NCBI GenBank assembly: GCA_003971905.1
Contig: RSEE01000152.1
Location: forward strand, 1 to 64,000
Length of the DNA: 64,000 nucleotides
Reading direction: 5' to 3'
DNA from: Moniliella sp. 'wahieum'
Lineage: Eukaryota
The notes under the pieces: generated by a model
Seen by the model: the letters and a program-made list of their open reading frames with translations, nothing else
Database searches by the model: none
Told to the model about the DNA's origin: nothing
Program-made: the position numbers and the translations under genes
Part shown: one piece after another, positions 1 through 64,000 of the stretch
How the letters are laid out: the number at the start of each line of letters is the position of its first letter
Position numbering within the stretch: position 1 is the stretch's first letter

Positions 1-713
1 CGGCACGGCGCGGAGAAGCAGGAGGTCAGCGAGCGAATGGGATGGAGGAGACACGCGACACGCACTGTCCAGGTCAAGGGGTAGCGTTGGGCACGAGCTT
101 GGGGTCATCTGCAGCAGGGTGTCGTCATCGAGTCGTGCGAGAGCGCAGCTAACACCTGCTCGCGCCACCCCCGCGGCGTGCTCTGGTCAGGCCGGGTAGG
201 CAGGGACAGGCGTCGGCGTGGCGGGCGGTGTAGGTGCGGATGGTCCACCCTGCGGGCTGGGGGTCGTCGGTGGCGGAAGGGAAGGCGGGATGGGCGGCGG
301 CGCGAGGTGCGGGAGGACGAGGAGGAGGAAAGGGCAGTCGTGGATGCAGCAGGTAAAGGCGGTCTGGATGGGACCGACGTGGGCGGAAGGCTGGATGGGA
401 GGGCCCAGGTGGGGCGGGGATGCGTCGCGTGGCGCTTAGGCGGTGGCGTGGGTGCAGAGTTGCTCGTGGGGCGCGCTGCGGGGAGCTCCACCGCGTCCTC
501 CGACATGTCCTCCGGCGCATCCGCCCACGCGCCCGTCTCCCACGACGCGGCCCACTCGAGGTTCAACTCGGCAAAGCCGGCCAGATACGGGGGCGAAGAG
601 CGGAGAAAGGCAATCTTGTTAGCGGCAAACTGCTGCTGCACCACCCTTCCCACCGCCATCTCCCGCGTCGGGTACACCGTCCCATCCGAAGTCCACGTCC
701 ACGCCACCTCCAT
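1..713 (-). CDS. Hypothetical protein, 5' part (runs off the left edge of the window)
   Basis: ATG at 713-711 opens MEVAWTWTSDGTVYPTREMAVGRVVQQQFAANKIAFLRSSPPYLAGFAELNLEW...; coding-like composition; TCACGTGA element about 90 bp upstream. No family recognised. Confidence 0.45.
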
Positions 714-1661
714 CCATCGCCGTCGCCGCCATCGCCATCGCCATCGCCAGGAACAACCGACGGCAGCGCACACGAGACCGCAACGAACGTCTTGCACGCA
801 CGCATCACGTGACGTGTGATCCGGCGGTCGCGTGTCACATGTCATATGTCAGAGACTGGGGTCCGTGCGCCATGGCCAAAATACTGGCAGTAAGCGCTAA
901 GCAGCAACAGAGCAAGCCCCAACTGACTCTCCTGACCTACCGCTGTCTGCACCCACACCGGTCCCACCACCTCGTACGCTTCCTGGGTTTCCCCGTCGCA
1001 GGGAGGGTCGAATAGCGTGGCATATCCGACCTGGTTTCCATCGCTGATGAAGGAGAGATTTTGCTTTCATTAATTAATCCAAGGGTTGATTAATGGGGTG
1101 AGTCTTCCCTCGTCCCTAGACGAGTATAACTGTAACCTCATTGACAGGGCTCAAGCGCTCAAGCGCTCAAGGCTAGGGCAAAGAAACGCTGCGCCTAAAC
1201 CGACCGGTTCATCTGGCGTCATAGTAGACTATACTCGCGTCGTGGTGCAATGGCGGTGGTTGTACGACGTGAGACTTAGTGTGGGGTGTCAAGAACCTCT
1301 GAGCGGCGGTGCTCCAGTCTCAGTGGAGCGCATACGTGGAGCGCAGAGACGCGGCAAAGGGAGCGAACGTCGGACCTGGGATGCTTGATCCAGGGCAACA
1401 GCAGCCGGCTGTTGCGGAGCGCATGCGCAGCGTGCGACACTGGTCACGCGCGCACTACCGCAGGGGGGGCAGTGTTACCTTCGGGACGTGGTTTTGGCTG
1501 TCGACCACGAAGAGCTAATTACTAGGTGGCACATACAAGTCAGCTAGTAACATACACCCAGTAATGCATCCGCTGTGCACCCTCATCACCAGTCACTAGT
1601 CACTCTCGCCTTTCTTCGTTCGGTCTCCCCACCACCACCTGTTTCCTCCCTGGACCGCAGC

Positions 1662-2937
1662 ATGTATCTCCAACTCGGCACGGGATCCGTTCGGGCTACG
1701 TCGGCGTGCACGTCGATCCGCGCACCGATACCACTGCCGACCTCAAGGCCAAGATCCGCGCAACGACCGCATTGCCGCTGGACCAGCAGCACTTGATTCT
1801 CACTGGCCACGCGTACCTGGACGACGCGCGGAGGCTTGCCGAGTACGGCATTGACGAGCCGGTGTACCACGGAGCCAAGTTCCGTCTGGGGGCGGGTGGA
1901 ACTGGTGGTTCGCACGGTGGACCGAACGACGGTCCATGTGCAGCTCGATTCGGAAGATTCTGTGGCTCGGTTCAAGGCTGCGATCGAGAAAGAGGTGGGG
2001 ACGCCCGTTGGGCAGCAGCGGCTTTGGTGCGATCTCACTGACGAAATGCTCGAGGACGATACAGGGTTCTGTCGCAGTACAAAGTATCTGAATGGCTGGG
2101 GAAGAACACGTTTTCCCTGCTGGACAAGATGACCATTTTGGTCAGGACGCCATATCGGGTCCAACCTTGCGGATCGAGACGGACTCGGAAGATAGATACG
2201 AGCACGTTGATGGCCAAAAGCCACGCGCTGCATGGCACGCCTCCCCCAGAACAGATTCTGATTTTGGATCGGATCCGTGGGCCCGTTTTCGATTCGCGAC
2301 GGATCCGACCGGACCACCGGCCGCTGCGCAGGCACGGCTTCGCCGACTCCATTTTGCACTTGATGTCGCGGCGACAGGATAGGATGCGCCTGTGCCTCTG
2401 TGGTCTCCCGTTGTGGAGGCCTGGTCGACGGAACAAAGCGGTCATGCGCTTGTTTGTCCTTACGTTCACCCACAAACTTCTCATGCTCGACGTCTGTCCC
2501 GCCGATACTGTCCTCAGCCTCAAAGCGCGCATCCAGGAGGAAGAGGGTACGCTGATCCAGCAGCAGCTCCTGTGGTTCCCCTGGGCACCCATGGCCCACT
2601 TATCAATGAGCGGCGCTTGACAGAGTATGAGGACATGGAGAACGAGTCGATTTGCACTTGGTGCCACTTGCACCTGCGCAGGAAAAAAGCATGCGCGTCC
2701 TAGTGCATCATGTGGTTGGTTTGACGTAAGTGTTTGACGTGCAGTCCGACGACACGGAGCTTGAGGTTCAGCTCCTCGTGGAAGCCAAGTGTGGCGTCCC
2801 CCGGTACCAGCAGGGTAGCCACTTGATTTTTCGTGGTAAGCGGCTGGAAGAGGGCAAGAGCCTATGGGACCAGCACGTTCGCAACGGATCCAGGCTGTAC
2901 ATGCTGATTCGCATGATCGGTGCCGCAGATCCTTATT
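1662..2937 (+). CDS. Penta-ubiquitin-like domain protein, copy A (intronless; frameshifted, with in-frame TAA at 2727-2729; possibly truncated or a pseudogene)
   Basis: Stitched ORFs give five beta-grasp-like units: VDPRTDTTADLKAKI..LPLDQQHLIL..LDDARRLAEYGI; VELVVRTVDRTTVHVQLDSEDSVARFKAAIEKEVGTPVGQQRL; MTILVRT..PPPEQILI..ILHLM; MRLFVLTFTHKLLMLDVCPADTVLSLKARIQEEEG..QQQLL; VFDVQSDDTELEVQLLVEAKCGVPRYQQGSHLIFRGKRLEEGKSLWDQHVRNGSRLYMLIRMIGA. These match ubiquitin motifs (DT..VKAKI, PPDQQRLI, LEDG.TL.DY.I). Confidence 0.8.
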
Positions 2938-3571
2938 GGCCCGGGGGGTGCGTCAGTAGTAGTGCCTTGGCCTTGGTCGCCTTCTTCCCTTTTGGTTGTT
3001 TTTGTTTTTGTTTTTGTACTTGTACTTTTGTCTATCGATCCTATCATCATCCTCCCCCCCTCCCCCCGGATTGCATTGTACTCTACTTGTGCCTGCCACA
3101 ATCCCGCTCGCGCCGACCACTTCAATGCAGGCAGGCAGTCCCCGCTGGCACTTTGAGTCGCGGATTGTATCTTGATCCTACCTCGAGACTTTTATGGGCT
3201 TGGTCGTGGGCGCCCGTGAGGCATCAGGCCAGAGTTTGAGCTTGCAGATCTCGCAGCGATCATACATTTCCACCCCTCGCTCTTGGTCGTGTTCACCATG
3301 AACAGCGAGGGTGAGGGTGAGGAACAAGGAGGGCAGATGGCCCATGGGAGTCTGCAGTGGGTGTTGTGTTCTTGGTTGGAAAATTAAATCAACAATCCAC
3401 GGACTGCCTGGGACGCCCGAGCGGAATTTCAAAAAACTGTTTCCGCCGCGCCGTGCGCCCATTTCCCGTTTAACGTTCAACCTCAACCACGCACAGCAAG
3501 GCGTAGCGGATGGCAACTTTTTTTGTCGTTGCCTGCGTGGCGACTGGTGGTGGTCTCGTTTGTGCCTCCAA

Positions 3572-4574
3572 ATGGTTCGCTTCAAGGTACGTTGGCAGTC
3601 CTCAACCCAACGCGCGGTTCTGCTTACACCCTTTTCCTTGTTGTTGTTGCTGTTGCTGTGTTGTTGTGTGTTGTTGTTGTGTTGTTCTTGGTTCGTTCGT
3701 CTTCGCGTGGTCTGGGATGGTGGTGGTGAGCAGAACCGGTGGCTACTGTTATCCCTCAGTGCGTTACCGACCGGGTCGGACCCGAGCCTGGCATCGTACT
3801 TACGCGCGCGGAGCATGTACCTGCAAGTGTGACAGCGCAAACTATCCAGCAAACCATTCGCGCCGCACTGGAAACGTACTTTGGCGATGGGGGTGCCGGC
3901 TTGGCCGCGGGCAACGTCGCGATTCGCTATTACAACCCACGTACCGGTACCGTCTTGGTCCGTTGTGCAAGGGACCAGGCACGTTGCGTCTGGGCGGCTG
4001 TACGATGGTCTCCCACGTCGACCGGGTACGATGTAGGATCGTGTGCAAGCACTTGGCTGGTACGTGCTTGCTTCGTTTTGTCTCTGTCTCTGTCTTCGTT
4101 TTGTTTTGTCTTTGCTGTCTCCTTGACTGCTGGGGCCAGCTAGCATTGGCGTTGGGCAGTTGGGCAGCTGGTTGCGGTAGTATACGGCTGTGTATGTACT
4201 GACTGGATCTGGATCGTATTGTCTTTTATCTTTTGGCCTTTGTCTGTTGTTTTGGCTTATGGATTTTTGGGGCGACGTACACGACAACAGGAACGATCAA
4301 GAAGGCGCAGCTACATGCGATGGACCAGGAGCGAAGGCAAATTTACCGTCTGCGGCGTCTGGAGCGGGCGAAGGAACACGCGCACGCGCGCCGCCGTGCC
4401 CAGGCGCTCGACACGCTGTTTGCCGCAGAAGGGGCTGGGGGAAAGAAGGGTGCTGGGACCGGGGGCAGGGGCACGGGCGCCGGGGCGCTGGAGGAGGATC
4501 CAACGGTGGTGGAGCAGATTGCGCAGACTCAGCGCCACCTCCTCGCCTTGGCGCCTGAGGGGCGTGAACGTTGA
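3572..4574 (+). CDS. POP5: RNase P/MRP subunit Pop5 (Rpp14/Pop5 family), 3 exons
   Basis: MVRFK | intron 3587-3733 | NRWLL...YFGDGGAG...YYNPRTGTVLVRCARDQARCVWAA...HLAG | intron 4060-4290 | TIKKAQ; matches Pop5 MVRFKNRY...GTIKK. Confidence 0.9.
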
Positions 4575-4836
4575 ACGAACACCAATCGATATCCACTCGG
4601 GGCAGCAGCCCATCGCATCTTGTCAAGCATAAGTACGCCTTCCTGTGCAAAGGGGGGCCGGTGCAGACAAGCCAACCACACACGTGCACGTGACGGCCGT
4701 TGCACCGGCGCCTACCTCCCCAGCTTGCCCTGGCGGAATGGGGCGCCTGGGCGGAATAGCGGAATCCGGAGTGGTGCCCCGTTGTTGCACTGGCCAACCC
4801 CCGTCTGCCCCACCACCACCACCACCACCACCATTC

Positions 4837-6980
4837 ATGCCACCGCCACCGCCACCGCCACCGTCCTCGGATGGCTGGACGTGGGAGGCGCACCGATGCG
4901 CATCTACTGGTGTCGAGTACCAGCTGGGCCAAACCACCATTCTCCGGCCCAACTTTGCGCCCACCGCCACGGCCCCTGGCGCGTCCCCTGATGCGCCCTT
5001 ACCTTCTTCCCTCCCGCTCCCTCCCAGCCGCATCCACCACCGCGCCATCCGTCTAGGCGACTGGCTGGTGACCACTTCCCGCGGTCCTATTGGGAGTGCG
5101 CGTGAACTTGCGACGCTCGAGACGCGCGTTGGCATCACGTTGCCTGAAATGGTCTTCCCGCACAACCGACTTGTGCTCCTCCACCTCCCCTCCCGTCGTA
5201 CTTACACATTTGATCCTGAACATGCCTTAGCGTCTGTCCGTGGTGCCCACCGTCCACCCCCCCCCCCGCCTCGCTCAACCCCTCGGCTCCTACCGACGCA
5301 CTACTCAAGGTGTCCCATGCTTCGGCTTGGGGACAGGCTCGGTACGTCCCCCCGCTCTTGCCTCATCCCCTCGTTGGTCCTGTCTACCTGTCTGCATGCC
5401 TACCTGCCTGCGGGACCTAACGTCCTGTCTTCCTATGTGTGCCTGCTCCTGCCGTTACTACTGCTGGTGGTACTGCTACTACGCGGTGGTACTGCTACTC
5501 CCAGTGCGGCCGGGCGATGGTGAAGAAATTCGATTGGACGTATTCGACGCTGTGGCCTGGCGGGGTGGGTAGCGCATCGGCGGACTGGGACGTGAGCGAG
5601 ACGGATCCGCTTTTGCGCCTGGGGACTTGGATCCGAACTGTGGGTTTACACGTGCGACGGAGCGTACGGACCGGATCCCCGTGGAACAGTTGGGCGCAGG
5701 ATCGGAACCGATCTTATTCTTTGATCAGCTCATCTTGTTTGAAGATGAGCTGCATGATAATGGTTCTAGCGTCGTGGATGTTAAGGTGGTACGTTGCGGA
5801 TCGGTCGTGTTGGGATGGGAATGGGAATGGGGGGTGGGGTGGTGGTGTGACCCAACGAGGTGGAGCAAAATGCGGTTCGGGTTGGAGCCATGCGCAGATG
5901 GACGGAGATACTGACGACGAAGGGATACTCTGACGTGGGGGTGTTGTTTGGATTTGGTTCGGATCGGTTTGGTTCGGATCGGATTGGATCGGTTTGGTGT
6001 CCTTTCATTGACGGCGTGGCACGGGAAGCGAGTGATGCCCTCGGCCATCTTGGTGTTACAACGATTCTTTCTGCGCGTGGACCAAGTCACGTTCCGCGTC
6101 CTGGACACACGCTTGTTTGTCCCTTTTGTCCAGGGCGCCTTGCGCGTCTTGCGCTCCCACCCGCCTCCCCATCCTGACTCGTCGCAGCACGACGGCCAGC
6201 AAGCCCCGCGCCGCGCCAAGGTGATTCGGGACGTGCAGGGGTCCCAGTGGTCTTATGACGGCGTGAAACGTGTACGTACCCCACCTCTTCCCTCTTCCCT
6301 CTTGCCTGTGACGACACAGAGCCCCGAGGGGTAGAACAGTACCTGACCCTACCTTTCGAATTGGAATGATGGGATGGATGCGGATGTACTTCGTACCTCC
6401 CTACTCTACGCTACTCTACTCCCTCCCTTTCCCTTCCCCTTTGCGTTTGATTTTGTCTTTGTCTTGTGACTTGTGCCTTGTGCCTCGTAGCTCCTCCCGC
6501 CGTACAAGCCCAATGACCTCACGCTCTCGGACTCCAACTGGGTCGCCGAACGTATTCGCCATCGTACTGAACCCCCTCTCTGGCGCTGCACCTCCTTCCA
6601 TGGCGCCTTCCATGGCGCCTTCCATGGCCCCTTATATGACTGCTTCCATGGCAGGTGCACCGCTGGGTCGCACTCCGGGCCTAGGTGCCAGACCTGGATC
6701 CGGACGGGGGGTCGGCACAGGGGGAGTGGTAAGTTCAGGACCGTTAGCTGCGACCCGGACTCCCTGGGCTTCCCGACCTACCCTCTCCTCGTCCTCGTTC
6801 CCTTTGGCTATGGCTTCCCCTTCCACTCCGACTTCCACTTCCACTCTGACGTCGAGTTCGATGTCGGCTACCACGCCGGGGACGGCTATCCCCCAAAGGG
6901 AGCCGGAGCGGGAGTCGGAACGCGAGACGTTGCCGGCATGGGAGGGCCAAGGGGCTGTGACCGAGGTGGGGTGGCTGTGA
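4837..6980 (+). CDS. TIP41: TIP41/TIPRL, PP2A-family regulator in the TOR pathway
   Basis: LPEMVFPHNRL, FDWTYST, RIPVEQL...EPILFFDQLILFEDELHDNG, RVMPS..LQRFFLRVDQVTFRVLDTRLF; several introns and a low-complexity C-terminal insert. Confidence 0.92.
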
Positions 6981-7644
6981 CATGTGACTTGTCACACAAT
7001 GCCCCATGTTCCATGTCACACAAACACAATGTCACATGTCACATCCCTCACTTCGGCTCGGCTACTCCTGTTCTCCAGCCCCCCTTGCCCCTCCCCGCGG
7101 CCATCGAATCGAATCGAATGGAATGGATGCATTGGAGTGCATTCTACTCCATTCCTACCATAATGCATCCGCTCTGCTTTCTGCTCCTGCTGCGTCGCGT
7201 GCGTCCTCGGGTACCATCATGCATCGGTACATCAGTACATCAGTCCCCAGCCATGTCCTCTGCTGCGCTTCGTGCGCTCGGGCCAAGGGGGGCGGGAGGT
7301 GGCGCATGGGCCAGGCACACGCCGGTCTAGCTCTAACGTACGTCTACCACAGACGTCTGTCTGGTCTACGCTCCGTCGTAGAACGCACAAGACAGAAGAC
7401 AGAAACGCACAAGGCAGAACGTAGAACACAGACCCCATTCGTACCGCACCAAAACAAGTAAAAACACAACCAACCACCACAAACCAACTACCACAACCAC
7501 CACAACCAACCACCACAACCACCGCAACCAAACAAACAAATGTACACATCGTTGCGCATCTCTACATTGCCATCTTGCCTTTTCTTATCTTCTCACCCTC
7601 GCCCTCACCCTCACCTTCGCCCTGACCGGTACCAAGGCAAGCCT

Positions 7645-9989
7645 TCACGCGGCATCCCCACCGCGCACAACGCGCCTCGCTGGCCCGACATGCGTCGCAT
7701 TGACCTTAGCTGCGAACCGGAGAGAGCAGAGCGACTCGGCCTGGTGCGCGAGCATCGGCGACAAGGCCAACAACATCAACGTCTTGCTGTTCCCGCCCAA
7801 CGAATTTTCAGTAACCACGTCAGCGTCGAGTTGCGGTAGGGAATGTGCGGTGCGGCCGACTTGGTACTCGGGTTGGAGCTGGGGTTGGAGGAAGTGGGGT
7901 TGGAGGAGGATGGAGCGCGGTGCTGGGCGGTAGACAGGGCGGCAATCACATCAGCCAAAGCTGAGAGGGACTTATAATGCTCTGAGCTTCGCGGAGGCGT
8001 TGAGGGTGGGCAGCGGAGCCTGAGTTGCTGAGCCGTTCCGAGCCAGCAAGGTCGACGAGAGGTGGAGGGTAGCGTCTGTACGTTCGCCCGTGTGCGGGTT
8101 GGAGCCCTGTACGCGCAGGGCAAAGACCGAGTGGGAGCGGGAGGAACGTTCGTTCATCAATGTGGCAGCTACTTGTCGTCGAGCCTTGGCCCGGTCCAGT
8201 AGCGCAAACACTTCCCTTGGCGAGGCGAGCGGGACAGTCACTGTGCCTGTGACGGTGGTGCGACCCGTAACTGGATCGTGTTTGATTTCGTGCTTGGTCT
8301 GGTCCAGCGCTTGCGAACCTAACAGATCATTGATCGTGTCGAGGTAAATCTCTAACATTTGCCCTTCAAACTCGTACGTCCACCCTACCGAACGTAACTG
8401 CTGCGCCAACTTCCAGAGCAAATGCAGCGCGCGGAATCATGCCTGCGTCCGGATGCGCCTCGGCTTCGGCGTCGGGTAGACATCCATCCAGCTCCCCCGC
8501 CTCCCCACTCGCACCAGAACTTGGTCCTGCGGCAGAGGCAGAGCCAGCAGCGGCACCGGTGGGGTGGTAGTACTCGGGAGGACCTTCGAGGGTATGTGTC
8601 TTTCCCGAACCCGTTTGGCCATAGGCAAAGATGGAGACATTGAATCCGTCCAAGACGCTCTGGACCAAGTTAGCAATTTCGGCAAACACTTCCGTTTGCG
8701 GCGCGGTGGGACCAAAGACGCGGTCGAGGGTAAACGTATGCCGCTGAACCGTACTGCTTCCCATGGCATTCTCACCCGCAGCAACGACTTGGAGTTGATT
8801 AGCTTCGCGTCCACCTGGGTATCGGAAATCAGCCAACGTCGCCTCCACGCCCGCATGGCCCGCTTGCACCCGATCGTTCCGTACCGCCGGCCGGACACGT
8901 GCAAACACTCGAATGTTCCCGCGCAATTCTTGGATTTGGTTGTGGAGTTTCCGACGTAACGTCTCGGCCTGTCGCAGCTCCGTGACCAGGTACGCGTTTT
9001 CCCGCTTCAACCCGTCCTCATCGGCGTTGGCCAGGCGCAACTGCACACGCATCTCTTCCACTTGCCTTGTTAGGTGCGCAAGTTGCGATTCTAACTGCGC
9101 CTGCGTCGCTGCCCACTCCGTTCGATCCCGCGTCGCTTTCCCTTGCGCCGTGCGAAGCGAACTCAGTTCCTCCTCGGCTAAGTGAAGGTTGTGCTCCAGC
9201 GTACGGATGCGCGCGTGGAGCGGTTCTTCCACCCTAGCCAGGTGCGCTTGGTGCGCTTGCTCCAGAGCAGCCGTTTCTTGTTCGTGTTGCCGTTTCAACG
9301 CTTCGAGCTGCACGCGCACACACGACCATGTCAGCTTCGTTCTCAACAACAACAAGCACCACAACAAGCACATTCACCACACCAAGACCAAACGGGGGGG
9401 AACGGTACGTACCTCAGCATCGAGCTGTTTCTGAGCGCGTTCACGCTCAGCAGCCAGAGTGACACTCGTACGGTAACTATGGAGCTCAGCTTGAAGCAAA
9501 GCCAACTGATCTTGCACTTGAGTCCTACGCGTTTGCTCCGTAGCCAAACGCGATCGCAGTTCCTGTTGGTCCGCGTCACAGCTACCATGGTGCTGTAGCA
9601 ACCAGGCTAGCTGCTCCGATGCTGGTCCTGACCCTGACCCTGAGGAAGTGCCTGACCAGAGCAGAGCCTGACCCCGAGCCGGAGCCGGAGCCAGACGCGG
9701 CGAGTGGGTCTGTGGGTGGATGTCCAGCCGAGGCGGAGCGGCGCAGACGTGCGCCAACTGCTCCGGCCGTAGCAGCAGTAGCTAGAGCAGAAGGGAGCAT
9801 GTGCGGGCGGACGACGCCGCGTAATCCCGTGCTCTTTGTGCTGGCGGCAGTGGGGAATCCAGCGGGGTGGGACGGGAGACGGTTGATGCGTTCGGGTGCG
9901 GTGGTGAGGGGAGCGCGTTTGGCGCTGCGCGCGCCGCGTGGCGCGCTGCGCGAGGTGGAGGAGCGTGTGCGCGTCGAGGCCTTGCGCAT
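7645..9989 (-). CDS. KAR3: Kinesin-14 (C-terminal motor), Kar3/Pkl1-like
   Basis: Coiled coil followed by RRKLHNQIQELRGNIRVFARVRP, P-loop FAYGQTGSGKT, NERSSRSHSVF, HIPYRNSTLTWLL, SLRFAAKVN; one intron at about 9310-9412. Confidence 0.93.
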
Positions 9990-10254
9990 GGCGTGGGTGG
10001 TGGGAAGGGGGGGGGGGGAGAGAAGTAGAGCGCAGTGGGGGGTGCAGAGGACAGTGGGAATGGAAGTGGCGATGGAGAGGATAGTGGCAGTGGAGGTGGC
10101 GGTGAAGAGGGCGAACCATAGAAATCGATTCCCCCGCAAAGGATGGGTGTTTGGTTGTGTTTGGACGCCCCGACGCGTCCGCCGCCTTGCCTTACGTCAC
10201 GTGAGCCATGGGGTCATCGGTGATGGTCACCCACTCGTCCCCACCACACTCACT

Positions 10255-10445
10255 TAACCACTAACCCTCCTCTCCACCATCCCCAATCTACTCTCCACCA
10301 TCCCCACTCCACTCCCCACCATCCCACTCCACTCCCCACCATCCCCACTCCCCTCTCCACCATCCCCAACCTACTCTCCACCATCCCCACTCCCCTCTCC
10401 ACCATCCCCAACCTACTCTCCACCATCCCCACTCCCCAATCCACA
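10255..10445. repeat. ~21-bp minisatellite (CTCCACCATCCCCACTCCC / CTCCACCATCCCCAACCTACT), about 8 copies, intergenic
   Basis: Tandem units read directly between the KAR3 5' end and the SRC1 3' end. Confidence 0.9.
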
Positions 10446-10567
10446 GTACTTGACAGCGTGCATTCCGCCGCGCCATCTCACCACAGGGCCGTCTCCACAG
10501 ATCCGCCAGCGCTGCCTCCGCGCCGCCTAATAGTACCGTCCCTGGAGGGGCAAGGTGCGCGCCTCGG

Positions 10568-11022
10568 TCATCTCGGGCCCAACGGGGGCGGCAGTGGGAG
10601 CGGCTGCAGTACCCTGCTCGCCTCTACTGCCGATACGCCCGTACGATCAGCGTCCCCCTCTGCCTCCCACTCTGCAGCCACGTCTGGGCGGAACATCTGA
10701 CTGGCCTCTGCCGACGTGCCTGTCTCCTCGGGTCCGAACGAGACACGCGAGGACGTCCCCGTGTGCGTGGGTATAGGCGTGGGTATGGGGGGACCGGTAG
10801 GGATAGAGGTCGAGGGGTTAGTGGTGAGGTTAGTGGTGCTGGGCAAAGGACCGATCCATTCCCATGCCTTGACCCAGTCGCCAGCATGCTTGACTTGCCG
10901 TGTGCGCACGTTCGTGTTGGCTTGGACGATGGAGCTGACTTGTGCCCAGAGACGGTGGCGGTGCCCCAAGCGCGGTTCGTGTGCTAACACTGCGTCGCGC
11001 AGTTGCGCACTGGCGAGCCACG

Positions 11023-11053
<31 letters not shown>

Positions 11054-13374
11054 TGCGCCTGCCGAGCGTTCCGCAGGCGTTGCATCGTGCTGGTCTTGGT
11101 GTTGGTGTTGGTGGTGGTACATGGCATGGCACATGGCCGCATGCTGCAAGCGAGCCAAGGCGATCTGGACCAAATCGCGTACTTGCCGCTTAGTCTGTGC
11201 CGTGGAACGTACCCGCGCGCGCACCCACACCACACCCAGGAGGAGCAGGATCACACTCGTGCCCAACACGCGATGGCGACGTACGAACGCGCGCACCACC
11301 CCACGCACACGACATCCCATAGGTCGAATCGCACGCGCAGTAAATAGTAGCGTTTGCGTTTCCCCGTCCCCCAGGCCTGCTTCCGCCCCGGCCCCGGCCC
11401 CGGCCCCGCCAAAGCGCAGAACAGTAAGTGTACCTTCGGCCTCGAGGTCCGTCAGAGCCAACTGCCACACCTGCGCAAACTCGTCTGCATCCACTGCTGT
11501 GCCTGCGCGGCGCAGTTGCGCCCACACTTGCTCCTGCGCCTCGGGCACGGACAGCGCGGTGGCGCGGCGCGGATCCGAGGCCCACTCCGAGGCCGAGACC
11601 GAGTTCGAGGTCGAGGTCGAGGTCGCGGTCGCGGTCGTGGGGTGGGAAGCTAGCGGCGGTGGGGCACGGGGGGGTACGCGGTGACACAGGACTTGTCCAT
11701 GCCACGTAGCTAGGATGTGGAGGAGGAGTTGACCGACTTGCGTGGCGCGGAGCTGAGCGTGCGTGTCGGGGGAACAGTGGGGTGCGAGTGCCCCCAGTGG
11801 GACTAAAGCCTGTACTGCACTGGGCAAAGTTGTCCAGCGCGAAGCTGAGGCCCGCAAGCGTACCGACTCGCACCCGTCCCACAGCCCGTCGTGGCACACG
11901 CTTTTCTCGGGACAGGGCGTGCACACTGAAGGTAGCCACGAGACAGGTACCACCTCGAGCGGGGACAGCACCCGTCGTCTCCCCTCGTGCTGGTCGTGGT
12001 CGGGAGTGTGGGTGTGGTTGGTGTGTGGGCACGAGGGTGGTGCAGCCGCGCAGGATGAGAGCTGGACCCGGAATCGCAAAACCCCAGTGCGCGGGACTGC
12101 TGTGCTCGCGCATACAGGACCAGTCCCACGACCAAACTCGTGCCCCACAGCAGCAGTCGTACCACCGACCACAGCAGGACCCGCTTCCCGGCCTGGGCCT
12201 GGGCTTGTGCGCCCGCCGGAGCACCTCTCCCTCCGTCTCGGACAACCTTCCGTATCCATCTCCGTAGTCGTACTCGTACCCGTCCTCCTCGTCATCGTCA
12301 TCGTCCTCCAGCCCATCGTCGTCGTCCTCATCGCCGTCATCGTCCTCATCCTCCTCGTCATCCTCCTCGGCCGAACTGCTCGCTGCAACCCCGCTTACCT
12401 CGCCCAAGCGGGGGGGAAGACGGCGGAGACGCATACCCAACTTCGGGACCGCACCTCCCCTCCATATCCTTGTCGTTCTCCCTGTCCTTGCCGTTCTCCC
12501 GTACGCCGCGGCCAGCCCAGGCGCGTCTTGCGACCCTCGCCTTCACCTTCACCTTCGTACCTAGGTCCAACCCCAACCCCAATCCCAGACGTAAACCCAG
12601 ACGTAAACCCAGACGTAGACGTAAACGTAGACGGCACAGCAGGCCCGGTGGTGTGGTGTGGTACTTTCTGCCCAACTAGGTCGCGGCGTGGACGTCTGCA
12701 CCCGGTCCCGCACGCCAGCACACCGCGCAAGGGTCAGTACGGGGTTACGGGTTACTTACCCTCCAACTAGCAACTAGCCCTGGAGTAGGGGCAAGGGTCA
12801 ACGCGTGTGTATGTGGGGGGAAGGGTAGACACCTACCCCCTCAACCCGGGGACTGGGAGGGGAGGTGGGCCCCTACCCCCCCACCACCCACCGGAACAAA
12901 CGTACCTTCCAAAGGAGGCCATGGCCTCGTTCGTCCCGCTCCGCGTCACCGCCTCACTGGACTCACTGGCCTCACTGGCATCACTGGCCTTACGGGCGGT
13001 ACGGGCGGAAGGTGCGTCGGGCCGGTGGTGTGCGGGAAGGAAGGTGCGGACGGACGAAGCTGGAACGGATTGTCAGAGGAAAAGTTATGATCGTACTGAG
13101 GTGGGTTGTATCTTCCTCGTCTTGCTCCTTCTCCGCTCGTGCTGCCATCCGGTTCGTGCTCGTGCTCTTGCCCCTGCTCTTGCTCCTGCATGATAACATT
13201 ATGGAACAGGGCGAGGAGGTGAGCCTTGCGCGCAGTGGCTGGGACGCGCACGCCGTGGTGCCGCAGAATGGCACGTAGACGCGCGGCAGTCGCGCTGGAC
13301 GGGTCGAACCTCCCGCTGAGGTAGTCGTCGTCGTCCGTGGTAGAAGTGGAAGTGCTGGGGGGAGGCTTGGCCAT
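10568..13374 (-). CDS. SRC1: Inner nuclear membrane LEM/HeH + MSC (Man1-Src1 C-terminal) protein
   Basis: N-terminal HeH domain DYLSGRFDPSSATAARLRAILRHHGV..PATARKAHLLALF; NFSSDNPFQ; TM followed by LGFCDSG; CTPCP; second TM; C-terminal VQANTNVR...WEWIG. Confidence 0.9.
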
Positions 13375-13702
13375 GGCGATGGCGCTACCGGTGGTGGGGA
13401 TGGGGGTGGCGGTGGGGATGAGGATGGTTTTGGGGACTTTGGGGTGGGACGCTACCTCACTTTGACAAAAAGGCCGCTGGATCACCATCCAACGCCCCTC
13501 ACGCGCCCAATTGACCCCAGGTTCGATCCGCAGCGGCTGCATATTTTTTCGCGTCTTGTGCGTGCTCGGCTCGTCGGCGATCGATCGCTGGATGATGGAT
13601 GATTGCATCTTGAAACCAAGCCAGCCTTCCAACCCAACCCCCGCCGCCTTCTTCTGCGGCCCCGCACCCACGCCGACAGCAACGACACCCACCACCACCA
13701 GC

Positions 13703-15767
13703 ATGTCGACCATGCCAAAGCTCATCCGCCTCGCCTCCACCCTCCCCCGGCTCTCTTCCGCCCGCCTAAACCCCTTCACCCCCCTCGCGCCTCTCGCGCC
13801 CTTGGCGCCCTTGGCGCCCTGGGCGCCGCGCGGCCGGCGCGCCTTGGCCACCACAGCCGGGCCGGAGGAGCAAGGCCACGCCGCGGCGCAGCAAGCAGAG
13901 GAAGACGAAACGAGGCGTTTGGCGACGTCGGCACGGATCACAGCGACCATGGCAGACATCCTAGCCAAGTCAATCAAAGTGGATGGACCAATGAGTGTGG
14001 CGAGTTTTATGCGTGCGGCGCTTTTGGACCCGGCGTTGGGGTACTACGCTGCGGCCCATGCGCCCTCCTCGCCACACGATAAGGAACGCCATGTAATTGG
14101 TGCCAAAGGTGACTTTGTTACTTCCCCTGAGATTACGCAGGTGTTTGGAGAGTTGTTTGGGATTTACTTTGTGGCGCTTATGGTGATGTGCTCCGTGCTC
14201 CTCCTCCTCCTCCTCCTGCTTCTGCTTCTGCGTCTGCGTCGGCTTCGGCTTCGGGTTCGGCGTCGGCTTCGGCTTCGGCTCGCCCACCGCCGCCTATTCG
14301 TCTCGTCGAGTTTGGACCTGGACGCGGGACGTTGCTGCAGGACGTGTTGCGCACGTTTGCGCGGTTCCCTGCTGTGGCAGATAACTTGCATGCCATCCAT
14401 CTGTCGAGACGTCCGAGGGACTACGTCGACTTCAATGGCAGCGATTCAGGATGTGCTCAATGCCAGCTCCACCCCGGCGGGTGCACGTCGTACCCTCATC
14501 CCTATCCAGCCGGGGGAAGAACCACCGCCGTACGAGCAAGGCACACTGCAAGTCCAATGGTTCGACTCGATTCATTCGGTTCCGATCCGGGCGAGAGGTA
14601 CACCATGTTGATCGCTCATGAGTTCTTTGATGCGCTGCCGATTCATGTGTTTCAGAAAACCCAAGATGGATTCCGAGAGGTGCTGATTAACCTCAAGAAC
14701 CCGGATAAGCCCGCTTCGGCCCAAGCTGCCGGGTGTCCACTCACAAGGCCTCCGACTTTATCCAGGCCCACCTCGACGCCAAACGTACGAGTAACAGCAA
14801 GGCCAACTCCGAATCCCAATCGGAATCGGAGGCACCTGCACCCGCTCCGAAACCCGAGTTTGAGTACGTGCTGAGTCCCGGCCCAACAGCGTGGTCGGAA
14901 CTGCTTGCGTCGCGCAATCCGCGTTTCCAAAGCATGCAGCCTGGGCAGCAAGTGGAGATTTCACCGGACGCATGGGCGGCAGCGCGCAAAGTAGGTGAAC
15001 TGGTAGCTGGACGAGAAGCACCGTTACCCACTTTACCATCTGAAGAACCTAAGGACGAAATTGGTAAGCAATAAAAGCCATGCTTGTTCCGATTCGGAAC
15101 GACGTGCCGCAGCTCGCGCTCATTCCTCCCACGGTGGCGTCGCGGCCATCGTCGATTACGGTGACGAAATTCTTTCCCCAACTCGTTCCGCGCTTTCAAA
15201 CATCACCATATTGTCGATCCCCTGGCAACCCGGGCACCGCCGACTTGACTGCCAACGTGGACTTTGTCCATGTCAAACATGCGATTGACTCGACTGACGG
15301 TACGTTGCCTCAAAAAAACTCGCCTCGTTCCCCTTCCTTGTTTTTCTTGTTTTCTCCCTTATTCTCCCCCCCCCTGTCTTGCACCGTTGCTCCCCTCTCC
15401 TCTCACCCTACTCTTGGCCACATCCTGACCCACTGACCCACTGACGCACACCAGCAACAATCCCTCGGCCCAGCCGAGCAGGGCCCGTTCCTCGCGGCGA
15501 TGGGACTGGAACTACGCGTGAACAAGCTACTTGCCTCTGCGCCAGCGGATCGACGGGAAGTGATCACCCAGCGGCGTACCGCGTGATCGACATGACCTCC
15601 ATGGGCAAAGAGTACAAGGTCTTAGGCGTCAAAGCTCCGCTTACGATGCAGTCAACCGTACCACAGCCCCAAGTACTCCTTTGTACCCTTTTGAGTACCC
15701 GCACGAAGGTGACCAGCCACCTATCGTCGAGGCGGAGGCCGATGCCGACCCTACAACGTCTTCTTAA
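13703..15767 (+). CDS. NDUFAF7: Mitochondrial arginine methyltransferase / complex I assembly factor NDUFAF7 (MidA)
   Basis: Presequence-like N-terminus; GPMSVASFMRAAL..GYY, GDFVTSPEITQVFGEL, LVEFGPGRGTL, IAHEFFDALP, PGTADLTANVDF; intron at about 15300-15454. Confidence 0.92.
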
Positions 15768-16713
15768 CCGTGCTCGTGTGCCGTGGAGTGAGTGGCATGC
15801 CGTGCGGGGCGTGTCTTCTCGGGGTCCTGCCGTGGCGGGCCGTGTGCTGTCGTCGGCAGAGGGTCCGGGAGAGACTGCCACCCTACCCTCGGGCCTCATC
15901 AATCATCCTGGACTTGGGTCTTAGATCTTACCACGCAATCGTCCTATCGTCCTATCGTGGTGTCGCTCGGTCAACCCCCTGCTCTGCGTCTTTCTGTGGA
16001 TCTGGCTGAGGACGGAGCGGTGGACCTCAGGACCCTAACCCTGACCCTGACCCTGACCCTGGCCTTGACCTTGACCTTGACCTGACCTGAGATGCGTCGG
16101 TGCCGGTCCAGGCTTCCTTCCCTCCGTTGCACATGGGTGCCACATGCGATGTACCTCCCTCCCCCGCACCACACCCTACCTAGCAGACCAAAGACCACCC
16201 AATCGACGTGATTAATAAGTGCCGTGTGCCCTCTGTTGCGCACTAGAGCGCAGTGCATGGTTCTGTCCGTAGACGCAAAAGGCACCTACCACCCACATTC
16301 CATTCCGCCACGGTACGACCGCAACGACGGCTAGTAGGTCTGAGGTGCACCGGGCGTTTGGAGGGGAAACTAAGGCCAAGGCTGCATGGTACATTGGTGG
16401 TGGTTGGGTTATTCCGTCCCGCTCCCATCCGCCCCGGCCCCCTCGTGTTGCACCGACCCCCGCGCTGATTTACCCATTAGGCATTCCATTCCGCCCGGCG
16501 CCGCGGAACGCCGCGTGCGGCCTGCGGGGGGGGCGAGACGTGGCAGGCTTAAGCGGTACCGGTTACCCCAGCACAAAGCACCGCACCACGCACCGCTGAT
16601 TAGCGGCCAAGCGGTAAACGACCCCCGCCCCCCATTCTCCCTTTTTTTCTTCCTCTTCTTCCACCTCCACTCCACCTCCACCTCACCTGGCCCCGGCCCC
16701 GGCCCCCACCCCG

Positions 16714-17490
16714 ATGGACCTTGGACGCGTCCCCCCCATCACGCGCGCCTGGGCTGGCCTGACGCTAGCGCTGGGCGTGGCGGAGCACGTTGGACTCGTG
16801 TCGCAGTTCCAGCTGTGGTTCAGTCCACGGCAAGTCTTTGTCAAGGGCCAAGTGTGGCGTGTGGTGAGCTGTTTTCTGTTTTTGGCCAGCTGGACCTGGA
16901 CAGCCTGATGCACATTTTCTTCACGATGCGGTACTGCTGGATCTTGGAGGACGAGTCGTACCAAGGACGCAAAGCGGACTACGTTTGGCTCCTGCTCTTG
17001 TCCTCGGGCGCACTACTCTTCCTCAGCCCATTACCGGTCAGGAATTCCTAGGTTCAAGCTTGGCGTTTGTCCTGCTGTGTATCTGGTCCCGCCGTAACCC
17101 CACATTCACATTTCGCTCTTTGGTCTGCTCACTGTGCTGCACCTTACTTCCCAATCGCTTGGGTCGCCCTCGAGGGAATGTTCGAACTCACTTTCAAACA
17201 TTCCCCCGATCCATCCTCTCCCAACTCATCGCCATGGCCGTCGCTCATCTCTACTACTTTGCCATCGACGTATGGCCACAAGAGTACCGCTCCGCAGGGA
17301 AAACCGTTTTGCAAACCCCTTCTTTCTTGTACGTTCCCCCACCCCTTCCGTATCCTCCTCCTTTCACCCCTCCCTCTGTCTTCTCTTCGCCCCTCCCCCT
17401 TTGGCTCTCGAATAAGCCTGTTGGCTATTGACTGACGTTGCTATGGGCTGGGGTGCGCGCATCTGGCACAGGTTGCTCGACGATCAGTAG
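16714..17490 (+). CDS. DER1: Derlin (ERAD rhomboid pseudoprotease)
   Basis: PPITRAW, QVWRVVSCFL, FTMRYCWILEDESYQGRKADY, IWSRRNP, HLYYFAIDVWP; last intron 17329-17471. Confidence 0.9.
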
Positions 17491-18409
17491 ACGCCGACGC
17501 CGACGGCGATGGCAACGGCGATGGCAACTTCGATGGCGGCGGGAGATGGGATGGAGATGACAATGACAACAACAACGATGGCGATGACGATGGCGACGAC
17601 AAGGATGATCTCGTCGGTTGCGTGTTCCCCCTTCCACCCTCCACTCTTCCACTCTTCCACTCTTCTACCCTGCCACCCTGCCACCTGCCACTTTTCTACC
17701 GTGGCCGGACTTCCTCGGCCGGTGGGATCATGTCGCTGTTCGCTTCGAGTCGCCCCGATTGGATTGGATTGGATTCGCTTCGATTCGATCGCCTGAGTTG
17801 GCATTCCTATTCACGTTGAGTCCCAGCTGGCTGATAGCTTCGTCCCCACGGCAGGACAGGATAGGACAGGCCACGAAAGTGAAACGTGGCGGACACTCTT
17901 GGGAGGCTGTGGTGTGTAGATGTAGATGGCAGATTGCTATGACCGCAAGAGCAGGAGGATGAGGATGAGGATGGGGGGAGGGGGCTCTGGCTTGGGTTAG
18001 GTTAGGTTATGGGAGTGGGGAGTGAACGTCAGTTGAACGTTGAACGTTGAACCCAGAGGCCGGAGGGCCCAGGCCAAGAGAGCCCCTACACGAGTGAATC
18101 GGAGCATCGGCTGGACCTGGGTTCCCAGTGGACTCTGTTGCTAAGTATGATTAACTCTGGTGGGTTGGCCTTTGCTAGATTGGGATCACCGTCGTACCGG
18201 GCAGTTGCACCGATGGTCCGGCGGGCGGGGAAGCGGAATGGGCGAGGCGATGGTGTGGTGCATGACGACGTCCGTGCGCAGCATTGAACATTGCAACGGG
18301 CCTGATGTGAGCAGGCTGAGCTGAGCCTCCAAGGGTCAGATCCAGAGCACAAGGCAGGAGGGCCGACGGGAGACGCCCCCACCACACCACACCACACCAC
18401 ATCTTCGCC

Positions 18410-19514
18410 ATGGCGGTCGAGCAAGTGCACATCGCCACGCCGCCGGCAAGTCGCAGCTCACTGTGCTCACGTACGGCGCCACCGTGCTCAGCTGGAAGCG
18501 CGACGGCGAGGAACAACTCTTCCTCAGTTCGCTTGCTGCGCTGGACGGTTCAGCCGCCGTCCGCGGTGGCATCCCCATCGTCTTTCCTATCTTTAACAAC
18601 CCCACCCGCCCCATTGCTGGATCCATCGACGCGTACCCCCCCAAACTCCGCCAGGGCCTGACAAGATGCCCAACATGGTTTCACCCGCACCACCGTCTGG
18701 ACCTACCTCGGCGCCAAGGACGGCCCCGGAGGCGAGAAGGTCGTCTCGTTTGGTACGTGTTCGTCCCTCCGCTGTCTGGCTGGGCGTGCAAGAACTTGCC
18801 GCCCTCCTGTCTGTCGTCATGCGTTATGGTTGGTTGAAAATGTGAGAGGTGCTGACCATTCCTTTGTACTCTCTTCGTCTGTTCGTCTGTTTGCTTGCTT
18901 GCTTGGTCTTTTTGTTTTTGCTGTTTCTTGAGGGGGGTAGAACTCGACACGGACGACCACAAGGACTTTGCAGCGTACTATCCTTGCACGTGAAGCTCAC
19001 GTACCAAGTGCGAATTAGCGATGTATCGCCTACGCTCACCACGTCACTCCATGTAACCAACTTGAGCGAGGACGAAGCGCCGTTCCACGCGCTGTTCCAC
19101 AACTACATCCGTGTGCACTCTGCCACCACAGCCCAGCTGACCGGCCTAGCCTCCGCCACCTGCATCGACACGACCGACGCCAACCGAACCAAGACCCACA
19201 CTGCCGACCCGCTCGTGCTCCACGCCAAACCGATCGATAGTGTATTTTACAACGTTCCCGGCGACGTGGCCCTGGCCGAACCGCAACCGGAACCAGGCCG
19301 CACACTCAGCCTCCATGCCTCCCCCACGTTCCACACTACGACCGTATGGAACCCAGCCGAACAAGGCGCAGCTGGAATTCGTGATCTCCACCCGGGCGGT
19401 TGGAACGAATTTGTCTGCATCGAACCCGGTAGCATCAAGGACCTTAACTTTGTTGCCCCGCACTCCACCTGGACCGCTTCCCAAACGCTTACCGTCACCT
19501 CGACGGCACCGTGA
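18410..19514 (+). CDS. Glucose-6-phosphate 1-epimerase (aldose 1-epimerase superfamily)
   Basis: YGATVLSWK...LFLS...AVRGGIPIVFP, QHGF.R, LFHNY, VWNP, FVCIEPG motifs; one intron at about 18753-18940. Confidence 0.9.
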
Positions 19515-20832
19515 CTCGCGATGCAGCTGCATCTGTAGCCGGTACCCGGTAACGGGCACTTGGTACGCGCACGGGCGCTTAGGGTCCTCTACTGTGGCTT
19601 ACCCTGTATGCCTCTTGGTTTAGGTTCGCCACTGAGGACTGAGTACTGACAGTCAGCTTCCTGACTCGCTTGCGCTAGGGAACTGTACCCTGCGCACCGA
19701 AATTATCGATCATCGTTCTTGCACAGCCACCTGGGCCGGGAGAGGCGCGTGACACAGTCCTCCTCGTCCCATTGCCTTTGAGCTGTAGAACTTGTAGAAC
19801 TTGTAGAACTTGTAGAACTGCAAACTGTTGAGCCTGATGAACTGGGCAGCTGGGGGCGCATAGGTCTCCCCCCTTGTCCCAAACGAAGGGATAAGATCTA
19901 AGATCCGAACATGCGACATTTGTGGGCGGGCTGTGCTCCCTTCTGCACGGTCTCATGCAGGGTGCGGGCGCTGGCCCGCAGCGCGCAACCTACAAGTTCG
20001 CGCCACAGTGTGGACCGAGCTGCAGTCTGAGGCCTGAATACGAACAAACCGAGCTAGAGAGACCCAGTGAGATCTCGGTTCAGGTCTCTTTCAGGCCTCG
20101 TTTCGGTATGTTTGTCCTTGAACGTAGGGCGAATCTCATGTGTGGCATCGTGCCCGTTTACTTTACCTCTCTAGGTTGCCCGTGCGGCAGCCGCGTCTCC
20201 CCTGTTTCCCCGGGCCTGTTCCCCATTCTTCCTCTATTATGTTGTTTCCCTTTCAGTCTCTGTCTGTTAGCAATGGTTCTTCGTGGTTTCTCCCCAAGGT
20301 CCATCGTCGTCGCCCCCCTCCTCTCCTGGCCAATTGATCGACCCAGTACAAGCACCTCCTCCTCCTCTTAGTCGCACCTCTAGCTCCCACTTCTTCAGCT
20401 CTCAGTTCCCCAGCCCAAGTCCAGCCCAATTCAGCCACGTGTGGTCCTGCCTAGTACAGCCACGCCACCCCCTGGCCCAGTCCAGCTCTAGTCCAGCTGT
20501 GTGGATCCTCCCCGCGGCCCCTCCCCGTCGCACAAGGCTTCAGACACGCTACTGCTTCCCACACAGCTTTGTGCCACACTTGCAGCTGCCTCTGCTGTTC
20601 GCCGAGAAGCCTCTCCGTGTCCCTAGCTCTGCTCGGACGCACCAATCAGCGCAAGCGCGTACCTACCATGAGTCGACCTTAGGATCTAAGGGATTGTACC
20701 CATAAACTCCTGGGCGGGCTCCCTGGCGGCGCGCGCCCGTGTGACAACAGGCAAGTTACAATAGAAGAGGCGAACGCACTCTTCTTGTGGTACGGCCCGC
20801 GGGCATCCAATATCCAGGGGTCACCGGTGAAG

Positions 20833-22101
20833 TTAATAAGGATCGGCACCGCCGATCATACGAACCATCATGTACAGCATGGACCCGTTGCGAACGTTTT
20901 GCTCCCACAGGCTCTTGCCCTCTTGTAGCTGCTGACCACAAAAAATCAAGTGGCTCGCCTGGCGAAACCGCGCAATGCCTGCCCGCTCCTCGATTTGCAA
21001 CTGAATCGTCACCTCGGTATCTTCCGGCCGCACGTCCAGCACGTACACCGAGTCGATCAAAGTACCCACGATCACCCGCATCCCCCCCGCGGGGAAGCGG
21101 TACCATGTGCAAAATCGTCTCGTTTTTAATATCCTTATGCTCCCACACGCGCTGCTCGTCCTCCAGCGCACCAAGCGAGCTCCATGGGAACAATAGCGAT
21201 TGTCGCTCGGTCGTAACTCGTCTGTTCCTCAATGCGCGATTTGAGACTGAGCACCGTATCGTCCCGATGCACGTCCAACATCAGCAGTTCGTGGGTGAAC
21301 GTCAGGACAAACAGACGTCTCACCGCTTGTGTCGACGAGGCATAATGTTGCATGTCGTGAGACCACACAATCCCATCTCGTCCTCGAGCCGCGGCATCAA
21401 GTGCACGACCGACCCGCTCCTCAGCCCGCACCGGTGCAACGGCATCCGTCCGGCCGGATCCGTTTGGATCGCAACACGGGCCCGTCGATCCGGTCCACAA
21501 TCAAAATCTGTTTTTCGGGGGGGACATGGACGTGCCGCACAGGGCCTGGACTTTGGCCATGAACCTGTTCGTATCCTCTCCCAATCCGTCTCGATGCGCA
21601 CCGTTGGTCCCGACGGCCTCTGACCCAAACGTGCATCTTGTCCAGCAACATAAACTCGTTCTTCCCGGGCCATTCGCATACTTTGTACGTGGACAGAACT
21701 CGTGTATCGTCCTCTAAGTGTTCGTTGGTGAGATCGTACCATAGCCGCTGCGAGCTAACCGCCGTACCTACCTCTTTCTCAATCGCTGCCTTGAACTTAC
21801 CCACAGGATCTTCCGAATCGAGCTGCACCCGCACCGTCGTCCCGTCCACCGTGCGCACAACCAATTCCACCTGCCCCGCCAGACGGAACTTCACACCGTG
21901 CCTCAGCCTCGCCAACACCATACTCGGCCAACGTCCGCTCATCGTCCAGGTCCGCGTGGCCAGGGGAACCAAACGCTGCTGCTCCCGCGGCAGCTTGTTC
22001 GTCCCGCGGATTGGCCTTGAGGTCGGCGATGGTGTCGGTGCGCGGATCAACCTGCACGCCGACGCAGCCCGAGACGGATACCGTGCCAGTTGGAGAAACA
22101 T
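20833..22101 (-). CDS. Penta-ubiquitin-like domain protein, copy B, ending ...MVRMIGG-ADPY*
   Basis: Collinear paralogue of 1662-2937 (VDPRTDTIADLKA, VELVVRTVDGTTVRVQLDSED, VPPEKQILIVDRIDGP, LFVLTFTHELLMLDVHRDDTVLSLKSRI, SHLIFCGQQLQEGKSLWEQNVRNGSMLYMMVRMIGG). Intronless; only 1-bp indel frameshifts. Confidence 0.85.
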
Positions 22102-22499
22102 TCCGCGGTTCAGGAGGCAAACGTAGGTGGTCGTAGGCAGTTCGAACGAAGAAAAGGCGAAAGTGAGCAGGGCAGGTAGCGGGCGCCCTGGGTGATTACT
22201 ACCTGGCTGTATGTACGCCTCCTATTAGCTCGTGGTCGACGGCCAAAACCGTATCCGGCAGGCAACACTGCCCCCCTGCGGCGATGCGCACGTGACCGTT
22301 GTCGCACGCTGCGGATGCGCTCCGCAGCCACGCTGCCGCTCAGGTGGCCACCAACGACAACAGGAATCCACATCAATATTCCAGGGAGGCGGCCGTGTGC
22401 GCAGCTCACCGGCGGTAAGTGGGGAGAAAGGGAAGAGAAAGGGAAGAGAGGGGGAAGAGATGGGGAAGATGAGAAGGGGAGCTACGTTCACATGGTGTT

Positions 22500-22960
22500 C
22501 AAAATGCTAAAAACCACAGAACAAAGAGATCCGAGAGTTCTCCATTCGCTCTCTAGCAGTAGTTTGCCGTGTCCGTGCTGCATCGAGAAAGTGAAGCGCA
22601 TCTCTCTTCCACCACCCCATGCTACCCATGCTACACTGGACCTCGACGATCTGTTTGGCGGCATAAGTTGTTCCTGCCGCCTCTCCCGAACATCCTCTGA
22701 GGCGTTGCGCCAGGACCTGTTCCCCCGCATCCGCCCGGAACATAGTAAACGTCCTGCAAACAGGTGTTCAAGTGGACAAGCATCAGGCCGACACAATTCT
22801 CATATTCAGCCGTTCCATCCGGATTCCCATATGTGCAGTGTCGTGTCTCGGCAGTTATGGACCGAACTCACCACGGCGATCAACCGAGCGAAACTGTTGC
22901 CCGTCCAGGTCGGTGGGGCGCATACCCTTACAGAACGGAAGGACCGTAAGATCGACTCAT
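22500..22960 (-). mobile_element. Probable Ty1/copia integrase relic
   Basis: Broken frames read RSVDRRGEF (cf. RSD.GGEF), MERLNMRIV (cf. AERLNRTIV) and WRTLGSLCSVV (cf. LRVFGSLCYV); many stops. Confidence 0.4.
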
Positions 22961-23775
22961 GTGTGTAGTTTTGTGTCTCAGTGTGTGGTTGGTAGATGTG
23001 GATCGAGTGAGGCACTCACCGAATCTTGTGGTGGCGGCGCAGGGGTGACAAGGCGGCCATTTATTCACCGGTTTGGGCCGTAATAACGTGCCTAAAGCCT
23101 TCGGCCGTAGGAACAGGTCCAGCACTGAGCGGAGGATAAACGCTGCCAAAGCTGGGATTCGACAGGGACATGATTCGACGGGGCTGGAAGAGGGCACACG
23201 CGCCTTTACTGGGAGTCGGGGGTTGAGTCGACGCAGCCGAATAGGACCCACCTCCTTGCACGCCGTCGGAGTCATGCTCGGCGCGTACAGCAGCCAACCG
23301 CGGAATGTACGAGAGACATGCATCCCTTACGCAAATTGCCGCGCTCGGCTGAGAGTCTGACAGTCTGAGCCACAAGGCCGTCCAGTTGAGCAATAAGGTT
23401 GTCCCTTTTAGAGACGAGACGGCGCGGCGGACCCAGTGGAAAAAATTTGGACAGGGCTAAGTACTTGGTGTAGAATGAGCCGGGATAGGATCCAGGGCAG
23501 AAGTGAGTTCCTTGATGTGGCGGAGGCGCATTTCACACCTCGCTGTGAGTTCGTCCTAGTCAGCAGCGACGGAATCGCGTCCTGAGTTAAGGTGTCACGC
23601 TCACGCGGGAGAGGGAACCTCTCTCTGCAAGCAGCGCGTGTGGTGCAACAGCGAGGGAATCGCGCTCAGGCGTAAGCGAGCCGCGTTCACAGCGGATCAC
23701 CAAAAGACATCATTTATGTTTTGATAAAAAAGGTCAGAGCAGAGTAATTTGCCGTGGGTGAGACAATTCTGTCAG

Positions 23776-23960
23776 CGCGCTGCACGTCAGTGACGTCGCC
23801 GATGTCACCACCCTGAACGTCAGATATGTCCTCGATGTCATCCCCCTGCAGGTCAGTTAGTCCTCGATGTCATCCCTTGAACGTCGCCGACGTCACCCCC
23901 TTGAACATCAGAAACGTCGCCGACGTCACCCCCTTGAACGTCGAAACGTCGTTGACGTGC
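23776..23960 (+). repeat. Array of ACGTCGCCGA(T/C)GTCA-CCCCTTGAAC units resembling transposon subterminal repeats
   Basis: About 6 imperfect tandem units; a related array starts at 28944. Confidence 0.7.
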
Positions 23961-24140
23961 CCTTGGGCGACGATCTGACGAATTGATCCTCTATGCTCGC
24001 TCTCCTGGGTTACTATTGTATTACATTTATATACTACTCATTCTAGCACCATCGAATGCAGTGCAATCGTCTTCGAGGTACTTTTTTGCATTGCGATGGG
24101 TCAATATGGACTTGGGGGCTTGCCATTGAGAGGTTTGGAA

Positions 24141-25934
24141 TTATAGCCGCCAAATTACTTCAGTCTCAGAGTCGTCTGTGCGGTCGTCGTCCTCGCCATC
24201 TGTGCCCTCTGCGTCAAAGAGGTTGACTGCAGTGCCTTCGATGTCCCCTGCATCCTCTTCGTCTGTTATTTGTGCCCGGGTTACTGCGATGTGACGGAGG
24301 GGGTGATTTCTGCACGGGTCGCATGCCAGGCAGTACAAAATTCAGGTTACCTTGCGGAAGATGCGTGTCCGCAATGCCTCAAATTCTCCCATGCACTTGT
24401 CCAGCCCAGTAGATAGCTTGCGGGGCGAGATGTGTGAAAAAAGTCAGATGACCTGCTGGACGACAACGGGGTGGCGACGTACTTATGATCGGACGAAGAG
24501 ACAGTGATGGCACTGAATATGTCATCGCAGCGCCTGCCGCTGTTCAGATTCCGGTTGAGCAAGAGGATGCACAGGCAGATGGATCAGGGAAGTTGCGATG
24601 TTGTGAGACACGATCCATTTCCTCCGGAAGTCAATGTCGTTCGGTGCATAGCAACAGAAGCGCTTTTGATGAGAACGGGTGAGAGATAAGTTGTTGTGGC
24701 CATATTGCGAGGAGAGCAACGAGTGAAAAGGCGGGGCCAGTACGTACCAGGATTCGGATGCGCTCCTTGCGACAGTGAGCTCTTCCGGGGAGTGGCTGCG
24801 AAAGTAGACGGGAAACCTACGACGCACGAACTCAGCCTGATCTTCAATTGTGCGCGTTCCGTTTCCTTGATCGGTACGGTGCATGCTCTCCGGCAACTGG
24901 ACGATGTGTTATTTGTTAATAGATGGCTTCGGCGTTTGGGTTAACGCACCTCTTTCAAATAGCCTTTGTTGAGCGTTACCCGCCTCTGGATGAAGCGGTC
25001 TGTGTCCCTGTTCAACGCTGGTCTAGTCGGTTGATCTCGAGAGCGGTGGCCTCTAGACCACCATCATAATGTGCTTGTCTGGCGAACATACGACAGAAGT
25101 CGACCATTCGCTGGCCCTTCCAGGTGCCTTGAACAGGAGGCAAACCCACGAGTCGTTGATCAAGTATCGCCGTCAGACGCAAAAAGAACATATGTAAGTT
25201 TAGGTCAGTGAGAGTGCTTTTTGTGCGCATGAGGGGGCGGTGATACTGTGGTATATGATACCTGTGGTGATACTGACCCGCTCAACCGCGTTGTGTTTGC
25301 ACGTCGGCCGCATTGTCCGGGTTGCGGACTCGGTCATTAAGGTCATTGATGTCCGTGTCGTGACGTATCACAGTGCGTCTCAAGTCTCCAAAGTGGTCCA
25401 TCTCGTCGTGCTCGCGACGCAAGGCCAGATCGGAAATCAGATCCAACCTAGTTGATGTATCGTTCTGTTGTTGTTGGAGGGCGGCGGGGAATTCACTCCT
25501 GGTGGCGCGGACTTCACTCCTGGTGTATGGCGTTGACGTCGTTCCTAAGTTCAGCACGCAGACTTTGAAGCGCTTGCAGCCAGGGTTCCCCATCATGTTG
25601 GTCCATCCCGCACGCCCTCAGGGGCAAGGGGGTGATCTTGTGGATCGCTTGCGTCATTTTGATCGACAGCTTCCGGACCATTTGCCTGCGCGTCTTCATC
25701 GTCGTCTGTTGCTGTCTCAGGGACCGTCAGGATGAAGGCGGGGCGGCGAGTCCGGTTGGGGGCAGGCTCGTCCATGTCCGGTTCGTCCATTTCGGCTGCC
25801 TGGCGACCTCGCTTATTGTTCGCGGTACGGGTGTGGGTGGCACTGGCGATGTTGCTGCGTCCGCAAGAGGTGTTCACGTGAGCATTGCCTGGGTGGGCTG
25901 TTGCATTTACTCTGTTTGAACCGCGGCGAGCCAT
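24141..25934 (-). pseudogene. Orphan fragmented ORF inside the transposon island (acidic N-terminus, coiled coil, acidic C-terminus)
   Basis: Chain of minus-strand ORFs 25593-25934, 25282-25596, 25012-25230, 24522-24896 and 24141-24338 with protein-like composition; no family recognised. Confidence 0.45.
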
Positions 25935-26659
25935 GCTGGTGGGGTGTGCGAGGAAAGAGGCAGGACCAGGGGGGCTGGATGGCTCTTTTTGTCAAGTGTG
26001 GGCTACAGTATGGGGGTAGAGGAGATTGCGCCACTCACATGCGGGGGCTCCATACAACGCACTAGGAAAGTCCTTTTTGCCCCTGGCCGGAATTGGATAG
26101 CCAGGGTCCTAACTGAAGAACCACTGGGGCTGTTGCTGCAGGGAAAAAGCTGCGCCCACCATTCTCTGCACCAGGCAGTGTAAGGGTGGGCGCTGCCAGG
26201 GGGCCCGGGGGGTGGTTAAGTGGTACAATCCATGGGAGATCCTATAAGGTGACTCACGATAGTTACACGCTTGGGCTGATTGGTGCCAGGGTCTGAGCGG
26301 GGCTAGGGACAAGGAGATGCCTCTGGGCGTATAGCAGAGGCGGGGCTGCAAGTGTGGCAAGGCTGTGCAGCATAGAGAAAGAACGGGGGACTGGGCAAAA
26401 CAAGGAGGGCGGTTGCCGCAGGGGCAACCTACGTAGCAAGGTATAATGCAAAAGGATACCGGGAGACTATCGTTTCCAGATTGAATCTGACCCCATGACC
26501 AACCTGGGGATGGGGTTACTAGTAAGACGAAAGGCGCGCGTAGGCTCCGCCGGACTTCAATCTACGCCCGGCGTGACATATGTGTAACATGTGTTGACAG
26601 GTGTAGGCAACTGTCGCTGGATGATCGATGATCGGCGAATAAGGTTGCGTACTCAGTTG

Positions 26660-28437
26660 AGTGTTTGGCCAGATCGAAGCAATCAGGCCAACAGTGAAAG
26701 TCGATTGGCACATTCTCATAACGCTCGCAGTGGGTAACCTGACATTGAATGTATCGGCACCGACGTACTGGTGCCCTCACTCCTCCAACTCCTGCTCCAG
26801 CTATATTTGGCTGGAAGCATGTCCAGCATTGTCAGGGATTATTGGATGTGCACCGGATGTGGTCGATGCCCGTACTCGGCTTTTCGACACAGGGACGCCC
26901 GACGTCACCAAGATCACACCGGGCACACCGGGTCGCGTCCAATAACCAAGCTGCAACACCGGACACTAATGCAGCAGGCATCATTCGTGCACCATGCGCC
27001 CCGGCGCGCAAGTACGATCTCAGCTGGTTCTAACCGGCGAGCGCTGGCCACCATCTCTACCGGTCCACATCTGACATTAATATACCAGACGTGACCTCCC
27101 CTGAATTGCACCTTCAGCCCTTCTCTGGATGGCCCCCTGGGTCTCCCACGCAAAATGGCGATGTGGAAGACGCTTTTGGATGGAGGACATGGCTGAAACG
27201 TGCATTGCTCACAGTCGGCTGGCCCGCCTACCGAACGCGAAGCGACAGCGGATCCTCAGTCCGGATCCAAGCCAGAGCGGCGATCAACTCGGCGCGCACA
27301 CAAGTCTGATGCCTCACAAGACGCACTCCTTTGCAGTCTCCATCTCTGTATTTTGAGGATCTGTCGGAAACAATAATACGTCACCACGGCCCGATTGATA
27401 GCAATATGTTCGCACCCTTTACGAATCCGTTCATTGCCGTCATCAACATCACCCAGTTATGGTTACCAAAAGGTCTATGCGGCGAGAGCTCGCCGAACTG
27501 GTCCTGTCACTGATGAGATTAGCTATTGCTGCGTCGCCACCTTAGCCACCGTTCCACGCTGGAACCATTCCACGCTGGAGTGGGAAAATAATATCTTTTC
27601 ACCGTTCCCACGTTGACTATTTGTGATGTCTCAGATGATCTCCACCCGCAAGATGGGGTGGATGGATTAACGCGAATCCCACTTCACCATCCGGCTCGCG
27701 ATGTGTTGCCAAGCGAGACGACTGTGCTCTAACTATACAAGCGCGTATGTTGGCACGGTCACCTTTATCTCTAGCCGGTCACCTTTATCGCGGGAGCTAC
27801 TGGGCATCGGTACTTCCCTGGGCCTCTGCTGGCGCGACGCGACGTGACTCTGCACATCGCCTTTATTATTTGCCAGACGGCCAGCTGATGAGCGGAGACT
27901 TCCAATGACAATCTTCCGGGACATTGGGACAGATCGCACACGCAACACCGCGTTCATTAAGCAAAAGGTGGAGTTTTGCGTCAAGGAACAGTTGAAGGGC
28001 ATGCCGGTCCGCAAAAGTAAAACCTGTCGTTAGCCGTATTCATTGTCGAACTGGTGTCGTTCGCTATGGTCCGTTCGACGGGGTCAGGGTCATTCTGTGA
28101 CCACCGACAATTGATCTGGTCCAATGAATATCAGGCCGAGTCGGAACACTGCGATGAAGGACGTATATACTACACGGACCAGTGGGGCCCAAACTCCGGT
28201 CTCATCCAACACCTTACTGTTGTCGGAACCAACGTGGAATGGGTCATACGGTTGGCTCACGAGCACACAGACCTGATGGAACAAGAAGAAGAGATGGTGA
28301 AGAAGTGTCAAGTCCGCGTATACGACAGCCTAACCTCTTCTTGGAGACAGTCTCGCTTGACGGATTTCGGTTTCAGACCCGTCTCTCAAACGCGCCTGTC
28401 CGACTATGGATTTATCAGGACGAACGACTCTCGATGA
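26660..28437 (+). pseudogene. Decayed orphan ORF ending in two PIP-box-like motifs
   Basis: Successive plus-strand fragments; the last (28054-28437) ends QSRLTDFGF..QTRLSDYGF. Confidence 0.35.
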
Positions 28438-28943
28438 TCTCGTCGGTTTGCTCGGAGAACCCAACAGACTTTTCATGACTTTCGTTTGCGGGGTCAAAGC
28501 AATGTGAAGGACCAACAAAAGCCTATCTTCAGCGGGGCTGCACCAGTCGTCCCTGCCTGCCCTGTACTCAAGCAGAACTAGCCGCAGGATGGACGCCTGA
28601 TGAGCCAAACCCCTATCAGTGGGCACAATGTTGTCCTGCATGGCCTGCCTTTTGGTCCACATGAAATGAGCTTCCATTTACCTGACGACTAGACCTTGGC
28701 CACACCAATTGCCGATGTTCCCCTGGCTAATCTGAAGACGCATGTCCCCGTAGAGCACACCCTTCCGTGCGACGCGAAATCGAATCCCTGCCGTTGGCCA
28801 GCTACCGTGAGCGCGTATAGGAAGGACGCGTGTTGACTAGGTGGTTCTGATGGTAGCATTTGCTAGGAGAGACACGAAATGGTGTGGCCGGGTGCGATTT
28901 TGAAACGATGCAAAGTTTCACATGTAGCCGGCAGTTGGCCCCC

Positions 28944-29090
28944 CGCGCTGCACATCATTGATATCAACGACCTCTTTTGCCGTCGCTGACATCAACGACC
29001 TCTTTTTCGACGTCGCTGACATCATTTTCCTCAAAACCATGCAAACGTCGCCGATGTCAGCTCCCTGACATCGCTGATATCTTTTACCTC
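28944..29090 (+). repeat. Second subterminal-like array (CGTCGCTGACATCA units)
   Basis: Begins CGCGCTGCAC like the 23776 array and contains ACGTCGCCGATGTCA. Confidence 0.65.
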
Positions 29091-29399
29091 TTTTTGAAAT
29101 CCGCTGTGTTCCCAGGGTAGTAGCACACAAGGGCACATGGGCATGGCGTTTTCTGCTTGAAGGGTAACAATGAGGCTGGGAGGAACAGGATGAGTGCAAT
29201 CGAGACCTCGTCCGACGGCGGGGGCGGCATCCGGCCCGATTGATGCAGGGATGGGCTGGATAAGAGGGACATATTGTAGTTAATAGCTGAGAGGGTTAAG
29301 GCAAAGTTTATAAGAACTTCGAGTTTGGGAAGATGCCGCTCTCGTCAACTCAACCATGCTGTATCTCGATCAATGCAACGTGGCTGTATCAAACCATTG

Positions 29400-31990
29400 T
29401 GAGCATTCTACGCCTTTTCAACTTTTATTTCCTTTGACCTCACCGATATCTGCATGCACAACTTCAGTTTTGATTTGGCCCCTGCGTTTCCCTTCCCTGT
29501 GTAGCCTTAATCAGTTGGCCAACTTGCGCAACTCGATGATTATGTCGTTAAAGTGCAGCCTGCTTCCCCGTCCTAATCATGTTGCCCACACGGGCATTCT
29601 CACCATAAGCATCCAGCTCTTAGGATTAATTTCATCTCCGTACGGTTAGGATATACATGCTGTAGGCTGTATGGTCCCACATACTTCCCTATCGTGACAA
29701 CCAGCCCGCTAGTCCAGTAGGCATATATCGTGTATCGAATGGGTAGGTTAGTCTTAATAACCAAACCAGCCTTTCCCATGAGAAAAAATGCAAAATGGGA
29801 CTTACGGAGGGTCCTGAGGACAGAGCAAGCTTCTATGCGTGCGCCTTGGCACCCATCATGTAGCTGGAAATGCTTCAGCTGCATTCACCGTGATCGATTA
29901 ATCATTTGGATACCATGGTTTAGACAAATTCGCCCGAAACCGTATGTCCGCTGGGCATATCAGAAAGCATAAATTCAGTAGCACACACACAAAGCATGGC
30001 TTACGGGCTGAAAGACACGGTCCTCCCTAAGTATCCCATTGAGTTGATATCGTGAAGGGCTTGATAACTCATTTAAGGTATGATACCCGTTTAGGGTTTT
30101 CTGACGAGGCTTCCCAATTCTTTGTTGACTTCGCCTCGCACGAGTGGTTTGATACCGATGTCCTGGTCTATAGGTGAGATTTGGCTACTCATGGAATGGC
30201 ATTACAATGCCGGTCGTGACCCGAAGTGTCTAGGTCCAACCTTTCATACTTTTGTTCGGGTTGTCATGATCAGGACTCGACATCGGTGGCAGCCTCATAC
30301 CGGAGCACATCATCGATAGTCACTAGGCACATAGCCTAGGTAATTGATGGATCCCAAAGGGGCTAATGAATTGATCATAACCATTATCCCGACTACGTCG
30401 CGTTATACCTAGTTTGGGAGGGTCACATTCTTCAGCTGAGCATTTGCGATCGCATATATTGTGCAATTCATGAATTTGGTACTGAACGCATGCGCTAGAC
30501 TAACATTTCAATAAATCAATTCCGATAATTGATTGCCGTGAGTTAAGAAATGACTACGGAAGTTGTGGCTGCTTTCGAGAGAATGGCTGAGCCATGGCAA
30601 TTCTAATCGAGTGCGATACTTACGGTAAAGGTTTCCCATAGTTTTTACAACGATGTGGGAGCCCATGCAGTATTTTTATTCTCCTGATTTTCATCGGTCA
30701 CAGATGTCGCGGGTCATATTTCTGGCCTAAGCTCAACTCGGAGACCATATGGTTGCGTAACCACTGCCATTTCTGCTGCCAAATCAAAAGAGATGCGATC
30801 AATGGTGTGTGGAAATCGAACTGGCCCACAAAAAAGAAATGACGGAATGCCGTTAACGGGATGTGTAGCATGCTGTTGTAACGAAAATCATGGGAGATGT
30901 ATTGATGAGCAACGCGGCAGCTCCAAGAAGGTAAGTAATCGGGATATTGATATGCAAACGTCGCTCTTCGATCAATATATCAATCAAATGAAGTACGATC
31001 CATAAATCCCAAATCAACTAGGCAAGCCGCTTAGTCCAACAATGTTTGGTTACCGAAGGTCTTGCGTATTCTCGCGGAAATGGGCCTTGAATTTTTATAT
31101 TGTTACACAGGTGCGATCTTCATCAGTTCAGCATGCAAAAACTCAAGATCACGGGCGAAATGAGAGAAAATGTGGAGGGGGAAATATGGATACTTGGCAT
31201 TCAGCCCCTGCTAATCCTAACGACCGATCGCGATGGTTAAGCTGCATCGGTTGAGAGACGACCAAATAGGGCCGTTGGTTCAGTTACCTCCGACTTTACA
31301 TGAAGATGAACACAGTACAGGGCCACGAAGATCAAACCCCTTGACGTCCGAGGGGCCTTCTTATACGCCTGTATGACAGCTTCTTAGCAGCAAAACCGTC
31401 ATATGGGAAACATGACAGTATACGTTTTAGGACCGCGCGGACTCTGAGTCATGTGAATCAATTTTTCCATTGTGACCAGCTCGCACCAGTCTTCAGGACG
31501 ATTCAGTTGCAGAACCTGAATATCAGTGCTCACACTGGGTAGTGTTAGCACGGCCGTCATATGATTTGTACCGTGATAGTAGCGTCTTATAAATTGCCGG
31601 CCATGGAACCATCTTTACGGGGTTCCTGGGCGCAAAACCTATACAGTAGTGCCAGTCGATCCTCAACTTGGTTCCCTTGTCTGGGTTAAGGTCAGGAGGA
31701 TACCCCCCACATTCGTAATGGACTCCTGTCTTGGGGAAGAACGATTAATTCCATCAGCAGGCGGATCGCCGACATGAGCGTGTTAAGTAACACCGAGGGG
31801 CCCAAGATCCATTTCTCACATTGGGAAAGACAAGCATTTATTCTACTATCACCGGACGATCGAGTCAGAGACAGTGACACTTTGAAAATCTTGGTTCATC
31901 ACCCAGATGCCCATCACCTTCAATCATGACGTATTCGTCTGTGTCTGTTGTTTTGCATACCGTACTACGATGGTATCGGCGCTCTTGTCA
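29400..31990 (-). mobile_element. Heavily degenerate Ty1/copia pol relic (integrase, RT, RNase H order)
   Basis: Minus strand: integrase-like ...SPLRMWG near 31.7 kb; RT-like KYRTRL (cf. KYKARL) near 30.6 kb and CLVTIDDVL (YVDD position) near 30.3 kb; RNase H-like SGLVVTIG...LQHV...TEMKL near 29.7 kb. The order is that of copia; riddled with stops. Confidence 0.6.
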
Positions 31991-34900
31991 GCATCCCGGT
32001 GTTTGCGATCAGAACGGATATGCTACGGATGGGCGCCCCCAGGGAGATATGTACGGATGGGCGCCCCAGGGAGCCCGCCTACTAGGGGGGTGGGGGTTAG
32101 AGGCTTACCCACTCCCCGGGATTTACGTGGTGGTGCAGCGTCCGAGCGAAGCTCCTAGAGACATGGGTGGCCCTGTCTGAGTATAGAAGAGTCAGTGAAG
32201 TTGTGCCAAAGCTGCGTAGACCGGCTTGGACGGTACTTGTGTGCCTAAAGCCTTCGGGACTCAGGGGGTGGCAAGTGGCAGCGGAGGAGAAACACTGCCG
32301 AGCTGGAGCTGGGATCTGGAGGTAACGTGGCTGAAAGGTGAAGCCACGCGCGGATGGATTTGGTTTCGACGTAGTAAGAGGGCAGACGCGAAGGCTTCCA
32401 CACTATGGACTGCGGGGGAAAAACCCAGATCAGATCCGATGACCACAATAACCGGGGGTGGGGGGGTAGTAAGGCGAAGGGAGCCGTAGGCCCCGCCAGG
32501 CTTGCCAGCCCGTCTTCGCCCGTGATAGAGGATCTGCTCAGCCATGCAGTTACTCGACGAGCCACTGCTTTTACCCAGAACGTGGAAAATTGCTAGAGAA
32601 AAAGTCCATAGCAGCGTTGAATAGTAAGCATTCAGTTAGCGGACCTTTGTCTTCCTATATATAAAAACTCTCCATACTAAGAACACTTTGGATGCAAGAC
32701 TAATCATGTGTTCTATGCTTCTTCCCTTTCAAATGTATCACATCACCAAAGGACTCAATTGCTGGACTTCCTCTAAACCAGCAGAGGGATGATGACCCGG
32801 AGGTGAGAAGGTCCCTTTCCCGTGGCCTACTCGTTTGTTCCCTCTGCCCAAACGGTACCGAAGTTCCCTCTTCTGGGCCCCAAACCAAAATTGTCTCCGG
32901 GCCGTCGGGGAAGGCAAAATTGTCCCAAAAGTACACTGAGAGCTGAGAAGACAACGTTAGAGACTCGGCTAGCCACTAAGCACGTTTTGGCCGTGAACAT
33001 ATACAGACTATTTACAATAGGTTGGGCACATTGGGGCACGTTATGAACACACAGTTGTGCTCACGATCAGGAGGTATCCGCAAGGAGAGAGATGCTCTAG
33101 TTCATCCTCACGGTCTCCTCCTATACCATGCTGCAACGATTGAGCTGCATAATGGGACTGAATTTGATACTCATTTGAATCTGATTTCCACCCCCGCCTA
33201 TTCCACATGAACATATCAGAAGAGAAAGGAGCAGCACCTGCAAGTGTGGACAACACTTCCTCCTAGGTGAAGAGTAGCTTTATGAGCATGCTATCAATTG
33301 AAATAGTCATAGTTGTTTACAGATGGTTTAGATAGTCTAAGGCTCCACCATCCCCCCGCCCTGGTGCCAGATCTGATCTTCACACAAAGGAAAACGCCAA
33401 GAAAGTGTTCGTTATGGCACCACCATGGGATGCCCTTTCTTGAAGCTTCAGTTTTGTGCTGCTATGCTGTGGTCCCCATATATATATGGATTTCCCACGA
33501 ATACCATACCATTATTGATCGTTACAAGTCCAGTCACGTGCGTTTAAGGCACCTCTACATTGAAGTTGAGGCAAGACTCCGCCATGACCTCATCCAGCTC
33601 GTAGAATGAGCGGCGACGCCCGAGTCCTTTCCATCAAGAATGATAGCGACGTTAAGGGGCACTCTTAGTATTCCTATCTCAAAGCTCAAGCGAGGAGTCA
33701 GAGTTGGGTGGGGTCACCGGCATAGATACCCCGTCCAATAGAAGAAATGTGGAACAATGTGGAGGGGGTAATGACGAGGGTGTAGCATGATGAGATCTGG
33801 AGTCAAGATGGTCCTCGAAGGTGATGCAATCGCACTGGTGATGGTAGTGGTCTAAGCCAACCATCAACGCCTACAGAGGAACATCAAACAGCGAGTCGCC
33901 ACCAGGGGCTAAGCTGCGAAACAAGGAAAAAACATGAGAGAGAAAAACATCGGAACTCCCAGAGCCTGAGGAGGAACTGAAGGGACATTGGCCAAAGCAC
34001 GAGCCACCGATGGCTTAAACACAGCAGAGTAGTAGGGTGTTGAAGGCGCTTATGAAATCCACAACAGTTATATGTCGAGTATTATGTTGGTCAAGCACAC
34101 TGGGCGCCAGAATCTGGATCATCTGGCAGTGATTTCCTCGCCGCTGTCACACTCTAGCTCCCATATGTCTCTGCCATAGGCCGAGAGGCCACTCCTTGTC
34201 GTAGCTTCGCATTTCTGATCCACTAACCGGCTCAAGCAAAAGTAAATACGTGGCCACCCACGGTAATACTCCAGATCAGATTGTACTCCTAAACTCTAAA
34301 ACCGGGTTAGCGGGACCCGCCCGTAACACTCGCTGCGCCCTTCTCATTTGCCATTTCCCACTCACCTCATCGACCTCATCGACGCGCCCCTCTACTCATG
34401 CGCGTCAGCCGTACACAAAAGTCACATTATTAACCGCACCCACCTTCCGCGGTTGCGGTCTCTGCGCGGTGCCCGACAATGCACTCAAAGCATAGTACCA
34501 GCGGCTCCAGATGCGAGTCTCCATATGTTCTTCTTGTAGGTAGAGCCCGATTAGTACACCCTGAGAAATTGAGAAGTGAATTTCTACCGTTGTGGTTTGT
34601 GTTCGACCATGCTAGTAATATGGGATCTGAGGCACAAGACTTCAGCGTTCGCGCGACCCATTGGGTGTATACTCTCTCTGACCCACTTGAAGACATATAT
34701 GTCTAGACGGTTAAGGGCGAGGCGAGTGGCGTCAGGGAAGCATTGGCCACTGCTGGTGCCTACCATTCGTGACCCTAATAGCTAGGCACTGTATGTACAC
34801 ACAGCAGTGAACTCTTCTGTCCTGTCGGCTATATTATAGCTCGCTGTGCTCCTCTATTTTTTTGTCGGCATTATGAAAGTAAAAGAGAAGTATGCTGGTG

Positions 34901-36035
34901 TGAGGGGGGGAGAACAAAAAGGTCTATTAGCATAGCCTCTATATGTGGGAAAGCTAGCGCAGTGATGTTTTTAATGGACGACGGCCTGCTTAGGTGAGTG
35001 ACGCAGGTTGCATGTGGTCGTGTGCTCCAATTTGTGACGGGTATACTTATAGCCTAGAGACGATATTTAAGCTGGGCAAAAAGAGGTGAAGCCGGTGACG
35101 CTGTCCCGGTCATGAATCCATGGACCCAGATAACTTTACACGAGAGGCTATGCATTTGAGTCGCAATTGACACTAATCAAAGAAACAGGGGTGGAATCAC
35201 TGTTAACACTATTCACTCCTTGCAAAGAGATTGACATTTTCAGGGGCGATGGTGCCATGCAGTGTGGTAGAGTCCGACGTGGGAAACGCCGCGATCCTAT
35301 GGATCACAGGTGCAACGCAGGCTTCAGATAAGGAGTAGTGAAGGCAACGTTCATGCAATGAGGGAAACAAAAAATCCTTGATGAGTACGTGACCCAACAT
35401 CCCGTTTTAGCAATGGCGGACAAAGGGGAACGAAGGGAGAAGACTGCGGGTGTGTGGGGAGGCGTCGGGGGAAGATTAAAGACGAAGCGGTTGTGAGAGG
35501 AAAGAAAGCCCAGCAAGAAAAGAAGGTTGGAGATGCGAGTTGTCAAAAAACCTGTCCAGCCGTCCAGGAAGGATTTGCTAACCCTAACACCATCGGCATA
35601 GGCCGCTATCAGATTGCTTTGGACCCCACGGACATGCCGCGACCAGCAATTGACCAGACGACGAGGAGGGAGGGAGGTGCGACGGGAGGTCCCTAGGAAA
35701 ACGGGAGAAAAGAGACTGGGGAGAGAGAAGGCGGTGCTGGCCAACTAGGACATCCGCAGCGTGCGCTGCCACTTAGACAGCCTTTCCGGCCTACCATCCG
35801 ACAGGCTCGGCAGCGGCGAAGGATGGGCAGCAACCCCACAAGCGCACACCGATAAACTCTTCGATAACCGATCGCCCCCAGAACCCTCGAAGCTTCAAGT
35901 TTCAAGTGCCAAGCTTCAAACGCAGTCACCGTCCAGGGCTCACGCGCTCACGCTTCAAGTGGCGCCGCCACGCCGCATCCGCCCACCCCCACCACCACCT
36001 TCTCTTCCCCACCGCCCTCCGCCACCTGCCCCACC

Positions 36036-38803
36036 ATGGCTGACGTGGCTGCTGCCGCTGCGCTCGATCCGTTCGACTCCGGCGTCCGCCAAGCCCGCGC
36101 CTACTGCTCCTTTCTCTCCGACGCCTCGCCGCCGAGGCCCGCTACGCCGAGGACATCCAGCGTGTTCTCTCCCTCCATCGCGCCAGACCCGACACCCCCA
36201 CCGACACTGATACCGACGCCGATGCCGCTCGCTGGCGGCCCTCGGGAAAGAAGTCAGCCCCACCACCTCCTCCGCGCCCCACCGGGCATGCTGGCCGGGC
36301 CTGGCTGGCCATGTGCCATGCTGACGAGTACGAGGCGACGGCCCGGCTGAAGCGCGTGGAGATTGTCCGCCGTCTCGCGCTCGACCCGCTCGACGCTGGT
36401 GCAAGAACCAGGATCGTGCTCTGGGAATCTGCGGCACAATCTGCAAGCTGCTGTGCGTCTCTACCTCAATGCGCGCAACAAGTTGGTCCCCGAGGCTCAG
36501 AAGGCGTACGAGAAGCGCTGTACCGAGTGGGACGACCTGGTGCGCCAAGAAAGGCCGTGCAGATGCAACACCAGCTCCTCTCTGAGCGCCACCATACCCA
36601 TTGTCTGGGCCTGCCGATGCGTCCTCCTCCCGCACCTCTCTTGGCCCAGGCGGCGAGGCCGATGAAGATAAGGACTCATTGCCCGATGCGCGCAACGTAA
36701 GCGGCGAGCCCCTGAGGTCGTTCCCCAAAGTGCTCAAAGAGAGTGTGCCCAAACGCTCTACCATCTTCTCTCGCCGCCACAGGACATCCGATGTATCTGT
36801 CGACCACATGCCCGATCCGTCGGGGTTAGAGATCCTGCTGCGGAAAAAGACCAAGGTTCAGCGCGAAGCTGAGGAGCTCGACAACCAATACCGTAGTGCC
36901 GTCATCAAGCTGGAAACGCTGCGCTTGTCTGTCGTTCACTTTCTCAAGATGGCCCAGGACCAATGTCTCGCCCACCGAGCCCAGATGAGTGTCAAGGTGG
37001 TCCAGGCGTGGAGTGAGGACGAGAAGCAGACCAAGTTGCTGAACGAAGCAGTGCAAGGGTTCGAGCTCAAATGGAGCAAGTAGCGCTGAGTCATCGGGCC
37101 CACATCCAGAACGACGTACCCATGGTTGAAGCAGTTTCCTGTCCTTCAAGTCCCAACATACCTTACCACAACCAGTATGTCTCCTCCTGCCCCGAATCGT
37201 CCATGCCTCATGGATGCTGTGCAGCCCAGCGGTCGTACTGACCCACTTCTGTTTGTGATGTAGCTGGCATGGCGATGCAAAGGACCTGCTGTTTGGGGTC
37301 AAACTGATGGACTATGCCTCGAGCCACAACACGCCCTCGAAGCCGCCGCGCTACTGGTACAGAAGTGTGTCTCCTTTTTGGACACTTACGCGTTGGATGC
37401 TGAGGGGCTTTACCGCGTCTCGGGCAAGCGGACGGCCATTCAGGCCTTAGTCAATAAGGTGGAGCAAGATGAGAAGCAGTTCACCTTTGTCCCTGGCGTT
37501 GATGATCCGTCGTCGGTGGCAGGGCTGCTGAAACGGTACCTACGCGAGCTCCCTGACCCCTTCTGCCGCTTAGCCGGGAGACAACGACGCTCATCTCCAG
37601 TCACGAGATGAGGAGATCCAGATGGGGTGGCCGTTCCTGCGCAAAAGATACGTTCGCAGCCTGTTGTGCACCAAGTAACGCTGCAGGTCATCCTCGAACA
37701 TCTCGGCCGCGTGGCTGCGCATGAAGAACAGAACAAGATGTCGGCCTCTAACTTGGCCCTGGTGCTTGGGCCGGTCATTTTTTGGGGGGCCCAGGGGGAA
37801 CAGAACTTGCTGCCTGGACCGGACCAAGAGACGACGATGCAAGACCTGATTCGGTATGGCCGGCATATCTTTGAAGACCTGAAGGGTGTTACTCCTTCCC
37901 GTCCACTGCGACTGCGCCCCCGGCGCCACCGACGCCTTCGATCTCGGTGGAAACGGCGGTGCAACAACGTCCAGACCGCATCCCTCGACTCGGGTCGTGC
38001 GCCCGGCCGTCCGCCGGAAAGGTAAGTGACCTGGTTCGAAAGGGATCAGTGGCCCTGACCGGACGGGCGCGGGGTCGTTGACCACGTACCGACGCCAACC
38101 TTCGCCATTGATGGCCTCGGGTATTCCTCCCCTACGTTGGTAGGTTCTAAGGACCAGGGGTTAGCGATGACAACTGGACATGGTTCGTCGGGTTTGCAGG
38201 AGCATATGACCAACGTTTCTCCTACTGATGCTTCAATCGGCCACCCTTCCTCTGCTTCGACAGGACGGTGGTCACCGGCATTGGCCTTATCATCTCCGCG
38301 TCCCTCCTCCCCATCCGGATTGATCATGCCCAAGAGAACAGACATGACGCCCGAAGTGGAACCAGTGGATGTGCAAGAGAACCCCTTCCAGGCTCCCGGA
38401 TTGCAGCCGCAGGCTGTGTCGGCACAAAAAAAGGAGGTCCCGTTCGTACCGCCGCGGCGCCGGGATTGTGCACCGGCCGATGGCTCAGCGTCCGCCGGCG
38501 GTCCAAACGGTCCAAGCGAGGCCTGTTAGCAGCAGTTCGTCCCTTGCCCTCCCGTCGGCGGCGAGTGCCCATTCCCACCCTCCGCAGCTACGGCCGCTGG
38601 CCTTCCCGAACAGCCACTCTCGATGCTGGCGGTTGGGCCGTTGGGCGCGACACCGGAAGCTGTGCGCGAGCAGGACGAGCACGACGGGCGCGCCAGGTGA
38701 GGAGGAAGTGCGGATGGGGACGTATACGGCAGCGAGCCAGGCGCTGCTCCCGCCGTCGCCAGGGTCGACATCGTCGTCGTCGTCGAGTTCGGACTTGCGA
38801 TGA
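36036..38803 (+). CDS. Rho GTPase-activating protein (helical, possibly F-BAR-like, N-terminus + RhoGAP + Pro/Ser-rich tail)
   Basis: LFGVKL..Y, LVQKCV...EGLYRVSG (arginine finger), SVAGLLKRYLRELPDP, HLGRVAAHEEQNKMSASNLALVLGP. Confidence 0.88.
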
Positions 38804-39262
38804 GCTTGGACGGCAGGAGGGATGGATGGTCGATGAAGAAGGGAGGCAGAGGATGGATGATGAAAATGGATGATGCATACCAGTCTTCCACGTCCGTAAC
38901 GCGTAACATGTAACACGCAGTGCCCAATCTGTGATCTGCGATCTCAGTCTGAGTACTCATCCACGGACCGAGCGGGAGCAGCGTGGAGGGCGACGCGGAC
39001 GGGGCCGAAGACAGACAGAGTCCTAGCTGGGTCCGTGCGCTCGCACTTGTCTTTGCCTGCGCTTGGCTGCCCAGGCCGCGCTCGCGCCCTCGGGTGTGAT
39101 TCACGAATGTGATATGATGTCATAGCGATCGTCGGCCAGCCTGGTTGGATCGCAGCCCGTTTGTTGCGTTTCGTGCGTGGATCGGAGCCTGCCCGACCAT
39201 CCTTCCCGCTCGCGCCGTTTCATCTCGCCACCACCACCACCGCCACATCCTGCTTGCCCACC

Positions 39263-40164
39263 ATGGCGCTCCACTATCTGCTCTCCTTCATCATTCTCCT
39301 GCTGGAGATCGTCTTCTTCTTGTCCTGATCGCACCGCTTCCCTTTGCTGCGCGCCGCAAGCTGTTCCACTTCCTTGCCTCGCCGCCGCGGTCGTGTGCAG
39401 TACTGGTTCAAGATCACCTTTATCTTTGTCGCCGTTCTCTTTGTGGATGCGTGTCAGAAAATGGTGCTGCGGCCCGCCACCTGCACGAGCTGGAGAAACA
39501 GTTCGGAGGAAGGGCTGGGTCAGGCGGCGGTGCTGCCTCGGTGGCAGCCGCGGGCGGGAACGCGAATGCGCTCGCGTCCAAGTTCTACACGGAGCGCAAC
39601 TTTTACCTCACTGGGTTCACGCTGCTACTTGGTCTGTACGTTTGTCTTGGTCCCCTGTTGTAGAACGAAAATCGTAAACACTGAATGAGAGGGGGGAAAA
39701 GAAAAGCTAACTCTCCAACCCTTTTCTTTTCCTTTTCGATCTGGACGCAGGATTCACTCGCGTGTCTTTCGTCTGATCACCGAACTGATCGAAACGCAAG
39801 AGGAGCTGTTTGCGCTCGAAGCGAAGAGAGACTGCCCCGCCCCCCAAGGAAGCGCTGCCGAGGTGGAGGCCAAGTACCAGCAAGAATTGTATGTTTGTTT
39901 TCCTGATCTTGATTTTGATCTTTCTTTTCTTCTTCTTTTGTGCCTCTTTGGTTGCTCTTTCCTCTCTCTGTGATGGATGGTCGATCAGATGATCGATGAT
40001 CGCAATCCTGGTCGTGCCCTATCGTCCTAACCCCATTCTTCTCTCTTCTTCCCCGCACAGCCGTTCTCAAAAAGCAGACAGAGCAGCAGCAAGTCGAGTA
40101 CAACCGTCTTTCTGATCAGCTCGCGCAAGCAACCGGAAACGTGAGCAACAAGCGCGTCGATTAA
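39263..40164 (+). CDS. BAP29/BAP31 (Yet1/Yet3-like) ER membrane protein
   Basis: MALHY..LLEI..LIAPLP, FIFVAVLFVDA, KFYTERNFYLTGFTL, C-terminal LKKQ..QQVEYNRL..SNKRVD*; two introns. Confidence 0.9.
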
Positions 40165-40847
40165 TCAGAAGTACGAGGTCCAGACCTCTCCCCTTTTCCT
40201 CTTCTCGGCGGGGGTCTGGTTCGTCCTAGGATCACACGCAATTCGGAGCCCTCGTCCCATCCCAAGAGGGGGGGGTGAGGTGAGGCCTGAGGCTGAGGGG
40301 TGATCGATGACGAACGTCATCGCTAAACGCTGAACTCCGGCCCCCAAAGTCTGACATGTACTAGTACTGTTCCAACGCTTCTAGATAAGGGTCTTACAAT
40401 CGCACGTTTGAGAGGTCACAGTGTGAACCTACATCGCCTCATTGAGTGCGGAGGGCAGGGGCAAGCGGGAGGGAAGAATGCAAAGCGCAGTGGTGGAACG
40501 TGGAACAGAAACCTAATTTGAAACGTGCCACGGGAGTAGTTTCGGGGAAAGGGGGTAAAGCGCTGGCCGCGCCGTAGCGGCGGTTGATGGGGAGAAACCG
40601 AAGACGGAGACAGGGGCTAAGGGGCAGGGGAGGGCTAGGTGAGGTGAAAGGGAAGAGAAAGCAAAAAGATGATGATTGCGAAAGAGGAGGGCAGAAGCAT
40701 GTGGCGAGCTGCTTTTTGGTGGGAAAAAAAGAAGAGGACGGGTAACAGCAGAAGAAGGAATGGGGAATGATAAGAACAGTTGGGTAGAGAAGAAAGTGCG
40801 AGAGACAAGGCAAGTACAGACACCCATAAAAGAGGCGCAAGCAAGTC

Positions 40848-43800
40848 TTATGCCGCCGTCGTGTCTGCCGTCGTCCGACTCACCCAACGCAGCAACCTCG
40901 TCATCTTTCATCTCCGACACGATGGCTAACGCGCCCTGTACATCCGCCGGCAGCTGAGCCAGGAGCGCATCGAACGCCGCCGGGTCGACGACTGGAACGT
41001 CTGGCGCCATGCACGGAAGGCATCGTACATCCGTAGCTTTTCCAACGCCGACTCGTACACTGCATCGTCGTCATCCAGATCCTCCTCTTCTTCTTCATCC
41101 TCGTCCAGGTCGGGAACAGTTTCACCCGCCGCAATCGCTTCCCGACGTTCCTCTTGCTTTTGCCGTTTGGCTGCGGCCGCCAACAGCATCTCGTACAGCT
41201 CGTTGGCGTCATTGTTCACATCCGCATCGTCGGCAAAGTCTTCCACCAACCCATCCTCGTCCCCGTCCAGCAGTTCCTCCAGATCCCCATCCTCCAGCAG
41301 ATCCGCCAGCTCCTTTTTGCGCGACACCACCTCGGGGTACTTGGCCAAGAGCGTTACCACACCCGAAAGAAGTAGGGGTGCCACTGCCTGAACCTCCGCC
41401 GGCATCGACGCTGCCGGGAGGCCGAGTAGGGCAAGGAACGAGAAGACGCCCACGCGACATTCGTGCATCCGAGCAAACTTGGTTGGCACGCGGGGGGATG
41501 GCTTGCAACACTGGGGTGAGCATGCCTTGGGACGCAAGTACCTGCAGGGCCAGGGGTGCATTGGCAATGAATGTGTCGAGCACCACAATGTCGGTCCACC
41601 GCCGGATCGAGGTGGAGGTGGTGGCGGGAGCAACGACGATGTGTACAACGGGCTGCAAGAGGGCAGCCAAGTGTTCGTCCCATGCGCCCGGCATGCGCGC
41701 AGCAGCATCGAGTCCATCAACTTGCACACTTCGACCGGTTCCAATTCGGCGCGTCGCGACGCCATTGGCTCAAGCAAATTTCCACCAACGCCTTCTTGTA
41801 CGCTGGGTTCTGGGCAATGGTCTGGCCACCAAAGGTGATAAAGTTGCTGAGGGGCGATTGGACTTCGTGATGTAATCGGACCCCCAGTCGAGCAGGATCT
41901 CGCTCGTCAGCTCAAACACGCGCCACATGGCCGGCGAGATGAACTGCTGGTTAAAGGTGAGGAGTTCAACCAGGTCGTACACTTCTTCCGTAAATTCAGA
42001 CCGCTTGTTCTCCAGGGCAAAGATGATGGCCGGAGGAGGTCTGCTCAGCTGAGCGAGGATTTGCTGTGTTGTCGGCGGCCGAGACGAGTTGGTACATGGT
42101 ACTCAGCGAGGCCATCGCAGCAAACATTTGGTTTCCGTTTCGGGCGTGGCACCCGCTCAGGTCGCCCGACTCCTCCGCTGTCTGGGCAGCGGCGTTCATC
42201 TCATTGACAAGACGGATAAAGCTGTCGCGAGTTGGGTGGCGAGTTCAACGGCGAACGGGAGCAACTCGGTAGCAAGTTGTCCACCACCTGCTCTTGGGTG
42301 CGCAGTCAGCACCGCATAGATCCGTCTTGTCCGACAAGGCCAGCAGTTCCTGCATCAGACGGCCCGCATTGGCCGCACAAGCAGCGTGGACATCATCGTG
42401 ACTGATCAGCACACCAAGCGCCTCGGCCGCCTGGAGACGCACGGGCAGCGCCATCGAGGGTTCCATCAAGCAAGTCAGCACCCCCTGGAAGGCAGCGCCG
42501 AGGTAGCCGTGTTGGTCCAATTCATGCCCGCCTCGTCAAATTTTTTGATGACCTAGGCAGGCACGGAACTGGAGGAGAGGCTGTGCCGTGTTGGCGAGTT
42601 CGGGGATGACCTGGGTGCTCATGAAAGTGTCCATTGCGGTCCCACCGTATTGTCGTTGACCATCGTGAGGCACATGGCTCCCGACAGGCGGAGCGCGCCT
42701 TCCTTTTCGACGGCCGAACGCTGGCCCGAGGCGGCGGCGGTCATGACGGCTTGCAAGAACGCGAGAACGGGGTGGAAGGTAGCCGACTTGCGCTTTGATA
42801 CAGCGGTGCGAACAAAGGCAAAGGCGATCCCAGCGGCGGCGTGCCAAACTCTTCGGTCGGGTCCATCTGTTCCCGAATAAAAGTGATGGGCTCGTCCTCA
42901 AACTTCTCAATCTCCTCCTGGTTCATGCACAGGATCGGGAAAGCGAACGACTCGATGAGTGTCTGGATTGAGGCTTGATCCGCGACCAAAGTCCCTTGAC
43001 CAAGATGCAGTCGTGGTAGAACTCAAACATGGAGATCTTGACGACCGGGCTGAGGTACTGGCCGCTGACAGCGAGTTCGGTCTGGTGCAGGTACGCACGG
43101 AGGATTTCGGGGGCAAACTGTTCGGAAAAGGTGTGGCAAAGGGTTTGTACTGCTTCATGTTGCTAAGCAGTTGACTTGGGTTGCCATAGCGGCGGTTGAG
43201 CTTGCCCAGGACGCGGTACGCCCACTTTTTGGCCTTCCACCACGGCGCCGTCGCCTTCTCGTCTGGATCTTCCGGCAAATTCGAGTCATCCACCTGCTTG
43301 GCAATGGTAGCGAGGAAGATGGCCCCCCAGCTGGCAATGCTCTGCTGGAGGTGCGGGGGCAAAGGTGAGAGACGGTGCGGAAGTAAGTTTTGACAATCAC
43401 GTGCAGCAGTTCGCCGGCGTCCTGGTTGGATGTGCATCGGGAGCATCGAGCAGGCTGCGCGACATTTGAAGGAGCTGAGGGAAGGTCTGGACACACATGG
43501 TCTCCACCACATCGTCCTTGATGTTCCACCGCAACGGCGGGCAAGGACGAGGAGCGCGCGGGCGCCGGCGCCAATGGTGGGCAGGTCGCCGCTGTTGAGG
43601 GCCTGGACAATGGAGGGAAGGAGCTCGGGCCATTGTTCAAGGAATTGGTCGGGGACCATGTAGTAGAGAGTGCTCATGGCGTGCACGCGCAACCGGGGGG
43701 GGAGGGGGCGAGCGAGGGGAGGAGGGCGTGCTTGAGCGCGAGCTTGTCGGCGTCGTCGATGGGGGCGCCGGTGCCGCCGGCAGCAGAGGGCGGGTGGGCG

Positions 43801-44033
43801 AGGGCAGTGGATTCCCAGCCACGGCGGACGCGGTTCTTGACCCAGATGGCAGCGGCCTGCCGGTGGGCCAGGTCGGCCTCGGGGTTGGTGACGATGTGGA
43901 AGACAGAAGGCAGGATGCCGTTCTGGCGCTCGAGGGCGCGCAGCTCGAGCTCGGCGGCCTTGCGGACATTGGGGTTCTGGTCGAAGGAGGCGCCGAAGAG
44001 GGCGTAGAGGTCCTGGAGCGAGGGGGGCGGCAT
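40848..44033 (-). CDS. Importin-7/8 family karyopherin (Nmd5/Sxm1-like)
   Basis: IBN_N domain PNVRKAAELEL...RQAAAIWVKNRV..GW, WPELL, WWKAKKWAYR.L.KL..RYGNP, FISPAMW, acidic C-terminal loop. Confidence 0.9.
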
Positions 44034-45794
44034 GGGGGCGGGCGGCGACGGAGGAGGCGGGGGTGGGGGTGGGGGGGGGGACCGGGGAGGCGGGGTGGCT
44101 GGCTGCGTTTTGGGGGGCGGCGTGGGTTTGTTTTTTTCTTTTTTTTCTTCGAGTGCAACACGGCCGCTGCCCCAGGCGCCACCGCCGGAGCGCCGGGCCA
44201 ACCCTAGCGCTGCCGCCCGCGCGGACGGCGGTGTGGTTTCATATTGCAGCTGCCGTTGCCGCCCCGGAGTCCCAACACAATGAACACTCGACGCTGGGTG
44301 CGTGCCTCTCGTCTTCCCTGCCGTCTCTTGTGGGTGTCGGCCGGCACCAGCGTATCCTCGGGGCAGTGTGGGAGTGCCATCTCGTTCAAATCCAAGCGGA
44401 GCAGCCGGCAGCCATTCCCTCGGAGAGGATGGGCTCAGTGGACTGTGAGCATAATGCCAGTACTCTTGAGCAAGAGAAGGCCAACACTCACCCACCTATA
44501 CGAGGGAGACGGCGTCAGGACCACCCAATCTGTAGAAGACAAAGGAGCAGGCGGTTGATGGTGTATAGCATTGCACATGAGCCACAGAGGCTAGAGAATA
44601 TTCCCGCACTCCAGGACGGAATATTGCAAGGAACTATGAACGCGACGGTTCCGGGCTTGGGCTACCGGCGCCACTACACCAGCGTTGCGTCACACATTCT
44701 ATCTGTCCAACATCCTGCAGAGGAATACAAGAACGGCCAAAAGTACCAGGGACACACTCAAAATGATCCAACTAACACTAGTATCACCTCCTGGTCATCA
44801 CAACGTGCGTGGAATACTATAGGAAAGATGGCCCACACGTAGTAATGTCGCACCTCTCTTCTTACCAGCTCATTCCTTCGCATCCCCTCCCCCCCGCGGC
44901 CATGCACGGTCAGGACACAAGCTCCGCCCATACCCGCTTAGCGGGGTGAGCACGGCGCTCTTTGGGAGACATGGGTTAAGGCGGTCCTTCATCATGAAAT
45001 GCATCAAACCTCTTGGGCTGAGTAGACCGACATCACATTACGTCACATGTCACATGCGCGCCCGTCGCTCTTGAATTCCGCAGCAGGGCGGAGTTGTCTG
45101 CAGATGATTGCGTCATCACCTGTGACTGAAGCTCTGAAGGATTCGATCACCACATCACCACATCGCCGCATCACCACATCACTTGCCACATATGCGGAGC
45201 TAACTCCACCGAGCATTGAAGCTCGAACAGCGAACTGGAAGGAGCACAAGAAATTGGGCTTCAACCTTCACGAGCTTCAACCGCCTCAACGTTCAACGAT
45301 TGGCAAGCCCATCAGCCTTCCGGAGGTTAAGCTGGGTTGGCCCGGTGACCATCAGTTCGTAGCCCTCCTTAAAAAGGCATCGAAAGCCTAATATACTAGG
45401 GGCGCGTTCGCAGCCTTCGTCGCGACCCGCCCGCGTTCGATCCATCGGGGGCTGGGACAAGTCGGCCCAATCCTGCGCGTGTTTCCGTGGTGCAGGTGGC
45501 CCGTCCGCAGGTGGCCCACGCCAAGTCGCGACCACAAAATAGCCAGGTGCAAGCGGGAGGGTTATCGATTTGATGGCCCTCATATTATGTTCTGCCCCCC
45601 TGACGGGCTCCTCTCCTGGTGCCTGGACATCTCTTCCTTTCATAGGCAACAGTTTTAGTTAATGATCTTCATAGCCTGCATGATGCATGGCCGGTGACCG
45701 GTGACCAGAGGGCGCTATGCGTGCGGTTGAGGCTTAACTTGGCGATGGCGGTTGGGAGAAAAAGATGTGGGAATATAGATACGTGTGTAATCTC

Positions 45795-47340
45795 TCAGCT
45801 GCTGAGCTGAGCCAGGCTGAGGCCATGCTGAGCCTGAGTCTGCTTGAGCGCGCAGCTGAGCCGCAGCTGAGCCCGAGCAGGGCTCAAAGCGGCCTTTGAC
45901 CGCTTAACGCTAGCTAAGCTCAGGCTGAGTTCTGCTTCTGCTGCCTGTCCATGTTCGCGCCGACTGCAGGACTGAGCCTGAGTCTGAGCGCGCTCCTCCT
46001 CAGCGTCCACATGCTCTGCTCAGCTTATTGGGTGGCTGTGGGACCTGGGTGCCGCCCATACTCAGAGTCTCAGTGCCCTACCCCAGTATCTCAACAGGAG
46101 CCTGGTCGATGGAACATGGCAGAGAGTACTCATCTGTTGAACACTCCAACTGAGTGAGTGCACAGAGCACTGACATGACTGACAAGGGATGGAGTGGATA
46201 GAGCGTAACTCAGAATTTCAGACCTCCTATAAAAAAAGGAGCCATCCAAACAAAGCGGCTCGCACCCTGCCTTGGGAGGAAGGCACTGGGAACGGTGAGC
46301 GCTGAGCGTGAGCTGAGGCTCAACTCAGTACACTCACCGGTCGCCATTCAGATATTCAGGCGAGGCACAGCTGACACAGCCAATTTGCCGCACGCGCGGT
46401 GGTGGGGCTCATAGTCATGAGCCCGGCACGTGGCCGCTCAGCCTGAGCCATTCAATATTCAACGGCTCCCCAGTGCTGTGCCTCTGGCTTCAGCCACTGC
46501 CATGTGGCGTGGGCGCGCGGCGTTGGACCCTGGAAGGAAACAGTCTGGTTTGGACACAGTCTGGGTTCCTGTCGGCCTTATTACGCACACGGCACTCACT
46601 CAGCTCTCCACCACAGTGGGGGTTTGTGTGGCCCCGTCCGCTCGTCGAAGTGTTCAGCACGTCAAACAACCACTGTTCAGCGCTCAGCGGTTCAGCGCTC
46701 AGCGAGCGTTCAGACGTTCAGCTTCAGCCATTCCCTATTCATTCAAGAATTCAGATCGCAGATGGGCGGCGGTGCAACAGCCTGCAGCAGCTGGCAGGCG
46801 CACCAGGGCAGCCGAAGAGCCTGGCGAAGGATCATTCTATCATAGAGGTGACGTGGGTGGCAGCGGAGATGTGAGACGTGGGGCTGCCCAAGCTGCCCAG
46901 GCTGCCCAGGCTTGCCAGACAAAGGAAGAGACAGGAGGAGGCCCAATCCATGAGGGAGACAAGCGCGGCAGGAGCAAGCGGGTATGTAGGGATGTCGGTG
47001 GATGTCAGTACATGTCAGTTGCACCAGGCAGGAGCGCAGGTGGTGGTGGACGAGAATTCGATGACGGAGCACAGCCCCGAGACGAGCGCGGCGCCGCGCC
47101 AGACGGGTGCAGGCAGGTGCTCCTATGATGCGCTCAGCGCTCAGATGCACACGCGCGCCCAGCACAGCACCGCAAATCGCGCATGGTGAATGGGACGCGC
47201 TGCATGGCAGGCAGGAGCAGGAGCACGCGTCAATCTTCCATTCGCTGAGCGGGAGCTCGCTGGTGCAAGTGAATGTGATGGCGCTGATGCTGCTGAGAAG
47301 CACTGCTGTGAGAAGCTTCAGCTGAAGCCTATGAAGCTCA
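45795..47340 (-). mobile_element. Possible non-autonomous hAT relic with GCTGAG/CTCAGC-rich repeats
   Basis: Dense GCTGAG/CTCAGC/TTCAGC motifs at 45795-46030 and 46675-46730. Minus ORF 46743-47303 contains PLSEWK...AVLGA..SAERII...RRRARL, resembling the hAT C-terminal dimerisation motif. No clean TIR or TSD found. Confidence 0.4.
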
Positions 47341-47667
47341 CTGGACGCCCCGTCCCTCCCAGATGTTCGATCATCACAACTCGATCAATGAGATCATGAT
47401 CATCGGCCATCATCGATCCTGCACCCATTCGCACCCAGGGTGCACTTCGTACACTCAGTACACCCAGTACACTCAGTTACTGGAACCGCTGTCTGATTAT
47501 AGAACGTCATGCGTCATGTCCTCATCTGTCGTTCGTCATCTACTCCACGAAGCCTGCCCTCGACCCTCCCGCCCTCCTGCTCCCCTCCCCTCGTCCCAAG
47601 CCCGGAGCCTCAGGCCTCAGCATCCACTCGCAGCGTCTCGCCCATCCCCACCATCATCTCCCCTATA

Positions 47668-50600
47668 ATGGCCCGCCGTCTCGCCGGTATGTTCGGCCTC
47701 GACTCGGGCCGCCATCCTCCTACCAGCAGTCCTGCTGGCCAGCCGGACCCCATCGCTGCTCATCCCGTCGACCCTGCCCCCCAGCCGTCGTCGGAAGATG
47801 TCCTGGCCAAGCCAGCAGACGCCGCCGCTGCACCCGGCCTTCTTCCCAGCCCTACCGTGGCCGAACCGAAGAAGGTGCTTCGGGCAGCCCACACTGCCCA
47901 CGCTCCCCTCCACACGGGTCCTGACACGGGCAGTCCCCTCGGCGCTTCTTCCCTCCCGCAGGGCTCACCTGCCCCTCCGTCCATCCCCCATCCATCCGCC
48001 TTGACGAGCGAGCAAGTGCTCCGAGGCGGAGCAAGTCACAGTCAGGCGAGCAGCATCGACGACGCCGAGTCCCAACGTCACTACCTGTCTCCCCAACCTC
48101 CGTCCAGTCATGGCCCGAGCCCTGCCTCGTTTGACACTGTTCTGGAACCTTCTTCGACCGACGCGCCGCTTCGGCGGGACCATCTGATATATCCCAGCCC
48201 CGTTCGAGCAGTGCCGAGCGTATCCCTGTTCAACTCAGCAGTGACGCTTCATCTCAGTCTCCCGGAATACGGCATCATCAGCGCCCCCCTCCGCCCACGG
48301 CCTGGCCGCGCACCGGCATCCCAGCTGTGATCACGTCTCCCGAAGGCCTGGCCCGGCGTCAACGCAGTCCCGGTCATTCGCGGCACTCGTCGATGACGGA
48401 CCAAAATCCGGCGCTGACGGCTTTGATGGGCTTGGATTCAGCCTATCCCTACCCGCGCTCAATGTGCACACGCCCAACAACGCAGTCTCGCCCACTCGGT
48501 TGATGCGTCTCATCCTTCGTCGCCGGGCGGTGGGTCGGTAGACCAGCGCCACGTTGAATCCTCCGCAGTGTGCCCCACCCGCATCCTCGCGGGTCAAACG
48601 GACAATAGCAGTGCGGCGGTGTCCCCTCACAGTGCCGTTTCCCCGCTCAAAGGGTCCGGGTCGAGCGAGTCGCCGTACTCTCCGCACACGCCTATCACCC
48701 GCGACGGCACGGGCAGGTTTGGGTTCCGAGACATTATTGATCTAGCCACCATGAGTCCGCTTGACTTTTGAGTGTGACCGAGGCGGAGTCGGACGACGGT
48801 CTGCACGATCCCGAGATGGGCGAGAAAACGTCTAAGGGGTCATGGTCGAACCAGCGCGGAGCAGGTTGCTGCGTCGGGGAACGCATCCGCGCCGGAACTA
48901 TCGCCAAGAGGTGCGGGAAAAAGAGGCGGAGGCGGCTGGGGAGGCAGGCCCCAAGCCGACCGCGTGGAAAGAGATGGAACGGACGGGGGTGCGCGGCGTA
49001 GTGAATTTGGGTACGGTGTTGATTGTGATTTTGGGGGTGTTGATGTTGTTGCTGGTTACCCCATCTACAGCCACTACCATGGCCTGTACAAGTACTCCAA
49101 GCTGGGTGTATGGGCTGGGAGGTGCCAACAGTTCGGGCCAAGTGGGAAGCGCTCTACCGGGCATCCGCACCACCTTGATCGACCCCGATACACCCCGGGA
49201 TGCCTATACGCGATTGGGCGAGGATGGTGTGACAACGTACGAATTGGTCTTTTCCGACGAGTTCAACACTCCTGGCCGCAGTTTTTACCTGGTGATGTAC
49301 GTTGTTTTCATCTTTGTTTTTGGCATGTGTCGTGGGGGTGTGAAAGAGAGGAAGAATACTGATGGACATGTGATGCGCTTGCCTGCCTCCCCCCACAGGA
49401 CCCCTTTTGGGAAGCTGTCAACCTCAACTACTGGCGTACGTACCGTTGACTACTCGTTCTCTCCGTTCTCTTGTCGCGGTCTCTGTCGTCTTTTCTAACC
49501 GATTGTTCTGGAACCTACCCCGTTTACCTTGTGCAGACGAAACGAACAATTACGAGTGGTATGACCCTGCCGCCGTCACGACGCGCGACGGAGCCTTGAC
49601 AATTTCGCTCACCCAGCATCCCGAGCACAACCTTAACTTCCGTGGGGGGATGATCCAGTCGTGGAACAAGTTCTGCTTTACAGGTGGAATCATTGCTGTC
49701 AGTGTCCGTCTTCCTGGTCAAGCCCGAGTCGCAGGGCTGTGGCCAGCGATTTGGATATGGGCAACCTCGGCCGTGCTGGGTACGGTGCTTCGCTAGAGGG
49801 GACCTGGCCTTACACGTACGATAGCTGTGACACGGGCACGTTGGCCAACCAAACCAATCCTGCAACTGGTATGTTCCTCTCTGAGTTCCCCTTTGCTTGT
49901 TGTTTGCCTTTTTTTGGCCTTTGGCCCGCGGCTCGGTGGAAGAGGAAGGGATGTGGCTGACCGTTTGAACTAGGTATGCCCAACTCGACGCTCCTCGGCG
50001 ATTGTATGTTTAACGGGCAATTTGGCACCAAGGCGTTAAGTTTTCTTTCGGCCAACGGCTTTCGTCGTGCACTGTCCTGGCGGAGGACCATCCTGGTCCG
50101 CAGAACAAGGAGGGACGTTCAAGGGCCGTGCCGCCCGAGTTGGGACATTTTCGAAGCTCAAGTGAGTTCAACCGAGGGTATGACGGTCAGTCAAAGTCTG
50201 CAGTTGGCGCCGTTTAACGCGTACAAGCTCTCCCATCCCGCCGAGGCTGTACAACAACCAATCCCGCACCAATTCCTACACGGGTGAGCGCACGCAGCAA
50301 GCCGCGTCCGGAGTCACTCCCACGGACCAGACCGCGGTACAATACCTCAACGATAGCTCGCCTGGCATTTTTGCGGACTATGCCGTCGAGTACAGCCGGG
50401 GATACGATGGGTTCATCAAGTGGGAGGCGGATGGACGGCCAGCGTGGATGTTAAATTCGAGTCAATTGGAGGCCGACCCAGTGGCTGGAATCTCGCGGCG
50501 GCCTATCCCGGAGGAGCCGCTGTACATTATTATGGTGCGTGTTTCCCCCTTTCCCTCTTCCCCCACTATACCGAGAGAATGGTAGATACTGACCTGGCTC

Positions 50601-51012
50601 CACCTCTTGGTACGCCCCGACTATGAAGAACTTGGGCATTTCTCAGAACTTGGCACGCCCAGCTGGAGCCAGTTTGAAGTGGCCGAACGAGATGGCTGTG
50701 GACCATGTGCGGGTGTACCAAGAGCCCGAAAGACCAATGTGGGATGTGATCCGCACGACTTCCCCACCAAGGATTACATTAACCGCCAATTGAAGCGTAC
50801 ACCAACCCCAACCTAACCCTGTGGGGCAACACGGCAAGCGAGGGCGGGTACGGCCAACCGTGGCCGCGCAACCGTCTGTATCCGGGGGGTGCAATGCGCC
50901 TTCTTCCACCTACCCGGGCAGTCCATTGGCCAAGCTGGCTGAAGCACCTAGCTATCCGTCCTGGGAAATCGATCCCAACGATGCCAACTGCGCGGTTCCC
51001 AACAGCACCTGA
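47668..51012 (+). CDS. KRE6: Kre6/Skn1 GH16 beta-1,6-glucan synthesis protein
   Basis: DDGLHDP, TM RGVVNLG.., [73 protein letters not shown]; several introns. Confidence 0.95.
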
Positions 51013-52116
51013 TCCCTCGTCTCGCACTTTTGTATCCAGGATGCACCTCTTGATATCCCCCCCCCCCCGCCCTCCTCCTTTCCCCCTTTCCACCGCCTGG
51101 CAGGATTTTCACCCCTCAGGAAAATGCCAAGACGAGCAGTGGTCCCCTGAGCGCCTGTGGGCGCCTGAGCTGCTCTGCGCCGAATCTTCATGTCATATCT
51201 TCGTTGCTACCCCTCCCTGTTCAGTCTCCGCCACTCTGATCCCGCCCCGTTCGCCTCGTTTTATGGTACCCCATTTTGGTTCTTCTGTTCATTCATCCAT
51301 CCGCTACCTGTCTGATCTACCTCGAGCGTTTTCGCAATCGCATATCTAACCACCGAGGAAACGAGATGGAAACTGGGCCATGCATATCATATGGCCAATA
51401 CATAACTACGTTTCTAGCAGATCGGGATATAGATGGGGAAAGTGGTACACAGGCGAGCCGCTTTTTGCCACTCTACTGCCTCTATCAATAGAGTGGAAAA
51501 AAATCCAAGCCCGCGTTCACGTCACTCCGTCGGGTTGGTTGCCTTGACGAGTTTTGAGCCCAGGCAAAAGCCTTGCTTGACGCGGTCGTCTTTCTCGCCT
51601 TTATGCTGGACAACATGGCAGGTTTTGTCCCCACGTCTTCTCGCAACGCTAATGTAACGAGGGGACTGGGCGGGGCGGGGCGAGGGCGGGGGTGATATAT
51701 CTCTCGATTATTGATTGGTGATCTTCTTTCCATCAACTGATGCATCGACGAGACCAGGCCCGCCCACTCACGGACAGATGCTACATTGAAGGGGCGGTGC
51801 TAATCAAGCTCCAAGTGGATGTCACTATCGTGGCATGTGGAAAAAACACAGGACTGGCAAATGAGAACAAACTACTATACTATGCACACCCTCAACACAG
51901 ATCTCCTTACTCAAAAGAGCCCCCAAAGAGTGCAAAAGTATATCAACATAAACCATCAAACGTCAAGTCGTAATAACAAAGTACTGGCTCCAAACTCCCG
52001 TTCACGTCGTAAGGAGCAGCCTTCGTCGTGCGTACAGTATGCCACCCATCCATCATCATATGACCGATCGGTTGTGCTTGGACGTTTTTGGGAGGGCTCG
52101 AGACGTATCGGTGTGG

Positions 52117-55006
52117 TCACAAGTCCATCCACCAACTTCGCCCGCCCGGGTTCATAAATGCGGTCATGTTGGTTTTGACCCGTGTCACAACGGGTGCGAT
52201 GGACGCCTGGCCGAGGGAAGGACTAAGTACGACATTCCCGCTGCTCGTGCCGTTTTCGCGGGGGTACGGTCAAGCCCGCAGAGGGCATCCGGGGCAACGA
52301 GACGCCCAACGGGGAGCCAGCCATGGCTGCAGAGTCGGGGTGATAGGCCGCAGGCAAAGCCGGTGTAGCAGGGGCGTTTTGGAATACACTCGAGCTGCGT
52401 TCACCTCTCAATGCTGGGGTGGGGTGCTGTCAACCGAGAGGGGCAAGACATATCCATATCCATGTCCAGGAAGAGGCAAGTCGAGTCCCGTACCTGAACC
52501 TGTACCTGTACCGCTCCGGCCAGATGGTGTGACACCCCCCTGTGCTGCCGGAAGTGGTAGGAACGTTTCGGCGTACCATTCGTACCACACTCTCCGCTCC
52601 ATCGTCATTCGCCACATGTGTACGTCCAGCTCGCAGTTGGGGGGAGCGTAGAGCGGGGCAGAAAAGGGAAGAAGAGGGGAGGCCAAGAGGTGAGTCCTGC
52701 TGTTGCCTGTCCGGGATCTGGGTGGGTACTAAGGCCAATATCGCCATAAAGACGGGCTTCAAAGTATCCTACCAAGCCATGCACCACCGAGGCAAGCGGG
52801 AGGTAAAACGTGAGTGCGGTGGTACGAACGTTGGCCGAATTGTTCAACGGCAGTCCTGAGCCTTCGTCGAGCGGTACGGGCGATCGCGTTGGACTAAATT
52901 GAAAGTCCCAAGCCCGCTGGATGGGGGCCCAACCACCACGTCCGCCTAACGCGGCAGGGTAGCCAGGTTGGTTTGCAAGAACAGCGTAGGGTGTCTCGAG
53001 GGCATCACGTTCGTAGCCCTTCTGTCGCAGGGACTTCGCATGGGCACTCTTGGCTCTTGAGTAAGGTGAGGGGAGGTGACAGGGGTCACGAAATTGCCGA
53101 CGAACGAAGGAATGAAGATCCCATCAGCTAAAGAGAAAGGGGTGAAACATGTCAGTGAATAAACCACACAGCCTCTCGCATACCACGGTCACAGCCTGGG
53201 ACAGATACCTGAGCAACATACCTTTGAGAAACCGTTTGGCTCCATCCAGCATCTCGGGACCCAACGTATTGTCACCAAACGAGCCCAACAGCTCCGAAAC
53301 GATCAGATCAGCTTTATCATTGTCACGAGGTAATGGAGGCAACAAGCGCAGATCGCCATTCAGGATCGTGACGCGCTCGATCCCCCACTCGTTGGCCCGC
53401 CGGTCCTGCAACACACACCGCATGAGGGTTGTTCTCTACGGCGGTTACATGTACCTGGACATGACTGCGCCAGGACGCAGCCAGACATCGGGCCACCAAC
53501 GCTCCCCTTCCTGCCCCACACACCCAGATCCGGATCCCGTGCTTTCGCCCCGTGGCAGCAAAGTCCAGGAGCGCAGCGGCCACGGCATCCTCGTAGAGAT
53601 TGTACTTAACTTAACTATCCCGTTCTTGTATGGCATACGTGCTGGAAGTACAGGGATCCAGCAAGGGTTGGAGCGGGGCTTGGAGCTTGTTGGTGGTATG
53701 CGTGAGCGTCAATGCATCGAGATCATGGGTCAAGGTGGTTGTGGTGATACGGGCAAAATGCTTAATATAGGTGAGGTAGGCGTCGCTGCCTCCGCGGGTA
53801 TGCTCGGGGGGAGGGTATGCGTCTCGGAGAGGAGGATTCTCGGTTTTTGGGGGAAGACGGAACGAAGCAAACCTGGGCCGCCTTGCTTAGGACAGGAAAG
53901 CCCTTGGCATTGCTCATGAACGAAGAAGCAGGGATGGACAGTCCTGCAACAGGTTCTGATGCCCAGCGGCCCAAGACGCGGCGTTGAACGGGCAAGGGCG
54001 CTCGTAGATCGAGCAGAACCTTGACTCTTGGGTTCTGCCGGCACACATCCTGGATTGTGCTCCAGGTTTCCCATGCCCAGTCGTCATCCACCCGTCTCAA
54101 CACGGCGGCCGACTTGCCCGACGGTTGGGGCGGTTCCCTAGCCAATTTCCGAGCCAGCCGATGAGGACTGGTGATGGGAAGGGAGATTAGGAGCGACATG
54201 GTTGTCCAGCAGCGGGACTGGTACTTGAGCCGAGGCAAGTTTCAAAGCAAGCTGCCACGGTCCGAGCATAAAAGGGGAGGAACCTCCTTCGTTCTGGATC
54301 GCTTGAAGGAGCCGGAAGTACCACAGCAGGCGCATTGAGTGGGCAGCATAGGCCACTTCCTGTATCAGGGCCAGCTCTGCGTCAGACGCATGCCTTCGTC
54401 CGCCGCATCGAGTTCGAGCCATGGACTGAGAAGAAGCGTGACGTCAGAGGCTGCCTCGGAGGTGGTGAGGGTAACCTCGTCGTTGCGAAATGCAGGGTTG
54501 GCGCGCCAAAGCTCCGCTTGGCGTACAATGGGGGTTGGGCGGCGTCCGGCCTACTGCTGCCCCGCCGGCCAAGTTGAGGCGGGAGGAGCTCAGCACCATA
54601 CCGCTCGACCCGGGATCGGGGGCTTCAATGCACATACGTTCCCAGCGCTGTCTCCACTGCGGGGTGGTGAGGTCAGTGGCGACAAAGGAGTAACCTTCGG
54701 CACGTGCAGCAGAGCTAGAGCTCGGGGCCGGGGGGAGGTGGGCGTGGACAGGATCAGGCGTAGAGCCCGGAGATGGAGGCATTGCTGGGGAGACATCGTC
54801 GAGCGTCTCGAGCAAGCGAGCGCAGGGGGAGCGGCGCCGCGCCGGGGGCGAGCGGCGGATGGGGGCGCTGGCCAACGAGGCCCCGGGTACGTAGACGCCA
54901 CTGGCAGGGCACCCCGTCGCCCATGAGGAAACGAGGAGAGTTGGTGGCGCGGTAAACGAAAGAGGTCGGGGGGCAATGCGAGAGGGATGGGGGGGAGGCA
55001 GGCCAT
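52117..55006 (-). CDS. HSL7: Type II arginine methyltransferase PRMT5/Hsl7/Skb1 orthologue with a divergent active site
   Basis: [77 protein letters not shown]-terminal [11 protein letters not shown]. Confidence 0.92.
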
Positions 55007-56557
55007 AGGGAGCTTAGCACTCGCTACTAGTCTTGCTGTGCGCTGATGCGGAGCCTTCAAGCGTCAAATGCGTAAACGTCTAGTAGCCGCGAGGGGAAGC
55101 TGGCGCAAAAATCAAGCAAGCCACAAGTTGGAGGAATAAATCAGGTCGGCAAGGAATGATAGCAAGTTGAACTCGCGTTGACCAACAACTGCTGGCCCAC
55201 TGTTGAGGTATTATAGGAAGAGTTGGGGTAGCAGAAGAGAAGAGAAGAGAATCACAGCACGTGTACTTGATTGTGCCATCGTCTTCAACGCCAACAAAGT
55301 AACAAGGTTAGCACGTACCTTCTCCAGCTTCACATTCTCACTACACTATTCACATGTTCAAAGGCGAAAGTATCTCCACCCGGTCTTTTCTGCATCTGTC
55401 CCCGATCAACCGATATTTCGATGACAAGACTGACACAGGACTCAGTTGAGAACAGTAGAGTTACTACTTATTAGTCACTCGATCACGATGCCCTTCCGCA
55501 GCAGCTCCAACGTTCAACGTTCTTTTTCAACATAATATGTCGCAGCTCCCCCCCGGCGGCCACAAGAAAAAGAATGCGATACTAGACTTTTGTTTGTTGT
55601 TTCGCAAGCTTTTCATGGGTTTTTCATACACCATGGATGGATCAACATGTGTACTGGTTGCGGATACATATCGATACTCTCCGGCCCGGCGTGGCGAAGA
55701 AAACAAAAGTAGTGCTTGCGCGGGGATGCCGTGAGAACCCCCCTTTCAAAAGTCGCTTGCCCAGCTACATGCAGCATGTCAAGAAACGCCCAGGAACACC
55801 CTCTCCTTGATCGATCCACCTCTTCTTCCAGCGTTGAACACGGACTTTGAACGCTGAACGACTGAACATCGACGACGTTGACGTGGATAGTAATGCTAAA
55901 AGCGCTAATAAATAATCGATGAAGATTAATGACATGTGGCATTGTGTGACATGGACAATGATCTGGAGCCGACGACAATGCCACAATAGCCCCGCCGCAG
56001 CCCCACATGTAACATGTAACCCCTTGTAGCCTTGTAGCCCTTGTAGCCCCTTGTAGCCCCCATCATACGCATCATCCATCACATGGAGAGACGGACATGG
56101 TGTGGGACATGGCGCCACGGACTGTATACATACCAGCTGACAGCGTCTCTCTTACAGCTTCCCACCCTCTAAAGATCCAACCGTTGAGAGCTAAGAACGC
56201 CCTCAGTATACTCAGTACTTAGCTGGGAGTGCTGACATCCAAAATGCCTTGCGAGAGGAGCTAACTACCGTGCCTGCTGGTTGTCCGCATTGTGGGTCTC
56301 ACATATATCAGAGGCTCAATAGTTAAACGTTCCGCGTTATAGTGCGAACATCCCAAGATACGCTTACTAGGTCACTAGGTCACTAGCCCCTGCGCCGCCC
56401 TGCGCCGCCCTCGAAAACAGGTTATTAATCACTCTTCGCTGCTCTCCGCACCTCAGAATCCTCCCAGAGTTTTCCGGTGGGGCCAAAAGCAGGTACGAGA
56501 AACCAAGACAATACATATGTACGAGCACTTGCACGTACAAAAAGTGGGTTTGGCCTT

Positions 56558-56588
<31 letters not shown>

Positions 56589-57435
56589 GTTACCCATTAG
56601 GCCTTAGGCCTAACCTTAGGCCTTAGGGGCTCCGGGCAGCTTTTTCATACTTAATACGTATAGTATAACGCACTTAGCACTAAGGCTTAGCTCCACACCG
56701 AATCGCTCGCGTTAGGCGTTCGCGTTTTATGCCTTTTAGATTTTTTCGACCTTTGGCCGGCCTTAGGCTTTTTAGGCCTTTGGCGTTACGCGTTTCACTT
56801 TATTAACGAAAGTAAGCATCCACCCTCTCCGGAAGCTCTCCAAAAGCCCCCATCACACATTTCGTAGTAATAGTATACGGTCTCTGGCCTCCTTTGGTCG
56901 GATTAGTAGCCGGAGGTCGCCGGCCAGGCGCCGCCAGGAATGCTGTTTTGCAGTCTAGTGATGCATGATGCATGATGAACGAGCGATCAATGTTTCTTCC
57001 CAGCCTGCCTAGCCGAGAGCTTCCTCCGCCATGCAGCTCCAACGTCCAACGTCCAACATCCAACGCGCACCACCTCGCTTCCGGATGATTCATTGATTAG
57101 CTTCTGGACCGTCGTGTCCATTATGAATTACCGGTTACCGGTTACCCTTTGCCTCTCAGTCAACACAGTATGTCAATACTCCGCGTCATATTATGAGTGA
57201 GAATACTCGCACACTCAAAGTACTAGTCGAGGTGAGTACGTTGAATACCAATGTTGAGTAATATACTACGTACCCTACCGGAAGACCGAGCTCTGAAGAA
57301 ACTAGAAGATCCGCTTGATTGGTGTCCTTTTGCCATCAGTGAGAAGGTTTGCCCCGCTTCCACATCTTCAGTCTTGCCTCCACCACCGGCACCCTGCACT
57401 ACAGAACACCTGAGCCAGTAAAACAGCCGATTCCT

Positions 57436-57505
57436 GCTGTGTCCGCCGTGTCAGCCGTATCAGCCGTATCAGCCGTATCAGCCGTATCAGCCGTATCAGC
57501 CGTGT
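57436..57505. repeat. 9-bp tandem repeat (TCAGCCGTA)n, about 7 copies
   Basis: Directly visible. Confidence 0.9.
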
Positions 57506-58099
57506 GCCGGACCCAACGCCATGTGGGCTTAGCTAGTATACGACCCTACCTTCCCGCCCGGCCCGGCTGCACATGCGACCGCACCTCAAGTGTCCGATGG
57601 GGACGAAGGACGAAGGACGAAGGTTGTCTCCCCATCGATCATCGACCGTCACCCACCTTTGTTCCCTCTCAATCGCATCAGTCAGCACCGTTTTACTTTC
57701 CCCCTGGTGAGCGACGTGGCGTACTAATGCATACTTGAACGATGATCGATGCGCAAGGGAAGGAAAAGGAAGGGAAGGCAAGGGAAGGGAAGAAAAATCA
57801 ACTTGAACCCGCTCGAGAAGAGGAAAGTAGGTCCGTGGCGTGGCCCGTGCAGCGCAGGTCCAGGCGGAAGGTCAATCCGAGCCTGCAGTCGCAATCCTTC
57901 AGTCGCAGCCTTCAGTCGCAAGCCTTCAGTCGCAAGCCTCGGATGCGCGAGGTGGGATATGGGATATGGGACGTCGGGGACCGCGGGGCAGCACGGGACA
58001 GAACAGCAAGACCCCAAAGTACGGACGGATCAACCGGAGGGACGATCGATGAGGCATGAGGCTGGAACGCATCCGGGTTGTGACAAGCCCATTCATTTC

Positions 58100-60966
58100 T
58101 CAGGTACGCGCGAGGGGGGAAGGGTTAATCAAGTTGGGGAAGTATCGTGGGGCCGACTTGAACCCCGGTGGTCCGTCGTCCCGGACCAAGAGACCCAATT
58201 GGACCGTGGCTTCCTCCACCAGCGCAGCGACAAGCGGGATGGGGACCTGTTCTTCCCCTGCTATATTGTACCACACTTGCCCCACTCGCCTGGGGCGGAA
58301 GTACAGGGTTGGAACTCGAATCGCCTTGTTGGGAAGGTGATGCCTCACCGTGCACCTGGACTTGCTCCTGAACGTGCTGAGCGTGCTGCAGGAGCTGCGA
58401 ACGGGGAAGGGCAGAGCTTGGTCGACGCAAGAGTCTGCGGGCGGTGCGACGAGCGAATGCCAAGGTGGTAAAGCGGGGCGTATGGAGCACCGCTACGCCC
58501 GGTGCGGAACCGAGGATACGAAGTTGAATAGGGGGCAAGGTGACGCGCGCCAAGAGCGGGGCGACTTGGCGCAAAGTAGCTGGTGAAACCAAAGCGATCC
58601 CGCGCGCTCGGTTCCATACTGCCCATGTCTCGTCCAGCGGCATGATCCCACGTCCCAAAGGAGGGCGAGTACGGCGACGAGGACGGGGACGGGGTAGCGG
58701 AGATTGGTTCCCTTGTTCCTCAGTTGTCTCTCGGTCGTCGACGTCCTCTTACTTCCGCCTATCATCATCATCATCTTCTTCTTCCCTCTTGGTCTTGGTC
58801 TTGGTCTTCGGCCGAGCTGGTTTGGGCCGCCGATGCGATGTGGGAGGTAGAACGTTGCTGCAGCTCCGCAACGCGGGGTCCATCCCCCCACTCCCTGCGA
58901 CCGGGGGTCCACGACCGTACCTTGGCACAACAGACCATGGACCAACAACCCACCCAGTTCACGTGCCAATTCCGAGTGGTACACCAACTCGTCCGCAGCC
59001 TCTTCAGCGGTGACAGCGGGTGCGGGCAAGCCGAGTTTGACCAAGCTGCTACGGAGCAAACTGGTGGTTTGTTGAGTGTATCTGAAGCCGTTTTGTCCGG
59101 TGCAGCACGCGCTTCCTGTTTGGCCAACTTGACCGACAAGGTTTCTGCCAACTGGACCATCTGTGCGGCCCGGGTCATGAGTGCTTCCAAATCGCGCAAC
59201 GCGTCGCCTACGTCTTCTCGTTCGGCTTGGGCAACGTCCTGTGCGGCGCGCAGGACCATCTGGGTGGGAACAGAGTGTTAGCTAACCCCCCCCATTAGAT
59301 GGGTAGGTACGGTGGAGATACGGGACAGGTAAAAGGACAAGGCCCGGGAGGAAAATGAGGCCAAGTACCACAGTACCACAGTACCACGTAACAGTACCAC
59401 AGTAAAGTACCACAGTAGTACCACAGTACACAGTACACAGACACAGTACCACAGTACCACAGTACCACAATACCACAGTACCACAGTACCACAGTACCAC
59501 AGTACCACAGTACCACAGTACCACAGTACCACAGTACACAGTACCATAGTACCCAGGAGGGGCAAAGAGGAAAAGAGGACACGAGCAAGAAGGAAGGACC
59601 GGAGAACGAGAACGGAGAACGGGGGGAAGGACGTACTGATGCCCGCTTTGCGCATGTGGGTCGTGCGACCATCAATGTTGGCGCGGTGGAGCAGAGGTAC
59701 GTGGTCGAGCGCGCTGGGACCCATGCGCGAGCTTTCAGAGCCGCTTTGAGTTCGGCATAACAATCTTTATCCCCGCCGAGAGGAAGCTGAGCTTGATGTA
59801 GTCGACCCGCTGGGCTGGTGGGGCTGGTGGGGCTGTCGGAACAGCCGGGACAGCCGGGACAGCCGGGACAGAGGGGGCAGCAGACAGGCCAAGGGGGGAG
59901 GACGATCCAGGTCCGGAGAGAGCTAGAGGACGTAGTGGTACCGTTATCTTGTCTCCTTGGAGCGAGGGTAGGGGTGGAAGCAAAGGCAGCCGGTGGTGGA
60001 GCAGGTTCGTTGGACACGAGAGACCTTGGACAGGAGGTAAAGACACGGTGGCTAAATTTGATCCGCACATCTCACAGGCCACCATGGCCGGGTGGTTGCT
60101 AAACGTGCACACGGGGCAGGACAGTCCGCCGGCCTCGTTGGGGAAGGGGCCCCGGCCGGGGGGACGAGTGGGGGCGGGGAGGTAGGTGGCGGGGTGGCAA
60201 GGGGCGTAAGAGAGCGCAAGGGCGTGCGGGTGCGGGAGGGGACGTTGCGCGGGGGTGGTGTGGCGGGTGCGCTGCGTGTGAGAGGGCGAGTGTGGGTGGG
60301 GGTGTGGGTGCGGCCCAGCGGACTGGCCTGGGCCGGACGCGGCACACCACACAGCCCACAAGCCGATCCGGTCGTGTTGGCGAACCCGCACACACGGCAG
60401 ACCCACGTTGTCGGCGCCTGCACCGTCTCGCGATCGGCAGCAGCAGGCGCACGCAGCGACAAGACCGGCGGCGACGGAGGCGTCGAGACGGGCAGCGACT
60501 CGGTGGAGCGCACCGACGCAATGCCCACCCTGCGGATGGCGGTGGGGAGCGCGGTGGGGCGCATGGCAGGAGCGGATGCGGATGCAGATGCAGATGCAGA
60601 TATGGATGTGGATGTGGATGTGGATGCAGATACGGGCGCAAGCGTGGGGACCGAGGCGGCGGCCGAGCCCGGGGCGGGTCGGAGCACAAGCGTGATCTTG
60701 GCCGAGGAGCGGAGGAAGCCGGCGTAGTATTCGGACATGTGCACCAGCTCGAGCGGGAGCGCACAGCTGTGGGAGAGCGGCTGGGCATCGTCGACGTAGA
60801 GCAGGCGGTGGCTGGTGAGGTAGAGGGTGCCGGCCTGGCGGTCGGGGACCTTGGTCTTGCCCTGGTACAGGCCGACGCCCGCGACGAGCGTCAGGACCTG
60901 CTCCTCGGGGCCGAGCACGGCGCCCACCGAGGACGGCGTAACCTCGAGCGGCACGAAGCGGTCCAT
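58100..60966 (-). CDS. VPS36: ESCRT-II subunit Vps36 (GLUE domain with two NZF zinc fingers + winged-helix C-terminus)
   Basis: VGLYQGKTK...GTLYLTSHRL.YVD, GFLRSSAKI, WVCRVC..N..CGLCG, CPVCTFSNHP..ACEMCG, YIKLSF..GG, DALRDLEALM, YHSELAREL, WNRARGIALVSP; intron 59260-59636. Confidence 0.95.
59364..59553. repeat. Intronic 8-bp tandem repeat (AGTACCAC)n, about 20 or more copies
   Basis: Directly visible within the VPS36 intron. Confidence 0.95.
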
Positions 60967-61359
60967 CGCTCACAGGGAGGGGATGGGATGGGATGGGACG
61001 GATGGGACGGAGGGCGGGGCGTCGATGGCGATGGGACGAGGACTGTGGGAGATGGCGAATGGCACTGAGTACTGATGACAGCTGGCCGATAGCATCACGT
61101 GCCCGGTGCAGCCGACGCGTGGGCTGCAATATCGCACCCTCACCGGTCACCCCAGGGTTACCCCCTGAGCCTCTCCGCGCAGCCTCAGCCGCCGCCGTGG
61201 TGACGTCACACCCTCCCCGCCCGCCCGCACGGGGGCAGCCGGGGCAGGCTTATGTCATGCCATGGCATGTCATCTGGGCTGAGACGCCGCGCAGCTCCTT
61301 GTGCCCTCCGCCGCTCTACCATCGACCATCCCGCGTGCATCTTCAGAGCACTTGCCGCC

Positions 61360-62517
61360 ATGCCCTCCTACCCCCCGCCCGACGCGCCTCCGCCGCATAC
61401 AACCCCATCGACCCCAACCACGCTGCGCCCACTGGCGGATACGCGCCGCCCAGCCACCCCCCGCCTCCCGCTGCCCCGCCGCCTACCCGCCCTCGGGCTA
61501 CCCGCCGGCCTCCAGTCTGGGCTACCCCCCCGGCTTCCAGTCAGGGCTACCCTCCCGCTCAAGGCGGCTACCCCCCGGCCTCGGCTCAAGGCTACCCCCC
61601 GGCCTCGGCTCAAGGCTACCCCCCCTCGTCTCAAGCTACCCCCCGGCCTCGTCTCAAGGCGGCTACCCTCCCGCCTCGTCTCAATACCCCCCCCTGCGCC
61701 TCCCCCGTCCGTGGCGCCCGCAGCGCCGGGCAAGTCGCCATCCCAATTCGGCATGAGCGGCGGCATTGCCGACACGGTGCGGAGCCACAGTGTGAATGCG
61801 AGTGGAGGGCCGTCTGCGCGGTACACGGAGGATCCACTGGACTTGCTCAAGACGTTTGACACGTGTTGATTGTGGATGACAGTGGGTCGATGCAGTTGAC
61901 GCGGGAGGCTGGTGGACCAAGTCGGTGGGAAAAGCGCGGGACGCGTTAGCTGGGATGGTGACGTTGGTCAAGGACAAAGATCCGGATGGGGTGGACGTAC
62001 ATTTCCTCAATTCGCCACGGCACTTGGTTTCCTGTACGGATCCGGCAGCTGTGCGCGCGTTGTTCGATTCGGTCGTGCCGGATGGCGCGACGCCTACGGG
62101 GGCCAAGATCGAAGAGCTGATGATGGAGTATTGGATGCGATCGAGATTGCCAAGCAGGCCAAGGCGACCGGTCGACCTCTTCCCGAAGGATTTGTCGAGC
62201 CGCGTAAACGCAACTACCTCATTCTGACCGATGGTGCCGCAACGGACGATGTGGAGGAAGTGATGTATCGATTGCGCGACGCTTGGACCAGAACCACTTT
62301 CCTCCTCTTCGCAGCTTGGCTTCTCGTTTGTCCAAGTGGGCGACGATCAGCAAGCGACCGAGTTTCTCAAGGAACTGGACGATGCCATCTCCTCTGCCCA
62401 GGGCGTGCGGGACATTGTCGATACCACACCGGCCAGTGGCATGGCCTTGTCGTACGACTTGATCGTCAAGGCCCTCTTGGGGGCATCAACCGCCGCTTTG
62501 ACCGGCGCACCAATTAA
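61360..62517 (+). CDS. Fungal vWA-domain protein with N-terminal GYPP repeats
   Basis: MPSYPPP..(QGYPPASA)n, then EDPLDLLKTFDT.LIVDDSGSM (MIDAS DxSxS), DPDGVDVHFLN, GATPTG, ILTDG, VGDD..ATEFLKELDD, RDIVDT, LGGINRRFD. Confidence 0.85.
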
Positions 62518-62582
62518 AGTCACTAAATCCCACCCTTGGGAAACACACGTTTCCTCTCGTGTGAGTTGGAGTTTCCATTATC

Positions 62583-63298
62583 CTACCTTTTTTTCTTATG
62601 GGGTTTAGCCACCCCCCTCTCCCCCCCTGTCCCTCCTCGCTCGTACGCAGAGGCACTGGTAACCCACCATTTGGACTGCGCGATGGTGGCCATCCCATCC
62701 TCGCTTTGTGCCTTTGACGAAACTGGACTAGGATGTACCGAGAAGTCCGCTTGGTGGAATCGAGTAGAAAATGAGTTTTGCCTGTCCCGCCCACTGCAGC
62801 GCGGTAGACGGATACAGCGCGGAGATCGAGGCAGGCCAGAACAACCTCGCCCCACCACCGTGCTGAACGCTAAATAGAGCGGAAGCACACTACCTTGCAT
62901 AGTCCTTTGCTGCTCCGCTACTGCTCCTCGGTTAGGGGGATGGGTGTGCGGGTGCGTAGCGGTCCGTCTCGAGGGTCGTGATGGGCAGGGCCAAGGCTGC
63001 CGCGTGACGGGAGAGGAAGAGGGCTGCAATCCTACCGTAACACGAAGTGCTTCCGATCGAGGGTGCACGACAAACTAGGCCCACCTCGTGGGAACTATGC
63101 CGTAACTATACCATAACTACACCGTAACTGCACCGTCGGTTCAACGTGCGCACCACCGTGTGGTGGTGGTCGACGCACAAGTGGTACGTATATAGTGCCC
63201 GAGGGAGGTACGTGGTTGGTTGTTGGTTGTGCCACTTCCACCTCTACCTCGACTCCCACCTCTACCTCCACCTCCACCGCCACCTCCAACGGGGCCAT
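62583..63298 (-). CDS. Possible small hypothetical protein
   Basis: Minus-strand ORF fragments (MAPLEV..IYVPLVRRP; ..SKWWVTSASAYE..) converging on the vWA gene; no family recognised. Confidence 0.25.
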
Positions 63299-63424
63299 GT
63301 AAGCTATAGATGGAGTGGGCGGCCCGGGCGAGTCCGTAGCCCGAAACGGGTTCGTGGGCAGTGCGAGGGTGAGGGGTGAATCAGTAGGATCAATGTATGG
63401 AGGAACAAGAGCAAGGTCCGAGCG

Positions 63425-63550
63425 TGGGGATGGGGATGGAAATGGGTAGGAGAATGGGAATGGGAATGGAAATGTGAATGGGAATGGGAATGAGGATGGG
63501 AATGGGGATGGGGATGGGGATGGGGATGGGGATGGGAATGGGGATGGGAA
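63425..63550. repeat. (GGGAAT/GGGGAT)n hexamer microsatellite
   Basis: Directly visible. Confidence 0.9.
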
Positions 63551-64000
63551 CGCATACAAACCGCCTTGCGCAATCTTTCTTTCTTTCTTTCTTTCTCTTG
63601 CATTCATTTAGTTGTGGACGCGTGTTGCACCACGCGTCCACGGGTGGCGCAGGGTGGTAGGGGAGGAAGGCCAAGCATCACATGTCACACCCATAGCTGT
63701 GCGTGGGATTACATGGTTACATGGTTACACCCAGCACGCACCACGCGTCACCTCATCGGGGCATACGACCAACGTTGGACCAAGATCTGGGCAGCTACCA
63801 CGCCAGCACACACACACACGTGTCCACCCCGAGCGAGCGGTAAAGAGTACGAGCGTCCTGCGGTGGGAGGTGAGTCCATGCACGCACCTCGCCCTGCACC
63901 CAGGCACGCCAGCTGCGCCGTGGGTCCCGCGCCAGCCCCTCGTCCCCCCATGCATCGTCGTCCGGCTGAGAGAGCGGGAGTAGGAGCGCATCCGTGTCTG

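Follow-up and report, generated by a model that had tools for sequence, protein, structure and literature searches.

The window analysed here, a 64,000-nucleotide stretch of DNA, carries on its minus strand (20833..22101) a gene for one chain of five ubiquitin-like (Ubl) domains, which we call copy B. Once assembly indels are allowed for, the gene reads as 427 codons and a stop, with no need for an intron, and the five-domain chain is under purifying selection. Our preferred explanation, which we give about half of the total weight, is that copy B is a decayed polyubiquitin whose product works as one uncut, unconjugated chain.

Gene architecture and copies

The five domains lie in order on the minus strand: domain 1 at 21874..22101 (27/76 residues identical to ubiquitin), domain 2 at 21637..21873 (19/76), domain 3 at 21374..21636 (23/76), then a 17-residue linker (21373-21324), domain 4 at 21082..21323 (23/76) and domain 5 at 20848..21081 (27/76). 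Methionine opens domains 3 and 5. Domains 1, 2 and 3 end without Gly-Gly (GG), and, as a preliminary description of this DNA had stated, the 1/2, 2/3 and 3/4 junctions have none. In domain 4, Arg42 is replaced by Ser, Ile44 by Leu, Arg72 by Leu and Leu73 by Pro. Domain 5 is the most ubiquitin-like unit of the chain; it keeps Leu8, Ile44, Arg72 and Gly75-Gly76 (20853-20848), has a hydrophobic residue at position 73, and carries His for Arg42 and Ile for Arg74. Its single lysine is at none of ubiquitin's chain positions. The four-residue tail ADPY and the stop follow at 20833..20847.

Pfam ubiquitin scores above its cut-off for domains 2 (30.1 bits) and 5, and a profile built from database ubiquitin-like units recovers all five domains at E 1e-7 to 1e-15. 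A conjugatable modifier needs a Ubl domain, and five are present. Individual domains score 65-133 against ubiquitin and 27-88 against sister domains, with domain 3 tied with domain 2 at 65. No domain is thus closer to a sister domain than to ubiquitin, which is how the decay of a polyubiquitin copy is expected to look.

The genome carries three copies of the gene. Copy A, also in the window (1662..2936, plus strand), matches B at 72% nucleotide identity (over window 1413-2937) and encodes the same five domains, with a 7-residue domain 4/5 linker without GG at 2670-2690. Its domain 5 ends Gly-Ala-ADPY. As assembled, it has no stop right behind ADPY and reads on into a Cys/Phe-rich stretch (2937-2990), possibly through a lost base or as a genuinely longer tail. 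The third copy, on contig C162, matches B at 93%. We treat C162 as the second haplotype because it is collinear with the window: in the 50 kb compared, of 77.7 kb, it follows window 18.9-64 kb, with long blocks at 88-96%.

Copy B and the C162 copy are separated by 35 substitutions and 17 gaps. When the bases missing from each are supplied from the other, a single open frame of 427 codons plus stop results; dropping the unshared bases instead gives six stops. We scored 480 open-frame gap choices. The top two, at 177.7 and 177.4 bits, take every one of the 14 gaps outside the domain 4/5 junction as lost bases and differ at that junction only, where homology cannot pick the length. Across the 427 codons, dN/dS is 0.21 for B and C162; for A and C162 it is 0.38 (377 ungapped codons). 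These values indicate working genes.

Several features of the surroundings were recorded. About 850 bases immediately downstream of copy B (window 19895-20747) are missing from C162; within them a 180-base segment forms an inverted repeat (20562-20738 with 26184-26367, 76%), and the missing stretch is possibly a mobile-element remnant. Window 24600-34900 is poorly common to C162, with patchy matches at 68-83%, and GC is lower at 28-36 kb (46-52%) than in the flanks. Housekeeping genes occupy the neighbouring 8.4-19.5 kb and 41-61 kb: kinesin, Src1/Heh1, a SAM methyltransferase, Der1, aldose epimerase, an importin-beta family gene, KRE6/SKN1 and Vps36. A dispersed repeat of about 165 bases (44528-44695) adjoins the importin gene; the matches listed for it genome-wide number about 40, at 74-86% identity.

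The genome also has polyubiquitin at four loci and single ubiquitin at seven, most of the latter followed by an eS31-type start. Position 20 of ubiquitin is usually Ser; all 13 distinct intact ubiquitin units in this genome (L004-L025) encode one protein, with Gly at that position. Diverged ubiquitin-like exons with 36-43 identities occur as well. Descent of the five-domain gene from the genome's diverged eL40-type leaders was considered and dropped, as all five domains score higher against ubiquitin than against those leaders.

Sequence at the domain 4/5 junction

The preliminary description had singled out the domain 4/5 junction as a polyubiquitin-style GG|M site that comes into frame when a single extra base is removed. 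Its account of the letters holds. A run of C7 lies at 21082-21088 on the plus strand (G7 on the minus strand), and the minus strand reads ETILHMVPLP-R-G-G and then, one frame off, ATG CGG GTG ATC. One frame gives ETILHMVPLPRGG; the next starts MRVIV at 21081. The GG stands at exactly ubiquitin positions 75-76, mirroring the ubiquitin junction. As assembled, the junction (21082..21094, minus strand) is 13 bases long and out of frame, and its Pro codon (21094-21092) corresponds to ubiquitin position 73 (P4).

The frame break is present in the assembled letters, but a single extra base is not the sole repair, since the copies differ here. Between the Leu codon and the ATG, copy B has 13 bases and C162 has 14, including two A's absent from B, with GAG before the ATG; paralog A has 21 in-frame bases reading A-P-A-Q-E-K-S, without GG. 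Because C162 reads the junction differently, removing one base becomes one of several repairs, and for copy B our modelling puts that reading at about even odds. The in-frame candidates are P-A-G-G, P-R-G-G-E, P-R-R-G-E and P-R-R-G-G. P-A-G-G requires extra bases in both copies, and P-R-G-G-E requires two bases lost in B, with Arg then in place of the first Gly in C162. The Pro at position 73 lies upstream of the error and is identical in B and C162. Any in-frame G7 run encodes Gly-Gly, and the window has 28 runs of at least seven G or C; the exact ubiquitin register of the GG is the part that exceeds chance. Dismissing the GG as a plain artefact, with gap filling giving P-R-R-G-E, proved too strong, as the data are explained equally well or better if a dinucleotide was lost and the alleles differ, or if both copies carry extra bases.

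The assembly is full of indels, and lost bases dominate its errors. In the ubiquitin control, 23 units have 11 indels, nine of them lost bases and two extra. The four Uba1 copies show 69 lost and 14 extra bases, counts that leave 10 shared gaps unclassed and include some alignment artefacts. The importin gene has 62 gaps (21 lost, 9 extra, 29 unclear and 3 in frame); by our reading, five of the extra-base gaps match the five frame changes, all of them in the window's contig. No extra base was evident in C162, either in the five-domain gene or in the importin gene. A true ubiquitin-eS31 gene (L017, C46:293138-293353) has its GG junction broken by a lost base, which makes it a direct control for errors of this kind.

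We combined the error rates from the ubiquitin, Uba1 and importin controls in a rough model run under 12 prior settings. It gives GG directly before Met in copy B a probability of 0.28-0.89, GG anywhere in the domain-4 tail of B 0.80-0.99, and GG at the junction of the C162 haplotype 0.07-0.88. Under these settings the P-A-G-G reading carries 0.05-0.86 of the weight, and P-R-R-G-G, which moves the GG by one residue and puts Arg at P4, carries up to 0.19. Two earlier models were set aside: one (0.01-0.02 for GG|M) assumed one shared truth and no dinucleotide events, and the other (0.41-0.90) lacked the case of P-R-R-G-E in both copies. By the present model a diglycine in the domain-4 tail of B is probable, and the likeness to a polyubiquitin GG|M that had been pointed out stands: the junction resembles what is left of such a site.

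A genuine frame break, making copy B a decaying allele or placing domains 1-4 and domain 5 in separate frames, is the least probable of the alternatives we weighed, and quite unlikely. Both assembled copies are indeed out of frame at the junction, at 13 and 14 bases, but by unequal amounts, and conserved genes are broken in the same way (ubiquitin, Uba1, importin and the ubiquitin-eS31 gene on C46). The B-C162 dN/dS and the intact frame of paralog A at the junction also argue against it. Under our preferred explanation the break would be an assembly error.

Cleavage, conjugation and the proposed explanation

For the ubiquitin E1, Arg72 and Arg42 are important residues. Domain 4 has neither of them, nor Ile44, and every reading that keeps GG at 75-76 has Pro at P4. 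A tail that proteases could read, with Leu at P4 and Arg72, is absent from domain 4, which has Leu72 and Pro73 in both haplotypes. Leu73 is described as P4 of the site read by deubiquitinases (DUBs), and the L73P change as protecting conjugated ubiquitin from a broad set of them (PMC5419743); NEDD8 is described as made deconjugation-resistant by the same change (PMC10667490). This evidence was obtained with engineered human forms of ubiquitin and NEDD8, and a lineage-specific protease could accept Pro. Even with a real GG, cutting would be unlikely because of Pro at P4 and the loss of Arg72 and Arg42 from domain 4.

Related sequences give the same position some context. Among GG-ended relative units below 80% identity, 43 of 59 have Leu at position 73 and 4 have Pro. 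Across 151 proteins, mainly the best 150 of 3045 hits, GG junctions fall with unit identity, from 64/80 at 80% or above to 45/308 at 50-80%, 17/228 at 35-50% and 4/105 below 35%. Some GG junction is found in 7 of 31 divergent arrays and GG at all units in 0 of 31. The site is not conserved in the material available: paralog A has no GG at this junction, and searches for an orthologue outside the genome yielded none, with 0 of 2826 candidates, 1 of 738 (29% identity), repeat matches only in another search, and 0 of 250 pattern hits. The domain 4/5 junction most likely stays uncut and the chain whole.

The preliminary description had suggested that a DUB could release two modifiers from one precursor, and cutting at GG|M (or GG-E-M) would indeed separate domain 5 from a piece of four domains with GG at its end. 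The exact register with ubiquitin 75-76 and Met1 favours this, and P-A-G-G needs one extra C, a duplicated dinucleotide and a single silent change to account for the two haplotypes; bases of the extra kind are found in the contig and genome-wide (14, against 69 lost). But sequence, cutting and use of both products must all hold, and the claim depends on a homopolymer in an error-rich assembly. All 14 other indels in the gene read as lost bases, and no extra base was evident in C162 there or in the importin gene. With Pro at P4, the three residues missing from domain 4 and the site absent from paralog A, we find the release of two modifiers poorly supported and regard it as improbable. Nor would both products end in GG as they stand, for domain 5 would need ADPY removed, and paralog A ends in Gly-Ala.

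The end of the chain is a different matter. Both B and C162 have GG-ADPY-stop, that is, a C-terminal Gly-Gly behind a short tail, and this clean arrangement suggests processing there. On our best reading, the terminal GG-ADPY would be the only credible processing site. The chain may then be a modifier in its own right, with the internal junction uncut, ADPY removed by a UCH-type protease and the whole attached in one piece to targets, as with ISG15 or FAT10. In both haplotypes domain 5 keeps Leu8, Ile44, Arg72 and Gly75-Gly76, with four residues between it and the stop; short removable tails are described as typical of Ubl precursors (PMC3968751). The nearest Atlas neighbours include ISG15 clusters (0.89), which is a lead only. 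Against attachment stand the His at Arg42 and Ile at Arg74 in domain 5. The paralog A tail keeps ADPY at 4/4 residues after Gly-Ala, which fits a retained tail, although weakly, given a background identity of about 65%.

No extra canonical E1 was evident in an E1 catalytic-domain search of the genome, which also counts against attachment: it returned four long matches, all Uba1 copies at 82-95%, and two short ones. The Uba1-type loci on C50, C2, C9 and C38 (L063-L069) form two pairs, 93-95% identical within and 82-85% between, and are probably two paralogs with two haplotypes each. Among 63 long ORFs of the window no ubiquitin-pathway enzyme was recognised. Weighing both sides, we consider the conjugated whole chain doubtful, though a stronger candidate than the two-product precursor.

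Taken more broadly, the fungus may have made a modifier of its own, with several domains, out of a polyubiquitin copy. This could be a five-domain tag of the ISG15 kind, attached through the terminal GG and with its domain 4/5 junction locked against DUBs by L73P; a precursor split into two tags at both GG sites is the less likely form. We rate this broader possibility clearly below our preferred explanation. Conjugation of the chain would make it a multi-domain ubiquitin-like modifier from a fungus, with a naturally occurring L73P protease block; a literature search, which was not exhaustive, found no case of either. To our knowledge, the L73P block is so far known only as an engineered tool; PMC5419743 cites Bekes (2013) for the resistance of L73P ubiquitin to DUBs.

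Our preferred explanation runs as follows. A copy of a polyubiquitin gene would have escaped concerted evolution, its five units drifting to 25-35% identity while selection came to keep one 427-residue chain. The domain 4/5 junction would be the worn remnant of an ancestral GG|M site, its true text being P-A-G-G then M, P-R-G-G-E then M, or one without GG. Whichever it is, no cut would be made because of Pro at P4 and the loss of Arg72, Arg42 and Ile44, the features read by DUBs and the ubiquitin E1. The unconjugated protein would most likely mimic a linear ubiquitin chain while resisting proteases, or serve as an adaptor, and the Leu8/Ile44 patch of domain 5 is predicted to bind ubiquitin receptors.

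Comparison with known systems

The best database and PDB matches of the chain are polyubiquitins. Like yeast UBI4 and human UBB/UBC, copy B has head-to-tail ubiquitin-fold units in one frame and a short tail past the last GG. Unlike them, its units are only 19-27/76 identical to ubiquitin and unlike one another, with no LRLRGG tail; the near-identical 76-residue repeats and the GG at every junction that mark a polyubiquitin are absent. True polyubiquitin loci are present in the same genome on four other contigs.

Divergent tandem-Ubl arrays (such as P0004, P0005, P0007, P0048, P0096 and P0151) are alike in having several diverged units that for the most part lack GG, though now and then one is present. 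The copy B chain is more diverged than these and short, at five units; none is orthologous to it, with about 27-35% identity in repeated local matches. It belongs with these arrays, which occur across the database.

Two different modifiers from one precursor are already described for the plant ubiquitin-NEDD8 fusions (Arabidopsis RUB1/RUB2; PMC3968751). In those, a true ubiquitin stands upstream, and plants, mosses and algae all keep the fusion. In contrast, the upstream unit of copy B has Pro at P4, and the site is missing from its only paralog.

ISG15, FAT10, the tandem UBL of OASL and bacterial BilA/PolyUbl likewise have several Ubl domains per chain. ISG15 is described as matured at its terminal site, FAT10 as made mature, and BilA as having two domains and being opened by a DUB (PMC11354881). 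Copy B differs in being fungal, with five domains and no dedicated E1 evident, and its paralog A lacks the terminal GG. In its way of working, the copy B chain would be least like the plant ubiquitin-NEDD8 fusions and possibly like ISG15 or FAT10. On our best reading, it would be one more lineage-specific array of decayed ubiquitin units.

Follow-up and report, generated by a model that had tools for sequence, protein, structure and literature searches.

Copy A, a gene for five ubiquitin-like (Ubl) units arranged head to tail, occupies positions 20833-22101 on the minus strand of the window, the whole 64-kb stretch of DNA that was analyzed. The coordinates and strand given in a preliminary description fit, with the ATG at 22101-22099 and a TAA stop at 20835-20833, and the five units claimed for 22101-20833 are real. 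This description had also called the locus one intronless gene. There is indeed no sign of an intron, homology running gaplessly across each frame change, whereas a single open reading frame (ORF) is not present. The longest open pieces of copy A (226, 121, 113 and 107 amino acids) are spread over three frames, and the five-unit sequence can be read only across about 11 frame changes in 1.27 kb, as counted by manual reading. A second estimate, by automatic codon alignment with frameshift moves, gave 9 frame changes for copy A and 11 for its paralogue, copy B. This automatic alignment followed a common wrong frame at places because the two DNAs resemble each other in every frame, and it was dropped for frame assignment.

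All parts of copy A are encoded on the minus strand. Unit 1 (21874-22101) contains four internal frame changes and ends in KFRLAG, while unit 2 (21637-21873) is wholly in frame and ends in MLLDK, without a diglycine. Unit 3 (21365-21636) is a degenerate Ubl with an insertion and again has four internal frame changes. It is followed by a spacer of about 15 residues (21321-21364), whose frame was assigned with copy B as the guide. This linker between units 3 and 4 is the sole one, the other three junctions being direct. Unit 4 (21082-21320) ends in VPLP[R/A]GG immediately before the methionine of unit 5. Two of the frame changes of copy A fall in its two seven-base homopolymers, one inside unit 3 (21517-21523) and the other, a coding-strand G7, where units 4 and 5 meet (21082-21088), and the reading of the diglycine at this junction is uncertain because it lies within the seven-G run. 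Unit 5 (20848-21081) is intact and ubiquitin-like from its Met to its GG (20853-20848), after which a tail of four residues, ADPY, and the TAA stop complete the gene (20833-20847). The GG-ADPY-stop ending reported earlier is thus correct: unit 5 lies in a clean 82-codon frame (21081-20836) that reproduces the quoted sequence exactly and closes with RMIGG-ADPY-stop.

The units are as strongly unlike one another as had been claimed. Their mutual identity is 10-31%, identity to ubiquitin ranges from 29 to 41% per unit and counterparts in copies A and B share 57-78%. The proposed per-domain check against the Pfam ubiquitin profile (PF00240, gathering score 25.4 bits) placed four of the five units above the cut-off: unit 1 as read in copy B (30.5 bits), units 2 and 5 of copy A (31.5 and 30.3 bits) and, through its N-terminal half in copy B, unit 4 (26.0 bits). 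Pieces of both copies matched the profile as well. Unit 3 falls below the cut-off and is weakly ubiquitin-like (copy B, 2195-2398; 12.6 bits, E 0.12, profile positions 22-70), although it matches the appropriate portion of the profile; it also gave weak partial matches with a Ubl profile of our own. When this latter profile was run over the six frames of the 64 kb, copy A and its paralogue were the sole loci with matches at E<1.

Ubiquitin is the best PDB match of units 5, 2 and 1, with a value of 1.4e-5 for the copy B counterpart of unit 1. Unit 5, at 36% identity, aligns with a single ubiquitin from end to end (residues 1-78 versus 1-76, E 3.3e-10), and the best 60 of its 303 PDB matches are ubiquitin or engineered ubiquitin-based proteins throughout. 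It had been said to follow ubiquitin and NEDD8; it is nearest to ubiquitin, and NEDD8 is absent among these best 60 sequence matches. Unit 5 retains the equivalents of ubiquitin Leu8, Ile44, Arg72, Gly75 and Gly76, has His, Met and Ile in the places of Arg42, Leu73 and Arg74, and in copy A shows none of the seven ubiquitin lysines in the alignment. Structure prediction per domain, also proposed earlier, supports a beta-grasp fold for unit 2, in which two strands, a helix, two more strands, a short helix and a last strand follow one another, and gave a poor model for unit 5. The AF2 model of unit 2 (pLDDT 89.3, pTM 0.79), which leans to the ubiquitin fold since its alignment consists mostly of ubiquitins, matches ubiquitin with a TM of 0.83-0.87 and an rmsd of 1.1-1.6 Å. 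The model of unit 5, based on a two-sequence alignment, has a pLDDT of 57.9 with the elements in the right order, and ubiquitin tops the fold matches of this poor model (TM 0.57-0.65).

Copy B (1659-2936, plus strand) lies inverted 18 kb from copy A and encodes five units that correspond to those of copy A and follow one another as they do there, with about 7 frame changes in 1.28 kb. The DNA of the two paralogues is 72.6% identical. Their units end in RLAG, LLDK, the spacer, P[R/A]GG and MIGG in copy A and in RLGA, LLDK, the spacer, APAQEKS and IRMIGA in copy B; units 3 and 5 begin with Met in copy A, and units 3, 4 and 5 do so in copy B. Within unit 5 of copy B an in-frame TAA (2727-2729, plus strand) replaces a TAC (Tyr) codon of copy A. 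At the C-terminus (2919-2939, plus strand), copy B has G-A for G-G, then ADPY, identical in both copies, and then TGG in place of the stop, the frame staying open to 3236. A short intron at the stop of copy B was considered and rejected, as GTAAGT..CAG spans only 19 bp, which is too short. Conservation of the terminal GG in relatives had been set as a test of the gene: the sole relative available, copy B, reads RMIGA-ADPY-W with the stop lost, and the diglycine is counted as not conserved because of this reading. Directly upstream, a block at 22105-22326 (minus strand) of copy A matches one at 1413-1658 (plus strand) of copy B, the A side of the match running from 22326 to 22105. These 222 bp are 85.6% identical between the copies, above the coding sequence, for which 75.9% was found in aligned codons. 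Copy B looks like a degenerating copy.

Both loci could be decaying duplicates of a polyubiquitin-like gene, their frame changes being real mutations and no protein being made. The state of copy B, which has an in-frame TAA, no longer has its terminal stop and shows GA for GG, would fit such decay, as would the failure of three protein searches to find an orthologue. Ubiquitin pseudogenes are also among the most abundant pseudogene families, as stated in one report (PMC7066184). Frame-change density points the same way: about 11 in 1.27 kb in copy A and about 7 in 1.28 kb in copy B compare with 3 in about 1.4 kb of a kinesin gene in the window and none in a 1.1-kb MSC domain match. The density exceeds that of the conserved genes in which it could be counted, and therefore some of the breaks may be real. 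On the other hand, conserved genes of the window carry the same type of break. The kinesin gene switches frame without a gap at 8059, 7976 and about 7800, and gapless switches are also found in DER1, KRE6, PRMT5 and RhoGAP genes, so the assembly is indel-noisy. Copies A and B are each one base short just past the ATG (at about 22087 and about 1691), and allowing for this restores the reading; a common frameshift, which would be a sign of an ancestral pseudogene, was rejected here since the missing base is placed differently in the two copies. A gap census of the plain DNA alignment (46 gaps, of which 37 have a length not divisible by three and 27 comprise a single base) was set aside as well: in DNA of 73% identity alignment noise is too great for such a census to split read errors from real indels.

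Substitutions between the copies speak against decay. Over 354 aligned codons, dN is 0.208, dS 0.645 and omega 0.32 (bootstrap 0.25-0.44), a value biased somewhat downward because the blocks, covering 354 of about 420 codons, were picked by eye from Ubl-looking frames. The same blocks shifted by one or two bases gave an omega of 1.01 and 1.50. Differences between A and B by codon position number 79/61/116 (354 codons; chi-square p 1e-4), with 123 transitions versus 133 transversions overall; repeat-induced point mutation (RIP) was rejected on the latter counts. Copy A has no stop in the aligned codons and copy B has one, whereas neutral simulation expects 4.7-8.3 per copy, with a probability of 0.01 to 0.0005 for none. 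GC3 is 0.75 in copy A and 0.73 in copy B and thus equal to or above that of neighboring housekeeping genes (0.64-0.70). Omega, the shifted-frame controls and the deficit of stops together argue that, as judged from this substitution pattern, the A/B sequence is real coding sequence. For a relative of ubiquitin, an omega of 0.32 is a relaxed value, and it is an average over two lineages. Indels unaccompanied by comparable damage from substitutions are a hallmark of read errors, and an upstream block conserved beyond the coding level is likewise not expected of decaying copies. We consider decay of both copies unlikely, and suggest that the frame changes would mostly be single-base indel errors of a noisy assembly.

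The gene belongs to a fungus, as had been proposed, the adjoining kinesin being nearest to Ustilaginomycotina proteins at 45-55% identity. Its flanking genes are those for an aldose epimerase, DER1, Rpp14 and TIP41. The suggestion that it is lineage-specific also agrees with the searches: three protein searches yielded no relative nearer than ubiquitin itself. A phmmer search of the 226-amino-acid ORF against 1.84 billion representatives returned 491 matches. Among the best 150 of these 491, identity does not exceed 34% and none fits any unit better than plain polyubiquitin does. Orthologues were further sought among longer proteins with the unit 5 piece (55 candidates) and with the piece of copy B comprising unit 3, the spacer and unit 4 (94 candidates), and no candidate scored in either set. 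In 42 of the best 150 of the 491 phmmer matches, no unit reaches 80% identity to ubiquitin, and the number of units per protein ranges from 4 to 16. By these 42 proteins, divergent multi-unit Ubl proteins extend beyond ISG15 and FAT10 of animals, which weakens the earlier premise that multi-domain conjugatable Ubls are animal proteins. Multi-Ubl proteins in the searched library, such as P0030 with 10 units and P0001 with about 15, resemble copies A and B as arrays of non-identical ubiquitin-like units. They differ in that none is specifically related; each unit of A and B matches plain polyubiquitin at least as well. No stand-alone multi-Ubl protein of fungi was found in the literature at the level of titles and abstracts. 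No RNA genes were detected in the window by Rfam or tRNA scans.

The closest known arrangement is polyubiquitin of the UBI4, UBB or UBC type, which likewise consists of head-to-tail ubiquitin-fold units encoded without introns. Three of four junctions without a spacer, several Met-initial units and, in copy A, a short extension past the GG of the last unit are further points of likeness. Polyubiquitin units, however, are identical to one another or nearly so, encode canonical ubiquitin and each end in RGG, a motif absent here at units 1-3. RGG at unit ends is required by UCH and USP enzymes for polyubiquitin processing. Deubiquitinases might nonetheless cut between the units and free five different Ubl monomers, which would agree with the head-to-tail order, the spacer-free junctions, the Met-initial units of both copies and the GG|M that joins unit 4 to unit 5 in copy A. 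Such a processed precursor is highly improbable, given that RGG is missing from units 1, 2 and 3 of copy A (RLAG, LLDK and the spacer) as well as copy B (RLGA, LLDK and the spacer), and from the unit 4/5 junction of copy B too. With no RGG cleavage motif in units 1 to 3, the protein is expected to persist as a single poly-Ubl chain that is not cleaved except, at most, where unit 4 meets unit 5 in copy A. Concerted evolution ordinarily keeps the repeats of polyubiquitin similar to one another, according to a published account (PMC10457151). Units that are nearer to ubiquitin than to their siblings fit a polyubiquitin array that would have escaped this homogenization.

The preliminary description regarded copy A as a candidate conjugatable modifier, a five-domain counterpart of ISG15 and FAT10. 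After trimming of ADPY, a general E1 such as Uba1 would activate the exposed GG, and targets would receive either the entire chain or, following a cut at GG|M, just unit 5. The further suggestion of a role in stress, immunity or host interaction gains no support from the analysis. The sequence of unit 5, nearest to ubiquitin and not to ISG15, FAT10 or NEDD8, does not support this kinship. ISG15 likewise has more than one Ubl domain per chain and a C-terminal GG with a short precursor extension. It differs in having two domains versus five here and in ending in LRLRGG versus VRMIGG in copy A, and the sources consulted on ISG15 describe an E1, E2 and E3 of its own and induction by interferon; no such enzyme domain was found among the scanned ORFs of the 64-kb window. 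NEDD8 (Rub1) is a single Ubl that is about 60% identical to ubiquitin and has Ala at position 72; unit 5, by contrast, has only 36% identity and an Arg aligned with Arg72. To our knowledge, FAT10 is confined to animals, and we know of multi-domain Ubl modifiers otherwise only from animals. FAT10 (UBD) shares the tandem Ubl domains, and chains of it count among the weaker PDB matches of unit 1 (7pyv_C, 3.9e-6). It also has Ile preceding its GG, a likeness to unit 5. FAT10, however, comprises two domains and ends in a free GG with no propeptide, compared with five units and four residues past the GG here. It is activated by UBA6, as given in one source (PMC13572539).

Several features would nevertheless suit conjugation. 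Unit 5 reads RMIGG followed by just four residues and a stop, and the equivalents of Leu8, Ile44, Arg72, Gly75 and Gly76 are kept. The diglycine is retained in the one unit where it would count and lost in units 1-3, copy A unit 4 also reads GG|M, and the C-terminal half is the best conserved part of unit 5 (omega 0.27 versus 0.37 for its N-terminal half). Against conjugation, copy B has RMIGA at its end, lacks the terminal stop and carries APAQEKS at the unit 4/5 junction, and the Arg42, Leu73 and Arg74 equivalents are altered. The GG at the unit 4/5 junction of copy A sits in a homopolymer run, protein searches found no orthologue in which the terminal GG could be compared, and an identical ADPY in both copies would be unexpected for a discarded propeptide, a weak point given four codons. 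Moreover, the earlier observation that no E1, E2 or E3 genes are nearby holds for the window: a domain scan of 282 of its 289 ORFs of at least 100 amino acids, which are fragmented, found no E1 (ThiF), E2 (UQ_con), HECT or deubiquitinase (UCH/USP) domain, and no dedicated protease was seen within the 64 kb; such enzymes could be encoded elsewhere in the genome. Finding a counterpart of ISG15 or FAT10 in a fungus would be notable; the claim rests on one diglycine without a match in the paralogue, and we regard this reading as improbable. More doubtful still is a variant in which copy A is a lineage-specific conjugatable poly-Ubl, a non-cleavable five-unit chain that would be loaded by a general E1 after trimming of ADPY and attached to targets. 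The last unit keeps Arg72 and GG and none of the seven lysines, and such a product would be a pre-assembled chain that is not extendable. Only copy A could be joined covalently to other proteins through the GG of its unit 5, and conjugation is the less likely reading of its product.

We tentatively favor, with slightly less than even confidence, the explanation that copies A and B are real genes of an Ustilaginomycotina-like fungus and represent a diverged offshoot of polyubiquitin that yields an uncleaved poly-Ubl chain. Each copy would encode one chain of five ubiquitin-fold units descended from a polyubiquitin-type gene. Once the array was no longer homogenized, each unit would have drifted separately, and the five-unit array would already have diverged before its duplication into A and B. 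Non-covalent action through ubiquitin-like surfaces appears most likely for the product. We hypothesize that ubiquitin receptors or deubiquitinases may recognize these surfaces and that the protein may imitate a linear chain in a built-in form that cannot be cleaved. A partial precedent is UBBP4, a ubiquitin-gene duplicate that could be dismissed as a pseudogene and yet may encode a working variant, UbKEKS (PMC7066184). UBBP4 resembles the present copies in being a pseudogene-looking, possibly functional duplicate of a ubiquitin gene; UbKEKS differs from ubiquitin at four residues, compared with about two thirds of positions in the units here.

Indel-noisy assemblies make real lineage-specific genes resemble pseudogenes, and here a paralogue in the same window sufficed to distinguish the two. 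If copy A is expressed, it would represent a polyubiquitin array that escaped homogenization and was kept by selection as five differing units in an uncleavable chain. It would then be a natural experiment on the use of a fixed linear ubiquitin-like chain and a possible instance of a novel fungal Ubl function.

Copy A, the five-unit ubiquitin-like (Ubl) gene, is located on the minus strand, with its ATG at 22101 and its TAA stop codon at 20835-20833. A parallel inspection of the three frames, together with chained matches to a ubiquitin-unit profile built here from 148 units of database hits, revealed five head-to-tail Ubl units (units 1-5, numbered from the N-terminus). The preliminary description presented copy A as one intronless gene; the five units are real, however, the locus is not a single ORF, with open pieces of 226, 121, 113 and 107 aa spread over three frames, and "one gene" was thus an overstatement. 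The five-unit reading requires about 11 frame changes, located near 22087, 22010, 21966, 21906, 21615, 21577, 21524, 21447, 21325-21360, 21210 and 21085. The only two 7-base homopolymers of copy A (21517-21523 and 21082-21088) contain one frame change each. Units 2 (21873-21637) and 5 (21081-20836), both on the minus strand, are wholly in frame, and the unit 5 sequence originally quoted was recovered exactly, including its terminal RMIGG-ADPY-stop.

A Pfam scan of 129 window ORFs of at least 100 aa returned ubiquitin hits on four further pieces on the plus strand (1565-3236). These belong to an inverted paralogue, copy B (1659-2936, plus strand), which contains five units in the same order. 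In a six-frame search of the whole 64 kb with our Ubl profile, copies A and B were the only loci at E<1. By blastn, positions 20835-22326 of copy A align in inverted orientation with 2937-1413 of copy B at 72.6% identity over 1559 columns, 101 of them gap columns; similarity stops at the stop codon and reaches 222 bp upstream of the ATG. This upstream block (22105-22326, minus strand; 1413-1658, plus strand) contains a G-run (AGGGGGG) as well as a CT-rich stretch immediately before the ATG. It is 85.6% identical between copies (185 of 216 ungapped columns), exceeding the 75.9% of aligned codons; conservation of a promoter or leader could account for this, as could gene conversion.

The two copies are separated by 18 kb and bracket seven housekeeping genes (1413-22326): Rpp14/Pop5, TIP41, kinesin, a Src1/Heh-type gene, a Methyltransf_28 gene, DER1 and aldose 1-epimerase. 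Recombination between A and B could invert this block. Beyond copy A lies a 13-kb stretch of lower GC content (22300-35400; 0.46-0.57 per 2 kb versus about 0.58-0.65 over most of the remaining window), where none of 130 ORFs of at least 55 aa gave a Pfam match and which may be gene-poor or lineage-specific. It is followed by RhoGAP, Bap31, an importin-beta, KRE6, PRMT5 and Vps36. About 320 bp upstream of the copy A ATG, a purine-rich unit (GAGAAAGGGAA) is repeated in tandem about 4 times (22424-22478), and direct repeats of about 40-60 bp with 79-83% identity and a spacing of 88-121 bp are found at 23781-23942. Downstream of copy A, a short inverted repeat (20562-20738) recurs 5.5 kb away at 26184-26367 (187 columns, 76% identical), accompanied by a second short match (20172-20237 and 26372-26431); the repeat pair may represent a small dispersed element.

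The ubiquitin homology of the units was observed directly. After trimming to their own boundaries, four of the five units scored above the 25.4-bit cut-off of Pfam PF00240, namely unit 1 as read in copy B (30.5 bits), copy A units 2 (31.5 bits) and 5 (30.3 bits) and the N-terminal half of unit 4 in copy B (26.0 bits), while unit 3 matched the correct part of the profile below cut-off (12.6 bits, E 0.12). Residues 1-78 of unit 5 align with residues 1-76 of ubiquitin (E 3.3e-10 for single ubiquitin in a PDB sequence search), and the best 60 of its 303 PDB matches are all ubiquitin or engineered ubiquitin-based proteins; ubiquitin is also the best match of units 1 and 2. Unit 5 retains the residues aligned to Leu8, Ile44, Arg72, Gly75 and Gly76 of ubiquitin, carries His, Met and Ile at positions 42, 73 and 74, and contains none of the seven ubiquitin lysines. 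Structure prediction supported the fold in part: the AlphaFold model of unit 2, based on a 15-row alignment consisting for the most part of ubiquitins, is a complete beta-grasp (pLDDT 89.3, pTM 0.79) superposing on ubiquitin with a TM of 0.83-0.87, whereas the unit 5 model from a two-sequence alignment is poor (pLDDT 57.9), with fold matches that are nonetheless all ubiquitin (TM 0.57-0.65).

The units are 29-41% identical to ubiquitin and 10-31% identical to other units of their own copy, whereas repeats of polyubiquitin are normally kept alike, according to a study on divergent ubiquitin genes and concerted evolution (PMC10457151). Units at the same position in A and B are 57-78% identical, three of the four unit junctions lack a spacer, and Met is the first residue of several units. 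This is the pattern that would be left by a polyubiquitin-type array in which homogenisation stopped and units diverged singly, the whole array being duplicated later. Searching the 226-aa ORF against 1.84 billion representatives with phmmer yielded 491 hits; the best 150 are at most 34% identical, many are plain polyubiquitins, and none of the 150 is closer to any unit than plain polyubiquitin. In 42 of these 150, every unit (4 to 16 per protein) is less than 80% identical to ubiquitin, and a divergent poly-Ubl architecture as such is thus not rare. Word-based searches found no relatives among longer proteins, and the accessible portions of the literature on tandem or multiple Ubl domains and on ISG15-/FAT10-like or polyubiquitin-like proteins mention no stand-alone multi-Ubl protein of fungi. 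The best named kinesin hits, no more than 45-55% identical, are from Violaceomyces, Testicularia, Ustilago, Pseudozyma, Thecaphora, Exobasidium and Tilletia. The DNA is therefore that of a Ustilaginomycotina-like fungus, and the library searched contains no closely related sequenced genome.

Frame changes are not confined to the Ubl genes. Gapless switches were found in the C-terminal kinesin (7669-9205; at 8059, 7976 and about 7800), DER1 (16729-17323; near 16885 and 17020), RhoGAP (37354-37785; between 37563 and 37648), KRE6/SKN1 (48950-50540; at 49757) and PRMT5 (52410-54240; near 52665). Kinesin homology continues across the switches, as judged by Pfam profile positions and tblastn with three named Ustilaginomycotina kinesins. 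The whole window is an indel-noisy assembly in which ORF-based gene calls will come out fragmented. Each copy also lacks one base relative to the other just past its start codon, at about 22087 in A and about 1691 in B, and is readable from its own ATG once this is allowed for; the different sites suggest that the two bases were lost independently and that no shared defect was inherited. Some of the frame changes, above all in copy B, may still be real breaks: their density is about 11 (A) and 7 (B, read by eye) per 1.3 kb, higher than the 3 per roughly 1.4 kb of kinesin and 0 in the 1.1-kb MSC match, although counts in conserved genes are lower bounds as pieces below 100 aa were mostly left out of the scan.

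Coding constraint was assessed over 16 ungapped blocks totalling 354 codons, or about 84% of the gene with junction codons omitted; the blocks were picked by coordinates from frames reading as Ubl in both copies. Differences by codon position number 79, 61 and 116 (chi-square p 1e-4), and the Nei-Gojobori method gave dN 0.208, dS 0.645 and omega 0.32 (bootstrap 95% interval 0.25-0.44), compared with 1.01 and 1.50 when these blocks are offset by one or two bases. Copy A contains no in-frame stop over the aligned codons and copy B one, a TAA at 2727 in unit 5 (TAC in A); neutral simulation predicts 4.7 (observed distance) or 8.3 (synonymous distance) per copy, with a probability of zero stops of 0.01 or 0.0005. 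GC3 is 0.75 and 0.73 in the two copies and 0.64-0.70 in kinesin, MSC domain and aldose epimerase. Together, these values show that the locus has behaved as a coding sequence over almost the whole period since duplication. Copy A combines many indels with no stop-creating substitution (one in copy B), which is the profile of read errors, not decay. We regard it as unlikely that the copies are pseudogenes; ubiquitin variants encoded by a 'pseudogene' are described in PMC7066184. Transitions and transversions are balanced (123:133), ruling out RIP.

The unit ends bear on function. Processing enzymes require RGG for release of monomers. This motif is absent at units 1-3, which end in RLAG (A) or RLGA (B), LLDK in both, and a spacer in both; units 4 and 5 meet at P[R/A]GG|M in copy A and at APAQEKS|M in copy B. 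A monomer-releasing precursor is thus very improbable. Unit 5 ends in RMIGG-ADPY in copy A and RMIGA-ADPY-W in copy B, where TGG replaces the stop codon and the frame continues to 3236. The proposal of an ISG15/FAT10-like modifier with a processable diglycine is partly supported: the locus is a ubiquitin-like five-unit coding gene, but its diglycine is not kept in the paralogue. Conjugation through the copy A GG would rest on one motif that copy B is without, and we consider it doubtful; By comparison, NEDD8 has Ala at position 72, and FAT10 ends in a free GG with no propeptide. The scan agrees with the stated absence of adjacent E1/E2/E3 genes: no ThiF, UQ_con, HECT or UCH/USP was found in 282 of the 289 window ORFs of at least 100 aa (each covered over most of its length or more; the other 7 are antisense to kinesin or copy A), a set of fragmented genes from which a small E2 could escape.

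The observation is real. As units 1-3 have lost the release motif, the protein is expected to stay a single chain, and the account we tentatively favour as the most likely overall is that of an uncleaved poly-Ubl protein that would be read by ubiquitin-binding proteins.
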